From positions 293,034-357,033 of the forward strand of contig CAZGFX010000001.1 in the NCBI GenBank assembly GCA_964524845.1: 64,000 bases of DNA. The letters are read 5' to 3'. Each line of letters begins with the position of its first letter. Position 1 is the first letter of the stretch. A model generated the notes under the pieces. That model was not told the DNA's origin. It ran no database searches and was given only the letters and a program-made list of their open reading frames with translations. Source of the DNA: an uncultured Gammaproteobacteria bacterium (GTDB lineage: Bacteria; Patescibacteriota; Patescibacteriia; CAZGFX01). Shown here in pieces: positions 1 through 64,000 of this stretch. A program made the translations under genes and the position numbers.

Positions 1-2176
1 TATTGTATGCTCCGCAATGATTTGTATTATTTTTTATATTTATTTCACACCCATTTGATTGTGTTTTACTAGAAAAATCTTCATCAACATCAATGAAGAA
101 ATCAGTACATGCACCTCCCCACCCATCAGCAATATTTCCAACAGAATGATCAACTCGACAAACTCCTTCAACGCACGATGTTCTGTTTGTTTGTGGCAAA
201 GAACATACAAAACTACAAGCACCACAATGATCAGGATTGTTTTTTATATTTATTTCACATCCGTCAGCTGCGTTTGAATTACAATCAACATATCCGTTTA
301 AACAGCTTTTTATTCTCCAATCACCCCACGAACCGGATTTCCAACTTCCGCTCCAATCTCTTTCAATTACTCCATTTAAATAAGAATCTGTTTTTTCTTC
401 TTTATTAGAAATACAAACCCCTCTCGAAGACATTTCGGTAATATGAAAATCATTTTGACACTCACACGCAACGCCATTTCCAGATGAATATTGCACGCCC
501 TTTCCGTCCGTAATAATCATAGTTGATTGGCAAGATTGAACACGACAACCACCATCCTTACACAAAACAGAAGTTGCAAAATCTATATTACATACATCTC
601 CACACTTTCCACAATTCAATATATTATCTTTTAAACTTACTTCGCATCCGTTTGTTGCTGTTTTATCACAATCAGCAAAATTTTCCTTACACTGAATCGA
701 CGAGTACTGCCAACCGCCTGACTCAGTGTTCCATTTTTTTTGGCAATCATCACCTAAATTTCCTTCTAGCTTTTCTTCGTCGGAACATTCTGTAAAATTA
801 GAAACACACTGATTATCCTGTTTATGATATCCGTCTAAACAAGAAAATCCTTGACAATCAGCATCACACAAACCATTCTCGAAAACCCCTATACCATTTT
901 CACACACTTCCTCTGGATCAAGTATTCCATCTCCGCACTTTCTTCCAATTAGTTGAACCGACTTACACGACTCATCGCAATATGTACACGGAATACCGTA
1001 TGTTGACGATATACATTTTGTTCCGTTTTGTTCTTCTCCATAATCACATTGTTCGTCTCCGTTTTGTACTCCATCTCCACATTGCTCGTTTGCTATACAC
1101 GTTCCTTTTTTAATAAACTTACAACTTGCGTTACACTCGTATGTTTCTTGTCCAGTATATTGTCCTATTGTGCATGATTTTGTTGTTAATTGTCCTGGTT
1201 CGCACTCCTCTCCTAGATCTGATTGTACTATTGAGTCTCCACAGACTGGTTTGTTGAATACTGTGGTGCAAATAACCGTGTCATCAGAGTTTTTAGTTAA
1301 AACTTTTGAATTTTTTCCTATCCAATTAAAATCAATCTCCCAATCAATATCAGTAAACTCAAAATTCGCATATAGTGTATATGATTGTCCGTTTGGTGAT
1401 ACTTGGTAATGAAATACTCTGGAGTTTTTTGGACATACGTATGCTCCGTTTGGTCGTTCGTTTGATACTGGTATCCAGCATGTTTTTGGATCAAATCCTG
1501 CTTTTTCACATCCGTATGCATATGTGTTTATAGGATCTGTTCCTTGTACTCCAATAAGTGTTAGAAATCTCTGCCAAGAAGGCCACGCGCTTGATGTTAG
1601 ACCAGGGATGTATGTTCCTGATATAAGAGTAGGATATGTTCCATTTTTTTGTTTATATGTTTCAAGAGCTCCGGCTATTGATGTTAGTGTGTGAAGTCTT
1701 TTTTGATCTCTAAATATCTGCTCTATATTTTCGTTTGTGAAGTTCTGGAGTCCTGTTTCTGCGCGATAATCTGTAAATTTAAGATTTTTTATTATAATAT
1801 CGTACGCCTTGTTTATTGCAGAAGATGTTTTGTCTGATGTCGTCACTACATATACTCTTGTTTCGAGTTTTTGATTTGTTGGATTAAAAAATACTCCATT
1901 GATATATATGGAATTTTTATCCTTAACGGCTGGGTATCCTTTAACTGTCGTGCTTTGTGGTGTTCCTGTAAATCCTTGATCTATATACCATTTTTCAATT
2001 GGAATTTGTCTTTTGTTTTCATATACGCGAAGACCTAGGGCACCGAGTTCGGATTTTGAATTCTGTGCAAAAACAACAACACCAAGAACAACAAAAAGAC
2101 AACTAACAATTCCGATTTTTATCGGTAATAATATGTTTGAAAAGTATGGTGTTTTGCCTTTCCTTTTGGACAACAT
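1..2176 (-). CDS. Large secreted cysteine-rich repeat protein, 3'-partial (C-terminus beyond window start). N-terminal signal anchor plus a pilin/pseudopilin-like domain (ALETYKQKNGTYPTL), then many Cys-rich repeats (CGDG..E.CD, N.CG.CG..C).
   Basis: ATG at 2176 (rc) with no stop in that frame down to position 1, by my own translation. It is not in the ORF track because no stop lies in the window. The hydrophobic N-terminus and repeated CxxCGxCG and CGDGxxxxxEECD motifs resemble Myxococcus-type Cys-rich repeats. Confidence 0.55.
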   Translation of the reverse strand, partial: MLSKRKGKTPYFSNILLPIKIGIVSCLFVVLGVVVFAQNSKSELGALGLRVYENKRQIPIEKWYIDQGFTGTPQSTTVKGYPAVKDKNSIYINGVFFNPTNQKLETRVYVVTTSDKTSSAINKAYDIIIKNLKFTDYRAETGLQNFTNENIEQIFRDQKRLHTLTSIAGALETYKQKNGTYPTLISGTYIPGLTSSAWPSWQRFLTLIGVQGTDPINTYAYGCEKAGFDPKTCWIPVSNERPNGAYVCPKNSRVFHYQVSPNGQSYTLYANFEFTDIDWEIDFNWIGKNSKVLTKNSDDTVICTTVFNKPVCGDSIVQSDLGEECEPGQLTTKSCTIGQYTGQETYECNASCKFIKKGTCIANEQCGDGVQNGDEQCDYGEEQNGTKCISSTYGIPCTYCDESCKSVQLIGRKCGDGILDPEEVCENGIGVFENGLCDADCQGFSCLDGYHKQDNQCVSNFTECSDEEKLEGNLGDDCQKKWNTESGGWQYSSIQCKENFADCDKTATNGCEVSLKDNILNCGKCGDVCNIDFATSVLCKDGGCRVQSCQSTMIITDGKGVQYSSGNGVACECQNDFHITEMSSRGVCISNKEEKTDSYLNGVIERDWSGSWKSGSWGDWRIKSCLNGYVDCNSNAADGCEINIKNNPDHCGACSFVCSLPQTNRTSCVEGVCRVDHSVGNIADGWGGACTDFFIDVDEDFSSKTQSNGCEINIKNNTNHCGAYN

Positions 2177-2271
2177 GAGTTTTATCCGTTGCTTTAATTA
2201 TATCATATTTTTGCTTTTTTTCATATATCTACAATTAATATACCGGCTTAATAATTTAGTTTGTTTTTATA

Positions 2272-3396
2272 TTGCTCATTCGTTACAATAAGCACATGGA
2301 AAAAATAGAAAAAACAATTATTTTACATGATTATCTAATGCACAGGGGCGGCGGCGAACGCCTGATACTCACGCTTGCAGAAGCTTTCGACGCACCCCTT
2401 GTTACAGGATTTATCAATCCAAATTCATTTAAAGGAGAAGATTTTGGTGTGGAGACAATATCTCTAGGAAAACCAATATCATATCCAGGATTCAGATATT
2501 TAGGTATTCAATATCGCTTCAGACATAAGACTGATTTTTTGAAAAATTATGATATAGCAATATTCTCTGCGAATTGTATCGCCGCCGCCCGAAATTGTAG
2601 AAAAGATACTTTAAAAATATTCTATTGTCATACACCAATCAGAAATGCGTATGATTTATACGAATTTCATTTATCCAGAATGCCTTGGTGGAAAAAGGTT
2701 CCTTATATAATATTTTGTAAGTTTATAAGATTTAATTATAAAAGAGATTTACGATTTATAGATGTCGTCGTCGTAAATTCAAAAAATGTACAAGACAGAG
2801 TGAAAAGATATCTTCACAGAGATTCCGTCATAGTATATCCACCCATTGATACAGAAAAATTCAAATGGATATCACAAGGAGATTATTATCTTTCTTATGC
2901 ACGAGTGGATCTTGTTAAGCGAGTAGTTGATATTGCGCGCGCGTTTCTTGAGATGCCTGATAAAAAATTAATTATCGCCTCCACTGGGACGGAAGTTGAA
3001 AAATTACAAGAGTTGATTTCGCGCGCGCCTAATATCACTTATGTTGGATGTGTAACAGATGATGAACTTAGAAAACTAGTTGGAAATTGCATTGCCACAA
3101 TATATATACCAAAAGACGAGGATTTTGGCATGTCTCCACTCGAATCAATGTCTGCCGGGAAGCCGTGTATCGGAGTTGCGGAAGGGGGTTTACTTGAAAC
3201 AATATCTGATGGTATAGACGGTGTATTAATACCAAAGAACCCATCGACAAAAGATATTATTGATGGAGTTAAAAAACTTTCTCCTGAAATGTGTTTAAAA
3301 ATGAGAAACGCATGTGTTGATAAAGCTCAAAAATTCTCAATAGAAGTTTTTGTTAACGCAATGAAAAAAATTATTAATGAGACATATTCTCATTAA
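2272..3396 (+). CDS. Glycosyltransferase family 4 (GT1 fold).
   Basis: 374 aa. C-terminal GT4 signature GMSPLESMSAGKPCIGVAEGGLLETISDG (EX7E motif). An alternative start lies at 2296 (MEKIEK). Confidence 0.8.
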   Translation: MLIRYNKHMEKIEKTIILHDYLMHRGGGERLILTLAEAFDAPLVTGFINPNSFKGEDFGVETISLGKPISYPGFRYLGIQYRFRHKTDFLKNYDIAIFSANCIAAARNCRKDTLKIFYCHTPIRNAYDLYEFHLSRMPWWKKVPYIIFCKFIRFNYKRDLRFIDVVVVNSKNVQDRVKRYLHRDSVIVYPPIDTEKFKWISQGDYYLSYARVDLVKRVVDIARAFLEMPDKKLIIASTGTEVEKLQELISRAPNITYVGCVTDDELRKLVGNCIATIYIPKDEDFGMSPLESMSAGKPCIGVAEGGLLETISDGIDGVLIPKNPSTKDIIDGVKKLSPEMCLKMRNACVDKAQKFSIEVFVNAMKKIINETYSH

Positions 3397-3482
3397 TGAT
3401 AAGGTGAGTTTTTTTGTTCGAAATATTTATTATGATTTACTTACACAAAAAAAGTCACGGGTTTCGCCTGTAAAAACATTTT

Positions 3483-4172
3483 TTATTTCTTCCTGGCCCT
3501 CAATACAAAAAACTTCCTTCCTTCTTTGAGCCACTCCGTCTCATACTCTGTAATCGGATCATTATATAACTTTTGTGCTTCAATAAATGCTCGTGGTGAA
3601 TATCCTGTACGATCAAGATTCTCTGCGTTTCGATAATCGCACGAAACAAAAAATATTTCAAACAAACGAGCAATTTCAATTAAAGAATATTCGAAAAATC
3701 TTCTGTGGTCCGTTTTTAACCATAATTCCCCTCCGACGGACAAAAACGAATTATACCAAGCGAGAAACTTCGGATGTGTTACTCTATGTTTCGTTTCTCT
3801 TCTTTTTTCTTGTGGCTCCGGACAATTTATTATTATTCTAAAAACCTCCCCTTTGGAAAATATCTTTTCTCCTTTTTCAATATCAAGACATACGAACTTA
3901 ATATTCGAAATACCTGCATCAACTCCTTTATTATACGCCTGCATCGTGCGGTCGCGGGCATACTCTATTCCAATATAATTATATTCTGGGTGTTGTTGTG
4001 CCATCTCTATCAAATATCCGCCGCGACCGCACCCGATTTCTACAATAATAGGCTTATCTGGCTCAAGAAAAAGCCCCTTCCATTTACCATGGTAAGTATT
4101 CGATGCCTCGGATCCCTTAATTATCGATTTACACTGATCGCACTCGTTCTTATATTGTTGTTTACGCCTCAT
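3483..4172 (-). CDS. trmB: tRNA (guanine46-N7)-methyltransferase TrmB.
   Basis: SAM-binding motif VEIGCGRGGYLIEMAQQHPEYNYIGIEY and the TrmB-family C-terminal region. 229 aa. Confidence 0.85.
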   Translation of the reverse strand: MRRKQQYKNECDQCKSIIKGSEASNTYHGKWKGLFLEPDKPIIVEIGCGRGGYLIEMAQQHPEYNYIGIEYARDRTMQAYNKGVDAGISNIKFVCLDIEKGEKIFSKGEVFRIIINCPEPQEKRRETKHRVTHPKFLAWYNSFLSVGGELWLKTDHRRFFEYSLIEIARLFEIFFVSCDYRNAENLDRTGYSPRAFIEAQKLYNDPITEYETEWLKEGRKFFVLRARKK

Positions 4173-4199
4173 ATTAACCGCTTTGGTGTTTTTTATTAA

Positions 4200-4979
4200 T
4201 TATTTCAAAAAATAAAACAGTGTTAAAATAATCGCACCAAGTATAATTCTATAAACACCGAATACGAAAAAATTGTGCTCGGACACATATCGAACAAACC
4301 ATGTAATAATAATACGAGCAATAATAAAAGAAACAATAAATCCCACAACCAGAACATTTATCTCGTGTGCGGTGAGAGATCCTCCCCATGTAAATAATGA
4401 GTACACCGAGGCGGCTAACAACGTCGGTATCGCAAGAAAAAAACTAAACTCAGTAGCTTCTTTTCTTTCGATTCCCTGCACAAGTCCTCCATATATAGAA
4501 GCAAATGAACGTGATGTACCTGGAATAAGTGCAAGGCATTGAAATAATCCTATTATAAAAGATGTTTTATATGTAATTGAAGTGTGTATTGGTCGAACGT
4601 ATTTTTCAATCGGAAAAAGCATAACACAACCTCCAATAACCAGTGCACTTGCAACAACAAGTGGAGAAAACAAAATATTAATATAATCTTTCAAAAAAAA
4701 TCCAACTATAAGTGATGGAATAACTCCTATAATAATAGCTCCAAGTGTTTTTTTGTTCTCGTTTGTTGTTGGTTTTAACCGAGTAAAATAAATTACAATA
4801 ACCGACAAAAGCGCTCCAAACTGAATCACAATATCAAATAGTTTTGTAAATTCCGAGTTACCGTTTAGATTTCCAAGCCACTCGTTCGCTAAAATTAAAT
4901 GACCGGTTGATGATACCGGTATAAACTCAGTCACTCCCTCTATAATTGCTAGAAATATGCTGTAAAAAAAATCGTACAT
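4200..4979 (-). CDS. uppP: Undecaprenyl-diphosphatase (UppP/BacA).
   Basis: N-terminal signature IIEGVTEFIPVSSTGHLIL, polytopic membrane protein, 259 aa. Confidence 0.9.
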   Translation of the reverse strand: MYDFFYSIFLAIIEGVTEFIPVSSTGHLILANEWLGNLNGNSEFTKLFDIVIQFGALLSVIVIYFTRLKPTTNENKKTLGAIIIGVIPSLIVGFFLKDYINILFSPLVVASALVIGGCVMLFPIEKYVRPIHTSITYKTSFIIGLFQCLALIPGTSRSFASIYGGLVQGIERKEATEFSFFLAIPTLLAASVYSLFTWGGSLTAHEINVLVVGFIVSFIIARIIITWFVRYVSEHNFFVFGVYRIILGAIILTLFYFLK

Positions 4980-5002
4980 ATAAAAAATATTGTAGTCCTA
5001 TG

Positions 5003-5758
5003 TTACGCCGCTTCGTTCCACTCATCGAGTGCTTTCATTTGCTTTTTGGTTGCTGTACTATTTTTTTTAATTTGTTCTTGATTGTCGAGAATAAATTTTT
5101 CAAATGAATCTTTTGTTTTTTTATTCAAATCTCCTTTTGCAAAACCAATATCAACAACAACTCCTAATAAAAAAAGGCTTTGTTCGTTGATAATTTCCGG
5201 TGTATTTTTTTGAATAACACCTTTATCTTTTTCAGGAAGTTTATTAATAAGTGTATTTAATAAAAAAATAGATGATTTTTTAAGATATTCTTGAGTAATA
5301 TTAATATCTTCGTCAGCTTCTTTATATTCTTTCTCTACACCAATTAAACTACCAGGCTTCTTTCCATTAATTACTTCTTCTAATTTTAATTTTTTAATAA
5401 GTTTAAATGCATATTTTTCAGCAATTTCTGATTTTTTATAAGAAGAACTATCTTTAATATTTGCTATTTCCTGTTCTATTAAAGGTAGTTTTCCTATACG
5501 TTCTGTTCGAGAAAAAAACATTAATTCCCGAAACTTGCTTTTTACATAATTTCCTAAATTTGAGTCATCTTTTTTCAATTCTGTAGAAATATCAAAAAAA
5601 TCCTCTTGTCGTGGCCTAGAAAGAGTTGCGTCTGATTCTCTTATTTGTGAGATCAGTGCGTCCTTTTCTAACAAATCAGCATCCTTATCTTTTCCACTTT
5701 CCTCTTTTCCATTAGGTGCCTCATAAGAACCAAGATGATCCATTTTTTCTATAGACAT
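5003..5758 (-). CDS. Hypothetical Lys/Glu-rich protein.
   Basis: 251-aa ORF with coding-like composition and no recognisable motif. Confidence 0.5.
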   Translation of the reverse strand: MSIEKMDHLGSYEAPNGKEESGKDKDADLLEKDALISQIRESDATLSRPRQEDFFDISTELKKDDSNLGNYVKSKFRELMFFSRTERIGKLPLIEQEIANIKDSSSYKKSEIAEKYAFKLIKKLKLEEVINGKKPGSLIGVEKEYKEADEDINITQEYLKKSSIFLLNTLINKLPEKDKGVIQKNTPEIINEQSLFLLGVVVDIGFAKGDLNKKTKDSFEKFILDNQEQIKKNSTATKKQMKALDEWNEAA

Positions 5759-5863
5759 AGCAAAAAAATTGATTTTTCCTATTAGAATAACTAGTATGAC
5801 ATTAGAAATAACTACAAATAAATTATATCATAAAAACTATAATAAAACAATGAGGAGTTTTTC

Positions 5864-6409
5864 ATGAAAAAATACGATCCTGACGAAACCAGAAGAAAAT
5901 TATTTAAATTATTGAGCGGATATGGACAGACAATACAAAGATCTGAACAAATCGACACAATCCAAAAAACAATTTATGAGTGGGTGCAAACACACAAGAA
6001 TCGGGTTAATATTGATTTTAAAAAAGATCTGGATAATATATTTAAAACATCAAGCCTGAAAAAGAAAAACTACGCTGCATATGTTCTTTTTCCTATCTAT
6101 ATACAAGCTCTTGCGCACATTGTAATTAACAGAAAAGCTATTACCAAAAAAGATAAATCACAACATTTGTTTTTAGTAAAAAGAATTATTAAAGAAAAAT
6201 TGAACGAGAATAATATCTTCCCAACAAAAGATAGTGTTAAAAAATTTATTGAAAAATTAACAGAAAAATATAAAGAATTATTCGAAGATGATGAATTCAA
6301 GCCATCTGTCGAAACGTTTTTCTTCCTAATAAAAACAGTTGAGGAATGTTGTTATGAAGACACCATTCTTCCGAACACGTTTAAAATATGGCGCAACGCC
6401 ATATGGTAA
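5864..6409 (+). CDS. Hypothetical protein.
   Basis: 181-aa ORF with RBS-like GAGGAG upstream, divergent from the 5003..5758 gene. Confidence 0.5.
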   Translation: MKKYDPDETRRKLFKLLSGYGQTIQRSEQIDTIQKTIYEWVQTHKNRVNIDFKKDLDNIFKTSSLKKKNYAAYVLFPIYIQALAHIVINRKAITKKDKSQHLFLVKRIIKEKLNENNIFPTKDSVKKFIEKLTEKYKELFEDDEFKPSVETFFFLIKTVEECCYEDTILPNTFKIWRNAIW

Positions 6410-6430
6410 ATAATATCTACCATTGAACAA

Positions 6431-6462
6431 CTAATTATAAACCACCTTACAAAGGTGGTTTT
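6431..6462 (+). terminator. Rho-independent terminator (AACCACC-TTACAA-AGGTGGTT then T-run).
   Basis: Perfect 8-bp stem followed by TTTTTTTAT, directly after the 5864..6409 gene. Confidence 0.6.
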
Positions 6463-6520
6463 TTTATAGACAAAGAAAAATAATTACTGTACTGTACCAT
6501 CATGTTTGAAAACTTAATAT

Positions 6521-6605
6521 GGACACGTGGCGAAATTGGTATACGCGTACGCTTCAGGAGCGTATGGAGCAATCCGTGAGGGTTCAAATCCCTCCGTGTC
6601 CACCA
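6521..6605 (+). tRNA. tRNA-Leu (anticodon CAG), class II with long variable arm, CCA encoded.
   Basis: Acceptor GGACACG/CGTGTCC, anticodon stem-loop TACGC-TTCAGGA-GCGTA, T arm GAGGG-TTCAAAT-CCCTC, discriminator A, then CCA. Confidence 0.85.
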
Positions 6606-6617
6606 TTCTTTTCATAC

Positions 6618-6652
6618 AAAAAACAAGCCATGAAAAGCTTGTCTTTTTTTAT
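6618..6652 (+). terminator. Terminator hairpin after tRNA-Leu (ACAAGC..GCTTGT then T7).
   Basis: Inverted repeat acaagccatgaaaagcttgt followed by cttttttta. Confidence 0.55.
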
Positions 6653-6710
6653 TTGTGATAAATTACAATCTTCCTTTTTGAATACAAATTACTTTTAAGA
6701 AATATTTTGT

Positions 6711-7859
6711 TTAATATTGATATTTAACCCACCCGTCTTTAGTAAATGTTTGAAGATATGCTTTTCTCCGAGAATTTCCTAATGAATCAAAATCTAATAT
6801 TCCAGCCGCTCCGTTTATTTTAATTTTTCTTAATTCCTTTACTAGATTTTGTGTTGATAAATCTGGTCCAGCCGCTTTTACAACCTTAGCAATAGCATAA
6901 ATATCGTCATATGTATAAGCAGAATCTCCAATAGGATCCTCTTTATATATTTCCTTATATTTTTTAATAAATTCTGCCGATGTTGTATTATTTTTATCTA
7001 ATGAATACCATAAATCAATAACATGCATTTGAAGTAAGGTATCATTTAGTTGTTGATACATAAAAGGAAAACCATATGTCGTGGCTCCAGCAAATAATTT
7101 AAGATTATCAAGGCCAAGAAGTTTGATTTGTTTTGTTATGTTAATGGCTTCATTGCCTGGAAAAGCATAAACCAAAATAGCGTCTGGCTTATTATTTTTT
7201 AATTTTAATAATTGTGTTTTAAAATCCTGATCACCAAAATTGAAATTTTCAATCGTTGTTTTTATATTTCCGACTTCATTAGTAAGGCCATTCAAAAAAA
7301 ATTTTGTATCAGAATAATTTAAAGCAAGAACCCCTAGATTTCTAACTTTTTCTTTAATTATTGCTTCCCCAATCGCTGAACCCGCATCTTGCATATCCCA
7401 ATAATCTCTAAATATCTTATTTCCATCACCAATTTTAGAAACAGTTATTGCAAAATTGATCACATCTTTTTGTTTTATAATTGGAGCAATGGCCTCAGTT
7501 TGAGCGGAAAAACTAGTAAACAAAAATTTCACCTTATCAATATCAATTAATTTATTTGCCGCACTTAATGAATTTGAGACTTTTCCACCATCGTCTTCAA
7601 TAATTAAATGCAGTTTTTTGCCATCCACGCCTCCTTTATTATTAATTTCATTAACAGCCATTTCGAGACCTCTTCTATATTCAACACCATAAGAAGCAAG
7701 CGAACTGGTTAAATCAAGAATTGCGCCAATTTTAATGATTTCATCATTTACTATTTTTTGAGTATTTTTATTAAAGTTCAAAACAAAAACAGATAGGAAA
7801 AATAGAATAATTATACAAATAATTATTTTCGTTCCTTTTTTTATTTTTAAAAAACCCAT
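6711..7859 (-). CDS. ABC transporter substrate-binding protein, branched-chain amino acid-binding (LivJ/LivK-like, Peripla_BP_6) family.
   Basis: 382 aa with an N-terminal signal anchor. Motifs IKIGAILDLTSSLASYG and GGVDGKKLHLIIEDDGGK are typical of type I periplasmic binding proteins. Confidence 0.7.
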   Translation of the reverse strand: MGFLKIKKGTKIIICIIILFFLSVFVLNFNKNTQKIVNDEIIKIGAILDLTSSLASYGVEYRRGLEMAVNEINNKGGVDGKKLHLIIEDDGGKVSNSLSAANKLIDIDKVKFLFTSFSAQTEAIAPIIKQKDVINFAITVSKIGDGNKIFRDYWDMQDAGSAIGEAIIKEKVRNLGVLALNYSDTKFFLNGLTNEVGNIKTTIENFNFGDQDFKTQLLKLKNNKPDAILVYAFPGNEAINITKQIKLLGLDNLKLFAGATTYGFPFMYQQLNDTLLQMHVIDLWYSLDKNNTTSAEFIKKYKEIYKEDPIGDSAYTYDDIYAIAKVVKAAGPDLSTQNLVKELRKIKINGAAGILDFDSLGNSRRKAYLQTFTKDGWVKYQY

Positions 7860-7940
7860 AATAATTTATATTTAAATAAATTAAATCTAATAATAACTAA
7901 TTTATTAAAATACTTCTAATAATCATTATTTATTATATAA

Positions 7941-9020
7941 TTACAATCTTCCTTTATTTATTTGTTCTTTTTGGGCGACAAAATAAATATCCAGAAGAGC
8001 TAGAAAGACAGCCACAATAAGTGGGCCATATACGATGCCCATAATCCCAAACACATTAATTCCCCCAAGAATCGCTAGAAAAATTATAAGAGGATGAACT
8101 TTTATCTTATCGCCAATAACCATCGGTTTTATAACATTATCAACTGATGAAACAATAATCATATTGTATGCTAGAAATCCTATCGCAGGCCACACGTCTC
8201 CCGTTATAAAAAGATATAATGCCGCAGGAATAAATATAATCGCCGTGCCGAACATTGGTATGAATGCCATGATCATCATAATAACTCCCCAAAGCACCGG
8301 CGCGCTTATTCCAAACATCCAAAAACCAAGGCCTCCTAATAATCCTTGTGCGAGTGCGGAAACAAAATTTCCAAAAAACACCGCACGTGCCACCTCTTTA
8401 AACGTATGATACATATACATTTCCTCTTTCGTTTTTAGAGGGCTTAGTCGAATCAAAAAATCTCCAAGCACTGGACCGTCTTTTAAAAGATAATATACAG
8501 TCATCATCATGATGAAGAAACCAACAACAAGTTGGACTACATCAGAAAAAATACCACCAATCTGATTTGAAAGAGATAATCCTATGTTCTTCACCGCTGG
8601 CAAAGCCTGATCCTGAATTACCTGAACGATATCAATATGAAGGCGTTGGGATGTTGAATCGACAAATCTCGCAATAGGGTGTCCGCTTTGAAGAAACGCA
8701 TTTACGTCGGTCGCGAGCACCTGATCTCGCGCAATGGTAAAAATATGGAAGGCTTCTTTTGATAAGACAGTAAGTAAAGAGCTTATCGGACCCAGAATTA
8801 ATATTGCGAGTATAATCACAATGATAATTCCAGCCAATCCTTTGCGCCCTTTGAACTTACCGACAAGCCAGTCGTACCATTTGTAAGAAAGTGCGGCAAA
8901 AGCGGCCCCAAGAACGAGCGGGGTAAAAAATCCGCTTAATACATACAATAAAAAACCAAAGAAAAAGACCACTAGAGCTATAATGATAATATAATGGACA
9001 CTAACTGTATTTGAACTCAT
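7941..9020 (-). CDS. AI-2E family transporter (PerM/UPF0118-like permease).
   Basis: 359 aa, about 8 TM helices, family-typical organisation and C-terminal YFVAQKEQ tail. Confidence 0.65.
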   Translation of the reverse strand: MSSNTVSVHYIIIIALVVFFFGFLLYVLSGFFTPLVLGAAFAALSYKWYDWLVGKFKGRKGLAGIIIVIILAILILGPISSLLTVLSKEAFHIFTIARDQVLATDVNAFLQSGHPIARFVDSTSQRLHIDIVQVIQDQALPAVKNIGLSLSNQIGGIFSDVVQLVVGFFIMMMTVYYLLKDGPVLGDFLIRLSPLKTKEEMYMYHTFKEVARAVFFGNFVSALAQGLLGGLGFWMFGISAPVLWGVIMMIMAFIPMFGTAIIFIPAALYLFITGDVWPAIGFLAYNMIIVSSVDNVIKPMVIGDKIKVHPLIIFLAILGGINVFGIMGIVYGPLIVAVFLALLDIYFVAQKEQINKGRL

Positions 9021-9086
9021 ATTTAAATATTCGCTTATATTGTATCATGATCCGAAACGATAAAAAAGACATTATATATAAAATTA

Positions 9087-9367
9087 TTCGCGCCATGGTC
9101 GGAGATACCCCGCACGATTCACTCCGTTCATCTGCAGGTCACGTCGCTCGCGAGTGATGTGACGGGCCACGTCGTTCGCGCGAACGACGTGGCTGGGCGA
9201 GCCGGACAATAACGATACAATTCTATATAAAATATTTTCTGTGCAATATTATTCGCGCCATGGTCGGAGATACCCCGCACGATTCACTCCGTTCATCTGC
9301 GGGGCGAGCGGGACAACAACAATACAATTCTATATAAAATGTTTTCTGTGCAATATTGTTCGCGCCA
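9087..9367. repeat. Tandem array (2 full units plus the proximal flank) of a copy of the tRNA-Pro(GGG) 3' end with its flank. Each unit is a spacer, an inverted H-a hairpin (CCCCGCA-loop-TGCGGGG), then GTATCTCCGACCA+TGGCGCGAA. The distal unit carries a 66-bp insertion with two perfect palindromes.
   Basis: The 22-mer ttcgcgccatggtcggagatac occurs at 9087, 9252 and 9359 (the last being the real tRNA 3' end). Units are about 107 and 165 bp. The hairpin at 9273..9304 is an inverted copy of the H-a hairpin found on tRNA 5' flanks. Confidence 0.8.
9138..9192. repeat. Two adjacent CG-centred perfect or near-perfect palindromes (gtcacgtcgctcgcgagtgatgtgac 9138..9163 and ccacgtcgttcgcgcgaacgacgtgg 9167..9192) inserted into the stem of an H-a hairpin.
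   Basis: They are present in repeat unit 1 but absent from the otherwise identical unit 2, which has intact tgcgggg. The insertion point lies between ctgc and gggg. Confidence 0.75.
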
Positions 9368-9444
9368 TGGTCGGAGATACGGGACTTGAACCCGTGGCCT
9401 CAAGCACCCCATGCTTGCGCGCTAGCCAACTGCGCTAATCTCCG
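9368..9444 (-). tRNA. tRNA-Pro (anticodon GGG), CCA encoded.
   Basis: rc reads CGGAGAT-TA-GCGC-AGTTGGCTA-GCGC-G-CAAGC-ATGGGGT-GCTTG-AGGCC-ACGGG-TTCAAGT-CCCGT-ATCTCCG-A-CCA. Confidence 0.85.
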
Positions 9445-9554
9445 ATAAATAAGATTGATAGTTTATAAAATTTTTCTACTCATAAAGCAAAAATATTTTG
9501 GTAACCTGCCCCGCGGACGAGTGGTAACGAGTCTTGCGGGGCGCTAATCCCCGA
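9445..9554. repeat. tRNA 5'-flank module: AT-rich spacer (9445..9499), H-a hairpin ggtaacctgccccgc..gcggggc (9500..9542), then a 14-nt copy of the tRNA-Pro 5' end (gcgctaatccccga, 9541..9554).
   Basis: Same architecture as at the other tRNA loci. The copy has 1 mismatch to the adjacent tRNA 5' end. Confidence 0.8.
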
Positions 9555-9569
9555 CCACAGCACGAAGAA

Positions 9570-9854
9570 TTATAAACTCTTTTTATCTTTCGAATAAAAA
9601 TCTACTGATTCGTGAAATATATGCCGATAGATCTTTCTAATAAGAGGTTTTCTAACAAGGTGTTTTTCTGAAATACGATTAATAATTTCGTTTTCTCTTT
9701 TTTTATCCTTAACACCAATTGATTCTTCTTGTTTTATTTTCATAATTTCACGAACAATTTCAAATCGTTCCACAAGAAGCATACAAAGAGCATCATCAAT
9801 ACGATCAATGTGTTCTCTGTATTTTTTAATTTTCTTTTTTATTTCCTCTTCCAT
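9570..9854 (-). CDS. Chorismate mutase (AroQ class, CM_2).
   Basis: 94 aa. LRxxIDxIDxxLxxLLxxR signature (YREHIDRIDDALCMLLVERFEIVREI). Confidence 0.75.
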   Translation of the reverse strand: MEEEIKKKIKKYREHIDRIDDALCMLLVERFEIVREIMKIKQEESIGVKDKKRENEIINRISEKHLVRKPLIRKIYRHIFHESVDFYSKDKKSL

Positions 9855-9859
9855 ATCAA

Positions 9860-11041
9860 TTATATTTTTACAATCTTATATACTTCATCGTTTATTCGTA
9901 AAACACGATCGCACGGAAATGTTATTTTTGACTCCTCGTGATATTCAACACCTGAAACAAAGATTCTTTCTATGCCCGTTGTTGGGCCCTGAACATATAA
10001 TTCGTCTCCTATCATAATTGAACCTTCGCGAACAGTTACTTCGGCAATATCTGATTTTTTAAAATAATTACTAACTATGCCCACTCTCTCTTTTTTCTCG
10101 GTTGCCTGATTGTGTGGCTCAGTCCACCCTTCTACACCAGGAGTTCCGAACAAAAATCCTGTCGAAAACCCTCTGTTGTATACTCGTGTTACATCATTGA
10201 TAAGAGATTTCTTTAATTCGTCTGTGTACACACCATCTCGAATAGCATCAAGAGCGATACGATAAGAATGAGTGACGATAGATGCATATTCAGGGGATCT
10301 CCCTCGTCCTTCTATCTTTAATACATCAGCTCCTGTTTCAACAATTCTATCAAGAAACGAAAGAGTGCAAAGATCTTTTGGACTCATCACATACCCACAC
10401 CCCACGACAAGTTCTCCTCCTGTTTCTTCATCAACAATTTTATATTCTCTACGACATGGTTGAAGACACTCTCCTCTGTTTGCTGATTTTCCTTGTAAAA
10501 ACTGTGACATGAAACATCTTCCGGAAACTGACACACACATTGCTCCGTGACAAAAAACCTCTATTAGACAATTTGTTTTCTTTTTTATATCGGCAATTTG
10601 TTCAAGTGTGCACTCACGCGCAAGCACAATACATCGAGCGCCCTGTGTTTCATAAAAACGTGCCGCAACTGAATTTGATATGCTTGCTTGAGTCGAAATA
10701 TTAAAAGGCATCCCGTATTTTTTGCATGCCTCAATAACCGCAAAATCCCAACATATTACCGCATCGACATCAGCCTTTTTTAAATCACGAACCATTTCAT
10801 CAATTCTTTCAATTTCATTTTCATAAGCTATAACATTCAATGTAATGTGTATCTCAACATTTTTCTCGTGGGCTCGCTTCACTATATCCGGAAGTACTGA
10901 CATGTCAATTCCTTTTGAACTTACGCGCATATTAAGTTCTCCAACACCAAAATATACCGCGTCAGCTCCAGCCGCAAGCGCTGCCGAAAAAGAAATTTCG
11001 TCACGAACAGGCGCTAGAAGTTTTGGGATTTTTATCATCAT
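9860..11041 (-). CDS. Peptidase U32 family protein (YegQ/RlhA-TrhP-like, collagenase-like).
   Basis: 393 aa. N-terminal PELLAPV..A..AGADAVYFG motif and Cys-rich C-terminal region typical of U32. Confidence 0.75.
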   Translation of the reverse strand: MMIKIPKLLAPVRDEISFSAALAAGADAVYFGVGELNMRVSSKGIDMSVLPDIVKRAHEKNVEIHITLNVIAYENEIERIDEMVRDLKKADVDAVICWDFAVIEACKKYGMPFNISTQASISNSVAARFYETQGARCIVLARECTLEQIADIKKKTNCLIEVFCHGAMCVSVSGRCFMSQFLQGKSANRGECLQPCRREYKIVDEETGGELVVGCGYVMSPKDLCTLSFLDRIVETGADVLKIEGRGRSPEYASIVTHSYRIALDAIRDGVYTDELKKSLINDVTRVYNRGFSTGFLFGTPGVEGWTEPHNQATEKKERVGIVSNYFKKSDIAEVTVREGSIMIGDELYVQGPTTGIERIFVSGVEYHEESKITFPCDRVLRINDEVYKIVKI

Positions 11042-11127
11042 ACGACAATAAAGTTACGTGGAAATATTGTTTTTTGCAAGACCTTTATTTAAAAACCAAA
11101 ACAACTCTTTTAGAGAGCTGCTTTGTG

Positions 11128-11204
11128 TGGTCGGGGATATCGGACTTGAACCGACGGCCTTGCGCACCCGAAACGCACGCTCTAGCCAACTGAGCTAATC
11201 CCCG
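11128..11204 (-). tRNA. tRNA-Pro (anticodon CGG), CCA encoded.
   Basis: rc reads CGGGGAT-TA-GCTC-AGTTGGCTA-GAGC-G-TGCGT-TTCGGGT-GCGCA-AGGCC-GTCGG-TTCAAGT-CCGAT-ATCCCCG-A-CCA. Confidence 0.85.
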
Positions 11205-11711
11205 ATGAATAAATTAGATGAATGAACAAAACGTTTTTCTATTCATAAAATACTTATATTTTGGTAACCCGCCCCGCAGACGAATGTAATGAGTCGTGCG
11301 GGGAGCTAATCCCCGATGAATAAATTAGATGAATGAACAAAACGTTTTTCTATTCATAAAATACTTATATTTTGGTAACCCGCCCCGCAGACGAATGTAA
11401 TGAGTCGTGCGGGGAGCTAATCCCCGATGAAAAGCGACTTTTAAATGAAGTGCTATATAACGCTTGAGAAAACTTTAATAATTTGGTAACTGGTCCTCCG
11501 AAGCTTTAGCGTAGGAGGAAGCTCCAGCCATAGGCTGGTCAGCCTCTGGCTGAAATCCCCGATGAATAAATTAGATTAATGAACAAAACGTTTTTCTACT
11601 CATAAAACATTTATATCTTGGTAACCCGCCCCGTCACGTCACTCGCGAGCGACGTGACCCGTCACGTCACTCGCGAGTGACGTGATCCGCAGACGAACAA
11701 AAACATACACC
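11205..11711. repeat. Array of tRNA 5'-flank modules upstream of tRNA-Pro(CGG). Two identical 111-bp units cover 11205..11428 (spacer, H-a ggtaacccgccccgcagacgaatgtaatgagtcgtgcggggag, copy gctaatccccgat). A GC-rich structured block (11480..11549) ends in the copy aatccccgat. A third unit follows whose H-a (11619..) is interrupted by two 26-bp palindromes (11633..11658, 11661..11686).
   Basis: Exact direct repeats are visible in the sequence. The palindrome pair is inserted after ggtaacccgccccg, the equivalent position to the insertion at 9136. Confidence 0.85.
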
Positions 11712-11810
11712 AAGGGATTATCATATTCATATTGTCCTTGAAATTATAGCCGAAATCCCTCGAACAAATAAGATTGTGCCTCGTAAAAATAATTTTTGCA
11801 AGTTTGTTGT

Positions 11811-12626
11811 TTATAAAAAACGGGTGATTATTTTTGGAGAAAACTTACCATTTGTAGCACATGTTGATACCTGATTCTGGTTTGTTATTATGCCTTTTTT
11901 GCGACTTTTTGGTTTAAAACCAATCACAGTACCACCCGCTTCTGTGACAAATATTCCAGCAGCTGCTATGTCCCATAGTGACAAATGCGTTGAAACAAAT
12001 GCGTCTGCACGTCCCATACCGACAGCGGACATATCAATTGCAGCAGATCCGCTTCGCCTAACATACAAAGCAAGTTTTGTAATTATATGAGTATCTCTTA
12101 TCATAACATCTCTTTTTTCTCCTCCTTTGCAATACAAAACAAAAGATTGAGCCAAAGTACGCACATTACTCGTATGTGCTGAATATTTTTTATTTGTAGA
12201 AGTGTTAACAACAAAAGCTCCTTTTCCTTTTTCGGCAATATATCTCTCATGAAGCGCCGGGGCCTCAATAACACCAATAACAGGAACTCCGTTTTTAAAC
12301 AGTGCTATAGATACAGCAAAAAAAGGATCGTGGTTTACAAAATTTCCAGTTCCATCAAGAGGATCAATAACCCATAAAAAATTACTTTTTTTATCAACAA
12401 ATCCTGTTTCTTCTGTAAGATAAGAATGATCGGGAAAGCGTGCACATATTTTATTCCTTATATATTCATCGCTTTTAATATCATAAGGAGTGACGATACC
12501 TCCTGTCGTTTTTGACGATATTATTCTTTCTGTTTTATAAAATTCTTTCAGAAGTCTTCTTCCAGCTTCTTCCGCAACATCGACCGCAAAATCAATGTAT
12601 GTATTTTTTTTCTGCATAATCGTCAC
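11811..12626 (-). CDS. Inositol monophosphatase family protein (SuhB / archaeal-type IMPase-FBPase).
   Basis: Motifs WVIDPLDGTGNFV and DxxxxGxxP. 271 aa. Confidence 0.85.
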   Translation of the reverse strand: MTIMQKKNTYIDFAVDVAEEAGRRLLKEFYKTERIISSKTTGGIVTPYDIKSDEYIRNKICARFPDHSYLTEETGFVDKKSNFLWVIDPLDGTGNFVNHDPFFAVSIALFKNGVPVIGVIEAPALHERYIAEKGKGAFVVNTSTNKKYSAHTSNVRTLAQSFVLYCKGGEKRDVMIRDTHIITKLALYVRRSGSAAIDMSAVGMGRADAFVSTHLSLWDIAAAGIFVTEAGGTVIGFKPKSRKKGIITNQNQVSTCATNGKFSPKIITRFL

Positions 12627-12751
12627 TGTTTAAATTATTTAGAGTATATTGTATTATAAGATATTTTAATTAGCAAGTGTCTGCACACCGAACAGATCGC
12701 TTCGCCTCTTTTATTCAGATATTCAGACATCTCGCTTCACTTGAGACAAAA

Positions 12752-12790
12752 GAAAAGGCCCCGAAATTCGACGGGGCCTAATATATCATT
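12752..12790 (-). terminator. Rho-independent terminator for the TspO gene (GGCCCCG-TCGAATTT-CGGGGCC then TTTTCTTTTG on the minus strand).
   Basis: 7-bp GC stem with a T-rich tail on the minus strand, downstream of 12975. Confidence 0.5.
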
Positions 12791-12974
12791 AATCACGAGT
12801 AATTCAGCGCGTACACTTTCCTCATAAGTAATTATATAGTATTTTTGTTTTCTCTGATATAAAAATTGCATACTTATTCACAACCTACTGGTACATCCGT
12901 AACCAGTACACTGACCTTTGTTCTATGAACGAGATTAAACCGATTATTAAACAAAACTATTAATGATATTTTAT

Positions 12975-13436
12975 TTAGTTCAATTTCCAAATACTATATG
13001 TAAGATATGTTGCAAAAAATACCCACCCGGCATATGGAGCAAGCATCCATGCTGCGATCGAAGTGATTGGATATATGAGTATCATAAGTGCTACAACAGA
13101 ACATCCGAGAACAAATGCTTCAATAATCGCAATTCCGATCAAGTGTTGATTGAAAAATAGAAAACTCCATAACACATTGAGTACTGCATTGAGTACAAAA
13201 AGCCCTATAATCCACCAAAATCTGTTTGTGTGATCCACCGTGTTCCAAAGAAGCAAAATAGATGCTGCCGCAAGCACAAAAAGCACCGTCCACACGATCC
13301 CGATGACCGCCCCCGGAGGTGTCCACGATGGAATGACGATCGTTCTATACCACTCCATTCCGCTTGAAGTAAATATTCCACCTGTTCGTGCAACGGCAAG
13401 CACTACGAGCGGGATAATAATATAATTGAGTTTCAT
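12975..13436 (-). CDS. tspO: TspO/MBR family tryptophan-rich sensory protein.
   Basis: 153 aa, 5 TM helices, Trp-rich (WYRTIVIPSWTPPG, NAVLNVLWSFLFF, AWMLAPYAGWVFFATYL). Confidence 0.85.
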   Translation of the reverse strand: MKLNYIIIPLVVLAVARTGGIFTSSGMEWYRTIVIPSWTPPGAVIGIVWTVLFVLAAASILLLWNTVDHTNRFWWIIGLFVLNAVLNVLWSFLFFNQHLIGIAIIEAFVLGCSVVALMILIYPITSIAAWMLAPYAGWVFFATYLTYSIWKLN

Positions 13437-13438
13437 AA

Positions 13439-13951
13439 TTAATAATACAATTTTATAATCACTTCGTCAGACTCTCCTTCTCCTCGTGGATTTTCTTCTG
13501 TTATTGTTAAACGTAAAATTTGGTCATGTACAACCAATTCATCTCCTATTACTCCTTTGAATGTTACAGGACCTTCCGTCATCCAGTTTTCTTCGGTTGT
13601 AAGTTTTCCTGTAGCAATAACTTTATTAAATCTATCAGTAAGTTTCATCGTTCCGGCACTTCCTTCAAAGGTAGTCCAAGCACATCCCTTATCTCCGCTG
13701 TTATCAACCACTACTTCGACTGGTATCGGAAATGCTTTTACACTACTGTTTGGAACAGGTGTGACAAACGTAAAACATGGTGACGATTTTGGGTTTGGGA
13801 GCAATGGTTTTTCTTCTTGTTTTTGAGATATTGTTTTTTCCTCTTTGTTTGATTCTGTGTTTTTCTTTATCAAACCCTCCCACGAACAACCAACTACACC
13901 AACGCTTATAATAACACTCACTATCATGTAAATTATTTTTGTTTTAGACAT
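13439..13951 (-). CDS. Putative lipoprotein (signal peptide with VVGC lipobox).
   Basis: Likely start at MSKTKII (13951) rather than the ORF-track start at 14011. No known domain. Confidence 0.5.
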   Translation of the reverse strand: MSKTKIIYMIVSVIISVGVVGCSWEGLIKKNTESNKEEKTISQKQEEKPLLPNPKSSPCFTFVTPVPNSSVKAFPIPVEVVVDNSGDKGCAWTTFEGSAGTMKLTDRFNKVIATGKLTTEENWMTEGPVTFKGVIGDELVVHDQILRLTITEENPRGEGESDEVIIKLYY

Positions 13952-14061
13952 ATAATTATGATTATGTGTAAGTAATTTTTTACACTGTTTTATACATATA
14001 AACAGTATCAAACTTGTCTTTGTTTTTCAATAAAACACCATAAAACAAAATATTCTCAAAT

Positions 14062-14096
14062 ACAAATGCGCCAGTAAAAATCACTGGCGCATTTGT
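14062..14096 (-). terminator. Hairpin terminator immediately 3' of tRNA-Pro(TGG) (14-bp perfect stem acaaatgcgccagt/actggcgcatttgt).
   Basis: Perfect inverted repeat followed on the minus strand by a T-rich run (atttgagaatatttt). Confidence 0.55.
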
Positions 14097-14097
14097 A

Positions 14098-14174
14098 TGG
14101 TCGGGGTGGCGGGACTCGAACCCACGACCTCTTGGTCCCAAACCAAGCGTTCTAGCCAACTGAACTACACCCCG
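14098..14174 (-). tRNA. tRNA-Pro (anticodon TGG), CCA encoded.
   Basis: rc reads CGGGGTG-TA-GTTC-AGTTGGCTA-GAAC-G-CTTGG-TTTGGGA-CCAAG-AGGTC-GTGGG-TTCGAGT-CCCGC-CACCCCG-A-CCA. This tRNA has no H-module on its 5' flank. Confidence 0.85.
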
Positions 14175-14359
14175 ATATAATTACGTTTAACGGTGACTAG
14201 CTTATCATAATATTTTCACATTGAAAAGGGCTAAAACACTTTTATCTTCCGTATAATTTTTAGATTTTCTTTTTTTGTTTATTTTCTAACAAAAAGAATG
14301 GTGATATAATATAAATAAGGTCGTATATTAACCTTCGCGACCATATTAATTCTTATTAT

Positions 14360-14566
14360 ATGAAAATGAACTGGCTTAGTTGGGTTGCTATTATTCTTAT
14401 TATTATTGGGGGATTAAATTGGGGACTTGTTGGTTTCTTTGAATTCGATCTTGTTGGAGCGATCTTTGGAAACATGTCGATCGTTTCTCGTATTGTTTAT
14501 GCTCTTGTAGGACTCGCTGCTGTTTATACTATATTTCTACTTCCAAAGATGAACAAACAAGCATAA
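14360..14566 (+). CDS. DUF378 family small membrane protein.
   Basis: 68 aa. Motif IGGLNWGLVGFFEFDLV typical of DUF378 (YuzA-like). Confidence 0.7.
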   Translation: MKMNWLSWVAIILIIIGGLNWGLVGFFEFDLVGAIFGNMSIVSRIVYALVGLAAVYTIFLLPKMNKQA

Positions 14567-14594
14567 CACAACTCGTTCTTTTTTGAATTATAGA

Positions 14595-14638
14595 AAAACG
14601 TCGCTTCATAATTTAATTATCGCGACGTTTTTCTTTTC
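14595..14638 (+). terminator. Rho-independent terminator (AACGTCGC..GCGACGTT then TTTTCTTTT).
   Basis: 8-bp stem with a T-run, downstream of 14566. Confidence 0.6.
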
Positions 14639-14721
14639 CGAATCACTTTTCAAACAAAACAAAAATTCGCTAAATAATGAGAAAAGGTGTATACTATTAA
14701 TATCATAATATCATTATACAT

Positions 14722-15057
14722 ATGCTTTTGGACATAATTATATTTTTACTCACGCTTTTCGTGCTCTTGGAATCCGTTTATATAGTGTTTCTTTCAAAGA
14801 AAGAGATTGATCGAGCATTCAGATTCATATCTGGAGCGGTTATCATATTTGCACTTCGCGCTATGTTTAACTTCTCTCCTGCATATACATCAGATCAGAT
14901 GGTAAAATACTTCGACCTTCTTTTCATGATCATGCTTTTACTTGGCCTATCTTATATGGTCGATTGTTGTCAAAAAAAGAACGCGGCCGATATAAAAGAA
15001 AAAAACCCTCGTCCAACACCGAAACTCATAGCGAAAAAAATCATCAAAAGAAAATAA
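14722..15057 (+). CDS. Hypothetical small membrane protein.
   Basis: 111 aa, 3 predicted TM helices, basic C-terminus. Confidence 0.5.
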   Translation: MLLDIIIFLLTLFVLLESVYIVFLSKKEIDRAFRFISGAVIIFALRAMFNFSPAYTSDQMVKYFDLLFMIMLLLGLSYMVDCCQKKNAADIKEKNPRPTPKLIAKKIIKRK

Positions 15058-15072
15058 GTTAAATTATAGAAA

Positions 15073-15110
15073 AATTCCTCCGCACTACGCTGAGGAATTT
15101 TCATTTTTTT
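15073..15110. terminator. Bidirectional terminator (AATTCCTC-loop-GAGGAATT) between convergent genes.
   Basis: Perfect 8-bp stem flanked by T-runs on both strands. Confidence 0.55.
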
Positions 15111-15125
15111 AAATTAACTTTGAGT

Positions 15126-15938
15126 TTACTTCACCTCCACCTGTGTCGCCGGAGCTTGTGATGTTGGTTGTGATGCGGGCATTGGCTTTCCTGAGAAAGG
15201 AGCGAATGTACTCATAATATATCTAAGATTGTTTTTTGTTTGCTCTTCAAGAGGAAAAGAAACGAAGTCATTCTTGTAATTAAAATTTGTATATCTCGCC
15301 ATGATCACCATATCTGTATTTGGAACTTCATATACAGCTCCCCAAACATTATACACCACCTCTTTTCCATCCATGACCCGAGACTGAACCTGTTCGAACT
15401 CCCAAACTCCTTTTTCCTTTTTGCAATATTTTGTTTCTTTCACTGAATATGTTGTATCGCCTTTTTTTGTAACATCACAAAAAGATTGTGCTAAAAATTT
15501 TGAAGAAGAAATATCATAGTCTTCTATTTCTTTCGTATCGCCTGCACGGAAAAACTCCGAAAATATTCGGTTCGTATCAGTTATAACAAAATTAATGTTT
15601 CCGGAAGAAGTAAAAAACATACGATATATAGGACGCAGAGTAGAATCAGGAGTTGTTTTTTGCTTTGATATATACATGTCTCCCCACGTTTCTGGAATCA
15701 TCGCCTGAAAACCATACTCACCCATTTCATATTTTTTAAATGGAATATTGTCAAAATCAACAAGCTCCGCGAATGTACGCCTTGTAGAATCTTGGTTCGG
15801 AGAGTTCTTCTGAATATGAGAGAGAAACAGCGCGCCGCCGACAATAATAACTGCGATCACCACATATATAATGTGATTGATTGTTATCTTTTTAAATAAA
15901 TCGTTCAAATCATTCATAGAATTATAATATATAAACAT
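15126..15938 (-). CDS. Hypothetical membrane-anchored secreted protein.
   Basis: 270 aa with an N-terminal TM anchor and Pro/Thr/Gln-rich C-terminus. Confidence 0.5.
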   Translation of the reverse strand: MFIYYNSMNDLNDLFKKITINHIIYVVIAVIIVGGALFLSHIQKNSPNQDSTRRTFAELVDFDNIPFKKYEMGEYGFQAMIPETWGDMYISKQKTTPDSTLRPIYRMFFTSSGNINFVITDTNRIFSEFFRAGDTKEIEDYDISSSKFLAQSFCDVTKKGDTTYSVKETKYCKKEKGVWEFEQVQSRVMDGKEVVYNVWGAVYEVPNTDMVIMARYTNFNYKNDFVSFPLEEQTKNNLRYIMSTFAPFSGKPMPASQPTSQAPATQVEVK

Positions 15939-16112
15939 TCATATACTATCAGACGTTCTCATGAAATCAAGCGGCGGCGCGCGTCATATTATAAAAAAGA
16001 AATCAACCAAGGATTGATCGGCCTATGACTTACAAAAAAACATTGATTATTTACAATCAAATGCATATAGTTATCGCGTTATTTTGATATTCATTTTTCC
16101 ACATAATCATAT

Positions 16113-16925
16113 ATGACTGAAAAAAACGACAATTTGAGGATTTTGTTTATAGGAGACGTTGTTGCAAAAATCGGAAGACGGGCAGTACAAGCAATTGTAC
16201 CGAATCTTCGTTCCGAACTTGATGTTCACATGGTAATAGCAAATGCTGAAAATGCGGCACACGGCGCTGGGTTAACACAAAAAACATACGACGAGATTAT
16301 TTCATCGGGTGTTGATTTTTTGACTTCCGGAAACCATATTTGGAATAATCCGGACGCACTCAATCTATTGACAAATTCAGCGAAAATTATTAGACCAGCC
16401 AATTATCCAGAGGGCACTGAGGGATGTGGATGGAAAGTCGTTGAAGTTAGCAAAAAAAACGTCCTTGTGATAAACTTGATGGGAAGGGTATTCATGCATG
16501 ATTACATTGATTGCCCTTTTCGCACTTTAGACTCAATTCTTTTGGAAACAAAAGCGGCTAATTTACATGCGATTGTTATTGATTTTCATGCCGAAGCAAC
16601 TTCAGAAAAAGTTGCATTTGGATGGTACGCGGCCAACAGAGTAAGTGCCGTTCTCGGTACTCATACTCATATCATGACAGCAGATGAGCGGATATTGCCT
16701 CACGGCACCGCATATATTTCTGATGTTGGTATGACTGGTCACAGGGATTCGGTTCTGGGTGTACAAAAGGAGGCAATTATTAAAAAATTCCTCACCCAAC
16801 TCCCCGTACGACACGAGTATGAGGAAACCGGTCCAGCGATTTTTCGCGCAGTCCTCGTAGAAATTGATTCAAAAAACTGTAAAGCCGTTTCAATTAAAAG
16901 AATTGAAAGAGAACTAGTTATTTAA
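16113..16925 (+). CDS. ymdB: YmdB-like metallophosphoesterase (TIGR00282; 2',3'-cyclic-nucleotide phosphodiesterase family).
   Basis: LRILFIGDVVAKIGRRAV...VIANAENAAHGAGLTQKTYDEIISSGVDFLTSGNHIWN matches the YmdB family. Confidence 0.8.
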   Translation: MTEKNDNLRILFIGDVVAKIGRRAVQAIVPNLRSELDVHMVIANAENAAHGAGLTQKTYDEIISSGVDFLTSGNHIWNNPDALNLLTNSAKIIRPANYPEGTEGCGWKVVEVSKKNVLVINLMGRVFMHDYIDCPFRTLDSILLETKAANLHAIVIDFHAEATSEKVAFGWYAANRVSAVLGTHTHIMTADERILPHGTAYISDVGMTGHRDSVLGVQKEAIIKKFLTQLPVRHEYEETGPAIFRAVLVEIDSKNCKAVSIKRIERELVI

Positions 16926-16935
16926 TATTTATTGT

Positions 16936-17211
16936 ATGAATAAAGCTCAATTAATCGATGCTGTTGCTACCCGTGTTGGGTGCTCAAAAAAGCAGGCAGA
17001 GGATATGATCAATTCGTTTATTGCGCTCGTTACCGAAACTTTGAAAAAAGGTGATGAGGTGTCTATTTCTGGATTCGGTCAATTTTCAAGCCGCAAACGT
17101 GCTGCTCGCATGGGTGTCAACCCACGCAATCCTAGTGAGAAGATCAGCATTCCTGAAGTTGTAGTTCCTAAATTCAAAGCCGGCAAAGGCCTCAAAGACG
17201 CTTTGAAATAA
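16936..17211 (+). CDS. hup: DNA-binding protein HU.
   Basis: 91 aa, MNKAQLIDAVA...GFGQFSSRKRAARMGVNPRNPSEKISIPEVVVPKFKAGKGLKDAL. Confidence 0.9.
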   Translation: MNKAQLIDAVATRVGCSKKQAEDMINSFIALVTETLKKGDEVSISGFGQFSSRKRAARMGVNPRNPSEKISIPEVVVPKFKAGKGLKDALK

Positions 17212-17250
17212 CAACACGACTCACAATCGATCGATTACTTACAAACGAAA

Positions 17251-17276
17251 AGATCCGTAGAAATACGGATTTTTTC
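17251..17276 (+). terminator. Rho-independent terminator after hup (ATCCGTA-GAAA-TACGGAT then T5).
   Basis: 7-bp stem, GAAA loop, T-run. Confidence 0.65.
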
Positions 17277-17340
17277 ATAAAAACACAAAACCCTCAGCCA
17301 TAAGCTAAGGGTTTTGCGTTCAGGTATCGGAGAGAGCCTT

Positions 17341-17370
17341 GCCCCGAATCTGTTTTATCCCGTTTGCGGG
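17341..17370. repeat. H-a-like GC hairpin (ccccgaatctgttttatcccgtttgcgggg) in a tRNA-free intergenic region.
   Basis: Same CCCCG.../...GCGGGG stem as the tRNA-flank hairpins. It sits next to the GAGCCTTGCCCCG motif, which is also present at 21196. Confidence 0.5.
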
Positions 17371-18102
17371 GCGAAGACAGGAGAGGGGTTGTCCTGAAAT
17401 ACATTTGAAAAATGTATTAAAGGATCTAAATGGTGTACCCGATGCAGAGTCTTGTCACAAATCCGCAGAAAGCGGAGAGAGGAGAGAGCTTGTCCCGAGA
17501 TGTGTTTTTAAACACATCGAGGGAACTATTCCATAACGTTAAACTTGAATGTAATTTCTTGGGTTTTAATAAGGGTATAAAGGATTCTCCTATTAATCCC
17601 AAGAGTATGGACTTAAGAGAAGTGGAAAAAATTCTTTATGCATCCATGCCTTCATCCACACTTGGTGGATATATGCACAAAGAAGTTTATATTCCCTCAA
17701 ATCCATACTTTCAGGGTCAATTGAGAAAGTTTTATTCTTTTTTAAATATTCAATATTTCAATCGTCATTTTAAGTATACTCTTCTTAGTTCATACTGTCA
17801 ATGGTCAGGTGTGAATAACATAGCGACACACCTTTATTTGGCTCAATATGGGCGTTATATTAATTTCATACCACTACTATGAAATATGAGTAATTCACAC
17901 TTTTTACACAGTTATCCACATGGGTGTTTAGCATATTATTGCAGGATGCATTATTATAAAAATACAACGAGTGTTCAAAGAGATATATTGATTTCTCTCA
18001 TGTCTCTTTAAGAACTCGTTGTAAAGGGATATTAAAATTATGGAATTCTAAGCTATGAATCAATGAATTTTTTCATTGATAAAAAGATTTGTTTCCAAAA
18101 TC

Positions 18103-18131
18103 AAAAAAGAAGGAATTATTCCTTCTTTTTT
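18103..18131. terminator. Bidirectional terminator, a perfect 29-bp palindrome aaaaaagaaggaattattccttctttttt.
   Basis: Palindrome with flanking T-runs on both strands. It overlaps the stop of the 18116 gene. Confidence 0.55.
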
Positions 18132-18898
18132 GATTTTTCAATAAACAGCAATAGTGAGTCCATGGTTTCCGCAAAAGCTTTGTTTTTAATTACTATCATA
18201 CTTCTTTTTGAGCTTGTTAGATCAGAGAGTACTACATAATCTTTTAAAATAGTAATATTTGTTGTTATATTGGGAAGCTCTGTATGATCAAAAAAAACTC
18301 CTTTTAACTCTTGAACTATTTTGTAATCACTGATATTTTTATTTTTGTCTTTAACATAAACTCCTTCTGTGACAATTCCTGATCGACCACGATCCTGCTG
18401 ATGTTGCTTCTGGCTTTTTATGTTTTTCTTAAACAAATCGAGATTTCCTAATACTTTTATAACTTTAGGGCGAGATGGTAAAATAACGTTTTTTCTAAAC
18501 TCTTCCATTTCGGAATCACTATTAATAACCGTCGTTACGAAATTATTCTGTGCGTAATCTCCCTGAAGCGATTTGAACACATCGTCTATGCGTTCTTTCT
18601 GCGCCTCGAGTTCGGTCGTTAATGAAACTATCTTCGTTTCGTGTTTTTTCTCAACATACTTCTTCAAAAATTCATATGGCGTCGTATAGTAATATCCGAT
18701 TTTTTTAATCCTTCGAATACCTATAATTCCGTTTTCAAGCATTTGCTTAAGCACCGTGGAAACTCGGTTTACTCCCACACCAAACGCTTCAGCAATCTCC
18801 GACTGCGCCTTCTCATTATTTTCGAGCAAATAAAAATATATTTTTGACTCTGTCTCCGTCAAACCTATTTCTTGCAGACTTTTTAAATTTACGGCCAT
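18116..18898 (-). CDS. TrmB-family transcriptional regulator (N-terminal winged HTH).
   Basis: N-terminus LQEIGLTETESKIYFYLLENNEKAQSEIAEAFGVGVNRVSTVLKQMLENGII matches the TrmB HTH domain. Confidence 0.6.
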   Translation of the reverse strand: MAVNLKSLQEIGLTETESKIYFYLLENNEKAQSEIAEAFGVGVNRVSTVLKQMLENGIIGIRRIKKIGYYYTTPYEFLKKYVEKKHETKIVSLTTELEAQKERIDDVFKSLQGDYAQNNFVTTVINSDSEMEEFRKNVILPSRPKVIKVLGNLDLFKKNIKSQKQHQQDRGRSGIVTEGVYVKDKNKNISDYKIVQELKGVFFDHTELPNITTNITILKDYVVLSDLTSSKRSMIVIKNKAFAETMDSLLLFIEKSKKKE

Positions 18899-19001
18899 AT
18901 GTGTTTTATATGTACTCTATTATACCATTTTTGATAAAAAATAATCTATTTTTTGTATGCTGATTTTTAACACTAGATAAACTATAAATAAGCCTTTTCA
19001 T

Positions 19002-20534
19002 TTATATAAATGTATCACTCCTTCTATATCTAAGTGCTTCTATAATGTGTTTTGATGAGATAGCACTATCGCTCTCTAGATCTGCGATTGTCCGCGCAAC
19101 TTTAATTACTTTATGATATGCGCGCATACTCAACCCTAACGATTTCACTGCATTATTCATAATTTTCTCCGATTCTGCGTCGAGCACGCACCATTTCCTA
19201 ACCTCACGCGAGTTCATTCCACCGTTCGTCCTCCCTACTCCAAGTCGTATGTGTTGAATATTTCGAGCAGTAACAATTCTATTTTTTATATCAAATGATG
19301 TTTCCTGAGACTTCTTTCCCATGTCGGAAAATGGCACGCGTGGCACATCAAGATACAAATCGATACGATCAAGTACTGGACCTGATATGCGTTTCTTGTA
19401 TCGTATAATATGATGTCTTGTGCATATGCATTTCTTTTCCGAATCACCAAGATATCCGCACGGACAAGGATTTGTCGCGGCAACAAGAATGAAATCAGCA
19501 GGAAATACGTAGCTCGCATTCGCCCTACTGATGACAACTTCGTGATCTTCGAGTGGTTGGCGAAGCATATCAATACTTCTTCTTGAAAACTCTCCACACT
19601 CATCAAGAAATAATACCCCTCGATGTGCGCGTGTTATTTCTCCGGGACGAGGAATACTTCCTCCTCCAATCAGACTAACATCAGACGAATTGTGATGCGG
19701 CGCGCGAAACGGACGCGTTTTCGCAAGAGTAGTAATCGTTCCAGAATACTCGGTAATACTCCTTATCTTGGTTACTTCCAGAGACTCTTCCTTGGTAAGA
19801 TCGGGTAAAATTGATGGGAGCGTCCTCGCAAGAAGTGTCTTCCCTGATCCCGGAGGTCCAGAAAGTAATATATTATGTCCTCCGGCCGCGACTATTTCTA
19901 ACGCGCGTTTCGCTTCTTCTTGTCCGCATACATCTGAAAAACATAAAAGCTCTTTTTCTTTTTGTATTTTTACTAATTCGTTTTTATTTTTCGAAAAATT
20001 ACGCGAGACAATCTCGTCACAATAATCATTATGAAAAGTTATCAAATCATTCAAATGAGCAATTCCTATTATCACAACACCTTCTATAAGACTCGCCTCA
20101 TGATAATTATCAACCGGTACAAAAACATATTTCATTCCCGTTTCGCGCGCCGCAATAACCGATGCTATCACCCCTCTCACTGGACAAACCCTCCCATCAA
20201 GTGTTAATTCACCTATGTATACACTTTTTTCAAATCCGGAGCGTAATTGCAACTCACCGCTTTCAACAAGTATCGCAAGTGCGATCGGAATATCAAAGCT
20301 CGTCCCTTCTTTTCTAATTGAGGCAGGAGAAAGATTCACAGTAATTTGTGTACGCGGATATTCAAGAACACTATTTGAAATTGCGCTTCGAATTCTCTCG
20401 CGCGCTTCTTGTACCGCAGTATCAGGAAGACCAACAACGATAAACTTAGGCAAGTTTCGACTTATAAAAGCCTGCACTTCGACTATCTTCGCATCAAGTC
20501 CATCGAGTGCGGTCGTATAAATAATGTTTTCCAT
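19002..20534 (-). CDS. comM: YifB/ComM family Mg-chelatase-like AAA+ ATPase.
   Basis: 510 aa. N-terminal ChlI-like domain, Walker A GPPGSGKT, Walker B VLFLDE, C-terminal Mg_chelatase_C domain. Confidence 0.9.
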   Translation of the reverse strand: MENIIYTTALDGLDAKIVEVQAFISRNLPKFIVVGLPDTAVQEARERIRSAISNSVLEYPRTQITVNLSPASIRKEGTSFDIPIALAILVESGELQLRSGFEKSVYIGELTLDGRVCPVRGVIASVIAARETGMKYVFVPVDNYHEASLIEGVVIIGIAHLNDLITFHNDYCDEIVSRNFSKNKNELVKIQKEKELLCFSDVCGQEEAKRALEIVAAGGHNILLSGPPGSGKTLLARTLPSILPDLTKEESLEVTKIRSITEYSGTITTLAKTRPFRAPHHNSSDVSLIGGGSIPRPGEITRAHRGVLFLDECGEFSRRSIDMLRQPLEDHEVVISRANASYVFPADFILVAATNPCPCGYLGDSEKKCICTRHHIIRYKKRISGPVLDRIDLYLDVPRVPFSDMGKKSQETSFDIKNRIVTARNIQHIRLGVGRTNGGMNSREVRKWCVLDAESEKIMNNAVKSLGLSMRAYHKVIKVARTIADLESDSAISSKHIIEALRYRRSDTFI

Positions 20535-20624
20535 AAAAAAACACGAGTCCGAAAAATCAGATGTCGTGTTTTGCTACGCACACTTTATAATTAAACAAGT
20601 AAATTGTCAAACAGTGTATGGTGT

Positions 20625-20670
20625 TTGTATAAAAAAACAAAACACCGTCCAGCATAGCGGGACAGTGTTT
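20625..20670 (-). terminator. Terminator 3' of tRNA-His (AACACTGTCC-loop-GGACGGTGTT then TTTTGTTTTTTTATAC on the minus strand).
   Basis: About 10-bp stem with a long T-run on the minus strand. Confidence 0.6.
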
Positions 20671-20672
20671 CG

Positions 20673-20750
20673 TGGGGTGATCAACGGGGCTCGAACCCGC
20701 AACCTTCGGGACCACAACCCGATGCTCTAACCAATTGAGCTATGACCACC
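20673..20750 (-). tRNA. tRNA-His (anticodon GTG), with encoded G-1, C73 and CCA.
   Basis: rc reads G-GTGGTCA-TA-GCTC-AATTGGTTA-GAGC-A-TCGGG-TTGTGGT-CCCGA-AGGTT-GCGGG-TTCGAGC-CCCGT-TGATCAC-C-CCA. Confidence 0.85.
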
Positions 20751-21016
20751 ATGAAAAGTAATTTTATACGAGGAAATTATATCATATAACACTAACGCAG
20801 ATAGCTCGGTAACCCGCCCCGCAGATCGAACGAAAGTGAGATTGTGCGGGGAGCTATGACCACCATGAATAACTATGTGGAAACGAATTAATTATATCGA
20901 AATGATATAACATGGATAACTCGGTAACCCGCTCCGTCACGTCATTCGCGAACGGCGTGACCCGCGTAATTGAGCGAAGCGATGGATTTTGGTGGCTCCG
21001 CCACGAGCGAAGCGAG
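20751..21016. repeat. Two tRNA 5'-flank modules between tRNA-His and tRNA-Arg. Module 1 is a spacer, H-a (20808..20853) and the copy ctatgaccaccatg (20854..20867). Module 2 is a spacer and an H-a variant interrupted by the 26-bp palindrome gtcacgtcattcgcgaacggcgtgac (20936..20961), running into the tRNA-Arg 3' flank (gagcgaagcga-motif repeats).
   Basis: Direct sequence comparison with the modules at 9445, 11205 and 21093. The palindrome again sits after ggtaacccgc(t)ccg. Confidence 0.8.
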
Positions 21017-21092
21017 TGGCGCGCCGGGCAGGAATCGAACCTGCGACCTACTGCTTAGAAGGCAGTTGCTCTATCCACTGAGCTACCAGCGC
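21017..21092 (-). tRNA. tRNA-Arg (anticodon TCT), CCA encoded.
   Basis: rc reads GCGCTGG-TA-GCTC-AGTGGATA-GAGC-A-ACTGC-CTTCTAA-GCAGT-AGGTC-GCAGG-TTCGATT-CCTGC-CCGGCGC-G-CCA. Confidence 0.85.
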
Positions 21093-21243
21093 ATGAGAAG
21101 ATGTTTTCTAAATGATAAGTTACTTAATATCGGAGAAAACCACAATGGCTCGGCAACCCGCCCCGCGTAATTGAGCGAAGCGAAATGTTGCGGGGAGCCT
21201 TGCCCCGTAACACGCCGAAGGTGTGTGTACGAGGTACCAGCGC
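21093..21243. repeat. tRNA-Arg 5'-flank module: spacer, H-a variant ggcaacccgccccgc-gtaattgagcgaagcgaaatgtt-gcggggag (21152..21197), a 35-bp extra GC segment, then the copy gtaccagcgca.
   Basis: Same spacer/hairpin/tRNA-5'-copy architecture. The loop shares gagcgaagcga with sequence on the 3' side of tRNA-Arg. Confidence 0.75.
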
Positions 21244-21399
21244 ACAAGAATACAATTTCTAAATGACTGTGAAAAACACACGCATCATACATAAAAAAAA
21301 CAGATTAGTCAACGATATGTGTTTTTATTTTTAAGCTAATTTTAGACATCAAGCGGTGTTATCTTGTGACATAATCTATTAAAAAATATCATATCAAAA

Positions 21400-21831
21400 T
21401 CAGTTTTTTCTCAAAACTTTTTTAACATCAGTTATTGTTTTTTTGATTTGAGAATCTGTCATAACCAGTCTCTGCTTGTTTTTATGATCGAGATCTCCTA
21501 TACGATGATTTGGAATAATATGATAATGCATATGCGGTATGCTTTTAGCGCCATTTGTTCCTTCTCTAATAAGAATTGAATAATTGGAATAACCGAGACC
21601 TTCCATAATTTTTGCACCTCTAATAATTAAATTTTGTATTGCTCTGTTCTCGGTTGAAGTTAGTTTGAGAAATGACACAACGTGTCGTTTTGGTATAACA
21701 AGAAGATGATGACGATGATACGGTGCTATGGCATACGTAAGCATGGCTAATTTGTTTTCAATAATAAACCTTCCAACACTATTACAAAACGGACATCCTT
21801 TTATCTTTTTTCTATAAACACTATATAACAT
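21400..21831 (-). CDS. HIT (histidine triad) family hydrolase.
   Basis: 143 aa. HxHxHxx motif IPHMHYHIIP. Confidence 0.8.
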   Translation of the reverse strand: MLYSVYRKKIKGCPFCNSVGRFIIENKLAMLTYAIAPYHRHHLLVIPKRHVVSFLKLTSTENRAIQNLIIRGAKIMEGLGYSNYSILIREGTNGAKSIPHMHYHIIPNHRIGDLDHKNKQRLVMTDSQIKKTITDVKKVLRKN

Positions 21832-22004
21832 GATATTTATATAACATATTCAGTATAACGTATTAAGCTTAAGTTAAAAAGAAGTGTCAATAATATCACT
21901 ATCTTAACAAATGAAAAACCAGCAAGAAAGAGCCATTTTCTTTGAAGAAATAACTAAATTATGTTAGAATTAATAAGTATTTATGGGTAAAATATCAAAA
22001 ATAA

Positions 22005-24848
22005 ATGAATTTAAAATTACTTAAATTTTTATTTTGTTCTGCACTTATTGTTTTTTCAATTTGTTTATTTTCTCGTGTTTCAAATGCGGCTCCTGTCACG
22101 GTTGCCGCATTTGAATTAAATGGACTAATAGGAGATGAGGCAACTGTAACAGCAACGACGAACGATACTAATGTTTATACAGCAATACTATCCAGAGGTT
22201 CGGGCATTAATCCTTCGGTTCTTAACAATGCATTTTCATCAACCGCTTTCGTTGTCGGAGGAACAAAAACAGATGCGATAAGTAATAATGAATATTATCA
22301 GTTTGAACTCGAGACAAAATCGAAATATAAACTTTCTCTAAATTATATAAATCTTAATTTAAGAAGAAGTCCAACAGGCCCAAACGCATACCAATGGCAA
22401 TATAGTTTAGATGGTTTTGCTACTGCTGGAACAGACGTTGGCGCAGAAGGCTCTTATACAGGGACAGAAAACGCCGGTCTTGCTATGCCACAGGTTGTTC
22501 TTTCAGGAATTCCTTCTCTACAAAACCTCGAATCAGGTACAAGAGTTACGTTTAGATTATATGCATGGGGATCTACAAACTCAAGCGGAACACTAGGAAT
22601 AGGACGCTTGGCTGGAAATGATCTTTTAATTAATGGCAGTGTTGATTTAATTCTTGCTGCTGGTTTTGATCCAAATGGGCTACTCGGAAACGAAGCAACA
22701 TTCAATTCAACAACAACTCATGTTCGTCTAAACACATCAACTTTATCACGCGGAGTCGGAATAAATCCATCCGCTCTTGCAAATGCTTTTTCTGCAACTA
22801 CTTTCGTTGTTGGCGGAACAAAAGCAGATGCCATAAGTAATAATGAGTATTTTCAAGTTCAAATAGAGGCAAACACTGGGTATAATGTTTCTCTTAATTA
22901 CATTTTTTTTAATTTACGTCGAAGTGCCACAGGACCGAACGCATACCAATGGCAATATAGTCTTGATGGTTTTTCAACGTCCGGAACAGATGTAGGAGAT
23001 GAGGGATTATATACGGGAACAGGTACGAACGGGCTCGCGATGCCACAAATTAATTTATCTACTGTACCAGCATTACAAGGTGTAAAATCAGGAAATATAA
23101 TAACACTTAGACTTTATGCATGGGGAGCTACAAATGCAGGAGGTACTTTAGCAATTGGCAGATTAACCGGAGACGATTTGGATATATACGGATCATTTGC
23201 ATTAAATAATTATACATTAACTTACACGGCAGGAGTAAATGGATCTATTGTTGGTGTTTCGCCACAAACAGTTAATCATGGTAGTGATGGAAGCACTGTA
23301 ACTGCCTCTCCTAATCCTGGATATCATTTTGTTAACTGGAGCGATACATCAACTGCAAACCCAAGAACAGACACTAATGTAACAGGAAATATCTCAGTCA
23401 CAGCGAACTTTGCAATTAACACATATACATTAACTTACACGGCAGGAGTAAATGGATCTATTGTTGGTGTTTCGCCACAAACAGTTAATCATGGTAGTGA
23501 TGGAAGCACTGTAACTGCCTCTCCTAATCCTGGATATCATTTTGTTAACTGGAGCGATACATCAACTGCAAACCCAAGAACAGACACTAATGTAACAGGA
23601 AATATCTCAGTCACAGCGAACTTTGCAATTAACACATATACACTCACCTACACAGCAGGAGTCGGTGGATCAATAACAGGCATGTCCTCTCAAACAGTAA
23701 GTCATGGTAATGATGGTTCCGCAGTTACGGCAACTCCGAACGCCGGATACTCTTTTGTTGACTGGGATGATGGATTAAGAACTAGCACCAGAACTGACAC
23801 GAACATAACAGGAAACAAATCGGTTATAGCTACATTTCAGGTAGATAGACAATCGTCTTCATCCAGTGGCGGAGGAAGTTCAGCTGTATATTCTCCTCCG
23901 GGGTCTGGAACAGGATCTACGGATCGCATCATTCCAATGGATGAAACAAGAGATGTAAGGAACATAGAAACAGACGGAATAAATATTCTTGGTTATATAG
24001 GATCAAAGGCTGTTTTTGAAACAATAGAAAGTAAATCTTTTATAAACGGAAAACACTCGATAACAATTACAAATGTGGATCTTTTTAATAATATAGTTGT
24101 TATTCGCGTAGAATCGACTCCTCAGATAATAAGTCTAAAATTGAAAGAGTTGGCGTATGTTGATTTGGACGATGATCTTGTGCCTGATATATCAATTCAA
24201 TTTAATTCCATATATGTTAATCGAGTCGAACTTACAACAAAATCAATTGTGACTAAAAAAACTGGCGTCGCAACAACAAACCAAGAGATAACACAAACAA
24301 CAAGCAACTTACAAGCTTCTTGCAAACTTATATTTACACGAGATATTAAATCAGGCGCAACAGGAGACGATGTTAAAGAACTTCAAAAATACCTAAACTC
24401 AAAGGGCTTTATTATCACTGAAAAAGGTCCGGGAGCTCCCGGCAATGAGACTACGAAGTTTGGACGATTAACATACAACGCGCTTATCAAGTTTCAGAAA
24501 GCGAATAATATATCACCAATATCTGGAGTGCTTGATAGTACGACTAAAAAATATATAAAGTGCTCAGATGATAAACAAACAGAAACCGCGCCAAAACAAT
24601 CCACTTCGATAAAATTCACTCGCGATCTCAAACCTGGCATGACAGGAGATGATGTTAAAGAATTGCAAAAATATCTCAATACAAATAGCTTTATAATAAC
24701 GGACAAAGGTCCGGGAGCTCCCGGCAATGAGACTACGAAGTTTGGGCGATTAACATACAACGCACTTATCAAGTTTCAGAAAGCAAATAATATAACTCCT
24801 GCGAATGGATATCTGGATTCAACAACAAGAGAATTGCTGAATAAATAA
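22005..24848 (+). CDS. Large cell-surface protein. It has a signal peptide, 2 copies of a ~190-aa N-terminal domain, 3 Listeria-Bacteroides-type repeats (YTLTYTAGVNGSIVGVSPQTV...), a Ser/Gly linker and 2 C-terminal peptidoglycan-binding (PG_binding_1) domains.
   Basis: 947 aa. Internal repeats are visible in the protein. The C-terminal repeats (GATGDDVKELQKYLNSKGF...GNETTKFGRLTYNALIKFQKANNI) match the PGBD consensus. Confidence 0.7.
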   Translation: MNLKLLKFLFCSALIVFSICLFSRVSNAAPVTVAAFELNGLIGDEATVTATTNDTNVYTAILSRGSGINPSVLNNAFSSTAFVVGGTKTDAISNNEYYQFELETKSKYKLSLNYINLNLRRSPTGPNAYQWQYSLDGFATAGTDVGAEGSYTGTENAGLAMPQVVLSGIPSLQNLESGTRVTFRLYAWGSTNSSGTLGIGRLAGNDLLINGSVDLILAAGFDPNGLLGNEATFNSTTTHVRLNTSTLSRGVGINPSALANAFSATTFVVGGTKADAISNNEYFQVQIEANTGYNVSLNYIFFNLRRSATGPNAYQWQYSLDGFSTSGTDVGDEGLYTGTGTNGLAMPQINLSTVPALQGVKSGNIITLRLYAWGATNAGGTLAIGRLTGDDLDIYGSFALNNYTLTYTAGVNGSIVGVSPQTVNHGSDGSTVTASPNPGYHFVNWSDTSTANPRTDTNVTGNISVTANFAINTYTLTYTAGVNGSIVGVSPQTVNHGSDGSTVTASPNPGYHFVNWSDTSTANPRTDTNVTGNISVTANFAINTYTLTYTAGVGGSITGMSSQTVSHGNDGSAVTATPNAGYSFVDWDDGLRTSTRTDTNITGNKSVIATFQVDRQSSSSSGGGSSAVYSPPGSGTGSTDRIIPMDETRDVRNIETDGINILGYIGSKAVFETIESKSFINGKHSITITNVDLFNNIVVIRVESTPQIISLKLKELAYVDLDDDLVPDISIQFNSIYVNRVELTTKSIVTKKTGVATTNQEITQTTSNLQASCKLIFTRDIKSGATGDDVKELQKYLNSKGFIITEKGPGAPGNETTKFGRLTYNALIKFQKANNISPISGVLDSTTKKYIKCSDDKQTETAPKQSTSIKFTRDLKPGMTGDDVKELQKYLNTNSFIITDKGPGAPGNETTKFGRLTYNALIKFQKANNITPANGYLDSTTRELLNK
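23206..23836 (+). repeat. Three tandem ~210-bp intragenic DNA repeats, the first two nearly identical, encoding the Listeria-Bacteroides repeat domains.
   Basis: Direct repeats begin at 23206, 23416 and 23626. Units 1 and 2 are almost 100% identical at the DNA level. Confidence 0.85.
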
Positions 24849-24943
24849 GAATGGATTAAATAAAATCACCTCTCTAAAAAAGAGGTGTTTTTTTGTATAA
24901 AAAAATCACCCCTCCGTTGGCGAGATGATTGTTTGATACATAC

Positions 24944-25534
24944 TTATTTTGGTATTATATAACCCTGCTCTTCTAATAAAATCTTTTTAGCCACTTCTGA
25001 TAAACTGACTTCGACTCCTAGCACGGACTGTTTAGTCTCCGATTTTTGTAGATTCGTGATATCAATCCGTACATCGAACCCAGCATGCGAAATACAAAAG
25101 TGATTTCCAAATCGAAAAATAACTTTTTCTGACAGGATGGACGCTTCCATAAAACTAACAATCCATTTTTCTACTCTTGCTCTTGCTCCCTCGACTGACA
25201 TCGTGCAAGAAATTGAATCACAATGCTCTAAAATTGTTTCTTCGGGTAGCGCGGCCGAGTGTGAAATTGTTCTTATGTTTTGTAAAATAATTACTGATGG
25301 ACACTCAGATGGACGGATAACTTCGAGGCGGAACGGATACTGAGTGCTTTCATTACCACCAATTAACGTAAATGAGTCAGTTAAAATTTCGGTTATTCTT
25401 TTCAAGTCAGAAAACATCTTTTCGATATATCTTGCGCGTTTTTCAATTGGAATTCCTGTAATTTGTTCCGAATTTTTCCCCATTTCCCACCCAATGGCAA
25501 ACTGACAAACTACCTTTATAAAATGGTTTTTCAT
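24944..25534 (-). CDS. Hypothetical protein.
   Basis: 196-aa ORF with no recognisable motif. Confidence 0.5.
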   Translation of the reverse strand: MKNHFIKVVCQFAIGWEMGKNSEQITGIPIEKRARYIEKMFSDLKRITEILTDSFTLIGGNESTQYPFRLEVIRPSECPSVIILQNIRTISHSAALPEETILEHCDSISCTMSVEGARARVEKWIVSFMEASILSEKVIFRFGNHFCISHAGFDVRIDITNLQKSETKQSVLGVEVSLSEVAKKILLEEQGYIIPK

Positions 25535-25860
25535 ATCACGCCTCTTTCGTGTGTTGGTACTCTGTGAATTGTTTAAAAAGATGGCTTATTTACAGTATTT
25601 TAAAGTGTTTTTTACATGGTACTCTTCACTTTTGTTGTTGTCAAACATGTATATATACGCTATACTATGGTTCGTAAGGGCTATGTTAGGGACATAAATG
25701 TGTAACATTTTTGCCTGTCATACGTCTTTATAAGTAGAGGTGCAAACCTCGAAAAGCAATTTAATTATTGCGATCCCGCGAGGTACAACGCGAGAAAGTA
25801 ATAATGAAGGGAAAAGACATACAAACCTCCGCCCTACGCGGGGGTTTTATGTTTGTATAT

Positions 25861-25893
25861 AAAAAACACTTCTTATCAAAAAGAAGTGTTTAA
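25861..25893 (-). terminator. Hairpin terminator (AACACTTCTT-loop-AAGAAGTGTT) downstream of the 26013 gene on the minus strand.
   Basis: 10-bp stem followed by TTTTTT on the minus strand. Confidence 0.5.
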
Positions 25894-26012
25894 TTATATT
25901 AACTGATATTTTATTTCTAATCGGATATTTCTTGATATAAAGGAAAGTCTATTCTAATCGTCGTTCCTTTGTTCTCTTCACTCTCAATGTTTAATAATCC
26001 TGTTTTAATCTA

Positions 26013-26765
26013 TTATCTTATTTTAGAAATAATATCATTCAATGAATTCGCATTTACCCACATCGTGACAAGACTTCCCGTCTCATCAACCTGAACGAAT
26101 GTATGGTGGTGCAAAACCCCATATCTTTTTCTCATGTCCTGATAATTATCATACTCAAGTTTGAGTATTGCTATGTTTTTCGGAGCACTTCCTATGTTTG
26201 CTGAAATATCAGAATCAATTCCACTGCATATCGAGCACGAGTGATCGCTAAAAAACAAAACCACTTTTCCTCCGTTCTTTGCAAGAGCGAAATCTCCGGA
26301 TGCATATGTTCTGTATATTGCTTTGGTAAGAGTCGTGGAAGTTGTTTTCTTCGTTGTGTTTGTGTCTTTTGTTGACGGAGTTGTTTCTTTCGTTGATTTG
26401 GTTTCTGTTTTTGGTGTAGCTTTTACAACAGATGAGGAAACGACGATCTTGTCGCCTTCTTGAAGAGTTCTTGATGTACCATCGCCCAACAAAACTTTTC
26501 CGTCAGGAAATATTTTTACACCATCAGCAAGAACGGTTTCTTTTTCTAATATGGTTTCTGTTCCTGTTGTCTTTATAGAAAATACTTTTCCCTCCTTCAT
26601 TACAAACTCCTTTATTAAATCAGAACTGCCATCTTTCGTAATTACAGCCACATCATTAGAATCTACATCGTTTTTTCCTTCTTGTGAATCCTTAGAACCA
26701 CACGCTGTAAACAAAAACAACATGCTTATACCAACGCACAAAACAAAAAGTTTTTTCATATTCAT
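26013..26765 (-). CDS. Lipoprotein with a C-terminal thioredoxin-like domain (CSIC active-site motif).
   Basis: Signal peptide with LFTAC lipobox, a Thr/Lys-rich linker, then VVLFFSDHSCSICSG...KRYGV, thioredoxin-fold-like. Confidence 0.55.
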   Translation of the reverse strand: MNMKKLFVLCVGISMLFLFTACGSKDSQEGKNDVDSNDVAVITKDGSSDLIKEFVMKEGKVFSIKTTGTETILEKETVLADGVKIFPDGKVLLGDGTSRTLQEGDKIVVSSSVVKATPKTETKSTKETTPSTKDTNTTKKTTSTTLTKAIYRTYASGDFALAKNGGKVVLFFSDHSCSICSGIDSDISANIGSAPKNIAILKLEYDNYQDMRKRYGVLHHHTFVQVDETGSLVTMWVNANSLNDIISKIR

Positions 26766-26899
26766 ATTGGTTATTATGTCGATATAATACCTTTTTATAA
26801 TAGATTTTTGAAGTTTTTATCCCCTTCTTTTGAATACGTGTTTACTATTTTTTTTATCTGTGTAATAAATATAATGAAAATTACTTAATATTATATAAA

Positions 26900-27181
26900 T
26901 TGACCCTTAAAAAATCAAAACAGGAGTATGTTATGAATATTGATGCAACGACAATCATTATTTTTGCATACGCGCTTGGAGCGTGTTGCACGTTGTTCAT
27001 CTTTTGGTTTCTAAATAGCAATTCTGAACCAAAAACAAGTCAGATCATTATCGGAATCATTACCATTCTATGGCCCACCGTTCTCTGTGCCGGAATTGTA
27101 GCGTGTGTCATATTTTTTGTTATTCTTCCATTTATAGACGTAAGCAGAAAATATCCACCAAACATTTCTAAAAACACATAA
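26900..27181 (+). CDS. Hypothetical small membrane protein.
   Basis: 93 aa, 2 TM helices. Confidence 0.4.
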   Translation: MTLKKSKQEYVMNIDATTIIIFAYALGACCTLFIFWFLNSNSEPKTSQIIIGIITILWPTVLCAGIVACVIFFVILPFIDVSRKYPPNISKNT

Positions 27182-27338
27182 TTACAGCAATAAACGCGGC
27201 GAACAAAAATAAAGAGCTTCCATATAAAAGCTCTTTTTATTTTCTTGGTTTTTTTGTGCGTGTATAACTTTCTGGATTTTTTAACTAAAATCACATACCA
27301 TAGAAACACTGTTTTTAAAATAATAAATTATTACGATA

Positions 27339-27898
27339 TGAAAACCATTGTTACAACGTTTTGTGCCCTCATGCTTGTCGTCACACTAATTGGGTGCGGA
27401 AAAAAGGACGACAGTCCGAAACTCGGCGCACTCGACAGTATTAAAGGAATGAAGGAGGCTGCTGACCTTGGAAAAGCACTTCAAGGAGGAGACGAAAAAG
27501 ACGCTACCAAGGCAATCGAAAACCTTGCAAAACTCGGAGCGGATCTAGAGGTCAAAGAACTCGAAAACACCGAGAAAATTGATGTTCCTAGCGACTTCCC
27601 ATCATCTCTTGTTTACTCTGGCGGAAAGGTGGTCGGAGCTTCTGATAACAGTTATGAAAATACAAAAGACCTTGATATTACCATTAAGACCACAGATGAG
27701 ATATCAAAAGTGAGAGATTTCTATAAAAAAGTTCTCGCAGAAAACGGATGGAAAATAACCGGACAAAACACATCTTCAAACGACTCTTCCTTTGATGCAA
27801 AAAATGAATCAGAAAAATCAACGGTCCGTATAAATATGTCATCAAATCCTTATTCAAAAATAATTGAAATAGATGTATCGTTTTACGACGAAGCCTAA
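27339..27898 (+). CDS. Putative lipoprotein (LIGCG lipobox).
   Basis: Start at MKTIVTTFCALMLVVTLIGCG. The ORF-track start at 27245 is probably too far upstream. Confidence 0.55.
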
Positions 27899-27915
27899 AT
27901 AATTCAATTTTTAAA

Positions 27916-27947
27916 AACCCTCGTTTTGTAACGAGGGTTTTTTGTTT
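27916..27947 (+). terminator. Rho-independent terminator (AACCCTCGTT-TTGT-AACGAGGGTT then T-run).
   Basis: 10-bp perfect stem followed by TTTTTTGTTTT. Confidence 0.7.
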
Positions 27948-27952
27948 TGTGA

Positions 27953-28855
27953 TCAAAATCTTGCATAAAATCCGATGCTTCGATATCCGGCATATGGGAG
28001 TACGGAAATCTTTTGTGTTGCTTGGTGTGGATATATCCATCGTTCATATACGAAACATCCCATAGTGGAAAAGGTTCCGTAAATTATATCCGACGTATCA
28101 AATCCTTTTTCATCTCCAATAAAAGGCACATCACTATCTCTTATAAGTCCATTTCCTGTCTCGAAAAGTCCCAGAAGAACCAATGAACCAAGAGACCTCC
28201 ATTCCAAACTCATATAATTTCTCGTCCACGAGTTAAAAGCCCATGGCATAACAATGCTTGTTTCAGAATTAAGAGATATGAATAAGCCTTTATCCGGAGC
28301 CGTCATCCACTTGGAACGAGGAAACCAATGATCGTTTGCTATCTTGTTGTATACCGCCCATCCACCTATCCATCCTGCGGTAATACCAGCTCCATGCGCT
28401 GTCTTTATCCAAAACTCTTTCATTGGACGCTTCCCAACGGAAACACTCGGCTTATATGCGAGAATACCGTATGTACAGCCAACACCATTCGCAACTTCAT
28501 CTCTCCAACTAAAACCATCTCCACCGAAACCACCAAAATCTCGATAATCAAAATAAGCGTCTTTTACTTCATTAAGTGTCATGACACCGAAACTCAGAGC
28601 GCTTCCTGTCCATTTGTTTTTCGTAAGATTTGAAAATTCAGTAGTCAGCATACTTGCAAGTTGGAAGTGTGTGAGCTTATCCGGAGTTGTAAACTTGTCT
28701 TTTGAAATATACGGGTGAAACGAGTGTTGTGGCCACCCATCGTCTCCTGCATAAACAGAATTAATGGAGATTGTCACAAACAAAACAACCGATAAAAAGA
28801 ACCTAATTATCTTTTTCATAAAACACTCCTTGTCCCGTTCGCGGGACTTGTCCAC
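27953..28855 (-). CDS. Hypothetical secreted protein.
   Basis: The signal peptide begins at MKKIIRFFLSVVLFVTISINSVYA (28819). The ORF-track start at 28855 is upstream of that Met. Confidence 0.5.
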   Translation of the reverse strand: MDKSRERDKECFMKKIIRFFLSVVLFVTISINSVYAGDDGWPQHSFHPYISKDKFTTPDKLTHFQLASMLTTEFSNLTKNKWTGSALSFGVMTLNEVKDAYFDYRDFGGFGGDGFSWRDEVANGVGCTYGILAYKPSVSVGKRPMKEFWIKTAHGAGITAGWIGGWAVYNKIANDHWFPRSKWMTAPDKGLFISLNSETSIVMPWAFNSWTRNYMSLEWRSLGSLVLLGLFETGNGLIRDSDVPFIGDEKGFDTSDIIYGTFSTMGCFVYERWIYPHQATQKISVLPYAGYRSIGFYARF

Positions 28856-29024
28856 CAGCCAATGACTGATTAGACGGTTTAATTTTTGGAAAATATTCTA
28901 ACTATTATAGATGTTTTTATCGTATAAAATTACTACATAATTATAACTATGTCAATCGTCGTCCATAAACCCGTCTCGCATAAATTATTTTTAAACATCT
29001 TTTCTAAAATTAATATAAAAAAGA

Positions 29025-29060
29025 AAGACCTTGCCGATTAAGACAAGGTCTTTTTTGTTT
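29025..29060. terminator. Hairpin terminator (AGACCTTG-loop-CAAGGTCT) with T-runs on both strands.
   Basis: 8-bp stem. It is not adjacent to any annotated gene end, so it may terminate an unannotated transcript. Confidence 0.4.
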
Positions 29061-30304
29061 TTGCAGGCTCTTTGTTAAGTGCCCGCGCCGATTTGTGGGG
29101 AGGGAATGATATGACCCTCGACACTACTCGTGATGCCCTTCCTCTAGGAGGGGTCGGCTGTTTTTTCGTGATACTTCTTTGTCATAAACGATTCACTTCA
29201 TAACTTGATATTGCTACCTCATCATGAAATCCTGGTGTGTTTCGTTTTTTTTGTTGATCGTGAGACCGACAAAAAGACATTGAAGCATCACTAGCGCGAT
29301 ACAGCCTTTTTTTTGTAATTTTTCACTGATAGGAGGACATATAAGAGATTTTTGCGCTTAGTATGGCGACTATCTTATATGGTGAAAAATTACCTTTGTA
29401 ACCATCCAAACAGATATTACTATCTTCACATCTTCCGATTTAAGCTTTTTTAAGGCTATGGTCGTTGTCTTTCGCACAATAGACATAAGGATGTGTGGAC
29501 AATTACTGCAGCAGTTTTTTGTTTCTTGGTCAGGTTTGCTTTTTAGTGCATACCCAGTTGTAACCAACCAAGTTAAACAAGTGCTTAATACAATGAGCAA
29601 GTGGGTACTCAACCGCATTTTTCCAAACATTGTGGTGTAAGAAAAAATGTTTTTTCTTCTACGATTGCTCGCAAAAGAGGATGTGTACCTTTTACCTTAG
29701 AAAAACAGTATTACTTACACGGTGCAACTTAGATACTGTATCACTTTTAGGGTGATGTGTTGCTCTGTGCAATTTCCAGAAAAAATTTGCTTTTCTTTTC
29801 TCTGTGATCATCGTTTCGTATCTTAACGATGGCGTATACCGTTTTGGCGGTGTTGTATGAGTTTACTACTAAACCCTTTCCTTTCCCGCACACTCATGCT
29901 TCTCCAAAATGTCTAAGATTTCTTATTGAAACAACATCATCTTAAACACCTATACTGCAAGATTCTTCTTTCGTTTTGATGCGTTACCGCATTTTATATT
30001 TTGGAAGAACTCCGGAGAACCTAAAGAAACTTTGTTTTCGTTTCTTTTGTTATTAAGAACATTCCTTCTTTTGGAAGGTGCTTTCCTAGTTGAAAAGCGT
30101 AAATACATACTACCAGCCAAAAATGATTATGCCAACCCTCATATCCACGAAATATATACAAAATACCCACACCTCTTTTTGGCTAATTGTAGCTATTATT
30201 GCCACCTTCCTGTGGATTGTGGTGTTATAATATATTGCATTTTAACTTAATAAATATGTTTTTATCATACGAAAAACCTGTTATTATACAGATATACATA
30301 TTAT

Positions 30305-31225
30305 ATGATTAATCGTGCTGAGAGATACGAAAAAAACACGGATAAACTAGGTGAGAAATTACACGACCTACTTTCTATTGTTGCGAAAGAAACAAATATT
30401 TCTGTATCAAGGGAAAATCCTGATATACAAAAGTTTTTAAATTCAGACGGTTCAATAAATATGGATTCATTTGACACAGAATACGATGGAATATACGAGC
30501 ACGATAATGTACAAAAAGATAAGGATTTTGTTCGAAACAAAGACATAGAATGGAGTGGCGCCAGCAATCAAAGTGTTCAAGATTTTTTTCAATCCAAATA
30601 CCACACCAATTCAATAGATGAAATCATCGAACAAACAAAAAAGAACAAACTTGAACACCACGGACCACAACTTGAAATGGCACTTACGATTCTCCTACAC
30701 AAAATTATAGGGAATCGGTTTATTGTTGCTCGAGCATCTACGTTTGATGATTACAGAAATGGTATTGATAACGTTATCATAAACAAAGAAACTGGAGACG
30801 TTGTCTGTGCATTCGATGAGGTAAATGATACTGTTGGAGGATCACGACATGATAAAAAAATGGAAAAAATAAAGAAAAAAGCACTGCAAGGAGGATCAAC
30901 TATAAAATACGGATATACTTATATAAATGATGAAGAAGCATCAAAAAAACGGCTTATACAAAAGAAAATTAATAATGTACCAACATTCTTTTTATCTCTT
31001 TCACAGGAAGAACTAAAAAATCTTCTTTCTAACATGTCTTATGATGCTCAAATAATTAGCAATAAGGAGTACGAAATATACGATAAACTGATTCATTCTC
31101 TTGAAGAACAGGTTGTTTTTCTTTCCAACGAACGACTTCCCAGTGCAATCAAAGATAATCTTATTTTATTTTCAACATCTCTAAATTCAATGAAGGATAT
31201 AGCATCACACAAAAAAACAGCATAA
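30305..31225 (+). CDS. Hypothetical protein.
   Basis: 306-aa charged, soluble protein with no recognisable motif. Confidence 0.55.
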   Translation: MINRAERYEKNTDKLGEKLHDLLSIVAKETNISVSRENPDIQKFLNSDGSINMDSFDTEYDGIYEHDNVQKDKDFVRNKDIEWSGASNQSVQDFFQSKYHTNSIDEIIEQTKKNKLEHHGPQLEMALTILLHKIIGNRFIVARASTFDDYRNGIDNVIINKETGDVVCAFDEVNDTVGGSRHDKKMEKIKKKALQGGSTIKYGYTYINDEEASKKRLIQKKINNVPTFFLSLSQEELKNLLSNMSYDAQIISNKEYEIYDKLIHSLEEQVVFLSNERLPSAIKDNLILFSTSLNSMKDIASHKKTA

Positions 31226-31228
31226 GAA

Positions 31229-31281
31229 AACCCGTCTATTTTAAAAGGTTTTTGACCAATTTTATAGACGGGCTTTTTTTA
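31229..31281. terminator. Bidirectional terminator (CCCGTCTAT..ATAGACGGG).
   Basis: 9-bp stem with a long loop and T-runs on both strands, between convergent genes. Confidence 0.5.
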
Positions 31282-32667
31282 TTCAAATAAATGTGTGCGG
31301 TTTTCCGCATAGTTTATAATCGACGTTTTTTCGCGAAATAATATTTGCTGATACCCGGATGAGGATGGCTCATAAATGTTTTTTCCAACAAGTTTTGCCT
31401 CCCACTGATTTATGTTAGATGTGGTCGAAATAGCATCATATATATGAGATGAGTAAGGAATCGGAAATGTATTGTTTTTTTCGTCCTGACGCATAACACG
31501 AATGAAGGAAACGGAGTCAAAAGAAGCTACACGAAACTCAGGAATCGATCTAACAACACGATCAAGTTTGTTCTCAAAAGATATGATTGTTTTACGTGGC
31601 TCAAACGCTCCTATGTTTGGAATTTTTCCATACACATCATAATATTCGAGAATATAAGCCCATGCGTATACCTTCGGAACATATCTCTGAGTAATAATTG
31701 GAAAAAACGACCTCATTTCCCAAAAACTTGGTGAATAATAACCATATTTTTCAAACGAGTGAAAACGAATACTATCATACCATCCTGGGGATGTGTTATA
31801 ACTCGCAATTACCGCATCAAGATCATCATTTTGTCTGAAACCAATCATGTTTAAATGACGAACGCCCATTTTCAAGTTATACTTTGGATCAAAAAGCATA
31901 GACGAGTTTTCTTTTGTCAAAGAAGTGTCATACTCTTGTGCGAGAACCATCATTATCTGCATAAGACCTTTTTCTCCGTGCCAACCTACCGCCAAAGGAT
32001 TTCCTTGTGATTCAAGAGCACATATACCAAGAATGATGAATTTATTAATCTTATTCCAACGAAAGTTTTCAATATATGGCTTATAAGAAATTACGCGTTT
32101 TACAACAAGTCGAACAGTCGATGGACTTCTAAGAATATATTTATATTCATCATAAATTGATTTTTCTTTTGTGTGATCCATTATTGTATTTCCCTGAACA
32201 ATTTCCGTATATGAAACGTGAACTGCGGTTGACTTCATCGAATTAGGTGGTTCTGTCAGGGGCGGGCCCGCTGATACGAGTAATACAGCAATAAATGTAC
32301 TAACAAGTGTAATCGGAGATAAAACAACTATTAATACACTTTCTGATAATTTTTCAACAAGATCTTTTCTTATCTTAAGCACCGAGAGAACCCATCCTGC
32401 GCTAATAATATGAAATACTAGAATTAAGAACAAAACAATATTCTTTAAGAATTTCCAATCCGTATTCTGAACGAGATAAAGCTCAATTACGTGATAAATG
32501 ACGATACCAAGAGATGTCATGCCAATAATAATTATCGCTTTAACGATTGCATTTATATATCTTTCGACATTTTTCATTTCAATCTCCTTGCTTCGCACGT
32601 GGCGAGTTTTGTTTTTAAAATATGTTTTTCGTTTCATGTTATCATTTTTTGAGCTTGTGTCAAACAA
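31279..32667 (-). CDS. Membrane-anchored lytic transglycosylase (SLT domain) protein.
   Basis: SLT catalytic motif ALESQGNPLAVGWHGEKGLMQIM, N-terminal TM helices. Alternative start at MKNVERY (32577). Confidence 0.65.
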   Translation of the reverse strand: MFDTSSKNDNMKRKTYFKNKTRHVRSKEIEMKNVERYINAIVKAIIIIGMTSLGIVIYHVIELYLVQNTDWKFLKNIVLFLILVFHIISAGWVLSVLKIRKDLVEKLSESVLIVVLSPITLVSTFIAVLLVSAGPPLTEPPNSMKSTAVHVSYTEIVQGNTIMDHTKEKSIYDEYKYILRSPSTVRLVVKRVISYKPYIENFRWNKINKFIILGICALESQGNPLAVGWHGEKGLMQIMMVLAQEYDTSLTKENSSMLFDPKYNLKMGVRHLNMIGFRQNDDLDAVIASYNTSPGWYDSIRFHSFEKYGYYSPSFWEMRSFFPIITQRYVPKVYAWAYILEYYDVYGKIPNIGAFEPRKTIISFENKLDRVVRSIPEFRVASFDSVSFIRVMRQDEKNNTFPIPYSSHIYDAISTTSNINQWEAKLVGKNIYEPSSSGYQQILFREKTSIINYAENRTHLFE

Positions 32668-32738
32668 AAAGATTCGTATTTATCAAAAAAACGCTCTATT
32701 TAAGCGTCTTTTATCAAAGTTTTATTAAAATATAAAAA

Positions 32739-33602
32739 TCAATTTTTCATTAGAGGAGTAATCGGACGACCATTGCGGAGCGCATGAACATACACAATTT
32801 GTGCTCCAAAAAGAACAATGTGTATGGAAATATACAACCACACCATAACAGCAAGTACGGAACTGAACGCCCCATAAAGTGCATGAGTGCCTTGCCCAAG
32901 GTACCAAATAAGAACACCCTTTCCTAGAGCAAAAAGTATAGAGGTAACGAGCGCACCAATCCAAACATCTTTTAATTTCACGATTGCATCCGGAATATAT
33001 TTAAAAAGCATTGCAAAAAATACAGTACCCATGAAAAAAGAAATAACAATATCTCCTCCGTGAATAAGAGGAAGATAATCAATCGTCTTTATATACTCGG
33101 CCATTATTGATCCGACCGTAACAAAAAATACACTAGCAAAAACAAGTGCCGCAAAAACTACACCAACAAAAATAATCATAAGAAGACCAAGAAACCGATT
33201 GCGAACCGCAGGGAAAACATGAAAACGTTGATTAGGCGATACACCCCACAAGCTATTTAGAATATCTTTAAATTGCACGAATACAGCACTTGCACCAATA
33301 AGAACAACTATGACAGCAATGATTTTCGAAACAAACGGAATATGAATCACATCAGGAATTTGTTCGATTGCATCTTCCCATAACAATCTGTTATCAACAC
33401 CTATGAAGTTTTCTATATGAAATATAAACTGATTTTGAAAAATACCTCCTCCGAACATCTTATCGGCAAACGAAATAATCATTACCAAAAGTGGTGTAAG
33501 AGCAAAAAAAGCATAAAAAGATAGCGCCGCGGCCATTTGTGATACTCTCGTAAAACGCCACCTGTGTATTATTTCACTGTATAATTCGGATAAAAATCCC
33601 AT
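32739..33602 (-). CDS. YihY/BrkB family inner membrane protein.
   Basis: N-terminus VSQMAAALSFYAFFALTPLLV with 6 TM helices, typical of YihY/virulence factor BrkB. Confidence 0.8.
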   Translation of the reverse strand: MGFLSELYSEIIHRWRFTRVSQMAAALSFYAFFALTPLLVMIISFADKMFGGGIFQNQFIFHIENFIGVDNRLLWEDAIEQIPDVIHIPFVSKIIAVIVVLIGASAVFVQFKDILNSLWGVSPNQRFHVFPAVRNRFLGLLMIIFVGVVFAALVFASVFFVTVGSIMAEYIKTIDYLPLIHGGDIVISFFMGTVFFAMLFKYIPDAIVKLKDVWIGALVTSILFALGKGVLIWYLGQGTHALYGAFSSVLAVMVWLYISIHIVLFGAQIVYVHALRNGRPITPLMKN

Positions 33603-33774
33603 ATATTCAATAAATTAAGTATATCATATTTATGGCGATGATTCGATGTTTTTCGTGTTTTTTTTAAAAAACACATGCTCTATCTGTGTATTAAAACATT
33701 TATTTTGTTTACATTTTAATACAAATATTGTTAAATACATTCGCCAAAAAAACAAAACAAAGAAAGGCAAAAAA

Positions 33775-34212
33775 ATGTCTCCTCACAACAAAAAAAAGGA
33801 TCCTCCTCTATCGTCGTTTAATTTTAATTCACTTACCTCAACAAAAAACATAAAAGATATTCTTGAGGAAGAAGGTCAGAAAAAAACAGATTGGCCAATT
33901 TTAATATGTGATTTTTGTAAGGTACTTAATACACGAATACACCCCGGCCGAATAACTCCTCGCGGTTTTATTCTCACTGTATTTCTTATGTGTGAAGAAA
34001 TTCGAGGCAATTGTCAGGAATACAAATGTGGCGAGAGCATTATGCCGAAGTCATTCATAAGAAAAAATCGCAACGAAAGAGTTCGTTTGGTTAATGAAAT
34101 ACTTGAATTCGTGCATTTTCTTATAACCAAATTTGATAACGAGAAATTCGTACAAAGCGCAACCGATCAGTTTGATTTCTTTATTAAGAATTTTAAAAAA
34201 TCTTCTATATAA
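33775..34212 (+). CDS. Hypothetical protein.
   Basis: Start at MSPHNKKK with an AAAGAAAGG RBS about 9 nt upstream. The ORF-track start at 33646 is unlikely. Confidence 0.45.
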   Translation: MSPHNKKKDPPLSSFNFNSLTSTKNIKDILEEEGQKKTDWPILICDFCKVLNTRIHPGRITPRGFILTVFLMCEEIRGNCQEYKCGESIMPKSFIRKNRNERVRLVNEILEFVHFLITKFDNEKFVQSATDQFDFFIKNFKKSSI

Positions 34213-34255
34213 TAGAAGATTTTTTTATTGTGATTAAATATCTGAAAAATGCTTT

Positions 34256-36067
34256 TTAAATGTTGATTCCTCTGGCGATGCGTTTCGCCTCAGATTCATC
34301 AATGATTCGTTTTCTTGTACGAACGTTCTTTGGGGTTACTTCAACAAGTTCGTCATCTGCAATATATTCGAGCGCATCCTCGAGATCCATTATGCGTGGC
34401 GCATTAAAATGATCATCAACACCCTCTCCTTTTGAGCGAACATTGCTCATTTGTTTCGCTTTGCAAACATTCACACGCAAATCACCTTGACGAGCATTTT
34501 GACCTACCACCTGGCCTTTGTATACAGTCATTCCTGGCTCAACGAATAATACACCGCGTTCTTGAATATTAAGCAGTGCATACATTGTGGTTACCCCAGT
34601 ATCAGAAGCTACGAGAGAACCCTGTTCACGCTCTCTCCAAGAAACAACATCAGGCCTATACCCTTCAAACGTTGAATTCATAATACCGAGTCCACGCGTA
34701 TCTGATAAAAACTCCGTCCGATATCCAAACAGACCTCTTGTTGGAATAATAAATTCCAAATATTGTATTCCGTTTTCGATGCTCATGTTTTGAAGTTCTC
34801 CGTATCGAGCTCCTATTTTTTGCATAACCACACCAGCGTATGCTTCAGGAACTTCAATAAACAAATCATCATACGGCGCCATAGTGACTCCATCAATCTT
34901 CTTTACAATTACATGCGGGCGCGAAACCTGAAACTCATAACCCTCTCTACGAAGACGTTCTATAAATATAGCAAGATGAAGTTCTCCTCGTCCCAAAACA
35001 CTCCATCCACCATCTAGCGAATCAGAAACATGAAGAGCTGTGTCTGTTTCAAGTTCTTTAAAAAGTCGTTCCTTGAGCTGACGAGAAGTGGTATATATTC
35101 CTTCTTGTCCGGCAAAAGGCGAATCATTAACTGAAAAAGTCATCTTTACCGTCGGTTCCTCGATTGCGAGCAATGGGAGCGCTATTGGATTTTCTTTATC
35201 CGCGATCGTTTCTCCGATCATAATTTCCGGAATCCCTGCAATCGCAACAAGGTCTCCTGCACAAGCCTCGGATACATCAACTCTGGTCATGCCATCAAAC
35301 AACATAATTGAACTAAGCCTTCCTTTTCTTTGTTGTCCTTCTCGATCAATATGAATAATATCCTGATTCATCTTCATTATTCCATTATAAATGCGTCCTG
35401 TTGCGATACGACCTCGAAAATTATCTCCTCCAATAGTAGTTACGAGCATTTGCAATGGTTTGTTTTCATCTCCTGTTGGGGCTGGAATATATTTGAGAAT
35501 TGATTCAAAAACAGGAGTAATGTCTTTCATATCAGAAATATTTGGTGTATATCCTGCACGTCCCTCCTTGCCAATCGCATATATTGTTGGAAAATCCAAT
35601 GCATTATCGTTTGCACCAAGTTCCATAAAAAGTTCAAGTGTTTTATCATGAACATAATCAACACGCGCATCCGGTTTATCAACCTTGTTTATTACAACAA
35701 TAACCTTCAAACCTTTTTTGAGCGCGTGCTTAAGTACAAAACGCGTTTGGGGCATCGGACCTTCTTTCGCATCAACAAGCAAGAGACACCCATCAGCCAT
35801 TGAAAGCACGCGCTCGACCTCCCCGCCAAAATCAGCGTGTCCGGGAGTATCAATAATATTTATTTTTGTATCTTCCCACATCACGGATGCGTTTTTCGAA
35901 AAAATAGTAATGCCACGCTCACGCTCAAGCTCGTTGCTATCCATAATCAAACCGGCCTCGGAAACTTCTTTGTCGAGACGAGTTTTTGATTGTCTGAGAA
36001 GAGCATCAACGAGAGTTGTCTTCCCATGATCAACGTGCGCAATAATAGCAACATTTCTAATTTTCAT
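34256..36067 (-). CDS. typA: Translational GTPase BipA/TypA.
   Basis: 603 aa. G1 AHVDHGKTTL, G3 DTPGHADF, NKVD, BipA-specific C-terminal domain. Confidence 0.95.
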   Translation of the reverse strand: MKIRNVAIIAHVDHGKTTLVDALLRQSKTRLDKEVSEAGLIMDSNELERERGITIFSKNASVMWEDTKINIIDTPGHADFGGEVERVLSMADGCLLLVDAKEGPMPQTRFVLKHALKKGLKVIVVINKVDKPDARVDYVHDKTLELFMELGANDNALDFPTIYAIGKEGRAGYTPNISDMKDITPVFESILKYIPAPTGDENKPLQMLVTTIGGDNFRGRIATGRIYNGIMKMNQDIIHIDREGQQRKGRLSSIMLFDGMTRVDVSEACAGDLVAIAGIPEIMIGETIADKENPIALPLLAIEEPTVKMTFSVNDSPFAGQEGIYTTSRQLKERLFKELETDTALHVSDSLDGGWSVLGRGELHLAIFIERLRREGYEFQVSRPHVIVKKIDGVTMAPYDDLFIEVPEAYAGVVMQKIGARYGELQNMSIENGIQYLEFIIPTRGLFGYRTEFLSDTRGLGIMNSTFEGYRPDVVSWREREQGSLVASDTGVTTMYALLNIQERGVLFVEPGMTVYKGQVVGQNARQGDLRVNVCKAKQMSNVRSKGEGVDDHFNAPRIMDLEDALEYIADDELVEVTPKNVRTRKRIIDESEAKRIARGINI

Positions 36068-36205
36068 AAAAACCGTGTTTTGTGATAACGGTGCATATAC
36101 TATATAATTTTTGGCTTAATGTCAAGGATTTTTAGACTTATTTTTAAAAAACACTCTTATACAAATAAAAGTGCTTTTTATCTTTTAAACAAGAGTGGAT
36201 TTCCT

Positions 36206-39200
36206 TTATTCATCAAAACGGGCAATTGGGATATCTATCTTTTCCCCCTGTTTCTTCGCAAACAATCCTGTTTCAGTTATTTTAAGAATTGCTTTTTTAC
36301 CATCAATAATAACATTTGGATACTTGCCACTCAAAGACATGTTTTTAAAAGAGTCTTCTGTTTCAATTCTCTGTCCACTAATCATAATATTGTCACCTGG
36401 ATGCAAACCATCTTTACCAAAAACAATATCAAGCTTCCTTCCACCTAATTGATCAAGAAGAAGACACTCCTTTACGCCATTCCCTTTGTCCATGGTAAGC
36501 AAAACATTATCAGATTTATTAAAATAATCCGCTTCTATTTTTTCTGCGCCGGACGAATACTCATCGAGATCAATTTTCATTCCTTTTGGGGTTATGACTA
36601 TATTTCCTTCTTCGATTTTAAAATCGTTTTTCTCAACAACAAATTTACTATCAAGTGTCGCTGATCCTTTTGTATCAACTGTTTCTTTCGCTAAATCGGT
36701 TTTTCCTTTGGTATCGATAACATCTTTTTTATCAGTTGTTTCAACGACCTTATCCGTCTTTTCTCCTGTTGTTTTAACTTCTTTTTTATCAATGATATCT
36801 TCTTTTGCCGTAGTTCCGACATCTTTCTTTGCGTTCTCGTCAATAATATTCTTATCATCAACACTGCCACCACCTTTCGTTTCTAATGTTTGATCTTTAT
36901 GTATTTCATCTGAAGAAATATTGTTTTTTGTTCCAATATCTTTTGTTTCAATTGTTTTTGAAACAATCTCGTCTTTTTCAATAGGTGTATGAATTTCTTC
37001 TCCGTTTATTTTTATAATATTTCTATGCATATCAGCATCATATTCAACCGTAACATCGTCCCCCGGATGGATAATAAGTTTGTCCGAGATGTGGTTCTGA
37101 TGCAAAATCTCAGCGGTAAGACGATCGACCGTATGTTGGGCATCTTCAGTTAATGGCATACCCTCTGAATCAAAGTCGTTTTCTGAAAGACCGAGTAACT
37201 TATAACCTAGCATTCCGCGAAACTTCACCTGTTCCGCAACTTCTTTATTAATAATTTTCCACATACTGTCTCCTGCTTGTACTTCTATTGGTTTCAGTGT
37301 AGAAAGATTTGTTTCTTTTACTTCGTTTACAATATCTCCGTGTGATATATTTGTTGTTTCAAGTGTTGTCTCAACTGGCGCAGTAAGCACGGTGTGTTCA
37401 GTTGGTTTAATAATGTTTTCCAAACCGCCACCGGAAGATGTCGCGTTGTGTTCTTCTGATAATTTCTGAATTATTTCTTGCTTTTGATCAACAAGTTTTT
37501 TCACTTCGTCCAATTGTTTTTCAACATTTTCTTTTGCGGATACATCTAAATTATTTTCTTCATTTATCGTTTTTTCTATCTTTTCTTGTGCCTCAACAAT
37601 CGCATTGGATTTAAAAGACACATCTATATCTTCTCCGAAAAACTTATGAAGAAGATCATAAACGACCGGTCCTGCTATACCAACTCCAGTCGCAACGCGT
37701 CCAAGTGCTTGAGCAAAATCTCTTCCTTTTGTAGTGCTCTCTGAACTAAAACCACGCCCAAAAAGCGCGCGAGCGGTTTCGAAAGTGCTTTTCCCATATC
37801 CTTTCATGATCGTGCCGATACGAGATGAGCGTTCTTCTTTCTCTTTGGTTATCAGTTCCTCTGTGCTAAAAAAGTCTCTTTTCCCCGTTTTCGTATTGAT
37901 TACTTTTTCTTCAATTGCTTTTTCCTTTTCTTTTTGTATTTCAAAAAATCTATTCATCTTTATAGTTTTCAGTGAGCCAATAACTTCTTTTGCTTTTTCT
38001 GATACAGGATTTCCTTCCTCATCAAAATCTTCCTTTGAGAGTTTGTGTTTCTCTTTGTTCACAATGACTTCGTGACGAGCTAAAATCTCAGCGCGTTTTT
38101 CCTCATTCCCTTTCAGTTTTTCAAGTGTTTCTATTTTTCTTCTTAGGTACTTCTGCTTCTGTCCTTTTATATTATATTCTGTGCTTTCTCCTTTTCCTTT
38201 TTGATAGAGTGATATTCCAGCATACACGGCACCACGCACACCACGTCCTATAGGACCGGTGATAAGTGAGAGTGGCGTCAAAATACCTGTAATGGCATTT
38301 TTAACCACATCAATCGTCTTTACTTTTGATTCTAGATAATGAGTGAGCACGGACGACTGTTTCATCGAAGTCCTAAATCCGAGTCGTTGTTGATTGTTCG
38401 TGTGCTCTGCAATCATATACGCAAGTTGTTTTTCCAGTTCTTCTTTTTTCTCTTCAGGAAGTTTTGTACTTTCTTTTATCGCGGTTTTGTATTCTTCAAT
38501 TGATTCCCTTAGTGCTTTTTGAGTTTCTGTTTCTTCTTTTTCTCTGTTTTCTTTTTTAATAAACGCAGAAACTTCTATTCCTGACGCTTCCTTTTCTGCA
38601 CGACGTTTTTGAGCATACTCTAAAACCATATTCATCGCCTCTTGTATACGCTCTTTTTCTTTTCCTATTTCTTTCCTCTCGTCAAGAAATGTACGAATGT
38701 CTCCGCTCTTATTATAAATAGCATCATATGCATCAACCCAAAACTTCGCTCCTGTGCCTCGTAAAACACCTTGTTTTATAAACGAATAAATTTTATTCTC
38801 CACAACTTTTTTATCCTCAGGAGAGATAATCGGAGTTTCTGTCTTTGTTTCAATATTGGTATCAACAGAAGTTTCTATTACTGGTAACTCTGTTTCCGGT
38901 TGTTTTTCGGACATTTCTTGTTGTAAAAGATTTGTTTTTCCTTCTATTTCTTTCGTATCTTTATCAATTTTTTGTTCGTTTTCAGAAATAGTATTTTTTG
39001 TATTTTCTTCCAAAAATTCTTTATCAGCACTAGCTTTAATAAGATCTGAGAGTAGTTCTTCTGATGTTTTTTCTTTCTCTCCGTATTCTTCAGATAATTT
39101 TGATACGAAATCTCCTCTTTTTTGATTTTCCTCAAATCCTTCACTTATAGCTGTATTTTCACCCAAATCCAAATCATCAAAATCCCCCTTATCTATTGTT

Positions 39201-40072
39201 GGTGTTTTTATAAACGAACCAAAGTCATCTTTTGTTTCTTGTTTCGTTTTATTTTTCGCACTAGATCTAGAAAACCCTGGTACCGAGACGGCTTTTCTTC
39301 CTGTAATAGGGTCGTATCTTCCTCCTGATGATATTGAAAATATAGTTCTTGATGGTTTTTTAATAGTTTTGTTTTCTGATTCTTTTTTATTAACTGAAGT
39401 TTCTGTTTTTGGCGCGTTTTTCTTCTCAATAACAGCAATAATTTCCTCTATGATCGCGTCAATATCATCAAGGTGTTTTTTATATTCCTTGTTTTCAACG
39501 ATTGTAATAATATTACGCAAAATTCCTGCTTGATTTATATAATACGCAAGTTCTGGGCTTTCAAGATCAAAATCTCCACGAATGTCTCTTACTCTATCCA
39601 GAAAAGACGTCATATCTTTTTTCATCTGCGCCATATCTTTTAAAAACGCTGTTGCTACATCTTCCGCGATGGCTTTTAATTTTCTTTCAATCTTGTTAAT
39701 TGTCTTTTTTATATCATCTGTATTAGAAATAATTTTTTCGTTACTTTCGTCTTCTATAATATTAAAATACTCTCTTCTTTTTTCCGCTAATCGCATAAGA
39801 AGATCCTCTTTCGTTCCTGTTTTTATATTTCTCAGGTCTTTCTCTATCAAATCAAGCCTGTTTTTTAATAACAAAGCTCGCGACACATTGTCGATATCGC
39901 CTTCTTTTACAAATCCTATTTCTTTTGAGGCAACACCTTCTTTTACAATATCTAAAATCTCCGCTAATTTTTTTGTAGCATCTTCCTCGATCGACACGGG
40001 TTCCATAACAGACGTTTCAGGAGAAGTTGTCGGAATGCCGATTTCTATATGTTTTTTTTCTTCGATATTCAT
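36206..40072 (-). CDS. Giant (1288 aa) Lys/Glu-rich coiled-coil protein of unknown function.
   Basis: Continuous ORF with extreme K/E/D content and long heptad-like stretches. No NTPase motifs seen. Confidence 0.7.
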   Translation of the reverse strand: MNIEEKKHIEIGIPTTSPETSVMEPVSIEEDATKKLAEILDIVKEGVASKEIGFVKEGDIDNVSRALLLKNRLDLIEKDLRNIKTGTKEDLLMRLAEKRREYFNIIEDESNEKIISNTDDIKKTINKIERKLKAIAEDVATAFLKDMAQMKKDMTSFLDRVRDIRGDFDLESPELAYYINQAGILRNIITIVENKEYKKHLDDIDAIIEEIIAVIEKKNAPKTETSVNKKESENKTIKKPSRTIFSISSGGRYDPITGRKAVSVPGFSRSSAKNKTKQETKDDFGSFIKTPTIDKGDFDDLDLGENTAISEGFEENQKRGDFVSKLSEEYGEKEKTSEELLSDLIKASADKEFLEENTKNTISENEQKIDKDTKEIEGKTNLLQQEMSEKQPETELPVIETSVDTNIETKTETPIISPEDKKVVENKIYSFIKQGVLRGTGAKFWVDAYDAIYNKSGDIRTFLDERKEIGKEKERIQEAMNMVLEYAQKRRAEKEASGIEVSAFIKKENREKEETETQKALRESIEEYKTAIKESTKLPEEKKEELEKQLAYMIAEHTNNQQRLGFRTSMKQSSVLTHYLESKVKTIDVVKNAITGILTPLSLITGPIGRGVRGAVYAGISLYQKGKGESTEYNIKGQKQKYLRRKIETLEKLKGNEEKRAEILARHEVIVNKEKHKLSKEDFDEEGNPVSEKAKEVIGSLKTIKMNRFFEIQKEKEKAIEEKVINTKTGKRDFFSTEELITKEKEERSSRIGTIMKGYGKSTFETARALFGRGFSSESTTKGRDFAQALGRVATGVGIAGPVVYDLLHKFFGEDIDVSFKSNAIVEAQEKIEKTINEENNLDVSAKENVEKQLDEVKKLVDQKQEIIQKLSEEHNATSSGGGLENIIKPTEHTVLTAPVETTLETTNISHGDIVNEVKETNLSTLKPIEVQAGDSMWKIINKEVAEQVKFRGMLGYKLLGLSENDFDSEGMPLTEDAQHTVDRLTAEILHQNHISDKLIIHPGDDVTVEYDADMHRNIIKINGEEIHTPIEKDEIVSKTIETKDIGTKNNISSDEIHKDQTLETKGGGSVDDKNIIDENAKKDVGTTAKEDIIDKKEVKTTGEKTDKVVETTDKKDVIDTKGKTDLAKETVDTKGSATLDSKFVVEKNDFKIEEGNIVITPKGMKIDLDEYSSGAEKIEADYFNKSDNVLLTMDKGNGVKECLLLDQLGGRKLDIVFGKDGLHPGDNIMISGQRIETEDSFKNMSLSGKYPNVIIDGKKAILKITETGLFAKKQGEKIDIPIARFDE

Positions 40073-40076
40073 AAGT

Positions 40077-40427
40077 TTAGGTTGTTTGTAATGTACGCAT
40101 AAGACCTCGTATACGTCCTATTAGTTCTTCATCAAGCGAGATTGATTGCGCAACATGATCTTGCTCGATCTGATCGAGCTCGGCACGAAAAATCTCATCT
40201 ACTTCTTTTGTTTCTTGTTCGAGATATGCCGCCTCAAGTGCAATCATAAAATCTTCCGCTTGTTTCCTTTCCATAAGCGGAACACTTTCAATTAAAGTAC
40301 TTTTAACATCGTTTGGAACCTGCAACGCACTAATATAAAACGCGAGCTTGCGCCCTAGAATTTCTTCTTGGGTTTCATATGTCTTTACATCATCACCTTG
40401 TGTTTGAACAGCTGTTTGCATGGCCAC
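40077..40427 (-). CDS. Hypothetical acidic small protein, translationally coupled to the giant coiled-coil gene.
   Basis: 116 aa. Its stop lies 4 nt before the start of the 36206..40072 gene. Confidence 0.55.
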   Translation of the reverse strand: MAMQTAVQTQGDDVKTYETQEEILGRKLAFYISALQVPNDVKSTLIESVPLMERKQAEDFMIALEAAYLEQETKEVDEIFRAELDQIEQDHVAQSISLDEELIGRIRGLMRTLQTT

Positions 40428-40451
40428 ATTATACTATTTTTTATTGCTTAT

Positions 40452-40499
40452 CGCAAAAAACACCGGGCCGATGAAATCGGCCCGGTGGCTTCTTTTTTA
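40452..40499. terminator. Terminator (CACCGGGCCGAT-GAA-ATCGGCCCGGTG) with T-runs on both strands.
   Basis: 12-bp perfect GC-rich stem, downstream of the anti-sigma gene on the minus strand. Confidence 0.7.
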
Positions 40500-40558
40500 C
40501 TACATTTCTACATCAAGTTTTCGCAGACAGATGAAACAAATCAGTTTTTTTAATTAAT

Positions 40559-42262
40559 TTAATTTTCTGGCTCAGCAGAACCCGCGCCACCTTCAACAGA
40601 AGATTCTGGCGATACGGGATTAATTGATGGAAGTGTTTCTATAATGCCTGATTTTTCAATAAGCGGAACCACTCCTCCTCCAGATATTTTCTCATCAAGA
40701 ATTTCTTTCACAATAGGAACAACTATATTTTTCTGATAGAAGGGTTGATCACCGGGAATATTACTCAAAGGAAAAACAAGTGCAGGAACAAATAAATCAT
40801 CTCCTGTTCCTTTTTCATAATTATACTTAAAATATCTCATATACATGAGAGATGGTGTACCCAGATTAATATCGTGTATATTTGCTCCGCTAGGGCCATA
40901 GAACATACCAAACGTGTTTCCTCCCTGCTCAGCAAAATTAATTATCTTTTTCACATCCTTCTCGACAGCATAAGACGACCCCTCATAAGTCTGTGTTGTA
41001 ATCGAATTTACATTCGTTACTTTCTTTTGTCGTATGTCAATTGAAATATTGATTCCATATGATATACCGGAATCTTCAAAAACTTTTTTTCCATCAATCA
41101 AAAGTGGAAATGACACACTCATTGATTCTGGTATATATACAGAGCTCTTATCCTGAGCTGTTTCATACATAATTCTCCAATCGTCCGAAACTTCCGGATC
41201 CCCATAATATGACATATCTATTCCTTTTTCTATGACAAATTGTTTTGCAATAGAAATAAGTTCATCATTAGAAAGAACTTCTGATGGCTTGATTCCATCA
41301 TATGGCTGAATACAACGCACAGCGTCACCACCACATCTCGTGGCATCAGACTGTGGCCAACGTAACCAGTTTTGTGATATAAAAACAACTCCTTCATCAA
41401 ATTGAGCATTGATAATATATCCGAAATCTTCGTCTTGAGCAGTCTCAATCATTCGCAAACGATTGTTTGTGAATTTTTTTAAATCAATGCCAGGAAGTTT
41501 GAATCCGGAAATAAGTTTGATCACATCTGTCGGACGTTCCGTTGATTTGATTCTTCGAAGAACAGAAAGCTCGTCTTCATTAATTGTTATTGGGTCTCCT
41601 TTGTAAACAAATCTATATGAAGGATACTCGTATGGTGGCATAGAACTTCCTTGTGAGCCATCAGATACGGCACTTCCTGAAACAGGAGCCGATGGTGAAG
41701 CTGATGTTCCACCACCACCTCCGAAACCCTCAACAACATTAGTAGAAACATTGTCTCTAACGCTATCATTTCCAAACGATCTTGATACTGCAATATCACG
41801 AGTCGGAGCAACAGAAGATAATGTCTCTTTTGTTCCCAAGAAACCTGAACCACCCTCGGTTTTAAGAGATCCAAATGCGTTTTTTGCAATAGTACGAACC
41901 TCTTGTTTCACTGGTCCGAGCGCGAGATCACTCTCAATAGGAAGTGGTGGTCGCGAGAATCTGTAATACATTATAGGTATCAAAAGTACTGCGCATATCG
42001 CCGCGCCGCTAACAACATAAAAAAACTTTTTCATACTATGAAATTGTGAGAGCAGTGAAACCGGTGGTTTTGCCGCGACTGAAACGGCGGCGCGGCTCAT
42101 AAGCTCTGATCGAACACGCTTCACAAAATTTTCATCACACTTCGTATCAGGACGAGCGGATATCATTCGCTCAAGCACAGAAACAACTTCTTGTTCATGC
42201 TCACGAAGCGAAGGATCTATTAAATATAGTTCATCGAGAATTGTGCGAAGCTTGTTATCCAT
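40559..42262 (-). CDS. Putative anti-sigma factor with a cytoplasmic N-domain, a single TM helix and a large extracytoplasmic domain.
   Basis: Its start is 2 nt downstream of the stop of the ECF sigma gene at 42264. Topology is N-terminal ~90 aa, then FFYVVSGAAICAVLLIPIMYY (TM), then a ~450-aa outside domain. No family signature seen. Confidence 0.55.
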   Translation of the reverse strand: MDNKLRTILDELYLIDPSLREHEQEVVSVLERMISARPDTKCDENFVKRVRSELMSRAAVSVAAKPPVSLLSQFHSMKKFFYVVSGAAICAVLLIPIMYYRFSRPPLPIESDLALGPVKQEVRTIAKNAFGSLKTEGGSGFLGTKETLSSVAPTRDIAVSRSFGNDSVRDNVSTNVVEGFGGGGGTSASPSAPVSGSAVSDGSQGSSMPPYEYPSYRFVYKGDPITINEDELSVLRRIKSTERPTDVIKLISGFKLPGIDLKKFTNNRLRMIETAQDEDFGYIINAQFDEGVVFISQNWLRWPQSDATRCGGDAVRCIQPYDGIKPSEVLSNDELISIAKQFVIEKGIDMSYYGDPEVSDDWRIMYETAQDKSSVYIPESMSVSFPLLIDGKKVFEDSGISYGINISIDIRQKKVTNVNSITTQTYEGSSYAVEKDVKKIINFAEQGGNTFGMFYGPSGANIHDINLGTPSLMYMRYFKYNYEKGTGDDLFVPALVFPLSNIPGDQPFYQKNIVVPIVKEILDEKISGGGVVPLIEKSGIIETLPSINPVSPESSVEGGAGSAEPEN

Positions 42263-42263
42263 A

Positions 42264-42824
42264 TTATTTATATTTGGTTAGGATTAAAATTATAAAAAGA
42301 ATAAGTGGCATGGTTGAGCGAAGTTCCGAGAGAGTGCGAGAAAAAATCATCTTACAATTCGCCTCGCTCTTCCCCACTATATTTGCAATCTCATTATATG
42401 ACATGTCTTGCCATACACGCATGGTAAGTATGTCGCGCTGAACCGAAGAAAGTTTTTTTATGTATGGTTCAAGCGCGCTTATTTGTATCGAGATATCAGC
42501 GTCTTTTTCTATTGAAGAATCTTCTGAGAGATCCCAAACATCATCTATGTTTTTCTCTTCTTTTTTGCTTCGATAAAAATCAATAACTGTGTTTCTCGCA
42601 ATCGTATAGAGCCAAGATGAAAAACTTCCTTTAGATAAATCAAAATCATTTATATGTTCTAGCGCCTTCATAAAAGTCTGGCTTGTGAGATCTTCTGCGG
42701 TATGTGTGTGGTGTGTTTTATAATAAATGAAATCATAAATTCGCCTCACGTACATATCATACAGAGTGCCAAACGCCTCAGTAGAACCATTTCGATACTG
42801 CGTTATAAGCTCGATATCAGTCAT
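42264..42824 (-). CDS. ECF-type RNA polymerase sigma factor (sigma-70 regions 2 and 4).
   Basis: Region 2 (YDMYVRRIYDFIYYK...AEDLTSQTFMKALEHINDF) and region 4 (LSSVQRDILTMRVWQDMSYNEIANIVGKSEANCKMIFSRTLSEL). Confidence 0.85.
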   Translation of the reverse strand: MTDIELITQYRNGSTEAFGTLYDMYVRRIYDFIYYKTHHTHTAEDLTSQTFMKALEHINDFDLSKGSFSSWLYTIARNTVIDFYRSKKEEKNIDDVWDLSEDSSIEKDADISIQISALEPYIKKLSSVQRDILTMRVWQDMSYNEIANIVGKSEANCKMIFSRTLSELRSTMPLILFIILILTKYK

Positions 42825-43089
42825 GATCGTATTAATCCGTTTTTAGTATCTGAAGTAATAATACTGGAGTAATGATAATCAACGCAATACTCAAAATCAT
42901 ATATGTGTATAGAAGTTTAAAAACCAATAATGAAGGAACGGGCAAAAGCGCCCATGTTCGCCCTTCTTTTTTCTTTTTACAAAAGAAGTCGCCCGAACCT
43001 TCTTATTATATATACGAATTGGAAACGAAAAAGTAACGCCACAAATCAGTTTTACGACATGTTTTTGACTTAAATACAATTTTTTATGA

Positions 43090-43118
43090 TTGACATATAA
43101 AAACATTAGGTTTAATCT
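43090..43118 (+). promoter_or_regulatory. Candidate sigma-70 promoter TTGACA-N17-TAATCT upstream of the 43192 gene.
   Basis: Consensus -35 at 43090..43095. The GGAGGA RBS lies 5 nt before ATG 43192. Confidence 0.35.
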
Positions 43119-43191
43119 TATATGAAAAATGTTTTTAAAATTTCTTAAAATAATAACTAAACAGTTCCTTTAAAAGGGACAGGAGGATGTA

Positions 43192-44682
43192 ATGAGAAAG
43201 TTTTCTGAAAAAGATGATGTAAAAGTAGAGCTTCTTTTTCCAAAAAAAGAACACATTGACCTCGCTGGATTTATAAACACTGTTGCGAAAACATGTTACG
43301 AACCAGAAATACCTATGGATGAAAATGGTGATATAGGTGTTCCGCTTAGTAAAAGACTTGATATATTTAAACAACTTTATATGCCACAACATCACACAAC
43401 GATGGAACATATAAACTTTTCTTTCGCTATAGAGGGAACTTCTGTGAGCAGCGTAACATTTGGTTTACACCTTGTGCATCCATTCTATGTATCAGATCAA
43501 AGAAGTGGACGATTCTGTGGAAAAATGTTTGAAAATCCCGATATCGAAAAATTAATGAAGTATGTAAAATCTTCTCTTCATATTTCTCTAGATAAAGTTA
43601 ATATGTACGAAACATATATTAGAAGAAGTCTTGAGTACTATAATTCTTTGCTTCCTGAAGCTACTGAAATCGCAAAAAAACTTATCAAAAAAGAACGTCC
43701 GAACGCAAGTGAAAAATATATTGAGATAAATGCTCCGAAAATGGCACAAGAACAAGCAAGAATGCTTATTCCGACCATATTTCCAACAGGACTTGTATAT
43801 ACGACTAATTTTATTGGGTTGGCTTCTCTTTTTGCCACATCGTGGTCATTTGAGCTTGATCGTATTGTTGAGCTGATGAGAGATGAGTTTTTAAAACAGT
43901 GGCCTGAGTTTGAATTCGGGTTTCAAGAACTTCTTGATATGTCCCGCACAGATGGAAAAACCTTTATAAAAACACAAGGACCTCTTTTTGATTGGGAAAG
44001 AACAAAATTGCCTTTTGATATCAGAACTAAGAATTTCTTAAAATACGAACCTGAAGCAAAAGCAATTGAAATAGACGCCGACAAGTTTGTGTCACCCAAA
44101 TCAAACAGCCATTTACACCCGCTTGATCTTCTTCAGTATAATCCTGAATATATGGATAATTCTTTGTATGGATTAGAAAGCTGGGCAAAAATGTCTGTTG
44201 CTACAATGGGTCAGGACCAGAGACACAGGACGATAAAAAGAACGTTTCCTGTTCTTACAGGAGAGTTTTATTGCCCTCCTATACTCAGAGAAATGGGAAA
44301 ATTTGCTACACTTGCAATTGCAGAGGTTGCCGACAGGTGGGTTGAATTAACCGACGGTTATGATGATGCTATTTTTAGCATGATTCCTTACGGAGCGATG
44401 GTATCATACAATAAAAAAGCATCTTTTAATGCACTTATTCATGAACAGGAAAAAAGACTCTGCTTCTGCGCTCAAGAAGAAATTTATAACCTTAACAGAA
44501 AACTAATGTTAAGCGTAGATAAAAAACTAAAAAAACACGAGAACCGAGGTACAATATTAATGGATGTTTTTGAGCCGCCGTGTCACAGAACAGGAAGATG
44601 TAATGAAGGTGGTCGATATTGTGGAAAGATAATCGGAAGACCAAATAAAAACGAACGAATAAACCCGATACGACAAGTATAA
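43192..44682 (+). CDS. ThyX-like protein (FAD-dependent thymidylate synthase fold, long two-part form) with a divergent active-site region.
   Basis: HHTTMEHINFSFAIEGTSVSSVTFGLHLVHPFYVSDQRSGRF aligns with the ThyX core ([38 protein letters not shown]), but RHR is replaced by HLVHP. A true RHR (QDQRHRTIKR) lies in the second half. Confidence 0.45.
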   Translation: MRKFSEKDDVKVELLFPKKEHIDLAGFINTVAKTCYEPEIPMDENGDIGVPLSKRLDIFKQLYMPQHHTTMEHINFSFAIEGTSVSSVTFGLHLVHPFYVSDQRSGRFCGKMFENPDIEKLMKYVKSSLHISLDKVNMYETYIRRSLEYYNSLLPEATEIAKKLIKKERPNASEKYIEINAPKMAQEQARMLIPTIFPTGLVYTTNFIGLASLFATSWSFELDRIVELMRDEFLKQWPEFEFGFQELLDMSRTDGKTFIKTQGPLFDWERTKLPFDIRTKNFLKYEPEAKAIEIDADKFVSPKSNSHLHPLDLLQYNPEYMDNSLYGLESWAKMSVATMGQDQRHRTIKRTFPVLTGEFYCPPILREMGKFATLAIAEVADRWVELTDGYDDAIFSMIPYGAMVSYNKKASFNALIHEQEKRLCFCAQEEIYNLNRKLMLSVDKKLKKHENRGTILMDVFEPPCHRTGRCNEGGRYCGKIIGRPNKNERINPIRQV

Positions 44683-44740
44683 AAAAACAACCAAGGATTA
44701 ATCGGTATCAATCTTTGGTTAAAGAAAAAACAATAACACA

Positions 44741-44787
44741 CAAAAACAAAAAAGCGCCCGTTAAAAAACGAGTGCTTTTTTATTTTG
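44741..44787. terminator. Bidirectional terminator between the ThyX-like and RRM genes.
   Basis: Hairpin GCGCCCGTT-loop-AACGAGTGC flanked by A-run and T-run. Confidence 0.5.
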
Positions 44788-44798
44788 TACGAATGGAA

Positions 44799-45134
44799 TT
44801 ATTCGCGATCGAAACGACGTGGGCGTCCTCCGCCAAAACCACCTCTTCCACCACCACCGCCTGTGCGTTGTGGACGATCTTCCATAGGACGAGCTTCTGA
44901 CACGACGAGTGTTCGTCCGCCAAAATCCTGTCCATTGTACATGTTAATTGCTGCATCAGCATCTTCGTCATTTGTCATCTCAACGAATCCAAATCCTTTT
45001 GAGCGACCTGACATGCGATCAGTAATAATACGTGCTGATTCTACAGCGCCGGCTTTTGCAAACGCTTCCTGCAGTTCCGCTTCGGTCACTGCATATGGAA
45101 GGCCGCCGACATATAATCTCTTTGCCATAAACAT
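44799..45134 (-). CDS. Glycine-rich RNA-binding protein (RRM domain).
   Basis: RNP-2 LYVGGL, RNP-1 KGFGFVEM, C-terminal RGG/GGG tail. 111 aa. Confidence 0.85.
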   Translation of the reverse strand: MFMAKRLYVGGLPYAVTEAELQEAFAKAGAVESARIITDRMSGRSKGFGFVEMTNDEDADAAINMYNGQDFGGRTLVVSEARPMEDRPQRTGGGGGRGGFGGGRPRRFDRE

Positions 45135-45308
45135 TTTGTTAATAAGTATTGTAAGCGGAAATCTCTTTTACATAATCGTCCTACTTACTTAAAAACAGAA
45201 TGTTTCCTAAGCACAATAGATTCTCGATTGAGATATTGCTCACAATGGGTTTAGTCTACACGAATTTTCAGGTTTGTCAACAAGCCTTATTTATGGCATT
45301 ATAAGCCA

Positions 45309-46604
45309 TTATATTCCTTCGTTATAATCGCTTGTAAACTCATTTGGTGTATGTTGATCTCTGTTTGTTCTCTCTTTTATAATGAAAAAGAAGACTCCCC
45401 AAGCAAAAAACGTGACCACACTTGCGAGAATAATTGGCAAATGAACATGAATCACAGTCACAATTCCCGCAATCACTGGCGGAAGAATCTGAGCAAGTGA
45501 TTGAAATGATTGTGTGATACCAAGAATCTCTCCTTGAGAATCATCGTCTGCCATATTTGAAATAAACGCCGTTGTATTCGGGTGCACAAGTCCTTGTGCA
45601 ATGGCAATGATTGGAATCATAATAAATAGAGTATAGTGTTGATGCGCAAACAAAGGAAGAAGCAGACTCACAGCAAGTACAAGTGGCGCGACACGAAGCA
45701 CTTGTCTCGGTGAAAAACGTTTCGAAATCGGTTTCACAAAAAAAGCTTGCGCAAGCACAATCCACAGACCTGCGTATGCGAAAAAATTACCAATTTGCGC
45801 CTGAGAAAAATCAAATCGTTTTATAAGAAAAACTTGAAAAAACTGGGTAAAAAAATTAATTCCCATACATAGGAGAAACACAACAGCAAATGCGGCGTGG
45901 GCGTGCTGAATATGAAATGCTCGAAGAATATTTTTTACTCCTGCAAACGCATCTATTTTCGTCAGGACACGAAGCACGAGTGTTTCTCTGAAATAAAATA
46001 AAATAAGTATTAGATTTATGAATGCGAGTATAGCCGCACACCATAGTGGCGTCGCATATCCAAACAATCCTCCATACGAAGACTCGGATAAAACCCCACC
46101 AATATAAGGACCTGCGATAAGTCCTAGTCCGAACGCGGCATGCACCAATCCGAAATTATGCGCTTTTGTTTCAGGAGTACTCCTATCAGCAATCGCGGAA
46201 AGAGCTATCGACATGTTACCACCTGTAAATCCATCGAGAAGACGACTAAAAAACAACAGAGGAATGCTTCCGATCAGCACGCCCACTCCAGCGCATGCAT
46301 ATCCGATAACCGTGCCCGCTATAGATAAAATCAATATCTTCCTCCTTCCTACTCTATCAGAAAGCGCGCCGAGAATCGGCGCGCCAAAAAACTGAGCCAG
46401 AGGAAAAGCAGCAATAATAAGCCCGAGCAAAACAGTTTTAACTCCAAAGGGAGTAGCAGGAGAAAAAATTTGGTGATCTCCAGTAAGAAAAAGTGGCGCT
46501 AATATCGGGATGACTATTCCGAGTCCGAGCATATCGATAAACACCACCAGAAGCAGTGGTGCAATCGATTGTCTTTTTATAGGAATTGTTTGAGAAGATT
46601 CCAT
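45309..46604 (-). CDS. MFS transporter (drug/H+ antiporter-like).
   Basis: 431 aa, 12 TM helices. MFS motif A-like GALSDRVGRRKIL. Confidence 0.85.
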   Translation of the reverse strand: MESSQTIPIKRQSIAPLLLVVFIDMLGLGIVIPILAPLFLTGDHQIFSPATPFGVKTVLLGLIIAAFPLAQFFGAPILGALSDRVGRRKILILSIAGTVIGYACAGVGVLIGSIPLLFFSRLLDGFTGGNMSIALSAIADRSTPETKAHNFGLVHAAFGLGLIAGPYIGGVLSESSYGGLFGYATPLWCAAILAFINLILILFYFRETLVLRVLTKIDAFAGVKNILRAFHIQHAHAAFAVVFLLCMGINFFTQFFQVFLIKRFDFSQAQIGNFFAYAGLWIVLAQAFFVKPISKRFSPRQVLRVAPLVLAVSLLLPLFAHQHYTLFIMIPIIAIAQGLVHPNTTAFISNMADDDSQGEILGITQSFQSLAQILPPVIAGIVTVIHVHLPIILASVVTFFAWGVFFFIIKERTNRDQHTPNEFTSDYNEGI

Positions 46605-46667
46605 ACTTAATTATATCGCCTTCAACTCGTATACAAACGAGATGAAAATAAAAGAGCGATATAAATT

Positions 46668-47348
46668 TTATGCCTGTTGCGATTGTTTTGGAGCTTCTGA
46701 AACAAAAGGAGTGTTTCCACCGCCTTTTTGAATAAGACGATAAACATATGCGGTTGCAATCATAACAATCGGAACAGCAACGATCAATCCGACGAAGAAG
46801 ATAGCGAGACCGATAAGTTCTATAATCATTACAACAATCCAAAAACCAAACAGTGTCCACTTGTATCCATCTGTTATCTGTCCGCTCATTTTCATTGACT
46901 CCATAACACCCATTTTCTTATCAATAACAAGATAAGGAGCAAACTGATATTTCAACATCCAGATAAACCCCGGAACAATGATAAGTATGAAACCGACCAT
47001 TGTGACAATTCCGTACAGAATATTTGTCAGAAAAAATTTCCACAAAACATTCCAAAAGAACGCTTCATTTCCGGAAATTTCTTTCCAAGACACACTCTTT
47101 CCATCAACAACACGAAGTGAAATCCACATAAGAGCCGCTGTAAAAACAAAAATTATAACTAGATATACTATCTGGAAAACGAACAAAAGTAACATGTTTG
47201 ACTTAACAACGTCCGAACCCATTAAAAGATTAAACAAGAGCACAACAACAAATAATACAGCTGTAAACGAAAGAAGAAACTGGAGATGTTTCTTGGTCAT
47301 ATTCCAACCAAACATAACAGCTTCTTTATACGAAAATGTTTTTGACAT
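46668..47348 (-). CDS. Hypothetical integral membrane protein.
   Basis: 226 aa, ~5 TM helices. Confidence 0.55.
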   Translation of the reverse strand: MSKTFSYKEAVMFGWNMTKKHLQFLLSFTAVLFVVVLLFNLLMGSDVVKSNMLLLFVFQIVYLVIIFVFTAALMWISLRVVDGKSVSWKEISGNEAFFWNVLWKFFLTNILYGIVTMVGFILIIVPGFIWMLKYQFAPYLVIDKKMGVMESMKMSGQITDGYKWTLFGFWIVVMIIELIGLAIFFVGLIVAVPIVMIATAYVYRLIQKGGGNTPFVSEAPKQSQQA

Positions 47349-47475
47349 ATAATTGATTTTTTATATAACGAATGTAGTATACGCTTTCATAAGCCAAAAA
47401 ACAAGGCTTATTACTCTTGTTTTGTTTTATAAAATATAAAAGACCTCCTTATTAAAGAGATCTTTTTATGATATT

Positions 47476-48207
47476 TTAGCTTGCGACAAGAACCGTTTTT
47501 GATTCTTTGTGTTGTTTGTCGGTTTGTTCGTTAATTATTTTCAAACCGAATCGCGGGGTATCTTTTGAAATAAGTCTTAAGAAATTTTCGTAGCAGATAA
47601 TTTCTGTTATGCTGATTTTTGAAAGTCCGCACATTGTCGAAACACGACTCCCTCTCATATCAGACCCATCAAATACGATCAAACTTCCTTTTACAGCATC
47701 GTCCATAATCAGATTTGAAAGATGAGCGTTTCGACACTCAATATTCTTAATCGTTACTGCAGACCACTTCATCTGAGGAGCAAATATGGCGTCAAAGCTC
47801 GTGTTTACAACGGATCCTTTTTTAAAAGAGATTCGTTTCATATTTTTGTTTCCGCGAAATGACATGGCCGTCATGGTACATCTGTTAAAAACAGCGTCGT
47901 TCCAAATCGTATTAAACGCTTTGCCACACGTACTTATATCACACTCTATGAAACGTGATCCCGAAAAATCAGCGTGTGATATATTACACGATCCGATAGT
48001 ACAATTCCTAAAATTGCTTTGCCGGAAACTGATATATGATAGATCCATGCCAGTAAAATCAACTCTATCAAAAAATCTTTTCGACATATCAATTGTGTGT
48101 CCAAAAATTCTGCAATGAACAAAAATTATAACGCGACCAAAAGATGTGTTTTTCCACGCAATTATCTTTTCAACGTCTTCTCGTGATGTCATTTTCTTTT
48201 TTTTCAT
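47476..48207 (-). CDS. Pentapeptide-repeat protein.
   Basis: Tandem A(D/N)LxX-type pentapeptides (VDFTGMDLSYISFRQSNFRNCTIGSCNISHADFSGSRFIECDIS). Confidence 0.6.
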   Translation of the reverse strand: MKKKKMTSREDVEKIIAWKNTSFGRVIIFVHCRIFGHTIDMSKRFFDRVDFTGMDLSYISFRQSNFRNCTIGSCNISHADFSGSRFIECDISTCGKAFNTIWNDAVFNRCTMTAMSFRGNKNMKRISFKKGSVVNTSFDAIFAPQMKWSAVTIKNIECRNAHLSNLIMDDAVKGSLIVFDGSDMRGSRVSTMCGLSKISITEIICYENFLRLISKDTPRFGLKIINEQTDKQHKESKTVLVAS

Positions 48208-48454
48208 CGTTTCTCCTATATTGTTTTAATTTTTATTTCTTTGTGTTATTTTTGCGTATAATACTATTTTTATAACTTTTGTCAAGACTTTTTATGAGAA
48301 AATTGTGAGTTCTTTCGTGTTTTGTACATAAAACATTCCATATAAATATATAAACAATTGATAAAAAACGTATTTTCCACTATACTTACATATAAATAAA
48401 CGTGATTGGAAAATAATAAAACACAATAATAAAAAAACAAAAAGGAGTTCTTTT

Positions 48455-48694
48455 ATGGAAACATGTAGCTCGGTCGTAAGTAAAAAAGAAAAGTCGTGGG
48501 AAGAGAAACAAAAGGATGTGTTTTTTGAAAATTATTTTGGAGAAGACCAACATTGTATATGCTGCTGTAAGCCGTCAGTATATTCCGTATCTATCGGAAC
48601 GAAGTCCGTATATTGCTGTGCTAATACTACTTGCAAGGGATTGGCAGAAGCGATTGTTCGTGACCGAAACAAAAAAATAAACTCTCTAAACTAA
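48455..48694 (+). CDS. Small Cys-rich hypothetical protein (CICCCKPS...YCCANTTCKG).
   Basis: 79-aa ORF with AAAAGGAG RBS 7 nt upstream. It has 8 Cys. Confidence 0.35.
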   Translation: METCSSVVSKKEKSWEEKQKDVFFENYFGEDQHCICCCKPSVYSVSIGTKSVYCCANTTCKGLAEAIVRDRNKKINSLN

Positions 48695-48791
48695 CACGAG
48701 ATTTTTCTTACTAAAACACAAACTCCGCATATAAGCGGAGTTTTTTATTTGTGCTATACTTAGCGTATAAGAATTATAATAAAAGATATTT

Positions 48792-50192
48792 ATGAGAAAA
48801 AATTTATTTTTATTTAGCATAACAATAGTGTTTGCAATCATCTGTACAATAGTGACGGCGCGCGCCGTAAGCGCATCATACGAGTGCGGCGTCGATCCTG
48901 TGTATGATAAATCGTTCGTTGCAGAACTTATAAGCGGAGCAAGGGTTCGTAATATGGCATGTATGGATGGATCTGAAGTTCTCACTGTTCTTTCGTCTGG
49001 AACAAAAGTTAACGTAATAGCAGAAACTGACGGATGGTACAAAGTAAAATTATCAGACGGCACGACGGGTTGGGTCGGCGCGCGCCTCATGAAAAAACTT
49101 TCAGACAGTTCCGAAGAAGTTTCTGGTGCAATAAAGACAACAAGCACTGAATCAAAACCAAGTGAAACACCCTCCACAACATCGACGGCTATTCAAAACA
49201 ATCTAAAGGGATATATTGTACTTCAAGTTGAAAAACGAGGAGAAGCTTGGTATGTCAACGATGACGGAGCTCGTTTTTATATGAAAGATGGAAGCGCGGC
49301 ATATGATATCATGAGAGATCTTGGACTTGGAATTTCAAACAGTGATTTTTCAAAACTTGAAAAAGGAGACACAAGCCTTAAAAACAGACTGAAAGGAAAG
49401 ATCGTATTAAAAGTTCAATCTCGTGGAGAAGCTTTTTATATAAGTCCAAAAGACGGATCTCTTCATTATTTGAAAAATGGTGATGCTGCATACTCAGTCA
49501 TGAAATCTCAGGCTCTTGGAATAACAAATGAGGACATATCAAAAATAAAAGAAAAAGATATTGTGACTTACAAAAAAGAATTATTGGAAAATAAAAAAGA
49601 TACATCAATAAAAAGTGAAAATGGAACAATCACTCTCTCGGCCACAACAGAAAATAACAGCGCCATTCTCTCGTGGACAGTAAACGGAATGAGCGTACCA
49701 AAAGGATTTAAAATTGTTTCAGCAAAACATACACAACCCATATATCCCGGAGATGAATATGTATATCTATCCGACACCGCATCAAGATCCTATGTATGGA
49801 AAGGTCTGCCCGAAGGAACAAACTATATTCGTGTATGCGAATATCTTGGTGGTTCGTGCGGAGTTTATAGTAATGAAGTTTCTGTTAACATAACGGGCTC
49901 GTCCGGACAATTAAACGGATCAATTTCTCTCTCTGGAACATCATCCGGTGGAGTTGTTAAGCTTTCTTGGACACTTGATGGTATGGATTCAGAAAAAGGA
50001 TTTAAGGTCGTGGTATCAGACGACCCAAACCCAGTATATCCAGGAGATGAGTATCACTATTTATCAAACTCAGAAACGAGGTCTGATGAGTGGTCAGATC
50101 TTCCAAAAGGAAAAACTTACCATTTCAGAGTTTGCGAATATCTAGGCGGAAAATGCGGGATATATAGTAATGATCTATCAATTGCGAATTAA
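48792..50192 (+). CDS. Secreted protein with a bacterial SH3 (SH3b) domain, two KGYIVLQVEKRGEAWY-type repeats and two C-terminal Ig-like domains ending in CEYLGG.CG.YSN.
   Basis: Signal peptide. SH3_3-like GARVRNMACMDGSEVLTVLSSGTKVNVIAETDGWYKVKLSDGTTGWV. Confidence 0.65.
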   Translation: MRKNLFLFSITIVFAIICTIVTARAVSASYECGVDPVYDKSFVAELISGARVRNMACMDGSEVLTVLSSGTKVNVIAETDGWYKVKLSDGTTGWVGARLMKKLSDSSEEVSGAIKTTSTESKPSETPSTTSTAIQNNLKGYIVLQVEKRGEAWYVNDDGARFYMKDGSAAYDIMRDLGLGISNSDFSKLEKGDTSLKNRLKGKIVLKVQSRGEAFYISPKDGSLHYLKNGDAAYSVMKSQALGITNEDISKIKEKDIVTYKKELLENKKDTSIKSENGTITLSATTENNSAILSWTVNGMSVPKGFKIVSAKHTQPIYPGDEYVYLSDTASRSYVWKGLPEGTNYIRVCEYLGGSCGVYSNEVSVNITGSSGQLNGSISLSGTSSGGVVKLSWTLDGMDSEKGFKVVVSDDPNPVYPGDEYHYLSNSETRSDEWSDLPKGKTYHFRVCEYLGGKCGIYSNDLSIAN

Positions 50193-50210
50193 TCATCGTT
50201 CATAAAAATA

Positions 50211-50251
50211 CAAAACTCGTCCCAAAAACAAGAAGGGGACGAGTTTTTATT
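50211..50251. terminator. Bidirectional terminator (AACTCGTCCC-loop-GGGACGAGTT).
   Basis: 10-bp perfect stem with T-runs on both strands. Confidence 0.7.
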
Positions 50252-50504
50252 ATGACAAAATTCTTTTCTTCTTTTTTGTTTTTTCTTCAGTCAAATATTC
50301 ACTAATCGCTTTTCTTCCTCGATCGCAAAAAGTACACAATCCTCCATCACCACAATATTGACAAGACTCCCTCTCAAAAAGAATTGGTTTTTCGACATCG
50401 TCTGTATGAGAAGTGTTTGTTTGTTTATCAAAAGAAACAATCTTCATTTTACGTTTTTTTGATTCACTCAAATCAAGTTCAAATTGATCAGGATTGTGTT
50501 TCAT
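50250..50504 (-). CDS. Small zinc-ribbon-like protein (CQYC...CTFC).
   Basis: 84 aa with 2 CxxC pairs. Lys-rich. Confidence 0.4.
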   Translation of the reverse strand: MKHNPDQFELDLSESKKRKMKIVSFDKQTNTSHTDDVEKPILFERESCQYCGDGGLCTFCDRGRKAISEYLTEEKTKKKKRILS

Positions 50505-50630
50505 AAAAATGTCTTATATATAAATTATATCACAAAACCGTAGTAAAAATAAAAAAACCACCAATTATTAATCGATGGTTTTGTTTTTTTGTACTAAATA
50601 GATAATTTATTATTCTTTTTTTAACTAATT

Positions 50631-51413
50631 TTAAGAAACAATCGTTCTTTCTACTGGCACATCAATGGAAAAACATGTTCCGAGTCCTTCCTTACTGATC
50701 ACCCCAATTGTGCCATTATGATCTTTAACAGTCTTGTTAACAACTGCGAGTCCGAGTCCTGTGCCACCACCTGATTTGTTCGTTGTAAAATAATGATCAA
50801 ATATTTTATTAATATTATCAGGTGAAATTCCTATTCCATTATCTCTGACACTTATTTGTACAAATTCTTTTTCGTTTTCATCTTTTTTTACAACAACAGA
50901 AACACTAATAAAATACTGCTTTGTCATCCCCTTGGTATTCAAACGATCCTTTTCAATTGCTACACGAGCGTTTAACAAAAGATTTATAATCGCATCGCGC
51001 ATACTTAATTCGTGACCGCTTATAAAAACTTTTTCCGATGGAACATTTTTTTGAACAAAAACAGTATTGAATACAGCATCCTCCTTAAGAACAGATCTCA
51101 TAAGACTACAAATATCGTATGATTTCTTTTCAAGAGATTCTCCTCTTATTCTACAAAGTGTGGTTTTAATTGTTTCATCGGCCTTTCTAACGGTTGTTGA
51201 TGCCTCGTCAATAGCCTTATAAAGCATTTGTTGAAAATCTTGTTCGTTCTTTGTTTTTTGTTTAATAATTTGTTCTGCGAGATGAAGATCGGCCAAAATA
51301 ATTGCAAACATGTTTTTAAGACTATGAGCCATTTCAGCTGTGATGCCACAAACCTCGTCGAGACGCTCGAGTGGTGTGCGCCTCCTTTCTTCTGATGATG
51401 ATTTGTTCTCCAT
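50631..51413 (-). CDS. Sensor histidine kinase (cytoplasmic, HisKA plus HATPase_c).
   Basis: H-box EMAHSLKNMFAIIL, N-box LLLNARVAI, G1 VRDNGIGI, G2 GGTGLGLAVV. No TM segment and no adjacent response regulator. Confidence 0.8.
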   Translation of the reverse strand: MENKSSSEERRRTPLERLDEVCGITAEMAHSLKNMFAIILADLHLAEQIIKQKTKNEQDFQQMLYKAIDEASTTVRKADETIKTTLCRIRGESLEKKSYDICSLMRSVLKEDAVFNTVFVQKNVPSEKVFISGHELSMRDAIINLLLNARVAIEKDRLNTKGMTKQYFISVSVVVKKDENEKEFVQISVRDNGIGISPDNINKIFDHYFTTNKSGGGTGLGLAVVNKTVKDHNGTIGVISKEGLGTCFSIDVPVERTIVS

Positions 51414-51561
51414 TGTAAAGATCCTTTCTGTTGCAAATAATATGTAGCTGCTGGAGATTTAATAATCTTTATATTTATTTTACTTTTTCTTAAGTGTACG
51501 GTTTTTTAATAAAAAAATCAAAAAAACAACTTATACAAAGTATTTTTCGCACTTAAAAATA

Positions 51562-53037
51562 TCATTTATTCCAAAATGTAATTTTAAAATAATTTCTCGG
51601 ATACCACACAAGACGAAGACCAAATTGTCTTTTAAATTGCGAATACCCCTTCCATGATTTCGGATCACCTTTTTTCCAAACAAGTCCGAAATTTAAAAAA
51701 CTTATTCCCTTTTTAATAGCATATTTATACCATTCGTCTATAAGTCCGTATCCAACGGACGTTCCCTCTGCTTCTCTGCACATGAAAGAAATCAGATGCT
51801 CTGACTGACCTGCGTCAGGATAATCAACTGTGGCGAGGCCTGCGACGGATTTTCCTGTTTCAATATTTCTAACAAGCAACATCGTGACATCTTCCACGTG
51901 TTTCTCTACATGAAATTGAAGCACTCTCATAAACCCAGTTCGAAGTATCCAATCGAGTTTTCCAGAATCTTTGTAGCTTTCTGAAAACTCATCAAAAGAA
52001 ACTTTTTTTATTGAGTGTGCATTATCTTCTTCCCATTTCTTTGTATGTCGTTTCGCATGTTTAGACCAATCTTCTTTATATTGTTCATGTATTCTAGCGA
52101 ATCCGTTCTGACGAAACGATGACACGAACATATTTCGAAACCATCCTTTTTGTTTTTTTGTTTTTGTGATCGGATACCATAAAACTAGTCGCAGGCCTCG
52201 CCACTCATCGAGTACTGGCTCAACATCTGATTTGTATCTCTCAAAAGCAAACGGACCTTTTGTGTATCGGACTCCATAACACCCTTCTTTCCCGACAATC
52301 TTCGGTGAACACGGCCGGTAAAGCGCAAGAGATAAATATGAACGAGACTGATCTCTGTCTTGATATTGTTCAGGAATAGAATCTCCTATACACCCTTGTC
52401 CATTATGTCTATATACGGCCATTCTATTGTATTGATATCGCAAGTGGTCCCAGCATGAAAAATTTTTTTCAAATACAGAGGATAGTGTTTTTTTGTTCCT
52501 ATAAAAATTAACAAGAAGATACCCCGTTGTTTCCAAGACTTCTGAAATTAACCTCAAAAAAGCATCTGCGTACATAAGTGGCGAAGGAGATGTGCCATTG
52601 AAAATATCCACAATCACGACATCAAATTTTCTGTTTTCCTTTACAAATAAGTTAAGCGATGTGTTTGCGTCATTAATAATAACCTCGGGAGAAAAATCTA
52701 TTTTATCGAAAACAATTTCACGGGCAATATCGACCATGATCGGATCATGTTCAATGACAGTGATGTGCGCGCGCGGAAACCGCGCGCGCACAACAGAAAC
52801 ACCTCCTCCACCTCCAAGCCCTAACATCAAAACATTTTTAACAGAATGTTCTTTCGGAACTCTTTTCAAAACTTTTTTCCATAAAGAACTCACATAAGGA
52901 CCCGACTGATAACAACCTCCCGCCATAACATCATAAGAGAAAAGATGTTTTTTTATCGTAATAAGACCATTTTTATCAGAAAAAACAGTCCTTTTGTGCG
53001 GAAGTATTTGTAATGCCTTTTTAAAAAATTGTGTCAT
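51562..53037 (-). CDS. Fusion protein. The N-terminal spermidine-synthase-like SAM methyltransferase fold domain is joined to a C-terminal acyltransferase-like (FemAB/GNAT-like) domain.
   Basis: VLMLGLGGGGGVSVV...HITVIEHDPIMVDIAREIVF...DVVIVD matches the PABS/spermine synthase fold. The C-terminus (SFMCREAEGTSVGYGLIDEWYKYAIKKGISFLNFGL) resembles FemAB/DUF2156 acyltransferases. Confidence 0.5.
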   Translation of the reverse strand: MTQFFKKALQILPHKRTVFSDKNGLITIKKHLFSYDVMAGGCYQSGPYVSSLWKKVLKRVPKEHSVKNVLMLGLGGGGGVSVVRARFPRAHITVIEHDPIMVDIAREIVFDKIDFSPEVIINDANTSLNLFVKENRKFDVVIVDIFNGTSPSPLMYADAFLRLISEVLETTGYLLVNFYRNKKTLSSVFEKNFSCWDHLRYQYNRMAVYRHNGQGCIGDSIPEQYQDRDQSRSYLSLALYRPCSPKIVGKEGCYGVRYTKGPFAFERYKSDVEPVLDEWRGLRLVLWYPITKTKKQKGWFRNMFVSSFRQNGFARIHEQYKEDWSKHAKRHTKKWEEDNAHSIKKVSFDEFSESYKDSGKLDWILRTGFMRVLQFHVEKHVEDVTMLLVRNIETGKSVAGLATVDYPDAGQSEHLISFMCREAEGTSVGYGLIDEWYKYAIKKGISFLNFGLVWKKGDPKSWKGYSQFKRQFGLRLVWYPRNYFKITFWNK

Positions 53038-53046
53038 GAAAAATGA

Positions 53047-53712
53047 TTACAAGTTGCTTTTTATTCTAATGATTGCCTTTTTCATGTTTCTCATTCCTTG
53101 CCCAACAGGATACCACGTAGGAAAAACCGGAAATGATTTTGAGCCAATAATAAGTGTTTCGTTTTGACTTTTTTTATATTCCGACACTTTAATTGGTTTT
53201 TGCAATAAAATTTCACTTACTTGGTTTCCAAAAGAAAATATTTTCTCGGGTTGAATTGACATTATTTCTTCTAGTGTATGAGGAAGATATTCTTCAAATA
53301 TTTTTGTATGAAGCGGTCGAGCATCTATTTGTGTGCATTTTGCAAGATTTGTTATATATAGGCCATTTTTTGCACATGTTTCATATATATCAATAGCGAA
53401 TTCTGGCGTCCATTCCGATGTAATACGAGATTGTGTTTCTTCAAAAAGATCTTTTGTAATTCCACCGACAGCGTATATGATCTTCCATATATTCTTTGTT
53501 CCTATCCACGGAGCACGAATTCCTTTCCATGTGCGATGCGCTGAAATATTTTTTGCGGTCGGATTCATGAACAGAAAAATAGCTTTCGGTTTTCGAATGC
53601 ATCCGGCACCATAAATCGGACATAATCGCGATTCTCCATGAGTGCGATGGAGCGCGGAGAGAGCATTACAAGAATTCGATAATTGAAGGCGCATATAATT
53701 ATTACAACTCAA
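53047..53712 (-). CDS. Uracil-DNA glycosylase superfamily protein (family 4-like).
   Basis: LYITNLAKC (cf. family-4 VYITNIVKC) and an N-terminal AIFLFMNPTA block. 221 aa. Confidence 0.6.
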   Translation of the reverse strand: MSCNNYMRLQLSNSCNALSALHRTHGESRLCPIYGAGCIRKPKAIFLFMNPTAKNISAHRTWKGIRAPWIGTKNIWKIIYAVGGITKDLFEETQSRITSEWTPEFAIDIYETCAKNGLYITNLAKCTQIDARPLHTKIFEEYLPHTLEEIMSIQPEKIFSFGNQVSEILLQKPIKVSEYKKSQNETLIIGSKSFPVFPTWYPVGQGMRNMKKAIIRIKSNL

Positions 53713-54034
53713 TTAGCACAATGCTTACAACACCGAGCGCAATACCTATCTTGTTTACAACGGAAAGATCTTCATTAAAATAAAAAACCCCTACGGCTAC
53801 AATAGCTATTAAATTTAATAGTGTAAAAACAGAAATTGCTTTTGATAAAAATTCATAACGCAAAGAAATCGCCCAAAACACCGTCCCGACAAAATAAATC
53901 AAAAGACCAATATATAGCAGTGTGTTTTTCGTATCAACAGACCATTTTTTAAATAAAACATCACCTATGATTTCAAAAACAACCGCAACTATTATTAATA
54001 TGAAAAAAATAATTTTTGAATTTTGTAGAAACAT
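53702..54034 (-). CDS. Small DMT/SMR-like membrane protein (EamA/ArnE-like, 4 TM).
   Basis: Start trimmed to MFLQNSK (54034). The longer ORF-track version (to 54220) runs through the tRNA-Ser gene and is spurious. Confidence 0.5.
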   Translation of the reverse strand: MFLQNSKIIFFILIIVAVVFEIIGDVLFKKWSVDTKNTLLYIGLLIYFVGTVFWAISLRYEFLSKAISVFTLLNLIAIVAVGVFYFNEDLSVVNKIGIALGVVSIVLIEL

Positions 54035-54144
54035 TGAAAAAATATATTTATTTAGACAAAGCAAAAAAGACATAGTCTGGCTGTGCCGGCCCGAACCCTG
54101 AACTTGTTTCAGGGGTAGGCTGGCCGTGCCATCCGAAGCGCGAA

Positions 54145-54232
54145 GCGCGTAGGATGGAGGAGAGGAAGGGATTCGAACCCTCGATCCCTTGCGGGACACA
54201 GCGTTTCGAGTGCTGCGCATTCAACCACTCTG
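54145..54232 (-). tRNA. tRNA-Ser (anticodon CGA), class II, CCA encoded, unusual U73 discriminator.
   Basis: rc reads GGAGAGG-TG-GCA-GAGTGGTTGAA-TGC-G-CAGCA-CTCGAAA-CGCTG-TGTCCCGCAAGGGATC-GAGGG-TTCGAAT-CCCTT-CCTCTCC-T-CCA. The anticodon loop is identical to E. coli serU. There is an A31-C39 mismatch. Confidence 0.75.
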
Positions 54233-54459
54233 CCACCTCTCCATATGAGAAAATATTACAACCAAAGTATACAATTAAACAAGAAAAATGTTTTAAACAA
54301 GGAGCTTGCCCTGTAGTTCGAGCGTAAGCGAGAACGTACCAGGGCCACCTCTCCATATGAGAAAATATTACAACCAAAGTATACAATTAAACAAGAAAAA
54401 TGTTTTAAACAAGGAGCTTGCCCTGTAGTTCGAGCGTAAGCGAGAACGTACCAGGGCCA
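54233..54459. repeat. Two identical 112-bp tRNA 5'-flank modules upstream of tRNA-Ser(CGA). Each is a spacer, the H-b hairpin ggagcttGCCCTGtagttcgagcgtaagcgagaacgtacCAGGGC, and the copy cacctctccat.
   Basis: Exact direct repeat, which also generates identical peptide stretches in spurious ORFs 54048..54386 and 54256..54516. The spacer carries TTGTTT-N18-TAATAT (promoter-like) in tRNA orientation. Confidence 0.85.
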
Positions 54460-54594
54460 CCTCTCCATATTTAAAAACAATGTTATAAAGAAACAATTGT
54501 AGATTATCAAAATCATTATTTAAAAACAACTACAAAAAGCGCGTTTCATCGCAAAGAAAATCCCCGCCTGCTTTTGTTGCAAACGGGGATAAAA

Positions 54595-55173
54595 TTATGC
54601 TATAACGTGTTCGTGGCAACGATCGGCCTCTTCTAAAATTATTTGGAGTTGCTCGACTCTTTTTTCAATCCACTCTCTCACGAAGTCAAACACTTCAGGG
54701 TGTTTGGCGACGTGTTCCTTGTAATACGTAATTGAATATCCTCTTGTACCGTATCTTTTCAAAGAGGGATCTGGATACCACTCAATATGATCCCCTGTAA
54801 TCGGACGCATTCCGGGAACAACTTTCAAAACCGCATGACCTTCTGTGGTATCTGCAAACTCTTTATTAAAAAAAGCGCTCAGTTGTTGAAGCGAATTAAT
54901 TTCCGCAGAAAAGTTATCAGTAATAGGAACCAGCCCGATTGAGTCGTGAACCCTATTACTTTCTTCTGCAATCTCGGCATCAATTCCGGAATCCCTCCAA
55001 TTTATAACTAAATTGAAGAACTTAATAACCCCACCAAAAGGATCAGCGGGATCGGCGTGTTTAATTTCTTCTGATTTTTTACAGAGACAACATATGATTT
55101 CGTCATATGTCATTTCTCTTTGTGTTAAAAAACCTAGATAATCCTCGCAAAACTTAGCTTTGAAAGTTTTCAT
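54595..55173 (-). CDS. Hypothetical protein.
   Basis: 192-aa soluble acidic protein with no recognisable motif. Confidence 0.5.
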   Translation of the reverse strand: MKTFKAKFCEDYLGFLTQREMTYDEIICCLCKKSEEIKHADPADPFGGVIKFFNLVINWRDSGIDAEIAEESNRVHDSIGLVPITDNFSAEINSLQQLSAFFNKEFADTTEGHAVLKVVPGMRPITGDHIEWYPDPSLKRYGTRGYSITYYKEHVAKHPEVFDFVREWIEKRVEQLQIILEEADRCHEHVIA

Positions 55174-55278
55174 TTTACTCTCCTGTCGCTCAAAAAGCGA
55201 CTGTTTTTTTGTTTGTTTTTAAATTTATTGTTTTATTTTCATAAAAGTATACATGTAAAAAAGCGTTGTGTCAATGGC

Positions 55279-55557
55279 TTATAAATCAATTGAATAAACG
55301 TCTTTTCTGTGTTTTATAACAAGTATGTTTATAATGACCAAGTCTTTTTCATTTTCAATATCAAAAATCACTCTGTATTCACCTATACGAAAACGATACT
55401 CTCCACACCTCCTGTCTTTTAATTTTTTGGCACACAATAAAGGATTTTGTGTTTTTTCAAAAAAATATAATTTATCAATAATTCTTCGTGCAGTATTTTT
55501 TTCTAATTTTTGTAATTGTCTAAGCGCTTGCTGGGATAAGCGAATAGAATATCTCAT
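55279..55557 (-). CDS. Type II toxin, RelE/ParE family.
   Basis: 92 aa, ...RIIDKLYFF...EYRFRIGEYRVIFDIENEKDLVIINILVIKHRKDVY. It overlaps the upstream antitoxin gene by 4 nt. Confidence 0.75.
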   Translation of the reverse strand: MRYSIRLSQQALRQLQKLEKNTARRIIDKLYFFEKTQNPLLCAKKLKDRRCGEYRFRIGEYRVIFDIENEKDLVIINILVIKHRKDVYSIDL

Positions 55558-55802
55558 AAACCAAGTTTTTTACGCGCTTGTGTAAGAGAGTGTGTCTTAT
55601 TATTTTTAATATCATCTCGACCTGTTTTAATATCAGAAATCAAAGACTCCAATTGAGTAATCCCTTTTCTTAAAGGCCTTACTTCAAATATTGGTGTGTT
55701 ACGATTAAGTATGATGTATTTCGTACCTTTCTTCTGTGCTTTTTTATAGTATTCCGCTATATTCATGCGAAATTCTTTTACTCCGATTAATTCCGTTGCC
55801 AT
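55554..55802 (-). CDS. Type II antitoxin (Phd/YefM-like).
   Basis: 82-aa protein encoded immediately upstream of, and overlapping, the RelE-family gene. Confidence 0.6.
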   Translation of the reverse strand: MATELIGVKEFRMNIAEYYKKAQKKGTKYIILNRNTPIFEVRPLRKGITQLESLISDIKTGRDDIKNNKTHSLTQARKKLGL

Positions 55803-55874
55803 AAAAAAATAAAGTGTACTTTAAGTGTACACCTTATAAATATCCGTGTCAATTGAGAACTCCTGCCATTCTAA

Positions 55875-56303
55875 TCACCCTTTCGTATCCCCATCTTTAT
55901 TTAAATACTGCACGGAACATTCCCCTCTGAAAAAACTCCACTCCTCACACTCTTTTCCATTCGCAAAAATACACCACCCTGTCTCGTTTCCTATTTCGTC
56001 TTTTCTTATTTCAAGTTTTCCGTCATTTTCAATACAAAAAACAGATGCTGGGTTTGCTATTCCAACTGGTTTTTCCGAACCGTCTTTTTTATCCTCAGAT
56101 AAAACGTTTTTTTCTGTTTCTTCTTTAACGTCTTTTGAACCACATCCGCTTATCGGCATTGGATCTGACGGATTTCCATGACGAATCCACGAGCCGTTTT
56201 CACATATCCATGTGTCCTCATCTCCTGATAAAAAACGAATTGTAATAAAAATTCCTGCTATAAGCAAAAACAGAACAGCAACTCCAATTAGTTTTTTATA
56301 CAT
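55875..56303 (-). CDS. DUF333 (putative hemolysin-like) secreted protein.
   Basis: Signal anchor. NPASVFC...GWC...GKECEEWSFFRGEC matches DUF333. Confidence 0.6.
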   Translation of the reverse strand: MYKKLIGVAVLFLLIAGIFITIRFLSGDEDTWICENGSWIRHGNPSDPMPISGCGSKDVKEETEKNVLSEDKKDGSEKPVGIANPASVFCIENDGKLEIRKDEIGNETGWCIFANGKECEEWSFFRGECSVQYLNKDGDTKG

Positions 56304-56406
56304 AAAATTATTTTTTAATCATATAAACAAAAGATTTGTTTGTGTTTTAATTCAAAATTATATTAAAAGAAATAGCATGGCGAAGTCATGTCTCTCACGA
56401 GTGATG

Positions 56407-56495
56407 TGGCGGAGGGAGAGGGATTCGAACCCTCGGTACCTTTACGGTACGCCACCTTTCCAAGATGGTGCACTCGACCACTATGCGACCCCTCC
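56407..56495 (-). tRNA. tRNA-Ser (anticodon GGA), class II, CCA encoded.
   Basis: rc reads GGAGGGG-TC-GCA-TAGTGGTCGAG-TGC-A-CCATC-TTGGAAA-GGTGG-CGTACCGTAAAGGTACC-GAGGG-TTCGAAT-CCCTC-TCCCTCC-G-CCA. Confidence 0.85.
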
Positions 56496-56866
56496 ATACG
56501 AGAAAACTATATTACAAACAATAAACAAATCCTAGCAAATACTTTTTGTAGTTGAGTCTGCCCCGCAATCAGCCTTTGGCTAATGTGCTGGGGCGACCCC
56601 TCCATACATTGTTTTCTTTGTTGTTATAATATATCCGACACAACTGCTTGACCACCCCCGCCTAAGCGGGGTCCCGCTTCGCGTGATGTGCGACCCCTCC
56701 ATAAATTACACTCCTTTTGTTATTATGATGTGTTCAACAAAATTGTTTGACCACCCCCGCCTAAGCGGGGTCCGGCTTCGCGTGATATGCGAAACAACTA
56801 CACTAGAAAACTATATTACAAACAATAAACAAATCCTAGCAAATACTTTTTTTAGTTGAGTCTGCC
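56496..56866. repeat. Array of three tRNA 5'-flank modules plus a duplicated spacer upstream of tRNA-Ser(GGA). Unit 1 has a bulged H-a-like hairpin (56554..56595) and the copy acccctccatac. Units 2 and 3 have the tight hairpin gaccaCCCCCGCctaaGCGGGGtcc and the copy tgcgacccctccata. The array ends in a second copy of spacer 1 (56795..56866).
   Basis: Read directly from the sequence. Spurious ORFs 56212..56535 and 56836..57048 overlap it. Confidence 0.8.
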
Positions 56867-56965
56867 GTGCAATAACTCCACAATACTACACGAAAAAACG
56901 CTTTATGCCAACATGAAAAACGGTTGATTTTGATACAAAAATGTGTTAATTTCCTATTGTTCTCT

Positions 56966-57123
56966 TTTCGTGGGTGAGTACCCTGTACAATCTCGCTAAC
57001 GCTCGATTTACATGGCAGGGCTTCCCGCACAATCTCACTTTCGTTCAATTTGCGGGACGGGTTACCGAACTATTTATGTCGTGTTAGTATGATATAATCT
57101 ATTCATACAAAAATACTTTTCGT
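56966..57123 (+). repeat. tRNA-Ile 5'-flank module on the + strand. It comprises the copy ttttcgtgggtgagta, the H-b hairpin (56981..57020), an inverted H-a hairpin (57021..57070) nearly identical to the reverse complement of the tRNA-His H-a, and an AT-rich spacer containing TATAAT (57093..57098).
   Basis: The modules keep the same orientation relative to the tRNA although this tRNA is on the opposite strand. That shows the association is with the tRNA 5' end, not with the genome strand. Confidence 0.8.
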
Positions 57124-57200
57124 GGGTGAGTAGCTCAGTTGGTTAGAGCACAGATCTTATAAGTCTGCGGTCGAGAGTTCAAATCTCTCCTCACCCACCA
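57124..57200 (+). tRNA. tRNA-Ile (anticodon TAT, i.e. UAU), CCA encoded.
   Basis: GGGTGAG-TA-GCTC-AGTTGGTTA-GAGC-A-CAGAT-CTTATAA-GTCTG-CGGTC-GAGAG-TTCAAAT-CTCTC-CTCACCC-A-CCA. Confidence 0.8.
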
Positions 57201-57505
57201 TTCGATCGTCGCTTCGCTCCATTCGCCCCACTTACAGCGAACCAGAATTTTTTATAATATTACTAACCCTCGTGTTTTATAATTAGAATATATAACTTTT
57301 GCCACCAAATAATGGTGTTTTTCTTCTAATATAAGAGAAAAACAGGTGGTTTTTTATTACGCGGTTTTTACCATCAGATAATTATGGTGTATTTTTATCG
57401 TAATATGAGATATATTTAATATATAAGAATTATCAAAGGATAATAAACTCCATTTTTATTTCGGAGCCAAATTATCTTTCTATAACAAATAAATAGAATA
57501 AAACC

Positions 57506-58945
57506 ATGTCTACACAAATAAAAAATTTGTTTTTAAAAATATTTCCTGTTTGTTTAATTTTCGGTCTATTAACACAGATCACTCCTGTTTTTGCTGTTTC
57601 TACTATTGGGCAAAATATATCAACCGGTGGTAATTTAACCGTTGACGGAGGTTTCACACTTTCTGGAACCACAGCTGGTTCTTTGTTGTTTTCGGGTGCT
57701 GGAGGACTAATTTCACAAGATAATGCAAATCTTTTTTGGAATAATACAAATAATTGGCTTGGCATAGGAACAAACACACCTCAGTATGAGTTGGATGTTT
57801 TTCATACTGATAACGAACACGGTCAGATCCGTGCTAACAAAGGAACGTTTGGTGAACCTAATAATAATGACAATGATCTGATAATCGGATTTGATATGAT
57901 AGGCGGAGAAGTTGGTATGGATTGGAAAAAGAACGACGATCTTATTGTCGGAGTAAATGCAACTCAAACCGCTTATAAGTTTGGTGGATATCACAATGAT
58001 AAAGGTGTCTCTGTAAATTTAGTTACAGGTAATGTCGGTATTAGAACAACGACCCCGAATTCTTATTTCCAAGTTGTTACCGATGATGGAAGTTCATTAC
58101 TTGAGGTTGGTGGAGCCGCTGGTGCAAGAATTGTTAAATTAGGCGACATATCAGAAAATAGCTGGGGAACCAAATTAACAGTAGATGGTGAAGCAGGTGT
58201 ATCCTATTTTCAAAACGGCAATGTTGGGATTGGTAAAACAAACCCACAATCTAGCTTGGATATACTTGGTAATTTGCGTGTTGGTGGTGATGGGCACGAA
58301 GATGCTGCGTTTTCTGTTAAGGGTATAGTCGGTAAAAATATAGTAGCTAACTTTAGAGATAAAGATGGTGAGAATGTTTTTAAAACAGAAGGAAGTATCA
58401 GTGGAAATAGTCTTTTTGTAAGATTTGGTGATATGGATGAGGTTGGTAATGGTACAAGTTTCACAATAGATTATGCTAATGAACGTTTTCTTTTTAACAC
58501 TGGAAACGTCGGAATTGGAACTGCTAATCCTCTGTCACTTTTACACATCAAGGGTAGCGATATAATAACTAGATTTGAAATTACTAATAATAGTAGGGGT
58601 GGTGTATATATCGGTAATGGTGCCATGTTCTCAGGAGATGAGGCTGGTTTATATGACATGGGTAGTGATTTCCCTCTTGCTGTTTTTGATGCTGCAGATG
58701 ATACGGCTCATTATGGAAACATAATTATAGACAATGAAAAAGTTGGTATTGGCACAACTACTCCAGGAGAAAAATTAGAGGTAAATGGCGGAATAAAATA
58801 CAATACCGCGACAGCAAAACCAGTCTGTGATGCAACAACAAGAGGAACAACTTGGTTTACTCGAAGCGCCGCAGGAGTCAAAGATGCTTTTGAAGTATGT
58901 GCAAAAGACGCTGCCAATGCTTATGCATGGAGAATATTATATTAA
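57506..58945 (+). CDS. Secreted protein with repeated GNVGIGT(T/A)NP beta-helix-like (tail-fibre-like) motifs.
   Basis: Signal peptide. The motif recurs about 6 times (GNVGIRTTTPNS, GNVGIGKTNPQS, GNVGIGTANPLS, KVGIGTTTPGE). Confidence 0.6.
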   Translation: MSTQIKNLFLKIFPVCLIFGLLTQITPVFAVSTIGQNISTGGNLTVDGGFTLSGTTAGSLLFSGAGGLISQDNANLFWNNTNNWLGIGTNTPQYELDVFHTDNEHGQIRANKGTFGEPNNNDNDLIIGFDMIGGEVGMDWKKNDDLIVGVNATQTAYKFGGYHNDKGVSVNLVTGNVGIRTTTPNSYFQVVTDDGSSLLEVGGAAGARIVKLGDISENSWGTKLTVDGEAGVSYFQNGNVGIGKTNPQSSLDILGNLRVGGDGHEDAAFSVKGIVGKNIVANFRDKDGENVFKTEGSISGNSLFVRFGDMDEVGNGTSFTIDYANERFLFNTGNVGIGTANPLSLLHIKGSDIITRFEITNNSRGGVYIGNGAMFSGDEAGLYDMGSDFPLAVFDAADDTAHYGNIIIDNEKVGIGTTTPGEKLEVNGGIKYNTATAKPVCDATTRGTTWFTRSAAGVKDAFEVCAKDAANAYAWRILY

Positions 58946-58987
58946 TAAAAACGTAGGCTATAAAATTGAAATAATTAAACTGCTCTG

Positions 58988-60658
58988 ATGCAAAACAAAA
59001 TTAAAATATTATACGCAAGTGCGTTAATTATATTATTAATACCCTTTCAAGTGTTTGCGCTAAACGATGTACAAATAACTGCTTCGTTTGTTTTTGAATT
59101 AAAAACATCCGACACGATTGTTGACACAACAATAAACACGACTGCGACAGGACAAGTGACAAATTTTAACGTCAATTTAAATTACATTGATATCACACTT
59201 GATAATGCGTCAGAGGTTACATTTAACACCGCTGTTGGCGGACAGTATATTAAAATAACAAAACAATCCGGCTCAAATGATTATACCGTCAACCCAACAT
59301 GTCCGACAACGAGCGCGACACTGAGAGGAAATGGTGCGCAAGTTGTTTTACGATTAGAGGTTCTTACGACGAACTTATGCCCAAATTTTGCTCCTGTCGC
59401 ATCATCTGTAAATATAACAGGACTAACAAATATTGGTGCCATTCTTACAGGACATTACACTTATTCAGACGCTGACGGAGACAGCGAAGGCATATCTACT
59501 TTCAAATGGCTTCGTAATGGAAGCATTATTACTGGAGCCACATCCACTTCATATATGACTACACAGTCCGATAGTGGCGCAATCATAAAGTTCGAGGTTA
59601 CGCCAGTTGCTCTAACAGGTACCTCGCCAGGTACGTCAGTTCAAAGCAGTGGTCTCCAACTGAGTAGTAGTGGTGGCGGAAGCGGATCTGTTCCTTCTTC
59701 GTCTGTTGGTTCTGGCCAATCAAATTATTATATTGAGATGTTTAAACAAATAGCGCTTGGTCAAATCACAGAAAATGGCACAAATATTTTAGGATATGCT
59801 GGTTCAAGTTTTGTTTTTGATGTTGTTGTGAGTAAAAACCTAGAAATATCGCGACATCAAGTTGTTTTCGCTAATTTAGACATGTTAAAAAATGTTTTAA
59901 GAATAAACGTCTTCTCAACCCCTCAGGTGTTTGAATTGTTAATTGGAGAAGAAAAAAATATTGATTTAGATAATGATGGTATTCATGATGTTTCTGTTAA
60001 ATATAATAACTTGTTAGTTAACCGAGTTGATTTAACTGTAAAACAGCTAGTTTTTGACGAGAGTGGTTCGATAATTAAACAATTATCTTTTGAAGAAAAG
60101 GACTCATCGACAACAACTGATTCAAAAAAATATTGCGATCTTTTTACTAGAGATTTAAAAACAGGTATGATCGGAGAAGATGTCAAAGAATTACAAAAAT
60201 ATCTTAATAAAAATGGCTTCGTTCTTGCTAACTCTGGCCCCGGCTCAAAAGGCAATGAAACCACAACGTTCGGCGCACTCACTCGAGAAGCGCTCAAAAA
60301 ATTTCAAAGAACAAACGATCTTAATATCACTGGAATTTTTGATCTTAAAACAAGAGAGTATTTAGGATGCACGACAAATAATGTGTCCCAAAAAGAAACA
60401 GCGACAAGCAAATATATATTTACTAGAAATTTAAGCACCGGCACAATCGGAGAAGACGTCAAAGAATTACAAAAATATCTTAATGACAATGGCTTTGTTC
60501 TTGCTAATTCTGGACCCGGTTCAAAAGGCAATGAAACCACAAAGTTCGGCGCACTCACTCGAGAAGCGCTCAAAAAATTTCAGAAAAACAATAAGATTAC
60601 TCCAGCAAATGGATACTTTGGATCGGTTACAAAAGATTTTATAAATAATCAAAATTGA
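58988..60658 (+). CDS. Cell-surface protein with two C-terminal peptidoglycan-binding domains, paralogous to the C-terminal half of 22005..24848.
   Basis: Signal peptide. A Ser/Gly linker plus NILGYAGSSFVF...VNRVDLTVKQ domain shared with the 22005 gene. 2 x PGBD (GMIGEDVKELQKYLNKNGFVLANSGPGSKGNETT.FGALTREALKKFQ). Confidence 0.7.
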   Translation: MQNKIKILYASALIILLIPFQVFALNDVQITASFVFELKTSDTIVDTTINTTATGQVTNFNVNLNYIDITLDNASEVTFNTAVGGQYIKITKQSGSNDYTVNPTCPTTSATLRGNGAQVVLRLEVLTTNLCPNFAPVASSVNITGLTNIGAILTGHYTYSDADGDSEGISTFKWLRNGSIITGATSTSYMTTQSDSGAIIKFEVTPVALTGTSPGTSVQSSGLQLSSSGGGSGSVPSSSVGSGQSNYYIEMFKQIALGQITENGTNILGYAGSSFVFDVVVSKNLEISRHQVVFANLDMLKNVLRINVFSTPQVFELLIGEEKNIDLDNDGIHDVSVKYNNLLVNRVDLTVKQLVFDESGSIIKQLSFEEKDSSTTTDSKKYCDLFTRDLKTGMIGEDVKELQKYLNKNGFVLANSGPGSKGNETTTFGALTREALKKFQRTNDLNITGIFDLKTREYLGCTTNNVSQKETATSKYIFTRNLSTGTIGEDVKELQKYLNDNGFVLANSGPGSKGNETTKFGALTREALKKFQKNNKITPANGYFGSVTKDFINNQN

Positions 60659-60699
60659 TTTTGTTGAATTGTTGTCGTTTTAAAAAAAGATCAATTGGA

Positions 60700-60733
60700 A
60701 AAGCCACGAAACATTCTCGTGGCTTTTTGTTTA
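60700..60733 (+). terminator. Rho-independent terminator (AAGCCACGA-loop-TCGTGGCTT then TTTTGTTT).
   Basis: 9-bp stem with a T-run after 60658. Confidence 0.65.
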
Positions 60734-60740
60734 TAATTTT

Positions 60741-61721
60741 TTAACTGGGTTTCTTGAAAGTAACTTTGAAATTAAAATCACGTGTAATTGCGGCCGCGTA
60801 CATATGAGGTTTGTAAGTTACCCTCATATAAAACGTTGTTTCCGCAATCGTGCGATTCGCAATTGGCGAGAGCCTGAAAAACAGGACTACCTCGTTCCAA
60901 TTCGATGTCGGATACCCAGGGTTGTGTAATATTGCAACGGAATCAACTGTTGTCGTAGGCATTTGTGCGTACACGACACCACTTTGGTGCGATACATGCT
61001 CAATCGAAATCACGTTTTGCAAAGATTGACGAAACTGATCCTTGAGTCCCAGAAAAAAATGACGACTAATAAAGTAATCAGTCATGATCACAGTATCAGT
61101 AATCAAATTAATAATAGGATCGTTCCGCGTCTCCGCTACAATCGTCCAGGACGAATCGAAAAGCAATCGTTGAGGCTGAATAACCGTGGTACTTCTCCAA
61201 TAAGAACGCTCCTCATACTCATCTGTCGTACCGTTTTTTCTATACCTTACATTGACCCATGTACGAACAGTATTCTGGTTCGGATGTCTCGGATCACTTT
61301 TTATATTCTCGTGATACGGAACCCGCACACGATATGTTTTTCCAGGAACCAAATTTGGATTCATAACAGTGTCCATGACGATACCAAGTGGTTCAAATGT
61401 CGCTCCGAGAATCGTTCCGTCGATAATGTCCGCGGTTTTGAGAACAACGACTATCGTATTTTCTTGATAAATCGTATCAGTCTCAGCGTACTTCCCGTTC
61501 TCAAGAATAACCCCGTTCGAATCGGACTTCACGAATGCGAAATCGAATAAACCCGGATCTTTTTCTCCTCGTCCGTCACCGTCATCACAGCCAAATAATA
61601 ACAATATGCCAACAATTATAATAAATGTGGCGAATAACTTCTTAAAAAGTTGGCCGATCGGATTATAACGAAACATTCGTACTCCGATGACAATAATTAA
61701 AAGTGCCAATAAAGCTTTCAT
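60741..61721 (-). CDS. Hypothetical membrane-anchored secreted protein.
   Basis: 326 aa with an N-terminal TM helix. Confidence 0.5.
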   Translation of the reverse strand: MKALLALLIIVIGVRMFRYNPIGQLFKKLFATFIIIVGILLLFGCDDGDGRGEKDPGLFDFAFVKSDSNGVILENGKYAETDTIYQENTIVVVLKTADIIDGTILGATFEPLGIVMDTVMNPNLVPGKTYRVRVPYHENIKSDPRHPNQNTVRTWVNVRYRKNGTTDEYEERSYWRSTTVIQPQRLLFDSSWTIVAETRNDPIINLITDTVIMTDYFISRHFFLGLKDQFRQSLQNVISIEHVSHQSGVVYAQMPTTTVDSVAILHNPGYPTSNWNEVVLFFRLSPIANRTIAETTFYMRVTYKPHMYAAAITRDFNFKVTFKKPS

Positions 61722-61884
61722 GGTTCATCTCCTTCCCTGCTATGTGCAGTGGATTTTTTGTTTTAAATTAATTTGTTTTTATATATTTATCATATTATAT
61801 TACGACAAAACGTAATAGATGTCAATAGTTTGTAAGTGGCTTTACATAAGCTTTTTTGGTTTCACATAGTAAAATTTTTTGCAA

Positions 61885-61916
61885 CAAAATAAAAAGGCGT
61901 ACATAGTGTGTACGCC
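61885..61916 (-). terminator. Terminator (GGCGTACA-TAGT-TGTACGCC) with a T-run on the minus strand.
   Basis: 8-bp stem followed by TTTTTATTTTG on the minus strand, after gene end 61930. Confidence 0.6.
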
Positions 61917-61929
61917 AAAACAATATTTA

Positions 61930-62385
61930 TCAATTTTTCATCATTGGTTTGATTTCATAACTTACTTTCATTCCTGATGAAATCAATTTCTTTCCTTCTC
62001 GATGTTTTCGAATATCTGTTCCTTTATATTTTTCGGAGTATTTATCGATTGGAATAATAATTGTTAAACGATTTCCTTTGTTGATTGTTATATAATTTTT
62101 ACTGTTTTCATAACCAACGAGTGAATCGAGTATTGGAATTTTAACATTTGATACAAAAACATATTGTGTTAATTCCTTGTTTTCATCAGGAACAAAATCA
62201 CAAGAGATTTTGTAATATGCCTGTAATTTATCATCGATCGTTACTGAAAAGTTTTTGAGATCAAAACCTTCCGGTTTATAATCTCTTTCGGTTCCGAAAA
62301 CAAGAGCGAAAAGAATTCCAAAAAAAATTATAACCAGAACAGTAAATGAAATAATTTGCGCCCTGCCTTGATCTAAAGCTTTCAT
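61930..62385 (-). CDS. Hypothetical membrane-anchored protein.
   Basis: 151 aa with an N-terminal TM helix. Confidence 0.5.
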   Translation of the reverse strand: MKALDQGRAQIISFTVLVIIFFGILFALVFGTERDYKPEGFDLKNFSVTIDDKLQAYYKISCDFVPDENKELTQYVFVSNVKIPILDSLVGYENSKNYITINKGNRLTIIIPIDKYSEKYKGTDIRKHREGKKLISSGMKVSYEIKPMMKN

Positions 62386-62493
62386 GGTGTACTCCTTGTT
62401 CCGCCAAAGACGGTGTTTTTTTGTTTATTATGTTTGTTTTGGTTTGTTTTATATCATACTAATTTACAACATCTTTTATATAAAGTCAATAGC

Positions 62494-62538
62494 TTAAAAA
62501 CAAATAAAAAGGCCTGGTCTTTTAGGACCAAGGCCTTT
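62494..62538 (-). terminator. Terminator (AAGGCCTGGTC-loop-GACCAAGGCCTT) with a T-run on the minus strand.
   Basis: GC stem followed by TTTTTATTTGTTTTT on the minus strand, after gene end 62587. Confidence 0.6.
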
Positions 62539-62586
62539 GCCATACGTGTTTAGACGCACGGCTTTTTTGAAGAAAACACGACTTTC

Positions 62587-64000
62587 TTACTGGCGCCGGA
62601 AGTAGAATATAATGTACTTCTCGGGTATGGTACTGCCTGTACCACTCGCTTCTCTAAGCTGAGACAAGCGCATACGAATCTCAATCGCTTGTGTAGCTGG
62701 AGAAGAGATAAATCCGCCATTCAATGTGATGAAATACTTAATCACATTGGAAGAATCCAACACAAATGTGTTGTTCGCGCCCGGCGTATTCGTCGTAGCC
62801 ATCATGACCATTCGACTTATCGAGCTATCCCGCGCTCCGGTTTGAAGATTTATGAGTGTTGCACGGAAGTGCGAGATACTCGTATCCTTCAAGAAATTCC
62901 ATAACGAGTCAGGATCCGGAAGTAATGAGACGTACGAAGCTCCGCCATTATAACTGATGCCTTCGTAGTGTTGAATATTGAAGATACCCGTTGGAGAATC
63001 GTCTTCTGTAACTCTTACTGTATCTCCATTATTTGGAAGGTTTCCTACAAGCGGACCACCGGGATTTGAGCCATACGGATCACGAGTAACGAAGAAGCTT
63101 CCTTGATTTGTCAGCACCACCTGCTTCTGTCCGGAGTAATCCGGATAGCTCATAGTGATACTTGTGATCGAACCCGAGCGAACCGCGTTTACAGGAATTT
63201 GATTCGTATCAATCTTCACAGTAAGTGTGTTTCCACTCCATCGTACTACCGGCGTAATTCCGGTAATTGATACGGAAGCGGAAACAATCGTCGCATTCGG
63301 TACAGCCATTGCTCCATCAAGAAGAGTCACAATACTTGAGAACGACGTCGTATCCGAAGAGTTCAACACCTTAAGCGTCTTCCCTTCGAATCCGAGAATG
63401 TCCGTTCCATCAGGTGAATAATTATCACCATCAGTTACTGGACGAAGGAGCGTACTCGAACTAAATGATTTCGTACGTGTATCCCCAAGTTCCGTCCATG
63501 AAACAACTAGATTGTAATTCATCGTGACCGCCCCACTAACTTGTGCAGACGTGTAAGTAAACTTAAACGATGGAAGCGTAGTCACTCCGAACAATATAGG
63601 TGAAACGCCAGAAGCGCTTGCAGTACCGTTAATGTTCGTGATCGCAACACCCTGTCCTGTTATGGAGTCCGTAAGAGAAATCGCTCCACCTACATCACTT
63701 AATGTTGTCGGCAACGAAATGAAACTCGCCGGCATAGAGTTTGATGCGATGATTGGATTCAACGTGTACAGGTAACTTCGCGGATATCCAGCAAAATCAT
63801 AATTCTGTGGAGACACATGAGCGATGAGCCCTGTATAATCCACATACGTTCCCGTAACTCCGTTTAACCGGAGCGTAACTGGACCCGCGTTCAACACAGA
63901 TGACTGAATAGTATACACAATACGGTTTCCGGAAATTAACTGGTGTGTGACCACCGTACTAGGCTGACCAACAACACCAATAGATCCGATATCCGTAAGC
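62587..64000 (-). CDS. Large Thr/Ser/Asn/Gly-rich surface protein, 5'-partial (N-terminus beyond window end).
   Basis: The open frame continues past position 63954 to the window edge. The Ig-like repeat composition resembles that of the other surface proteins here. Confidence 0.55.
   Translation of the reverse strand, partial: LTDIGSIGVVGQPSTVVTHQLISGNRIVYTIQSSVLNAGPVTLRLNGVTGTYVDYTGLIAHVSPQNYDFAGYPRSYLYTLNPIIASNSMPASFISLPTTLSDVGGAISLTDSITGQGVAITNINGTASASGVSPILFGVTTLPSFKFTYTSAQVSGAVTMNYNLVVSWTELGDTRTKSFSSSTLLRPVTDGDNYSPDGTDILGFEGKTLKVLNSSDTTSFSSIVTLLDGAMAVPNATIVSASVSITGITPVVRWSGNTLTVKIDTNQIPVNAVRSGSITSITMSYPDYSGQKQVVLTNQGSFFVTRDPYGSNPGGPLVGNLPNNGDTVRVTEDDSPTGIFNIQHYEGISYNGGASYVSLLPDPDSLWNFLKDTSISHFRATLINLQTGARDSSISRMVMMATTNTPGANNTFVLDSSNVIKYFITLNGGFISSPATQAIEIRMRLSQLREASGTGSTIPEKYIIFYFRRQ

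Follow-up and report, generated by a model that had tools for sequence, protein, structure and literature searches.

The DNA on the 3′ side of tRNA-Pro(GGG) in a 64-kb stretch of a Patescibacteria genome (hereafter the window, analysed over its full length) carries two extra copies of the end of that tRNA gene and its flank, each fused to a GC-rich hairpin. We propose, tentatively and with slightly less than even confidence, that this array is the 3′-side mirror instance of a cassette family that has been added repeatedly at tRNA gene termini. The tRNA-Pro(GGG) gene itself (9368–9444, minus strand) is intact with its CCA encoded (ARAGORN; Rfam tRNA model, 62.3 bits). Its last 13 nt (9368–9380) and the following 9 nt of 3′ flank (9359–9367) make up a reference 22-mer (9359–9380, minus strand), and the reverse complement of this segment on the plus strand, TTCGCGCCATGGTCGGAGATAC, is found with no mismatches at 9087, 9252 and 9359. 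The exact double copying of the tRNA end, CCA included, together with 9 nt of flank was already described in a sequence-only reading of this DNA and is borne out. There are no further matches to the 22-mer in the 64-kb window, even with up to three mismatches allowed, and none were obtained in 100 shuffles.

Counting outward from the tRNA, the proximal unit comprises a spacer (9305–9358, minus strand) that has a GC-rich tail by the hairpin (CGAGCGGGACAAC on the plus strand) and is otherwise AT-rich, a main-family hairpin of the form CCCCGCA-N18-TGCGGGG (CCCCGCACGATTCACTCCGTTCATCTGCGGGG; 9273–9304, plus strand), and the first exact extra copy of the 22-mer (9252–9273, minus strand). The last C of the 22-mer copy doubles as the first C of the hairpin stem. 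The distal unit has the same order, with a spacer (9194–9251, minus strand) that is 93% identical to the proximal one, a main-family hairpin (9108–9138, plus strand) and the second exact extra copy (9087–9108, minus strand). Two near-perfect palindromes, GTCACGTCGCTCGCGAGTGATGTGAC (9138–9163) and GCCACGTCGTTCGCGCGAACGACGTGGC (9166–9193), are inserted in the stem of the distal hairpin (9138–9193 overall); its 3′ arm has been altered to TGCAGG and the stem is weakened. They account for the 58-nt surplus of the distal unit, the start-to-start distances being 107 nt from 9252 to 9359 and 165 nt from 9087 to 9252. Apart from this insertion the two units differ by six substitutions, with 93% identity over 82 nt. 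The extra copies are identical to each other over 53 nt (9083–9135 and 9248–9300), and each has exactly 22 nt in common with the real end of tRNA-Pro(GGG). The outer flank (9044–9086, minus strand), which sits just upstream of the AI-2E transporter gene (9020–7941), weakly resembles, by eye, a decayed and partly deleted third spacer (AACGATA...ATTATATATAAAAT). A scan of 9087–9367 for promoters and terminators called no site, and a search of the array for a small Tpr-like open reading frame gave nothing convincing.

The segments 9271–11221 and 6538–9112 of the window are each matched at 100% by a Logan contig from SRR12133403. These two contigs cover the flank/22-mer/hairpin and hairpin/spacer/tRNA junctions (the outer flank/22-mer junction at 9087 is seen in contig L075) and both stop inside the repeat. 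Since the independently assembled contigs reproduce each type of junction at 100%, the junctions of the array are confirmed as real, a conclusion that applies to the junctions and not to the copy number. It is scarcely credible that the array is a mis-expanded repeat, an artefact that the sequence-only reading had named as its possible undoing. Short-read contigs do break within the repeat and the number of units therefore rests on this assembly, but, besides the recovered junctions, the insertion and substitutions that separate the two units and the analogous arrays at six other tRNAs argue against it.

A module of matching design is located on the 5′ side of the same gene. The 5′ spacer (9445–9508, minus strand) includes the tRNA leader and a promoter-like TTGCTT-17-TATAAA, which was recognized by eye and is uncalled by the consensus scan. 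It is followed by a main-family hairpin (9509–9541, minus strand), a copy of tRNA nucleotides 1–13 (CGGGGATTAGCGC; 12 of 13 identical; 9541–9553, minus strand), and a leader sequence, TTCGTGCTGTGGT (9554–9566, minus strand), that is an inverted copy of the trailer ACCATGGCGCGAA. The 3′ module read on the plus strand has the same order as the 5′ module read in the direction of the tRNA (end copy, hairpin, GC-rich tail, AT-rich spacer, tRNA end), the hairpin has the same orientation in both, and hence the mirror image is exact, as had been anticipated in the description of the tRNA as bracketed by copy, hairpin and spacer on one side and by spacer, inverted hairpin and copy on the other. The gap between hairpin and tRNA is 63–64 nt on the 5′ and 3′ sides alike, and this inverted repeat brackets the entire tRNA locus. 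When the 3′ module is reverse-complemented and aligned with the 5′ module the score is 52–53, compared with 18±3 (maximum 28) for shuffles. The hairpins of the two sides are related, but the Pro(GGG) 3′ spacer shows no relation to any 5′ spacer in either orientation (z≤3.4). A derivation of the 3′ spacer from a 5′ promoter cassette was considered and rejected, as it is not significant in either orientation.

Comparable 5′ modules precede seven of the nine tRNA genes in the window (Pro-GGG, Pro-CGG, His, Arg, Ser-CGA, Ser-GGA and Ile), with one to four intact modules at each. They consist of the last few bases of the leader, the first 9–13 nt of the tRNA, one or more GC-rich hairpins, a short tail that often reads CGGGTTACCRA, and then ∼55 nt of AT-rich, promoter-like sequence with the leader, such that a spacer of ∼64 nt separates hairpin and tRNA. 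The end copies are specific to each tRNA, and the chance expectation for an 8-mer end copy within 400 nt is only ∼0.006 per tRNA. Hairpin cassette and end copy co-occur at 7/7 of the tRNAs that have both, and the two plain tRNAs (Pro-TGG and Leu) have neither, with no end copy, no hairpin and no tail. Copies on the 3′ side are present at Pro(GGG) only among the nine tRNAs of the window.

Four modules stand upstream of tRNA-Pro(CGG) (11205–11700, minus strand), two of which are 100% identical with a 111-nt period, and two modules of 112 nt, also 100% identical, stand upstream of tRNA-Ser(CGA) (54243–54470, minus strand). These identical units show that both arrays were amplified recently. In the Pro(CGG) array an unrelated cassette, c, stands between the similar cassettes d, b and a. 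The tRNA-Ser(GGA) array (56496–56900, minus strand) contains two modules with intact 11–12-nt end copies and, by eye, two to three more that are decayed distally; from the far end to the tRNA its spacer types are a, b, b and a, and module b is an unrelated cassette within its array. An old distal copy at Ser(GGA) retains only 7/12 matches beside a spacer that is, by eye, ∼95% conserved. The tRNA-His and tRNA-Arg genes (20750–21260, minus strand) have one 5′ module each, with another cassette between the genes, and the module of tRNA-Ile(TAT) (56960–57123, plus strand) has two hairpins.

The window contains 51 GC-rich hairpins, compared with 0–6 in shuffles. Within the window, hairpins of the main family (CCCCGCR..YGCGGGG) occur only 64–180 nt from tRNAs, and the foot of the proximal hairpin lies 63–68 nt from the end of the tRNA gene, both sides of Pro(GGG) included. 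In an analysis of covariation, 91.5% of cells are paired and double-sided changes are seen in 6 of 11 pairs, values that were reached in 0 of 500 shuffles, while slid partners pair at only 33–48%. Judged from this pattern of substitutions, the hairpins form a single diverging family in which compensatory change preserves the stem. The 3′-side hairpin, in mirror orientation, is 84% identical (26/31) to the 5′ hairpin of tRNA-Pro(CGG), and the estimate of ∼70% identity between its loop and the reverse complement of the 5′ loops is matched by 13 of 18 positions against Pro(CGG). The palindrome type found at 9138–9193 recurs at 11630–11689 and at about 20950–20980.

The hairpins invite comparison with REP, BIME and REPIN elements, which are palindromic repeats tagged with GTAG or CGTC (PMC3733652, PMC3116915). 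Like these, they are GC-rich imperfect palindromes of 28–35 nt that fall into several subfamilies, show compensatory change, cluster and insert into one another. CGTC/GACG lies by or inside the stem in some members (the Pro hairpins and the 28-nt palindromes) and is missing from others. Unlike REP-type elements, the main-family hairpins of the window stand only beside tRNAs, where their distance and orientation relative to the tRNA end are fixed and each is fused to an end copy. They are not dispersed through extragenic space, and the window yielded neither a RAYT gene nor a Y1 transposase.

The cassettes of different tRNAs are homologous to one another. Judged against a null of 14.7±2.6 (maximum 25), the local alignment score is 114 for the His and Ile cassettes, which are 36 kb apart and about 80% alike, 82 for Pro(CGG) and Pro(GGG), and 52 for Arg and Ile. 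Among the modules of class-I tRNAs, the spacers are related to one another (z=3–9.6). The 3′ cassette of Pro(GGG) scores 41 against each of the Pro(CGG) and His cassettes, and this similarity appears to be confined to the hairpin since its spacer matches no 5′ spacer. The end copies of nine non-identical modules match their own tRNA at 98 of 99 positions, yet the 55 nt upstream of each end copy have only 48–68% identity to the next unit. Simple duplication followed by neutral decay is thereby ruled out, as copy and flank should then diverge together. The copy is 13 nt long at Pro(CGG) (twice), at His and on both sides of Pro(GGG), where the 3′ breakpoint is 13 nt from the CCA end, and 11–12 nt long at the Ser tRNAs. 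By our reading the Arg and Ile copies would also be 13 nt long once a later hairpin insertion, placed between nucleotide 9 and a remnant GGCT, is discounted. Hence, the inner limit of the copied segment is fixed (nucleotide 13, or 11–12 for Ser) and its outer limit varies by 1–9 flank bases, with a total of 11–22 nt.

The closest precedent for the 3′ array is the tyrT-tyrV locus of Escherichia coli, where the repeat units are co-transcribed with the tRNA. We checked the K-12 sequence and found the last 19 nt of tRNA-Tyr with 2 nt of flank in three extra copies with a 178-nt period downstream of tyrV, in a repeat region annotated rttR/tpr. The units there yield a processed small RNA (rttR annotation; 10.1101/2024.07.17.603846). 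In both cases tandem units directly follow the tRNA and each includes the 3′-terminal segment, CCA and flank. However, tyrT-tyrV is a single locus, its copy begins in the T-loop (19 nt), and it has no hairpin fused to the copy, no 5′ counterpart and no family spread across most tRNA genes.

Plain tandem duplication is one candidate explanation, in which slippage or unequal crossing-over would have multiplied a segment with the 3′ end of the tRNA, its trailer and a resident REP-like hairpin, as at tyrT. The hairpins would then be bystander palindromes or join-points, with no insertion involved, and REP elements are known join-points of duplications. The two 3′ units, with their 93% identity over 82 nt and 53 exact nucleotides in common, the outer flank that resembles a third decayed spacer and the 100% identical tandem units at other loci all agree with duplication. 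As an account of the whole family we nevertheless consider it unlikely, and its view of the hairpins likewise, since it leaves unexplained why first junctions arose independently at seven tRNAs, all at nucleotide 13 and all at the foot of a hairpin of the same family, why unrelated cassettes share one array while homologous cassettes stand at different tRNAs, and why end copies remain near perfect beside diverged flanks. For the 3′ array considered alone, local tandem duplication is a fair alternative that would fit equally well, given the similarity of the flank, the near identity of the units and the unrelated spacer. Indeed, a 3′ spacer that resembles no 5′ spacer but does resemble the outer flank speaks against the addition of cassettes at tRNA termini, which is still the explanation that we favour.

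Duplication of a tRNA 3′ end and its flank had led the sequence-only reading to the attL/attR footprint of site-specific integration into a tRNA gene. That DNA was added at the tRNA end and that the end was re-copied both stand, but an origin as scars of conservative site-specific integration is not supported. Such an origin would involve tandem integration of CIME-like miniature elements by a tyrosine integrase acting in trans, with a 22-nt core at each attL, attI and attR site, and tandem arrays that share one core are possible with CIME accretion. The inserts are, as expected for att sites, bounded by exact direct repeats of the tRNA 3′ end with flank. Unlike attL and attR, however, the inner breakpoint is set by distance from the tRNA end rather than by a shared core, and the ∼85 bp between the 3′ repeats of tRNA-Pro(GGG) leaves scant room for arm sites and justifies the doubt, already expressed in the sequence-only reading, that this is not the usual genomic-island picture. 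Pfam searches of the ∼50 open reading frames of the window revealed no integrase, recombinase, transposase, HUH, Cas1 or reverse transcriptase domain, and four scans of viral contigs (for the 22-mer, the 3′ end of the tRNA, the main hairpin and the 28-nt palindrome) gave no match, and hence nothing resembling attP. The same hairpin family also stands at the 5′ ends of seven of nine tRNAs beside copies specific to each. Conservative recombination depends on a core that element and target have in common, and therefore tRNA-specific repeats around homologous cassettes are impossible by that route.

Comparison with five distant relatives, which with this one window form the evidence base, bears on the same question. 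In two of them (L001 and L002) a conserved extended −10 (TGYTATAGT) is followed by a 9-nt 5′ copy of tRNA-Pro(CGG), and this copy lies inside a hairpin whose partner strand covaries with the tRNA (GCTATA/TATAGC in one and GTTATA/TATAAC in the other). A third (L077) lacks the insert that these two carry and has a 46-nt repeat at the 3′ end of its tRNA-Pro(CGG), composed of the last 20 nt of the tRNA, from the T-loop, and a terminator, which flanks a 128-nt insert. Thus, small inserts bounded by tRNA-end copies recur in related bacteria, and they are far more numerous in the genome of the window. In another relative a serine recombinase gene lies beside tRNA-Glu. The 46-nt repeat around the 128-nt insert is the more att-like, and for this reason an att origin retains a small probability for the Pro(GGG) 3′ array taken alone. 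These two relatives lend integration some support, but as an explanation of the arrays we find it distinctly improbable. The U32 peptidase of this Patescibacteria (CPR) bacterium has one 100% Logan match and then none above 65%, the named matches at 62–65% being to Abawacabacteria, Uhrbacteria and unclassified Patescibacteria.

The end copies could instead be maintained for a function in RNA. The 5′ leader and acceptor copy can pair with any of the three 3′ 22-mers to give a 20-bp stem (TTCGTGCTGTGGTCGGGGAT with ATCTCCGACCATGGCGCGAA) in which 20 of 20 positions are paired, 16 by Watson–Crick pairs and 4 by G-U pairs. All four non-Watson–Crick positions are G-U on the sense strand, for which the chance is ∼1% by a rough estimate. 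The minimum-energy fold of 9060–9600 (z=−7.2) encloses the tRNA between the 5′ module and the first 3′ module, which are paired with each other. The genes for the U32 peptidase, chorismate mutase, tRNA-Pro(GGG) and AI-2E transporter share a strand and the array has no predicted terminator, and hence it is conceivable that the predicted stem frees tRNA-Pro(GGG) from a long transcript. The 20-bp stem around this tRNA hints at selection on RNA. On this basis, 5′ copy and leader would form with 3′ copy and trailer an RNase III-type stem that excises the tRNA from a long U32 peptidase–chorismate mutase–tRNA–AI-2E transporter transcript or, more generally, the copies would provide processing or decoy sites in pre-tRNAs. 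The paired stem and its G-U positions, the fold energy, the hairpin partner strand that changes along with the tRNA in L001 and L002 and the perfection of the end copies beside diverged flanks are all compatible with such a role. We judge it improbable as the explanation of the array, however, as folds of this kind come from any inverted repeat in DNA, copies on both sides are present only at the Pro(GGG) tRNA, the old distal Ser(GGA) copy decayed next to a conserved spacer, and there is no match to an Rfam family.

The Rfam search (gathering score and E≤5) returned the tRNAs as sole matches in the window. The possibility that the modules are degenerate tRNAs was rejected, as they give no tRNA-model match at E≤5, and derivation of the hairpin from a tRNA arm likewise finds no support, by Rfam at E≤5 or by eye. 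CRISPR and TIGR arrays were also considered. The latter have 36-nt units with variable spacers beside tas (Nop-domain) genes (PMC12045711). The units described here are 107–165 nt long and anchored to a tRNA, and the window contains no cas or tas genes, and both types of array were rejected.

Other mobile elements share single features with the cassettes. Neisseria Correia elements are ∼100–150 bp long and are marked by inverted repeats at their termini and by a fixed duplication of TA. They can provide nearby genes with promoters and can fold into hairpins as RNA. The cassettes are like Correia-type MITEs in their ∼100-bp size, promoter-like content and RNA hairpin potential. They differ in having no terminal inverted repeats, the hairpin being at one end only, and a duplication that is 11–22 nt of a tRNA terminus. 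In layout only, polar growth at a fixed site with a hairpin at the far end of each unit recalls integron cassettes and CRISPR adaptation, and duplication of the target on insertion is a property of CRISPR and casposons. Unlike integrons and CRISPR arrays, however, the growth site is a tRNA terminus, there is no IntI or Cas1, there are no attC R and L boxes, and the units are neither open reading frames nor spacers.

We therefore return to the addition of cassettes at tRNA termini. The cassette would be ∼95–100 bp long, with a GC-rich imperfect hairpin and short GC-rich tail on the outside and ∼55 nt of AT-rich sequence on the inside. Each addition would leave the tRNA gene intact and place a fresh copy of its terminal segment outside the new cassette, the re-copied segment being, for class-I tRNAs, the 13 nt from the mature end with a few flank bases (9 at Pro(GGG)). 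We infer that the target is copied, as in target-site duplication or in copy-choice or gap repair, with no strand exchange at a shared core. Template switching or gap repair would be a better fit than a fixed staggered cut because the outer limit is variable, at 1–9 flank bases. With regard to the order of events, new units would arise beside the tRNA, older units would lie further out and decay, and arrays would lengthen further through unequal recombination between units. With no terminator predicted between tRNA-Pro(GGG) and the array, co-transcription of the units with the tRNA is probable, and they would be cut at the repeated ...ACCA/UGGCGCGAA sites, similar to the release of the rtT RNA from the tyrT repeats.

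The cassettes may be best viewed as a variant of tRNA-distal repeats and REP-like palindromes, and we are doubtful, though not dismissive, that they reveal a distinct insertion mechanism targeted to tRNA termini. With the same reserve, we raise the idea that a hairpin-headed cassette of ∼100 bp, inserted specifically at tRNA termini, is a previously undescribed mobile or self-copying DNA. According to this rather speculative idea, the element would carry a promoter on the 5′ side, enter on either strand at a point 13 nt from the mature end and regenerate the gene by copying its terminal segment, and polar arrays would build up in this way at the majority of tRNA genes in a Patescibacteria genome. 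Structure-guided transposition, casposase-like integration and template switching are candidates for the activity behind such an element. Searches for the exact hairpin family found no member among the species-genome, JGI metagenome and viral collections scanned, and the mobility reading consequently rests on one 64-kb window. The pattern CCCCGC-N14-24-GCGGGGCGGGTTACC gave seven matches in 185,579 species genomes, all in unrelated GC-rich genomes, and a looser hairpin pattern gave 63 matches in JGI metagenomes, of which two were in low-GC contigs and neither was family-like. The part of the literature that was covered gave no account of hairpin-fused copies of tRNA ends from Patescibacteria, which is weak negative evidence.

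In practice, arrays of this kind interrupt the assembly of Patescibacteria genomes from short reads at the majority of tRNA genes, an effect seen in both Logan contigs, and tools that seek tRNA fragments would misread them as the att sites of genomic islands. If the arrays are only tyrT-like duplications seeded by REP-like palindromes, they would be a tidy case of ordinary repeat dynamics. If, on the other hand, cassettes are added at tRNA termini by copying of the target, this would be a new way to rewire tRNA genes, in which fresh promoters and leaders are supplied and the gene is left undamaged, and the cassette would be a small repeat of a new type whose target is defined by structure or by an end and not by sequence.

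Upstream of two tRNA genes in the window, tandem repeats are 100% identical, with a 111-nt unit at tRNA-Pro(CGG) (11192-11431) and a 112-nt unit at tRNA-Ser(CGA) (54232-54470). Each unit comprises a copy of the start of its tRNA (the first 13 nt of tRNA-Pro(CGG) or the first 11 nt of tRNA-Ser(CGA)), a hairpin and a promoter-like spacer.

Copies of tRNA-Pro(CGG) ends also occur in distant relatives. In two of their contigs (L001, 8470-8555; L002, 9149-9235), the leader holds a 9-nt copy of the tRNA 5' end located within a hairpin, immediately downstream of a conserved extended -10 (TGYTATAGT), and the tRNA, the copy and the partner strand of the hairpin co-vary between the two. In a third (L077, 9150-9402; ENA ERZ21878585 contig_3), a 46-nt direct repeat 3' of the gene, consisting of the last 20 nt of the tRNA and its terminator, flanks a GC-rich, hairpin-bearing insert of 128 nt. 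This repeat-bounded insert is an att-like scar of more classical type, and no integrase was found near it. At tRNA-Glu(CTC) of another relative (L076, 18425-19982), the adjoining gene encodes a large serine recombinase with Resolvase, Recombinase and Zn_ribbon_recom domains, and this locus is probably an integrated element.

Near-perfect palindromes of 26-28 nt, of the GTCACGTCGCTCGCGAGTGACGTGAC type, are present in the window at 9138-9193, 11630-11689 and ~20950-20980. They are inserted within or adjoining the main GC-rich hairpins (CCCCGCR..YGCGGGG), in some cases in tandem with a period of 28. The 128-nt insert of L077 likewise contains a GACGTG motif. GC-rich trailer hairpins lie immediately 3' of tRNA-Arg (21017-21092), tRNA-Ser(CGA) (54155-54242), tRNA-Ser(GGA) (56407-56495) and tRNA-Ile (57124-57200). 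The encoded CCA end is part of these hairpins or their pairing partner, as in CGCCA-N13-TGGCG at tRNA-Arg, and TCGCTTCGCTC is frequent in their loops.

Elsewhere in the window, 213-nt tandem repeats (23211-23815; 2.8 copies) lie in frame within a 947-residue protein that carries InlB B-repeat and peptidoglycan-binding domains, and a 1,288-residue ORF (36206-40072) has no match in Pfam. A weak RAGATH-1 hammerhead match (10376-10489; 24 bits versus 56 needed, E=0.49) falls within a U32 peptidase gene and is probably due to chance.

A strong promoter-like sequence, TTGACT-17-TATGAT (21280-21310), precedes the distal copy of the tRNA-Arg 5' end. The tRNA-Arg and tRNA-His genes may form a single operon in which the modules are read through.

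Follow-up and report, generated by a model that had tools for sequence, protein, structure and literature searches.

The stretch of DNA analysed here (64 kb in length, "the window") contains short, GC-rich palindromes lodged inside GC hairpins of a type, H-a, whose empty copies stand close by. The question that they raise is what these palindromes are, whether they arrived by insertion and, if so, what moved them. A sequence-only reading had proposed palindrome-associated elements (PATEs) of the IS200/IS605 type, or REP elements mobilised by RAYT. Our own reading, to which we give a probability of roughly 0.55, is that the window holds solitary and in part decayed palindromes derived from a 24-bp element of CPR bacteria that, to judge from the gene found beside it elsewhere, would be moved by a Slx1-like GIY-YIG nuclease.

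Palindromes and empty sites in the window

A stretch of bacterial chromosome low in GC (about 36%), the window contains ordinary housekeeping genes. Because the named relatives of its U32 peptidase are found in Patescibacteria only (62-65% identity), its source, judged by this protein, is a CPR (Patescibacteria) bacterium, one sparsely covered by public data. Exact look-ups with window proteins retrieved two short Logan contigs (L001 and L122, both from SRR12133403), each ending inside a repeat unit, and no record for a third protein; metagenomes yielded no match to a lineage-specific pattern that covers the site at 20930, whether filled or empty. The palindrome repeat units coincide with breaks in short-read assembly, in that these two contigs of the source sample end there.

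Searching the window for a 26-nt pattern with up to three mismatches gave four matches (0.00 expected), and for the 22-nt core CACGTCNNTCGCGANNGACGTG, again with up to three mismatches, five (0.01 expected); the variant CCACGTCGTTCGCGCGAACGACGTGG at 9167-9192 was picked up additionally by a palindrome scan. The six window copies (Table 1) share the consensus N-CACGTC-NN-TCGCGA-NN-GACGTG-N' (chance expectation 0.01). All five palindromes of the sequence-only reading were found where it had placed them, and there is a sixth, decayed copy (core 56387-56408) that it did not count. It had described them as perfect or nearly so: the 24-mer at 11662-11685 and the 26-mer at 9167-9192 are indeed perfect, and the others have one or two mismatched pairs. 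Neither the palindrome nor the H-a hairpins matched Rfam, whether at gathering thresholds or at E ≤0.5, and no H-a hairpin was found in the loci fetched from other genomes.

Table 1. Palindrome copies, duplicated target and empty hairpins in the window (positions counted from its first nucleotide)
Feature	Position	Strand	Description
Palindrome copy 1	9139-9162	.	24 bp, T...A outer pair, 2 mismatched pairs; core 22-mer 9140-9161
Palindrome copy 2	9167-9192	.	perfect 26-bp variant CCACGTCGTTCGCG|CGAACGACGTGG, extra central CG
Double insertion, whole	9135-9196	.	net 58 bp inside hairpin 9108-9197; basis: empty paralogue 9273-9304
Duplicated target, three copies in double insertion	CAGG 9135-9138, CGGG 9163-9166, CTGG 9193-9196		empty site CGGG
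Palindrome copy 3	11634-11657	.	24 bp, 1 mismatched pair; CCCG flanks 11630-11633 and 11658-11661
Palindrome copy 4	11662-11685	.	perfect 24 bp; flanks CCCG 11658-11661, TCCG 11686-11689
Palindrome copy 5	20937-20960	.	24 bp, 2 mismatched pairs; flanks TCCG 20933-20936, CCCG 20961-20964
Palindrome copy 6, decayed	56386-56409	.	core 56387-56408, 3 transitions, all at CpG; abuts tRNA-Ser(gga)
Empty H-a hairpin	9273-9304	.	paralogue of filled hairpin 9108-9197
Empty H-a hairpin	11383-11414	.	identical copy 11272-11303; paralogue of filled unit at 11629
Empty H-a hairpin	21161-21195	.	loop CGTAATTGAGCGAAGCGA common to filled unit at 20930

Copies 1-5 all lie after CCCCG^C of an H-a-type GC hairpin, with CCCG as the target at all three sites, and alignment with the empty paralogues defines what was inserted. 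For the unit at 20930 there is a clean 28-column gap at 20933-20960; the unit at 11629 differs by two tandem 28-bp units (11634-11689); and at 9136, where the 51 nt to the left of the insert are identical to the neighbouring empty unit, the insert measures 58 bp (28 + 30, at 9139-9196) and not the 66 bp originally given. CCCG stands on both sides of each H-a palindrome in the orientation CCCCG^CAGA (and reads CGGG on the + strand at 9135-9196), with point changes in some (CCAG, CCTG, TCCG). Because the gap is a clean 28 bp and the same four bases are on both flanks, one insertion is 28 bp: a 24-bp palindrome plus a 4-bp target duplication. Filled and empty sites are thus seen side by side, as had been noticed before. 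That every copy interrupts an H-a hairpin at one place in its stem holds for the CCCCG^C position of these five, but only 9108-9197 is an intact hairpin, since the 3′ arm is absent at 11629 (downstream of copy 4) and at 20930.

The three sites appear to have been hit independently, because each filled hairpin shares its loop sequence with its own neighbouring empty paralogue and because the site at 9136 holds two subtypes, a C...G copy with the extra central CG and a T...A copy; here we agree with the earlier count of at least three independent insertions at the same hairpin position. Around copy 6 there is no hairpin. The CCA of the tRNA-Ser(gga) that it abuts (56407-56409) consists of the base before the palindrome core plus the core's first two bases, in the register that is typical across the phylum, and a tRNA gene lies within 500 bp of each of the six copies. 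A Pfam scan found no Y1/HUH, TnpB or other transposase gene among 40 window ORFs, and an HMM of the 11 nuclease ORFs described below found no GIY-YIG ORF within the 64 kb.

The same palindrome and its targets across the Patescibacteria

A scan for the 22-nt core in 596 Gb of sequence, one genome per species, returned at least 120 loci (counted as 8-kb tiles), where by our own arithmetic about 10-17 matches would be expected by chance. Roughly 12 matches, in high-GC Actinobacteria, Myxococcota and similar groups, are without the symmetry and without the flanking repeats, and fit the chance number. The other listed loci are labelled Uhr-, Morani-, Peregrini-/Peri-, Doudna-, Jackson-, Kerfeld-, Buchanan-, Woese-, Wirth- or Saccharibacteria or have generic labels, and one labelled 'uncultured Gammaproteobacteria' is CPR by the relatives of its PBP2. 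Nearly all among the loci listed are CPR, and the palindrome is present in more than 100 Patescibacterial loci. A phage origin was considered and rejected: a collection of viral contigs held one match only.

Symmetry and flanks were analysed for 111 copies from listed loci of at most 62% GC. In 94% of them the two bases next to the core complement each other, which sets the length of the palindrome at 24 bp. The central variable dinucleotides are mirror images in 103/111 (GT/AC 43, GC/GC 41, GG/CC 13, AC/GT 5), and a two-base change elsewhere is mirrored in both arms (CCTGTCG...CGACAGG). Outside the 24-mer, four bases are directly repeated, with 71-75% identity per position and perfectly in 58 of the 111; in 67 copies the repeat is framed by C..G and in 13 by T..A, which gives it complementary ends and the form YNNR. 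Its sequence differs from site to site (CAAG, CTTG, CCTG, TAAA and others). Direct repeats of at least 5 nt flank 59 of 123 listed copies, compared with about 4 after shuffling of the flanks. Because the outermost base of the palindrome matches the target's next base in 57% (36% expected), we keep as an alternative to the 4-bp duplication that 5-6 bp may be duplicated and the ends then symmetrised. The element has no coding capacity. It is apparently an undescribed mobile DNA palindrome of the Patescibacteria, 24 bp long, of which the window holds solitary, worn copies: a search of the full-text literature found no description of it or of the GIY-YIG association reported below, and a survey of Patescibacterial tRNA genes (PMC13011429) deals with group I introns only.

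To judge from the positions of these copies, the element prefers the 3′ end of tRNA genes as its target throughout the phylum, and not, as had been supposed from the window, a hairpin itself. In 24/123 listed copies the palindrome overlaps the CCA of a tRNA called by ARAGORN, in one exact register, and others lie within 200 bp of a tRNA. When the flanks of these sites are read against the tRNA 3′ end, tRNA positions 70-73 are duplicated and the element's own first bases, C-CA, stand in for the tRNA's CCA; because the CCA is restored in this way, the tRNA gene stays intact. The element is a phylum-wide feature that alters tRNA gene ends, replacing the encoded CCA and placing a 12-bp hairpin on the tRNA 3′ end, and the encoded CCA that ARAGORN reports at palindrome-bearing tRNAs is the element's. 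At non-tRNA sites, the four duplicated bases fall in the apical loop of a local hairpin in 6/39 cases, compared with 75/1560 random YNNR sites (p 0.012); the mean folding energy of reconstructed empty sites did not differ from random (p 0.68), and a crude test of overlap with ORFs gave 59% versus 88%. The H-a stem CGCCCCG^CA appears to resemble the ends of tRNA-Trp genes, e.g. CGCCCCTG^CCA.

Two comparisons between genomes bear on recent movement. Removing exactly 28 bp, the 22-mer plus GCCTGC, from the metagenome contig L201 leaves it identical over 997 nt to a second one, L199: the empty allele in L199 reads CTCCCCTGCCA and the filled allele in L201 CTCCCCTGC-[22]-GCCTGCCA. Both contigs contain the nuclease cassette described below, and the palindrome is their sole difference. 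This single strain-level pair shows that the palindrome was recently gained or lost in a natural population. In the second case (L059), a palindrome lies immediately upstream of a tRNA-Glu gene. Four related genomes, with PBP2 76-86% identical, have an identical copy of this gene, and all four are without the palindrome; presence and absence are clear, but a clean duplication is not visible because the upstream spacer has diverged. Together with the empty paralogues of the window, these orthologous empty sites and the 28-bp strain-level pair argue for insertion, as first claimed, and against an ancestral motif. Even without a link to the nuclease it is unusual for some of the smallest bacterial genomes to contain a 28-bp unit that targets tRNA 3′ ends and that, in one strain-level pair, was recently gained or lost.

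A GIY-YIG nuclease gene beside the palindrome

Just downstream of tRNA-linked palindrome copies lies a small ORF starting MWYFYVLQS. This gene encodes a nuclease of 85 aa and shares the orientation of the palindrome-bearing tRNA genes (Trp, Ser, Asp, Gln), which lie 40-200 bp upstream of it. An HMM built from 11 ORFs of this type and run on the palindrome-selected loci identified 19 GIY-YIG ORFs, 18 of them within about 200 bp of a palindrome, and for all 11 family members the order is tRNA, then palindrome, then gene, in one orientation. In the reverse direction, 80 metagenome loci were selected solely for similarity of the encoded protein; 60 of them had at least 300 nt upstream of the gene. 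Within 450 nt upstream, 52 of these 60 have a palindrome (up to three mismatches), and a co-oriented tRNA is upstream in 49 (Trp 17, Ser 14, Asp 12, Gln 6). The palindrome is found at 43/51 of the tRNAs that adjoin the gene versus 0/7 of the other tRNAs in the same loci. The link between palindrome and nuclease gene therefore holds alike for loci selected by the palindrome and loci selected by the gene.

In several cases the gene stands between two copies of a unit made of tRNA 3′ end, palindrome, duplication and CCA (a 38-bp repeat in L176); in others (L149, L161) only the tRNA 3′ end is repeated at the right border, with no palindrome. About 85% of the listed palindrome-selected loci have solitary copies with no nuclease gene within the 8-kb tile. 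The clades of the nuclease follow tRNA type and the palindrome subtypes are mostly uniform within a clade, a pattern that fits co-inheritance as well as recognition. The co-location could also reflect independent preferences of the palindrome and the gene for tRNA 3′ ends.

The protein matches Pfam PF01541 (GIY-YIG) with 47.6 bits (cut-off 22.6; E 2e-12). Its family comprises at least 631 clusters, and the taxon-named clusters among the 120 listed are all CPR. Y5, Y17, R27, H31 and E51, which by comparison with I-TevI and UvrC would be the catalytic residues, are invariant in 40 sequences. The predicted structure (pLDDT 91.4, 85-86 aa) is a single compact domain, and we saw in it no DNA-binding domain beyond the 85-aa catalytic core. 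In an hmmsearch against the PDB, the UPF0213 protein 1zg2 scored E 1.4e-5 and SLX1 about 1e-3. The best Foldseek matches of the model were Slx1, UPF0213 BH0048 and HIGLE: Slx1, 1zg2 and HIGLE had probability 1.00, with TM scores of 0.62-0.69 for Slx1 and HIGLE and 0.51 for 1zg2 (an NMR model), well ahead of UvrC (probability ≤0.3). By sequence and fold, the best matches are 1zg2, 1ywl, 7cq2, 4xlg and 6sei, and they place the nuclease in the Slx1/UPF0213 (YhbQ-like) branch of the GIY-YIG superfamily and not with UvrC, homing or restriction enzymes. Slx1 cuts branched DNA (flaps, junctions and stem-loops) and differs from the present protein in being a repair enzyme that works with Slx4. Bacterial UPF0213 proteins are without an assigned function; a tie to a specific repeat or to tRNA genes is not known for Slx1 or UPF0213, nor is the making of target duplications known for GIY-YIG or Slx1 enzymes.

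Proposed mobilisation by the nuclease and its alternatives

We infer that the palindrome is either mobilised by the GIY-YIG nuclease or serves it as a landing site, and we favour the former. The nuclease would recognise the palindrome, which probably takes an extruded form (hairpin or cruciform), and make staggered cuts at the palindrome's borders and at YNNR targets. Host polymerase and ligase would then fill and seal the cuts, giving the 4-bp duplication; these host functions must be assumed, because a lone nuclease cannot ligate. The gene would be expressed from the tRNA promoter, and solitary copies such as those of the window would be non-autonomous. The H-a stem CGCCCCG^CA may have been hit repeatedly through its likeness to a tRNA 3′ end combined with its setting in strongly transcribed, hairpin-forming DNA beside tRNA genes. 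Hairpin-templated correction of one arm from the other is a known process in quasi-palindromes and would keep the variable positions symmetric; variants mirrored in both arms, such as the two-base change described above, support this step. According to PMC12663268, the GIY-YIG domain of I-TevI cuts at CNNNG, a motif that parallels in style the CNNG at palindrome sites.

Were the nuclease link functional, the element would rank as the smallest transposable unit known from bacteria, and a structure-specific GIY-YIG enzyme would for the first time be seen to drive a transposition-like system. It would also give part of the widespread UPF0213/YhbQ family its first function, and small UPF0213/Slx1-like proteins a testable one; an 85-aa nuclease with a defined 24-bp DNA partner may be of practical interest too. 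Small non-autonomous palindromic mobile elements are already a known sort, and what has a real chance of being new is the mechanism. The full proposal, a new class of transposable element in prokaryotes in which a stand-alone Slx1-like GIY-YIG nuclease of 85 aa cuts and pastes a cruciform-forming 24-bp palindrome without any DDE, HUH, serine or tyrosine enzyme, the nuclease gene riding on tRNA promoters, is one that we put forward tentatively and would ourselves bet against.

The strongest rivals are a DDE transposase and the landing-site model. On the first, the palindrome would be a MITE reduced to its two 12-bp terminal inverted repeats, joined end to end and moved in trans by a DDE-type transposase with 4-bp staggered cuts, and the GIY-YIG cassette would merely share its niche at tRNA 3′ ends. 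Inverted-repeat ends with a 4-bp YNNR duplication are indeed the classic signature of a MITE, and most solitary copies have no GIY-YIG gene near them. Bacterial MITEs such as Correia and MITEAba12 are likewise non-autonomous, with inverted-repeat ends and a short target duplication. However, MITEs are roughly 50-400 bp long, contain sequence between their ends and can be traced to a parent insertion sequence, whereas the present element is nothing but its two arms, and no such parent was found in the palindrome-bearing loci. In about 0.85 Mb of these, window included, there is no separated pair of half-sites and no larger element with these ends: searches for half-sites (exact and with one mismatch, checked for matching flanks) yielded only pairs of full palindromes. 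A transposase is also absent among the 40 window ORFs, and a straight duplex of 24 bp could hardly join its own ends in a paired-end complex. Furthermore, the variable positions stay symmetric, unlike those of independent inverted repeats, and the palindrome stands at most tRNAs that adjoin the gene and at none of the other tRNAs in those loci (43/51 versus 0/7). We consider this explanation unlikely, if still a serious one.

On the landing-site model, the nuclease would cut palindromes and break repair would copy the adjacent gene into palindrome-bearing tRNA ends, as in homing; the palindromes would have spread otherwise, or would be repair scars immune to re-cutting. Several observations sit well with it: cassettes bounded by composite repeats, such as the 38-bp repeat of L176, right borders that may lack the palindrome (L149, L161), and the presence of the cassette in both L199 and L201, which differ in the palindrome only. 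The central TCGCGA may also resemble the cut sites of dimeric GIY-YIG restriction enzymes. Free-standing GIY-YIG homing endonucleases (I-TevI, Seg) offer a likeness in being selfish GIY-YIG genes beside a conserved gene, with a C...G cleavage motif; they differ in having a separate DNA-binding domain, in spreading by break repair and in having no target duplication and no palindromic satellite. The tRNA 3′-end repeats around the present cassettes are compatible with homing but not diagnostic of it. The model leaves solitary copies with 4-bp duplications at non-tRNA sites unexplained, the nearest structural relatives of the nuclease are the structure-specific Slx1 proteins and not sequence-specific restriction or homing enzymes, and the protein has no DNA-binding domain beyond its 85-aa core. 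We therefore rate it, too, as rather improbable, and continue to prefer mobilisation of the palindrome by the nuclease.

An immobile functional hairpin (a signal for tRNA 3′ processing, a terminator or an insulator), inherited vertically and spread by recombination, would account for the exact placement after the discriminator base in many tRNAs of distant CPR lineages with the CCA kept, for symmetry preserved by paired changes and for the position between a tRNA and a co-oriented ORF. Against it stand the site-specific 4-bp duplications seen at dozens of unrelated places outside tRNA genes, the orthologues and paralogues with an empty site, the strain-level 28-bp presence/absence pair and the decayed copies in the window, and we consider it very improbable. 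The palindrome of a mobile element may have a secondary role in RNA.

The IS200/IS605 or REP explanation is the one from which the study of this locus began. REP/REPIN-RAYT systems and IS200/IS605 PATEs share with the present element short GC-rich extragenic palindromes in many non-coding copies and a small single enzyme gene itself flanked by repeats. Yet they have imperfect stem-loops, an unpaired tag, distinct ends and a Y1 HUH transposase, and enter the DNA 3′ of a fixed tetra- or pentanucleotide without duplicating the target, whereas here we find a loop-less perfect palindrome, a 4-bp YNNR duplication and a GIY-YIG gene. Insertion of such an element (Y1 HUH or RAYT) 3′ of a fixed pentanucleotide in single-stranded hairpin DNA would fit the short GC-rich extragenic palindromes, the repeated use of one hairpin site and the modest enrichment of targets in hairpin loops (p 0.012, above), but is hardly credible against 4-bp target duplications of variable sequence, a symmetric palindrome with neither loop nor unpaired GTAG/CGTC tag nor distinct left and right ends, the absence of Y1 and TnpB genes from the 40 window ORFs, and a palindrome-flanked gene that elsewhere encodes a GIY-YIG nuclease. 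What survives of that proposal is its outline, a non-autonomous palindrome served by a single-copy enzyme gene, which comes close to the present finding; the gene suggested for it, tnpA(Y1), RAYT or tnpB, would be replaced by that of the nuclease.

CGTC-tagged REPs, mostly of Alphaproteobacteria, deserve separate comparison, since they have a CGTC motif, a CCA tail and no known dedicated transposase. In the passages of Di Nocera et al. (2013; PMC3733652) compared here, they are described with an unpaired 5′ CGTC tag, an 8-9-bp stem starting with A/T pairs and a 4-5-nt loop, and no target duplication is mentioned; the present element, by contrast, has its CGTC paired within the stem and lacks both a loop and an A/T start.

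In behaviour, the nearest analogue is found among mitochondrial GC clusters, such as the GC-rich palindromic cluster GC42 of yeast mitochondria (PMC4478555); the same paper cites Yin et al. (1981) for PstI palindromes that flank tRNA genes in Neurospora. Like the present element, GC clusters are very small GC-rich palindromes in AT-rich compact genomes, with direct-repeat flanks (of 2-3 bp), often near tRNA genes, constrained in structure and with no known enzyme. They differ in being organellar, longer (about 30-50 nt) and looped, with no known partner nuclease gene and no described insertion in the CCA register.

Repeats and hairpins of the window

Tandem units surround seven of the nine tRNA genes in the window, all except tRNA-Leu (6521) and tRNA-Pro(tgg) (14098). 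On the 5′ side, the units comprise an AT-rich promoter-like stretch, the opening 9-16 nt of their own tRNA, GC hairpins (one or two) and the conserved CGGGTTACCGAGC; those on the 3′ side combine a hairpin with the 3′ acceptor strand, CCA and a trailer. These units look like repeated partial duplications of the tRNA gene ends. At two sites, the promoter, tRNA-start and hairpin unit forms a perfect tandem duplication (111 bp x2 and 112 bp x2, respectively), and because the copies are 100% identical in both cases, their sequence implies that the responsible unequal exchange or slippage was very recent.

GC hairpins that otherwise differ have a GAGCGAAGCGAG-like motif in their loops in common. Another hairpin, distinct from the palindrome, lies directly 3′ of the CCA of tRNA-Ser(cga) and base-pairs that CCA in its own stem (CCATCC...GGATGG), which is the layout of the palindrome at other tRNA ends. 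The window also encodes two large proteins of secreted type, which have peptidoglycan-binding domains in addition to InlB B-repeat or Ig-like domains, and both genes contain the same internal DNA repeats (families D1-D3).

Palindrome variants, arrays and taxon labels in other loci

Four of the loci fetched for comparison carry a variant palindrome, CCTGTCG(T/C)TCGCGA(A/G)CGACAGG, at the usual position on the tRNA. A two-base change in one arm is matched by its mirror image in the other, which makes the altered arm identical to the tRNA-Trp duplication CCTG. In L067 and L205, the full palindrome is followed downstream by short tandem arrays of half or degenerate palindromes together with the tRNA 3′ end and CCA.

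Several palindrome loci, L004, L009, L012, L014, L039, L044, L055, L057 and L059 among them, come from co-assembly MAGs labeled "uncultured Gammaproteobacteria bacterium", which appears to be a mislabel; the PBP2 encoded in L059, whose contig measures 0.93 Mb, shares 80% identity with a protein from Patescibacteria.

Leader and small GIY-YIG genes around tRNA-Trp

In the tRNA-Trp cassettes, a conserved leader with a short hairpin, GGTCGTGCCAAC ATG A.. CAAAAGAACGC.GAAAGGCGC.CTTTTGT, separates the palindrome from the nuclease ORF; it could represent a regulatory RNA or else a short upstream ORF. Genes of a second small GIY-YIG family, of the typical UPF0213 type (FYVY...YIG.T.D...R...H), adjoin other tRNAs or lie directly upstream of tRNA-Trp, so that in some Uhrbacteria a small GIY-YIG gene is found on each side of tRNA-Trp.

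Coordinates of the features in the window and in comparison loci or metagenome contigs (L numbers)
Feature	Location	Positions
Tandem units at tRNA genes	window	9044-9560, 11205-11700, 20750-21250, 54100-54460, 56480-56880, 56950-57120
Perfect duplication, 111 bp x2	window	11192-11413
Perfect duplication, 112 bp x2	window	54232-54455
GC hairpins with GAGCGAAGCGAG-like loop motif	window	20817-20851, 21161-21195, 54310-54345, 56975-57060
tRNA-Ser(cga) hairpin	window	54115-54157
Large secreted-type protein genes	window	22005-24848, 58988-60658
Variant palindrome	L164	1437-1465
Variant palindrome	L194	1419-1447
Variant palindrome	L156	362-390
Variant palindrome	L203	1427-1455
Half/degenerate palindrome array, 29-31-bp period	L067	4223-4290
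Half/degenerate palindrome array, 29-31-bp period	L205	1270-1400
Palindrome-nuclease leader	L045	3590-3670
Palindrome-nuclease leader	L201	600-700
Palindrome-nuclease leader	L161	1420-1500
Palindrome-nuclease leader	L091	5570-5620
Second GIY-YIG family	L020	838-1146
Second GIY-YIG family	L054	2199-2471
Second GIY-YIG family	L080	2424-2651
Second GIY-YIG family	L124	6364-6738
Second GIY-YIG family	L007, L026, L031, L083

Follow-up and report, generated by a model that had tools for sequence, protein, structure and literature searches.

Hairpin-bearing repeat units with copies of tRNA ends on the flanks of tRNA genes in a Patescibacteria bacterium

The tRNA genes and their flanking units

The window analysed here, a 64-kilobase (kb) stretch from a small-genome CPR/Patescibacteria bacterium, holds nine tRNA genes as called with ARAGORN and Rfam. 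Seven of the nine have repeat units of about 110 base-pairs on their flanks, with one to four units of 97 to 152 bp on the upstream side of each. A unit comprises a copy of the first 9 to 13 nucleotides of the tRNA with 3 to 8 nt of its leader, a GC-rich hairpin and an AT-rich spacer. The units around the tRNA genes for Pro, His and Arg are arranged as follows:

9087-9108, minus: third copy of a 22-nt direct repeat, composed of the 13-nt tRNA-Pro(GGG) 3′ end GTATCTCCGACCA and 9 nt of trailer; the exact 22-mer occurs three times
9108-9209, plus: inverted H-a hairpin split by two nested palindromes P (9138-9163, 9166-9193); matches covariance model R1 at 9108-9139
9252-9273, minus: second copy of the 22-nt repeat (tRNA-Pro(GGG) 3′ end and trailer), 107 nt past the tRNA end
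9273-9312, plus: H-a hairpin (9273-9304) and tail CGAGCGGG in mirror orientation, left foot adjoining the 3′-end copy; 40.8 bits
9313-9367, minus: 55-nt trailer F1 of tRNA-Pro(GGG) (repeat family of 95 nt, 82%), recurring after each 3′-end copy at 9210-9260 and, truncated, at 9044-9095
9368-9444, minus: tRNA-Pro(GGG)
9445-9553, minus: 5′ module of tRNA-Pro(GGG), with spacer 9445-9499, tail 9500-9508, H-a 9509-9541 and 5′-end copy 9541-9553, which keeps G4 as in Pro-CGG; identical in Logan contig L001
9570-9854: chorismate mutase gene
9860-11041: U32 peptidase gene
11128-11204, minus: tRNA-Pro(CGG)
11205-11426, minus: two 100% identical 111-bp Pro(CGG) units of spacer, tail GGGTTACC, H-a (11272-11303, 11383-11414) and 13-nt 5′-end copy (11303-11315, 11414-11426)
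11427-11562, minus: third, diverged Pro(CGG) unit with a different spacer, tail CCAGTTACC, three other hairpins and a 9-nt 5′-end copy (11553-11562)
11563-11700, minus: fourth, distal Pro(CGG) unit with spacer, tail (11620-11628) and an H-a 3′ arm split by two P palindromes (11633-11658, 11662-11685), without 5′-end copy
20673-20749, minus: tRNA-His, with G-1 encoded at 20750
20750-20869, minus: His unit with spacer carrying a TGATATAAT box, tail 20808-20816, H-a 20817-20851 (44.2 bits) and 19-nt direct repeat 20851-20869 (TTCAT, G-1 and 13 nt)
20870-21020, minus: distal His unit and Arg trailer, with spacer carrying GATATAAT, tail 20923-20931, P 20936-20961, an H-a remnant carrying TCGCTTCGCTC at 20972-20982, and the Arg trailer hairpin GCCAC-TCGCTTCGCTC-GTGGC (21000-21020), which pairs the CCA end
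21017-21092, minus: tRNA-Arg(TCT)
21093-21243, minus: Arg unit with two hairpins (z=-3.1), comprising spacer 21093-21151, tail GGGTTGCC 21152-21160, H-a 21161-21195, H-b 21203-21234 and 9-nt copy 21235-21243; identical in Logan contig L134
21244-21312, minus: native Arg leader, upstream of the 5′-end copy, with an imperfect 36-nt repeat (5′-end copy included) reaching 21266 and a sigma-70-like promoter, TTGACT-17-TATGAT, at 21284-21312

Those around the Ser and Ile tRNA genes are:

54129-54157, minus: trailer hairpin of tRNA-Ser(CGA), CCATCC-...GCTTCGC...-GGATGG, which pairs the CCA end
54155-54242, minus: tRNA-Ser(CGA)
54243-54470, minus: two 100% identical 112-bp Ser(CGA) units, spacer with TTGTTT-18-TAATAT, H-b at 54308-54345 and 54420-54457, 15-nt repeats (ATAT and 11 nt of tRNA) at 54344-54358 and 54456-54470
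56407-56495, minus: tRNA-Ser(GGA)
56496-56890, minus: four Ser(GGA) units of two kinds: U1 56496-56603 (hairpin H1 56560-56594, z=-5.0; copy 56593-56603), U2 56604-56700 (H2 core 56656-56671; copy 56689-56700), U3 56701-56797 (H2′ core 56755-56770; decayed copy) and the remnant U4 56798-56890, 89% to the U1 spacer
56964-57123, plus: Ile unit with 17-nt repeat 56964-56980 (8 nt of leader and 9 nt of tRNA), H-b 56981-57020, H-a 57024-57056, tail 57057-57066 and spacer 57067-57123 with TGATATAAT
57124-57200, plus: tRNA-Ile(TAT)

Relative to the tRNA genes, the 5′-end copies lie at -111 and -222 for Pro-CGG (13 nt, a third copy being degenerate), -114 for His (13 nt, with G-1 and TTCAT making up the 19-nt repeat), -151 for Arg (9 nt), -112 and -224 for Ser-CGA (11 nt plus ATAT), -108 and -205 for Ser-GGA (11 and 12 nt), -152 for Ile (9 nt plus 8 nt of leader) and -109 for Pro-GGG (12 of 13 nt matching). 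No upstream 5′-end copy was found at tRNA-Leu or tRNA-Pro(TGG). Hairpin and tRNA-end copy always go together, both being present at the seven affected tRNA genes and neither at the other two. A preliminary description of the locus had reported modules upstream of the same seven genes and none at tRNA-Leu and tRNA-Pro(UGG), in agreement with our tRNA calls and search for copies; its proposed check that each copy fits the neighbouring gene also holds, as copies match the adjacent tRNA only. It gave one to three units per gene and exact tRNA copies of 11-17 nt. Tandem amplification is indeed seen, but with as many as four units, and the lengths need correction to 9-13 nt of tRNA plus leader bases. 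The interval 9445-11711, given there for the modules, also contains the two ordinary genes listed above.

Tandem units are 100% identical at two loci, over 111 nt (11192-11413) and 112 nt (54232-54455), as had been noted before, and amplification there must be recent. Older units have decayed (units 3 and 4 of both Pro-CGG and Ser-GGA), their tRNA-end copies included. Two Logan contigs from accession SRR12133403 correspond to positions 9271-11221 and 21047-23240 of the window with 0 mismatches; the Pro and Arg modules are thus the same, base for base, in independent short-read contigs, which excludes an artefact of the present assembly. The pattern, unusual as it is, is real.

Hairpins, repeat edges and spacers

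The hairpin tail GGGGCGGGTTACC, allowing up to two mismatches, occurs 8 times against 0.2 expected, each time inside a module. No such hairpin was found away from modules in the 64 kb, and all copies in the window lie within 230 nt of a tRNA gene. The hairpins number at least 14; they are GC-rich, 32-40 nt long, extragenic and present in both orientations, with compensatory pairs. Their apical motif is conserved, again with compensatory changes, to a greater degree than the spacers, and it recurs in an Abawacabacteria genome. Every occurrence of the motif TCGCTTCGCTC is on the tRNA strand and no more than 81 nt from a tRNA; the motif is also found behind tRNA-Arg in the Abawacabacteria genome. 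Such strong conservation and sharing hint at function or recognition. H also contains a nested second palindrome, P, which is found three times, at one and the same position of H. Both the apical motif and P had been overlooked in the preliminary description. The latter had also placed modules upstream of tRNA genes only, which is correct for the 5′ side but misses the 3′ modules of tRNA-Pro(GGG) (9087-9367). These are the mirror image of the upstream architecture: H is inverted, the same (left) foot of H joins the 13-nt 3′-end copy, and the whole trailer is repeated.

In a scan of the window with Rfam 15, only the nine tRNAs reached gathering scores, permissive searches giving chance-level matches; a known structured RNA (T-box, leader, sRNA or ribozyme) can thus be set aside. 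The exact H-a pattern was not found in genome, metagenome and viral collections, and no sequence similar to the modules turned up in public collections, including those of phages and plasmids. An integron attC site does not fit either: GTTACC occurs on one side of H-a only, with no complementary RYYYAAC (core RYYYAAC...GTTRRRY), and H-b, H1 and H2 lack it.

On the 5′ side the direct repeats measure 9, 14, 14, 15, 17, 19 and about 36 nt; those on the 3′ side are exact over at least 22 nt (82% over 95 nt). The inner edge of the 5′ repeats is constant, at +9 to +13, whereas the outer edge is spread from 0 to -27. The inner edge coincides with the inner boundary of the acceptor-stem strand (nt 9-13 at the 5′ end, nt 64-65 at the 3′ end), the point at which the D-arm or T-arm hairpin starts. 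The combination of a fixed inner and a variable outer edge argues against a fixed staggered cut. Junctions show short microhomology. The tetranucleotide GCTC, which equals the D-stem of His and Pro-CGG, stands before H-a also at Arg and Ile, where H-a has no tRNA copy next to it. The hairpin and spacer cassettes of His and Ile are homologous even though the tRNAs differ (spacers, z=10.6; hairpin loops, 31 of 33 positions identical).

The spacers had been described as carrying -35/-10-like hexamers. Extended -10 boxes, TGATATAAT in His and Ile and TAATAT in Ser, are visible and conserved, but a scan with the sigma-70 consensus did not show the modules to be enriched in promoter-like sites. Three spacers that are otherwise only about 65-78% alike (those of His unit 1, the distal His unit and Ile) all have the box GATATAAT intact, and TTGTAATAT is kept in the Ser spacers. 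The proximal Arg spacer has no good promoter; a strong one lies upstream of the Arg copy. The Pro-GGG module is older than the G4/A4 divergence of the two Pro genes. Pairing between copy and tail is no better for cognate than for non-cognate combinations. The base of the hairpin stands 63-67 nt from the tRNA in three spacer groups that cannot be aligned with one another, a distance close to the size of a complete promoter and leader.

Related genomes and known systems

The orthologous tRNA-Pro(CGG) gene was compared in related CPR genomes (L122, L123, L127, L130, L131 and L132), where it sits behind a conserved TGnTATAGT promoter. Four states, not recognized in the preliminary description, were seen. 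In three of them (L122, L123 and L132), a 9-nt copy and, after it, the inverted complement of that copy form a snap-back-like hairpin; L127 has a decayed version; L130 has a different hairpin and a longer leader repeat; and L131 has an empty short leader, providing the empty site that the preliminary description had proposed to look for. Events at this gene thus recur, with unrelated hairpins. In L123, the tRNA, the tRNA copy and the hairpin partner are altered together, and in L132 one H-like hairpin lies in a non-tRNA spacer. The relatives are affected at one locus among 12 tRNAs in about 130 kb, versus seven of nine tRNAs here, a difference that suggests a lineage-specific agent.

The earlier statement that no described element has this architecture was too strong. 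The closest known case is the 178-bp distal repeats of E. coli tyrT/tyrV (RttR/rtT RNA, tpr), in which three copies of the 19-nt tRNA-Tyr 3′ end recur at 178-bp spacing, each right after the GC-rich hairpin GCGAAGCGCGCAGCGC. Tandem flank units with an exact copy of the tRNA terminus are common to both systems, and the likeness extends to the trailer, hairpin and 13-nt copy of the Pro(GGG) 3′ modules. However, the E. coli repeats are confined to the 3′ side of one locus and their copy begins in the T-loop, whereas the modules described here are mostly on the 5′ side of seven of nine tRNAs, with promoter-like spacers, a shared hairpin family and a break at the acceptor-strand boundary.

The hairpins resemble REP/BIME sequences in being GC-rich imperfect palindromes of 30-40 nt, intergenic, clustered and in either orientation, with covarying stems; the H-like hairpin in the non-tRNA spacer of L132 adds to the likeness. 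Unlike REPs, they lack a conserved head of the GTAG type and have no RAYT in the window, and here they are found only next to tRNAs, joined to a tRNA-end copy; we know of no REP that duplicates tRNA ends. The Correia elements of Neisseria, promoter-bearing MITEs, are similar as multi-copy, intergenic, non-coding DNA of about 100-150 bp with promoter-like boxes and hairpins. In Correia elements the terminal inverted repeats are 26 bp long and the duplication is a fixed TA, whereas the modules have no terminal inverted repeats, repeats of 9-36 nt and insertion strictly at tRNA ends.

Quasi-palindrome template switching and FoSTeS/MMBIR share with the modules a fixed departure at a structured site, microhomology, flanking duplications of variable length, templated insertions from elsewhere that are sometimes inverted, and snap-back hairpins like those of L122, L123 and L132. 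Experiments in E. coli, yeast and human have defined these mechanisms; for the modules, such a mechanism is a proposal. We know of no description of a single hairpin family being used repeatedly at tRNA genes.

Origin of the modules

We tentatively favour the reading, with an assigned probability of roughly 0.45, that copy-and-insert events took place repeatedly at both edges of tRNA genes and left the modules as scars; to judge from the sequence, the modules look more like accidents of this sort than like a classical mobile element. Each event would leave a direct repeat with its inner edge fixed at the acceptor-strand boundary and its outer edge variable, a GC hairpin of the REP-like family H serving as filler between the repeat copies and an AT-rich promoter/leader spacer being added on the 5′ side. 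DNA synthesis, at a fork or in break repair, would stall at a structured arm of the tRNA gene, and the 3′ end would switch template to the foot of an H hairpin at the same or another tRNA locus, on either strand. Copying of hairpin and spacer, followed by return upstream of the tRNA end, would regenerate an intact tRNA; for this return, the leader ends ACTTTTCAT (His) and CTTTTCGT (Ile) could be used. The unit would then be amplified by slippage or unequal recombination between the newly formed direct repeats. Such events may be tolerated because RNase P and 3′ trimming would remove everything outside the mature tRNA, and cassettes with their own -10 box may be kept because a stable GC hairpin separates the old promoter from the tRNA. 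The arrays probably act as tandem promoters.

The copy-and-insert reading is supported by copies of the adjacent tRNA only, fixed inner and variable outer edges, mirror-image 3′ modules, microhomology, cassettes common to different tRNAs, recent amplification with decay, recurrence in relatives and the E. coli tyrV units, and by the lack of a mobility gene among the 50 open reading frames (ORFs) of the window. On the other side, its steps are predictions. Upstream of the outermost tRNA copy at Pro-GGG, Arg, Ile and Ser-CGA there is no hairpin, hence the hairpin had to come from another locus; purely local slippage does not explain these four loci. The co-occurrence of H and tRNA copy, with no hairpin off tRNAs, would equally be the pattern of a targeted element, the contrast with the relatives suggests a lineage-specific agent, the conserved apical motif hints at function or recognition, and the joint change in L123 is one that neutral scars would not predict.

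The preliminary description had envisaged mobile insertion. Its observation that the cassettes lie between direct repeats of the tRNA 5′ end stands and is strengthened by the His/Ile homology, but a tRNA-targeting MITE or an integrase, among the mechanisms it considered, is not supported: the repeats are variable, the hairpin is mirrored on the 3′ side, hairpins in relatives are unrelated, and the unit ends (hairpin foot and end of the AT-rich leader) are not inverted repeats, the hairpin being internal and the target duplication of no fixed length. No recombinase, transposase, integrase, HUH or RT domain was found in the 50 ORFs, as previously stated for integrase and transposase. A different form of mobility is conceivable, if on balance improbable: a non-autonomous cassette of H and promoter spacer that is moved in trans by the product of a gene outside the window, for example an HUH/Y1 nuclease (RAYT- or IS200/IS605-like) cutting single-stranded DNA at hairpin feet or a site-specific recombinase. 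Such an enzyme would attach H by its left foot at the base of the D-arm or T-arm hairpin, the tRNA end then being duplicated during repair. This reading is favoured by the position of the junctions, which on either side of the tRNA fall at hairpin feet of the respective strand and always at the left side of H, by the homology of the His and Ile cassettes, by the constant pairing of H with a tRNA copy at seven of nine tRNAs and by an apical motif with compensatory pairs, as expected of a protein-recognised hairpin; the threefold presence of P at one H position indicates site-specific palindrome insertion in this genome. The absence of such an enzyme from the window, of terminal inverted repeats and of a conserved cleavage motif at the outer repeat edge tells against it, as do the variable repeat length, an orientation fixed neither to replication nor to strand (unlike IS200/IS605), relatives with the same architecture but unrelated hairpins, and the failure to find the exact H-a pattern in the collections searched. 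More specifically, and quite unlikely in our estimate, the unit would be a tRNA-arm-targeting cassette, a GC hairpin with its own promoter, joined by strand transfer at the hairpin feet to the D- or T-arm foot by an enzyme encoded elsewhere. Duplication would regenerate the tRNA end, so that insertion would be harmless and spread between tRNA genes possible; this would make it a mobile promoter with tRNA cloverleaf DNA as its landing site. Integrative elements likewise leave direct repeats of a tRNA gene around inserted DNA with the gene regenerated, and a tRNA-segment repeat around foreign-looking DNA is their classical signature. That the repeats are remnant attL/attR sites of a phage or ICE using the tRNA 5′ end and later deleted is nevertheless extremely unlikely. 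Attachment sites normally involve the anticodon loop, T-loop or 3′ end, not the 5′ acceptor/D-arm edge, and bracket kilobases of DNA including an integrase. Here about 100 bp of gene-free, non-coding DNA lies between the repeats, without integrase or cargo; seven independent loci would need identical near-complete deletions; tandem identical units and mirror 3′ modules are unexpected; and the phage and plasmid collections hold nothing similar. A CRISPR or guide-RNA locus was also considered and rejected, its "spacers" being the same AT-rich promoter sequence and a self-matching tRNA end; cas, TnpB and IscB domains are absent from the 50 ORFs.

The modules could instead be primarily functional, selected as tandem promoter/leader cassettes that raise or tune the expression of single-copy tRNA genes, which we consider rather doubtful. 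The hairpins would then be insulators or terminators (of read-through or divergent antisense transcription) or processing/stabilising signals, and the tRNA-end copy would be retained as the initially transcribed region. Intact GATATAAT and TTGTAATAT boxes in the spacers, the constant position of the hairpin base, TCGCTTCGCTC on the tRNA strand and its presence in the Abawacabacteria genome, the age of the Pro-GGG module and the joint change in L123 are in line with this. It is at odds with the consensus promoter scan, the lack of a good promoter in the proximal Arg spacer, the decay of older tRNA-end copies, the indifference of copy-to-tail pairing to cognacy, the lack of modules at tRNA-Leu and tRNA-Pro(TGG) and their loss in L127 and L131; and the inverted hairpin on the 3′ side makes a single RNA-level function for sense transcripts unlikely.

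Finally, the units might be decayed tandem duplicates of whole tRNA genes, of which acceptor-end bases and a remodelled internal hairpin are left. The tail GCGGGTT-AC-CGAG does resemble the T-arm of tRNA-His, GCGGGTTCGAG, at a similar offset, and the L122 and L123 units have a period of 82-83 nt, about one tRNA length, with TTCGGAA, the anticodon loop of tRNA-Pro(CGG), in the leader. This very improbable origin is largely refuted: the Rfam tRNA model has no match in any module at E up to 10, module interiors resemble their own tRNA no more than shuffles do (z up to 2.5, not for the cognate), and the L122, L123 and L127 leaders score z<1 against theirs. One hairpin is common to modules of different tRNAs, and the GC-rich hairpins carry compensatory changes, unlike decaying sequence.

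Repeated units at the ends of tRNA genes

ARAGORN and Rfam concordantly identify nine tRNA genes in the window. When each locus is read in the orientation of its tRNA, a repeated unit is found upstream of seven of them, as the preliminary description had claimed. Its outermost part is an exact copy of the first 9-13 nt of the tRNA, with 3-8 nt of the tRNA's leader before the copy. Then follow, towards the gene, a GC-rich hairpin, the tail CGGGTTACC in units of the H-a type, and an AT-rich spacer of 55-65 nt that runs up to the next copy or to the real tRNA.

Copies of the tRNA start upstream of each gene (positions relative to the tRNA)
Pro-CGG: -111 and -222
His: -114
Arg: -151
Ser-CGA: -112 and -224
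Ser-GGA: -108 and -205
Ile: -152
Pro-GGG: -109 (12/13 nt)

At two loci the tandem units match one another at every position (111 nt and 112 nt). The tail motif of H-a units occurs 8 times in the window against 0.2 expected, and no H-type hairpin was found elsewhere in the window away from the modules. No hairpin accompanies the two genes said to lack modules, tRNA-Leu and tRNA-Pro(TGG), whose promoters and terminators are plain. Two contigs of an independent Logan assembly (SRR12133403) correspond to window positions 9271-11221 and 21047-23240 with 0 mismatches; therefore, the Pro and Arg modules are not artefacts. Both contigs end at repeat or tRNA edges, tRNA-fragment repeats being prone to break short-read assemblies. 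The tRNA-flank feature is real and statistically solid, and it is wider than first described, taking in both tRNA ends, nested palindromes and related genomes. The interval originally assigned to it does contain modules, but also spans two ordinary genes, for a U32 peptidase and chorismate mutase. The stop of the chorismate mutase ORF lies only 16 nt from the copy of the Pro-GGG 5′ end (9554-9572), which leaves the Pro-GGG module no space for its own upstream promoter. Abawacabacteria (contig L128) keep the U32-CM_2 gene pair, but without the tRNAs.

On the 3′ side of tRNA-Pro(GGG) the architecture of the unit recurs in mirror image, an arrangement missed in the preliminary description. The order is tRNA, 55-nt trailer, inverted H-a, 13-nt copy of the 3′ end, trailer, hairpin and third copy. 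On both sides of the tRNA, the tRNA fragment adjoins the same (left) foot of the hairpin, with the hairpin tail towards the tRNA. These 3′ modules are of the same kind as the repeats of the E. coli tyrT-tyrV operon, known since the late 1970s. In E. coli K-12, the 19-nt 3′ end of tRNA-Tyr occurs three times downstream of this operon, at 178-bp spacing and each time preceded by a GC-rich hairpin sequence, in the RttR/tpr region. Compared with these repeats, the 5′ modules of the window are a mirror version with promoter-like spacers.

Hairpins, nested palindromes and transcription signals

The hairpins share a common design. An outer GC stem leads to a middle stem of 3-4 bp, then comes an internal loop that is always TC/TC, and the apex is a tetraloop on a 2-bp stem. 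Apical pairs swap among hairpins from G-C to A-U (6:4) and from C-G to U-A (8:2), and compensatory changes distinguish the middle stems. Read from the opposite strand, the hairpin core shows tandem G-A plus GNRA-type loops. The arms of H-a (CCCCGCAAC... and ...CGCGGGG; 21161-21195 and 9509-9541) resemble the 3′ and 5′ ends of bacterial initiator tRNA, such as tRNA-fMet of E. coli.

Nested in three different H-a copies, single or doubled, is a perfect palindrome of 26-28 nt, denoted P (GTCACGTCACTCGCGAGTGACGTGAC and variants). The insertion spot is identical in the three hairpins (3′ arm, GCGG^GG), and P looks like a second, nested and site-specific palindromic insertion.

Palindromes P in the window
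9138-9163, P
9166-9193, P
11633-11658, P
11662-11685, P
20936-20961, P

The 11-mer TCGCTTCGCTC was found four times, always on the tRNA strand and at most 81 nt from a tRNA; the copies include 3′ trailers, with a stem pairing the CCA end. It also occurs twice behind tRNA-Arg(TCG) in an Abawacabacteria genome. Conserved next to tRNAs in two or more CPR lineages, the hairpin motif may be a signal for processing, termination or recognition. At three places in the window and in other CPR genomes, the tRNA 3′ trailer forms a hairpin in which the tRNA's own CCA end is the 5′ strand; its loop is CTCGCTTCGCTCG-like and is followed by TGGC-NNN-GCCA, which supplies a second "GCCA". This trailer hairpin may be a conserved signal for processing or termination.

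Trailer hairpins formed with the CCA end
Window 21000-21020
Window 54129-54157
Window 57201-57235
L128 (contig of a related CPR genome) 9643-9778
L125 (likewise) 1-49

A covariance model picked up an H-like hairpin (CCCCGCAGAATTCACTTCGATCAAGTACGGGG) at 5254-5285 (-) of the related contig L132, in a spacer not next to a tRNA. This copy suggests that the hairpin family is dispersed, in the manner of REP sequences, in related genomes. Within the window, a GC-rich structured intergenic element of about 90 nt (29075-29165, +) ends in a hairpin and a T-run and contains GGAGGGGTCG, the first 10 nt of tRNA-Ser(GGA). The element has no Rfam match and is possibly an unannotated small RNA.

Scanning with the sigma-70 consensus revealed no excess of promoter-like sites in the modules, so that their promoter activity stays putative. 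The box GATATAAT is intact in three diverged spacers, as is TAATAT in the Ser spacers, and at Arg and Ser-CGA strong -35/-10 pairs precede the outermost copy. A promoter-like TGAACA-17-TAAAAT sequence is present in each identical unit at Pro-CGG (11223-11251 and 11334-11362, +), antisense to the tRNA and facing the hairpin and the antisense of the tRNA-end copy. The -10 regions of His and Ile are near-palindromic.

tRNA-Pro(CGG) in related genomes

The window has a GC content of 36%, and the best homologues of its U32 peptidase (63-65% identical) belong to Patescibacteria (Abawacabacteria, Uhrbacteria, Magasanikbacteria). The source organism is represented among the comparators by short Logan contigs only. 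On relatives' contigs tRNA-Pro(CGG) often lies near U32 homologues, behind a conserved extended -10 promoter (TTGYTATAGTC). Comparison of these loci for presence or absence of the module, as the preliminary description had proposed, uncovered four states. In contigs L122, L123/L124 and L132, a 9-nt copy of the tRNA start lies 12-14 nt past the -10 box and is directly followed by its inverted complement, making an AT-rich, snap-back-like hairpin, and then by a leader of about 55 nt. L127 has the same leader, the copy and hairpin being decayed or deleted. L130 differs in having another, longer leader, part of a copy (GGGCTAT), a hairpin unlike the others and repeated TTGTATCTTG; in L131 the leader is short (46 nt) and no copy is present. 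Thus, such events happened more than once at this locus, with unrelated hairpins, and were lost again. Position 5 of the tRNA is T in L123 (9149-9231) and C in L122 (8472-8554) and L132 (3069-3151); the upstream 9-nt copy of L123 and its hairpin partner (A versus G) change along with it, three coordinated changes that neutral decay does not explain. Other tRNAs of the relatives (Thr, Tyr, Glu and Arg; about 130 kb) have no tRNA-end copies, so the density of modules in the window is lineage-specific.

Origin of the units

By similarity the spacers form three sets, His/His-distal/Ile (z=4.3 and 10.6), Pro-CGG/Pro-GGG (z=5.9) and Ser-CGA/Ser-GGA (z=4.1). The hairpins of the His and Ile cassettes are identical at 31 of 33 nt and the acceptor stems of the two tRNAs are unrelated; therefore, a hairpin-spacer cassette was copied between loci, each time gaining the 5′ end of the local tRNA. 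The flank beyond the outermost copy has no demonstrable homology to the spacer. The direct repeats are short and of unequal length (9, 14, 14, 15, 17, 19 and about 36 nt). The inner edge of each is fixed and lies at +9 to +13 on the 5′ side or 64/65 on the 3′ side, where acceptor-stem strands border the D-arm or T-arm; the outer edge varies. Even at Arg and Ile, where it has no tRNA copy next to it, H-a is preceded by GCTC; these four bases, identical to the D-stem strand of His and Pro-CGG, are a junction microhomology. Decay of older units is seen at Pro-CGG and Ser-GGA, in units 3-4 of each. The Pro-GGG copy retains the ancestral G4 where the tRNA now has A4; therefore, at least this module is old and its copy is not undergoing homogenisation.

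The likeliest of the readings takes the modules as scars of replication- or repair-based copy-insertions, by a mechanism that we infer as follows. DNA synthesis would stall at the start of the structured D-arm or T-arm, and the 3′ end would switch to a REP-like hairpin at its foot; that hairpin could lie on either strand, at the same or another tRNA locus. Hairpin and spacer would be copied before a return at a variable point outside the tRNA, which would regenerate the gene and leave a variable direct repeat. Units would be amplified afterwards through unequal recombination. RNase P and 3′ trimming would render the insertions harmless, and a -10 box lying downstream of the new hairpin would give a cassette an advantage, yielding tandem promoters. 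Copy-insertion accounts for the fixed inner and variable outer edges, the junction microhomology, the mirror symmetry and inverted 3′ hairpin, the cross-locus cassettes, the relatives' snap-back hairpins, and recurrence and decay. If correct, the structured edges of tRNA genes would, even in a CPR genome as streamlined as this, be hotspots at which small hairpin repeats and promoter copies keep being inserted and amplified, and the origin of tyrT-like repeats would become apparent. Through such units, single-copy tRNA genes could shift promoter dosage fast.

Copy-insertion leaves unexplained the abundance of modules here, the constant pairing of hairpin and copy, and the strong conservation of the apical motif. 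Because of this, an enzyme specific for the hairpin foot and acting in trans is still a serious rival; an enzyme mobilising the cassette would make it a new kind of tRNA-targeted mobile promoter. In the window itself, Pfam analysis of 50 ORFs confirmed the lack of integrase and transposase and found no HUH enzyme or reverse transcriptase. A selected promoter or insulator role is compatible with either origin.

Of the families tested, only one, a loose class made up of tyrT-type tRNA-terminus repeats and REP-like palindromes, includes the modules. Two earlier suggestions were not supported: a MITE, as there are no terminal inverted repeats and no fixed duplication, and att-site remnants, with no integrase in the window and no cargo. 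The tRNA-fragment direct repeats do mimic genomic-island att sites, an annotation hazard. Descent from decayed tandem tRNA genes was rejected: no module gives a tRNA covariance match, and module or leader interiors resemble their own tRNA no more than shuffles do. A designed acceptor-like helix of copy and hairpin tail fails on duplex energies, cognate pairs being no better than non-cognate ones. Nor is a target duplication of about 67 nt supported (outermost flank versus proximal spacer, z up to 1.6, not significant); the 3′ trailer compared with the reverse complement of the 5′ spacer was likewise not significant. Integron attC sites would have paired core sites, which are absent; a CRISPR or guide-RNA-like arrangement (hairpin plus antisense tRNA end) has no effector gene, and its "guide" would target its own locus. 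Orientation is set by the tRNA, as first proposed: modules follow it on both strands and not the replication strand (leading strand minus, by GC skew), unlike strand-specific IS200/IS605-like insertion. Gapped H-a patterns gave only chance matches in GC-rich DNA when run against genome, metagenome and viral contig collections; blastn against phages and plasmids returned nothing similar; no Rfam family fits the modules even at permissive thresholds; and a literature search for a described equivalent yielded nothing relevant.

The Pfam content of the 50 ORFs comprises housekeeping and envelope genes, a ParE/Phd pair and an ECF sigma factor. The pair, a ParE toxin and Phd-YefM-like antitoxin, lies between the two tRNA-Ser loci (55279-55802, -). 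Two large ORFs beside the ECF sigma factor (36206-40072 and 40559-42262, -; 1288 and 567 aa) have no Pfam match, and AT skew is strongly negative (-0.26) over the segment at 36-40 kb.
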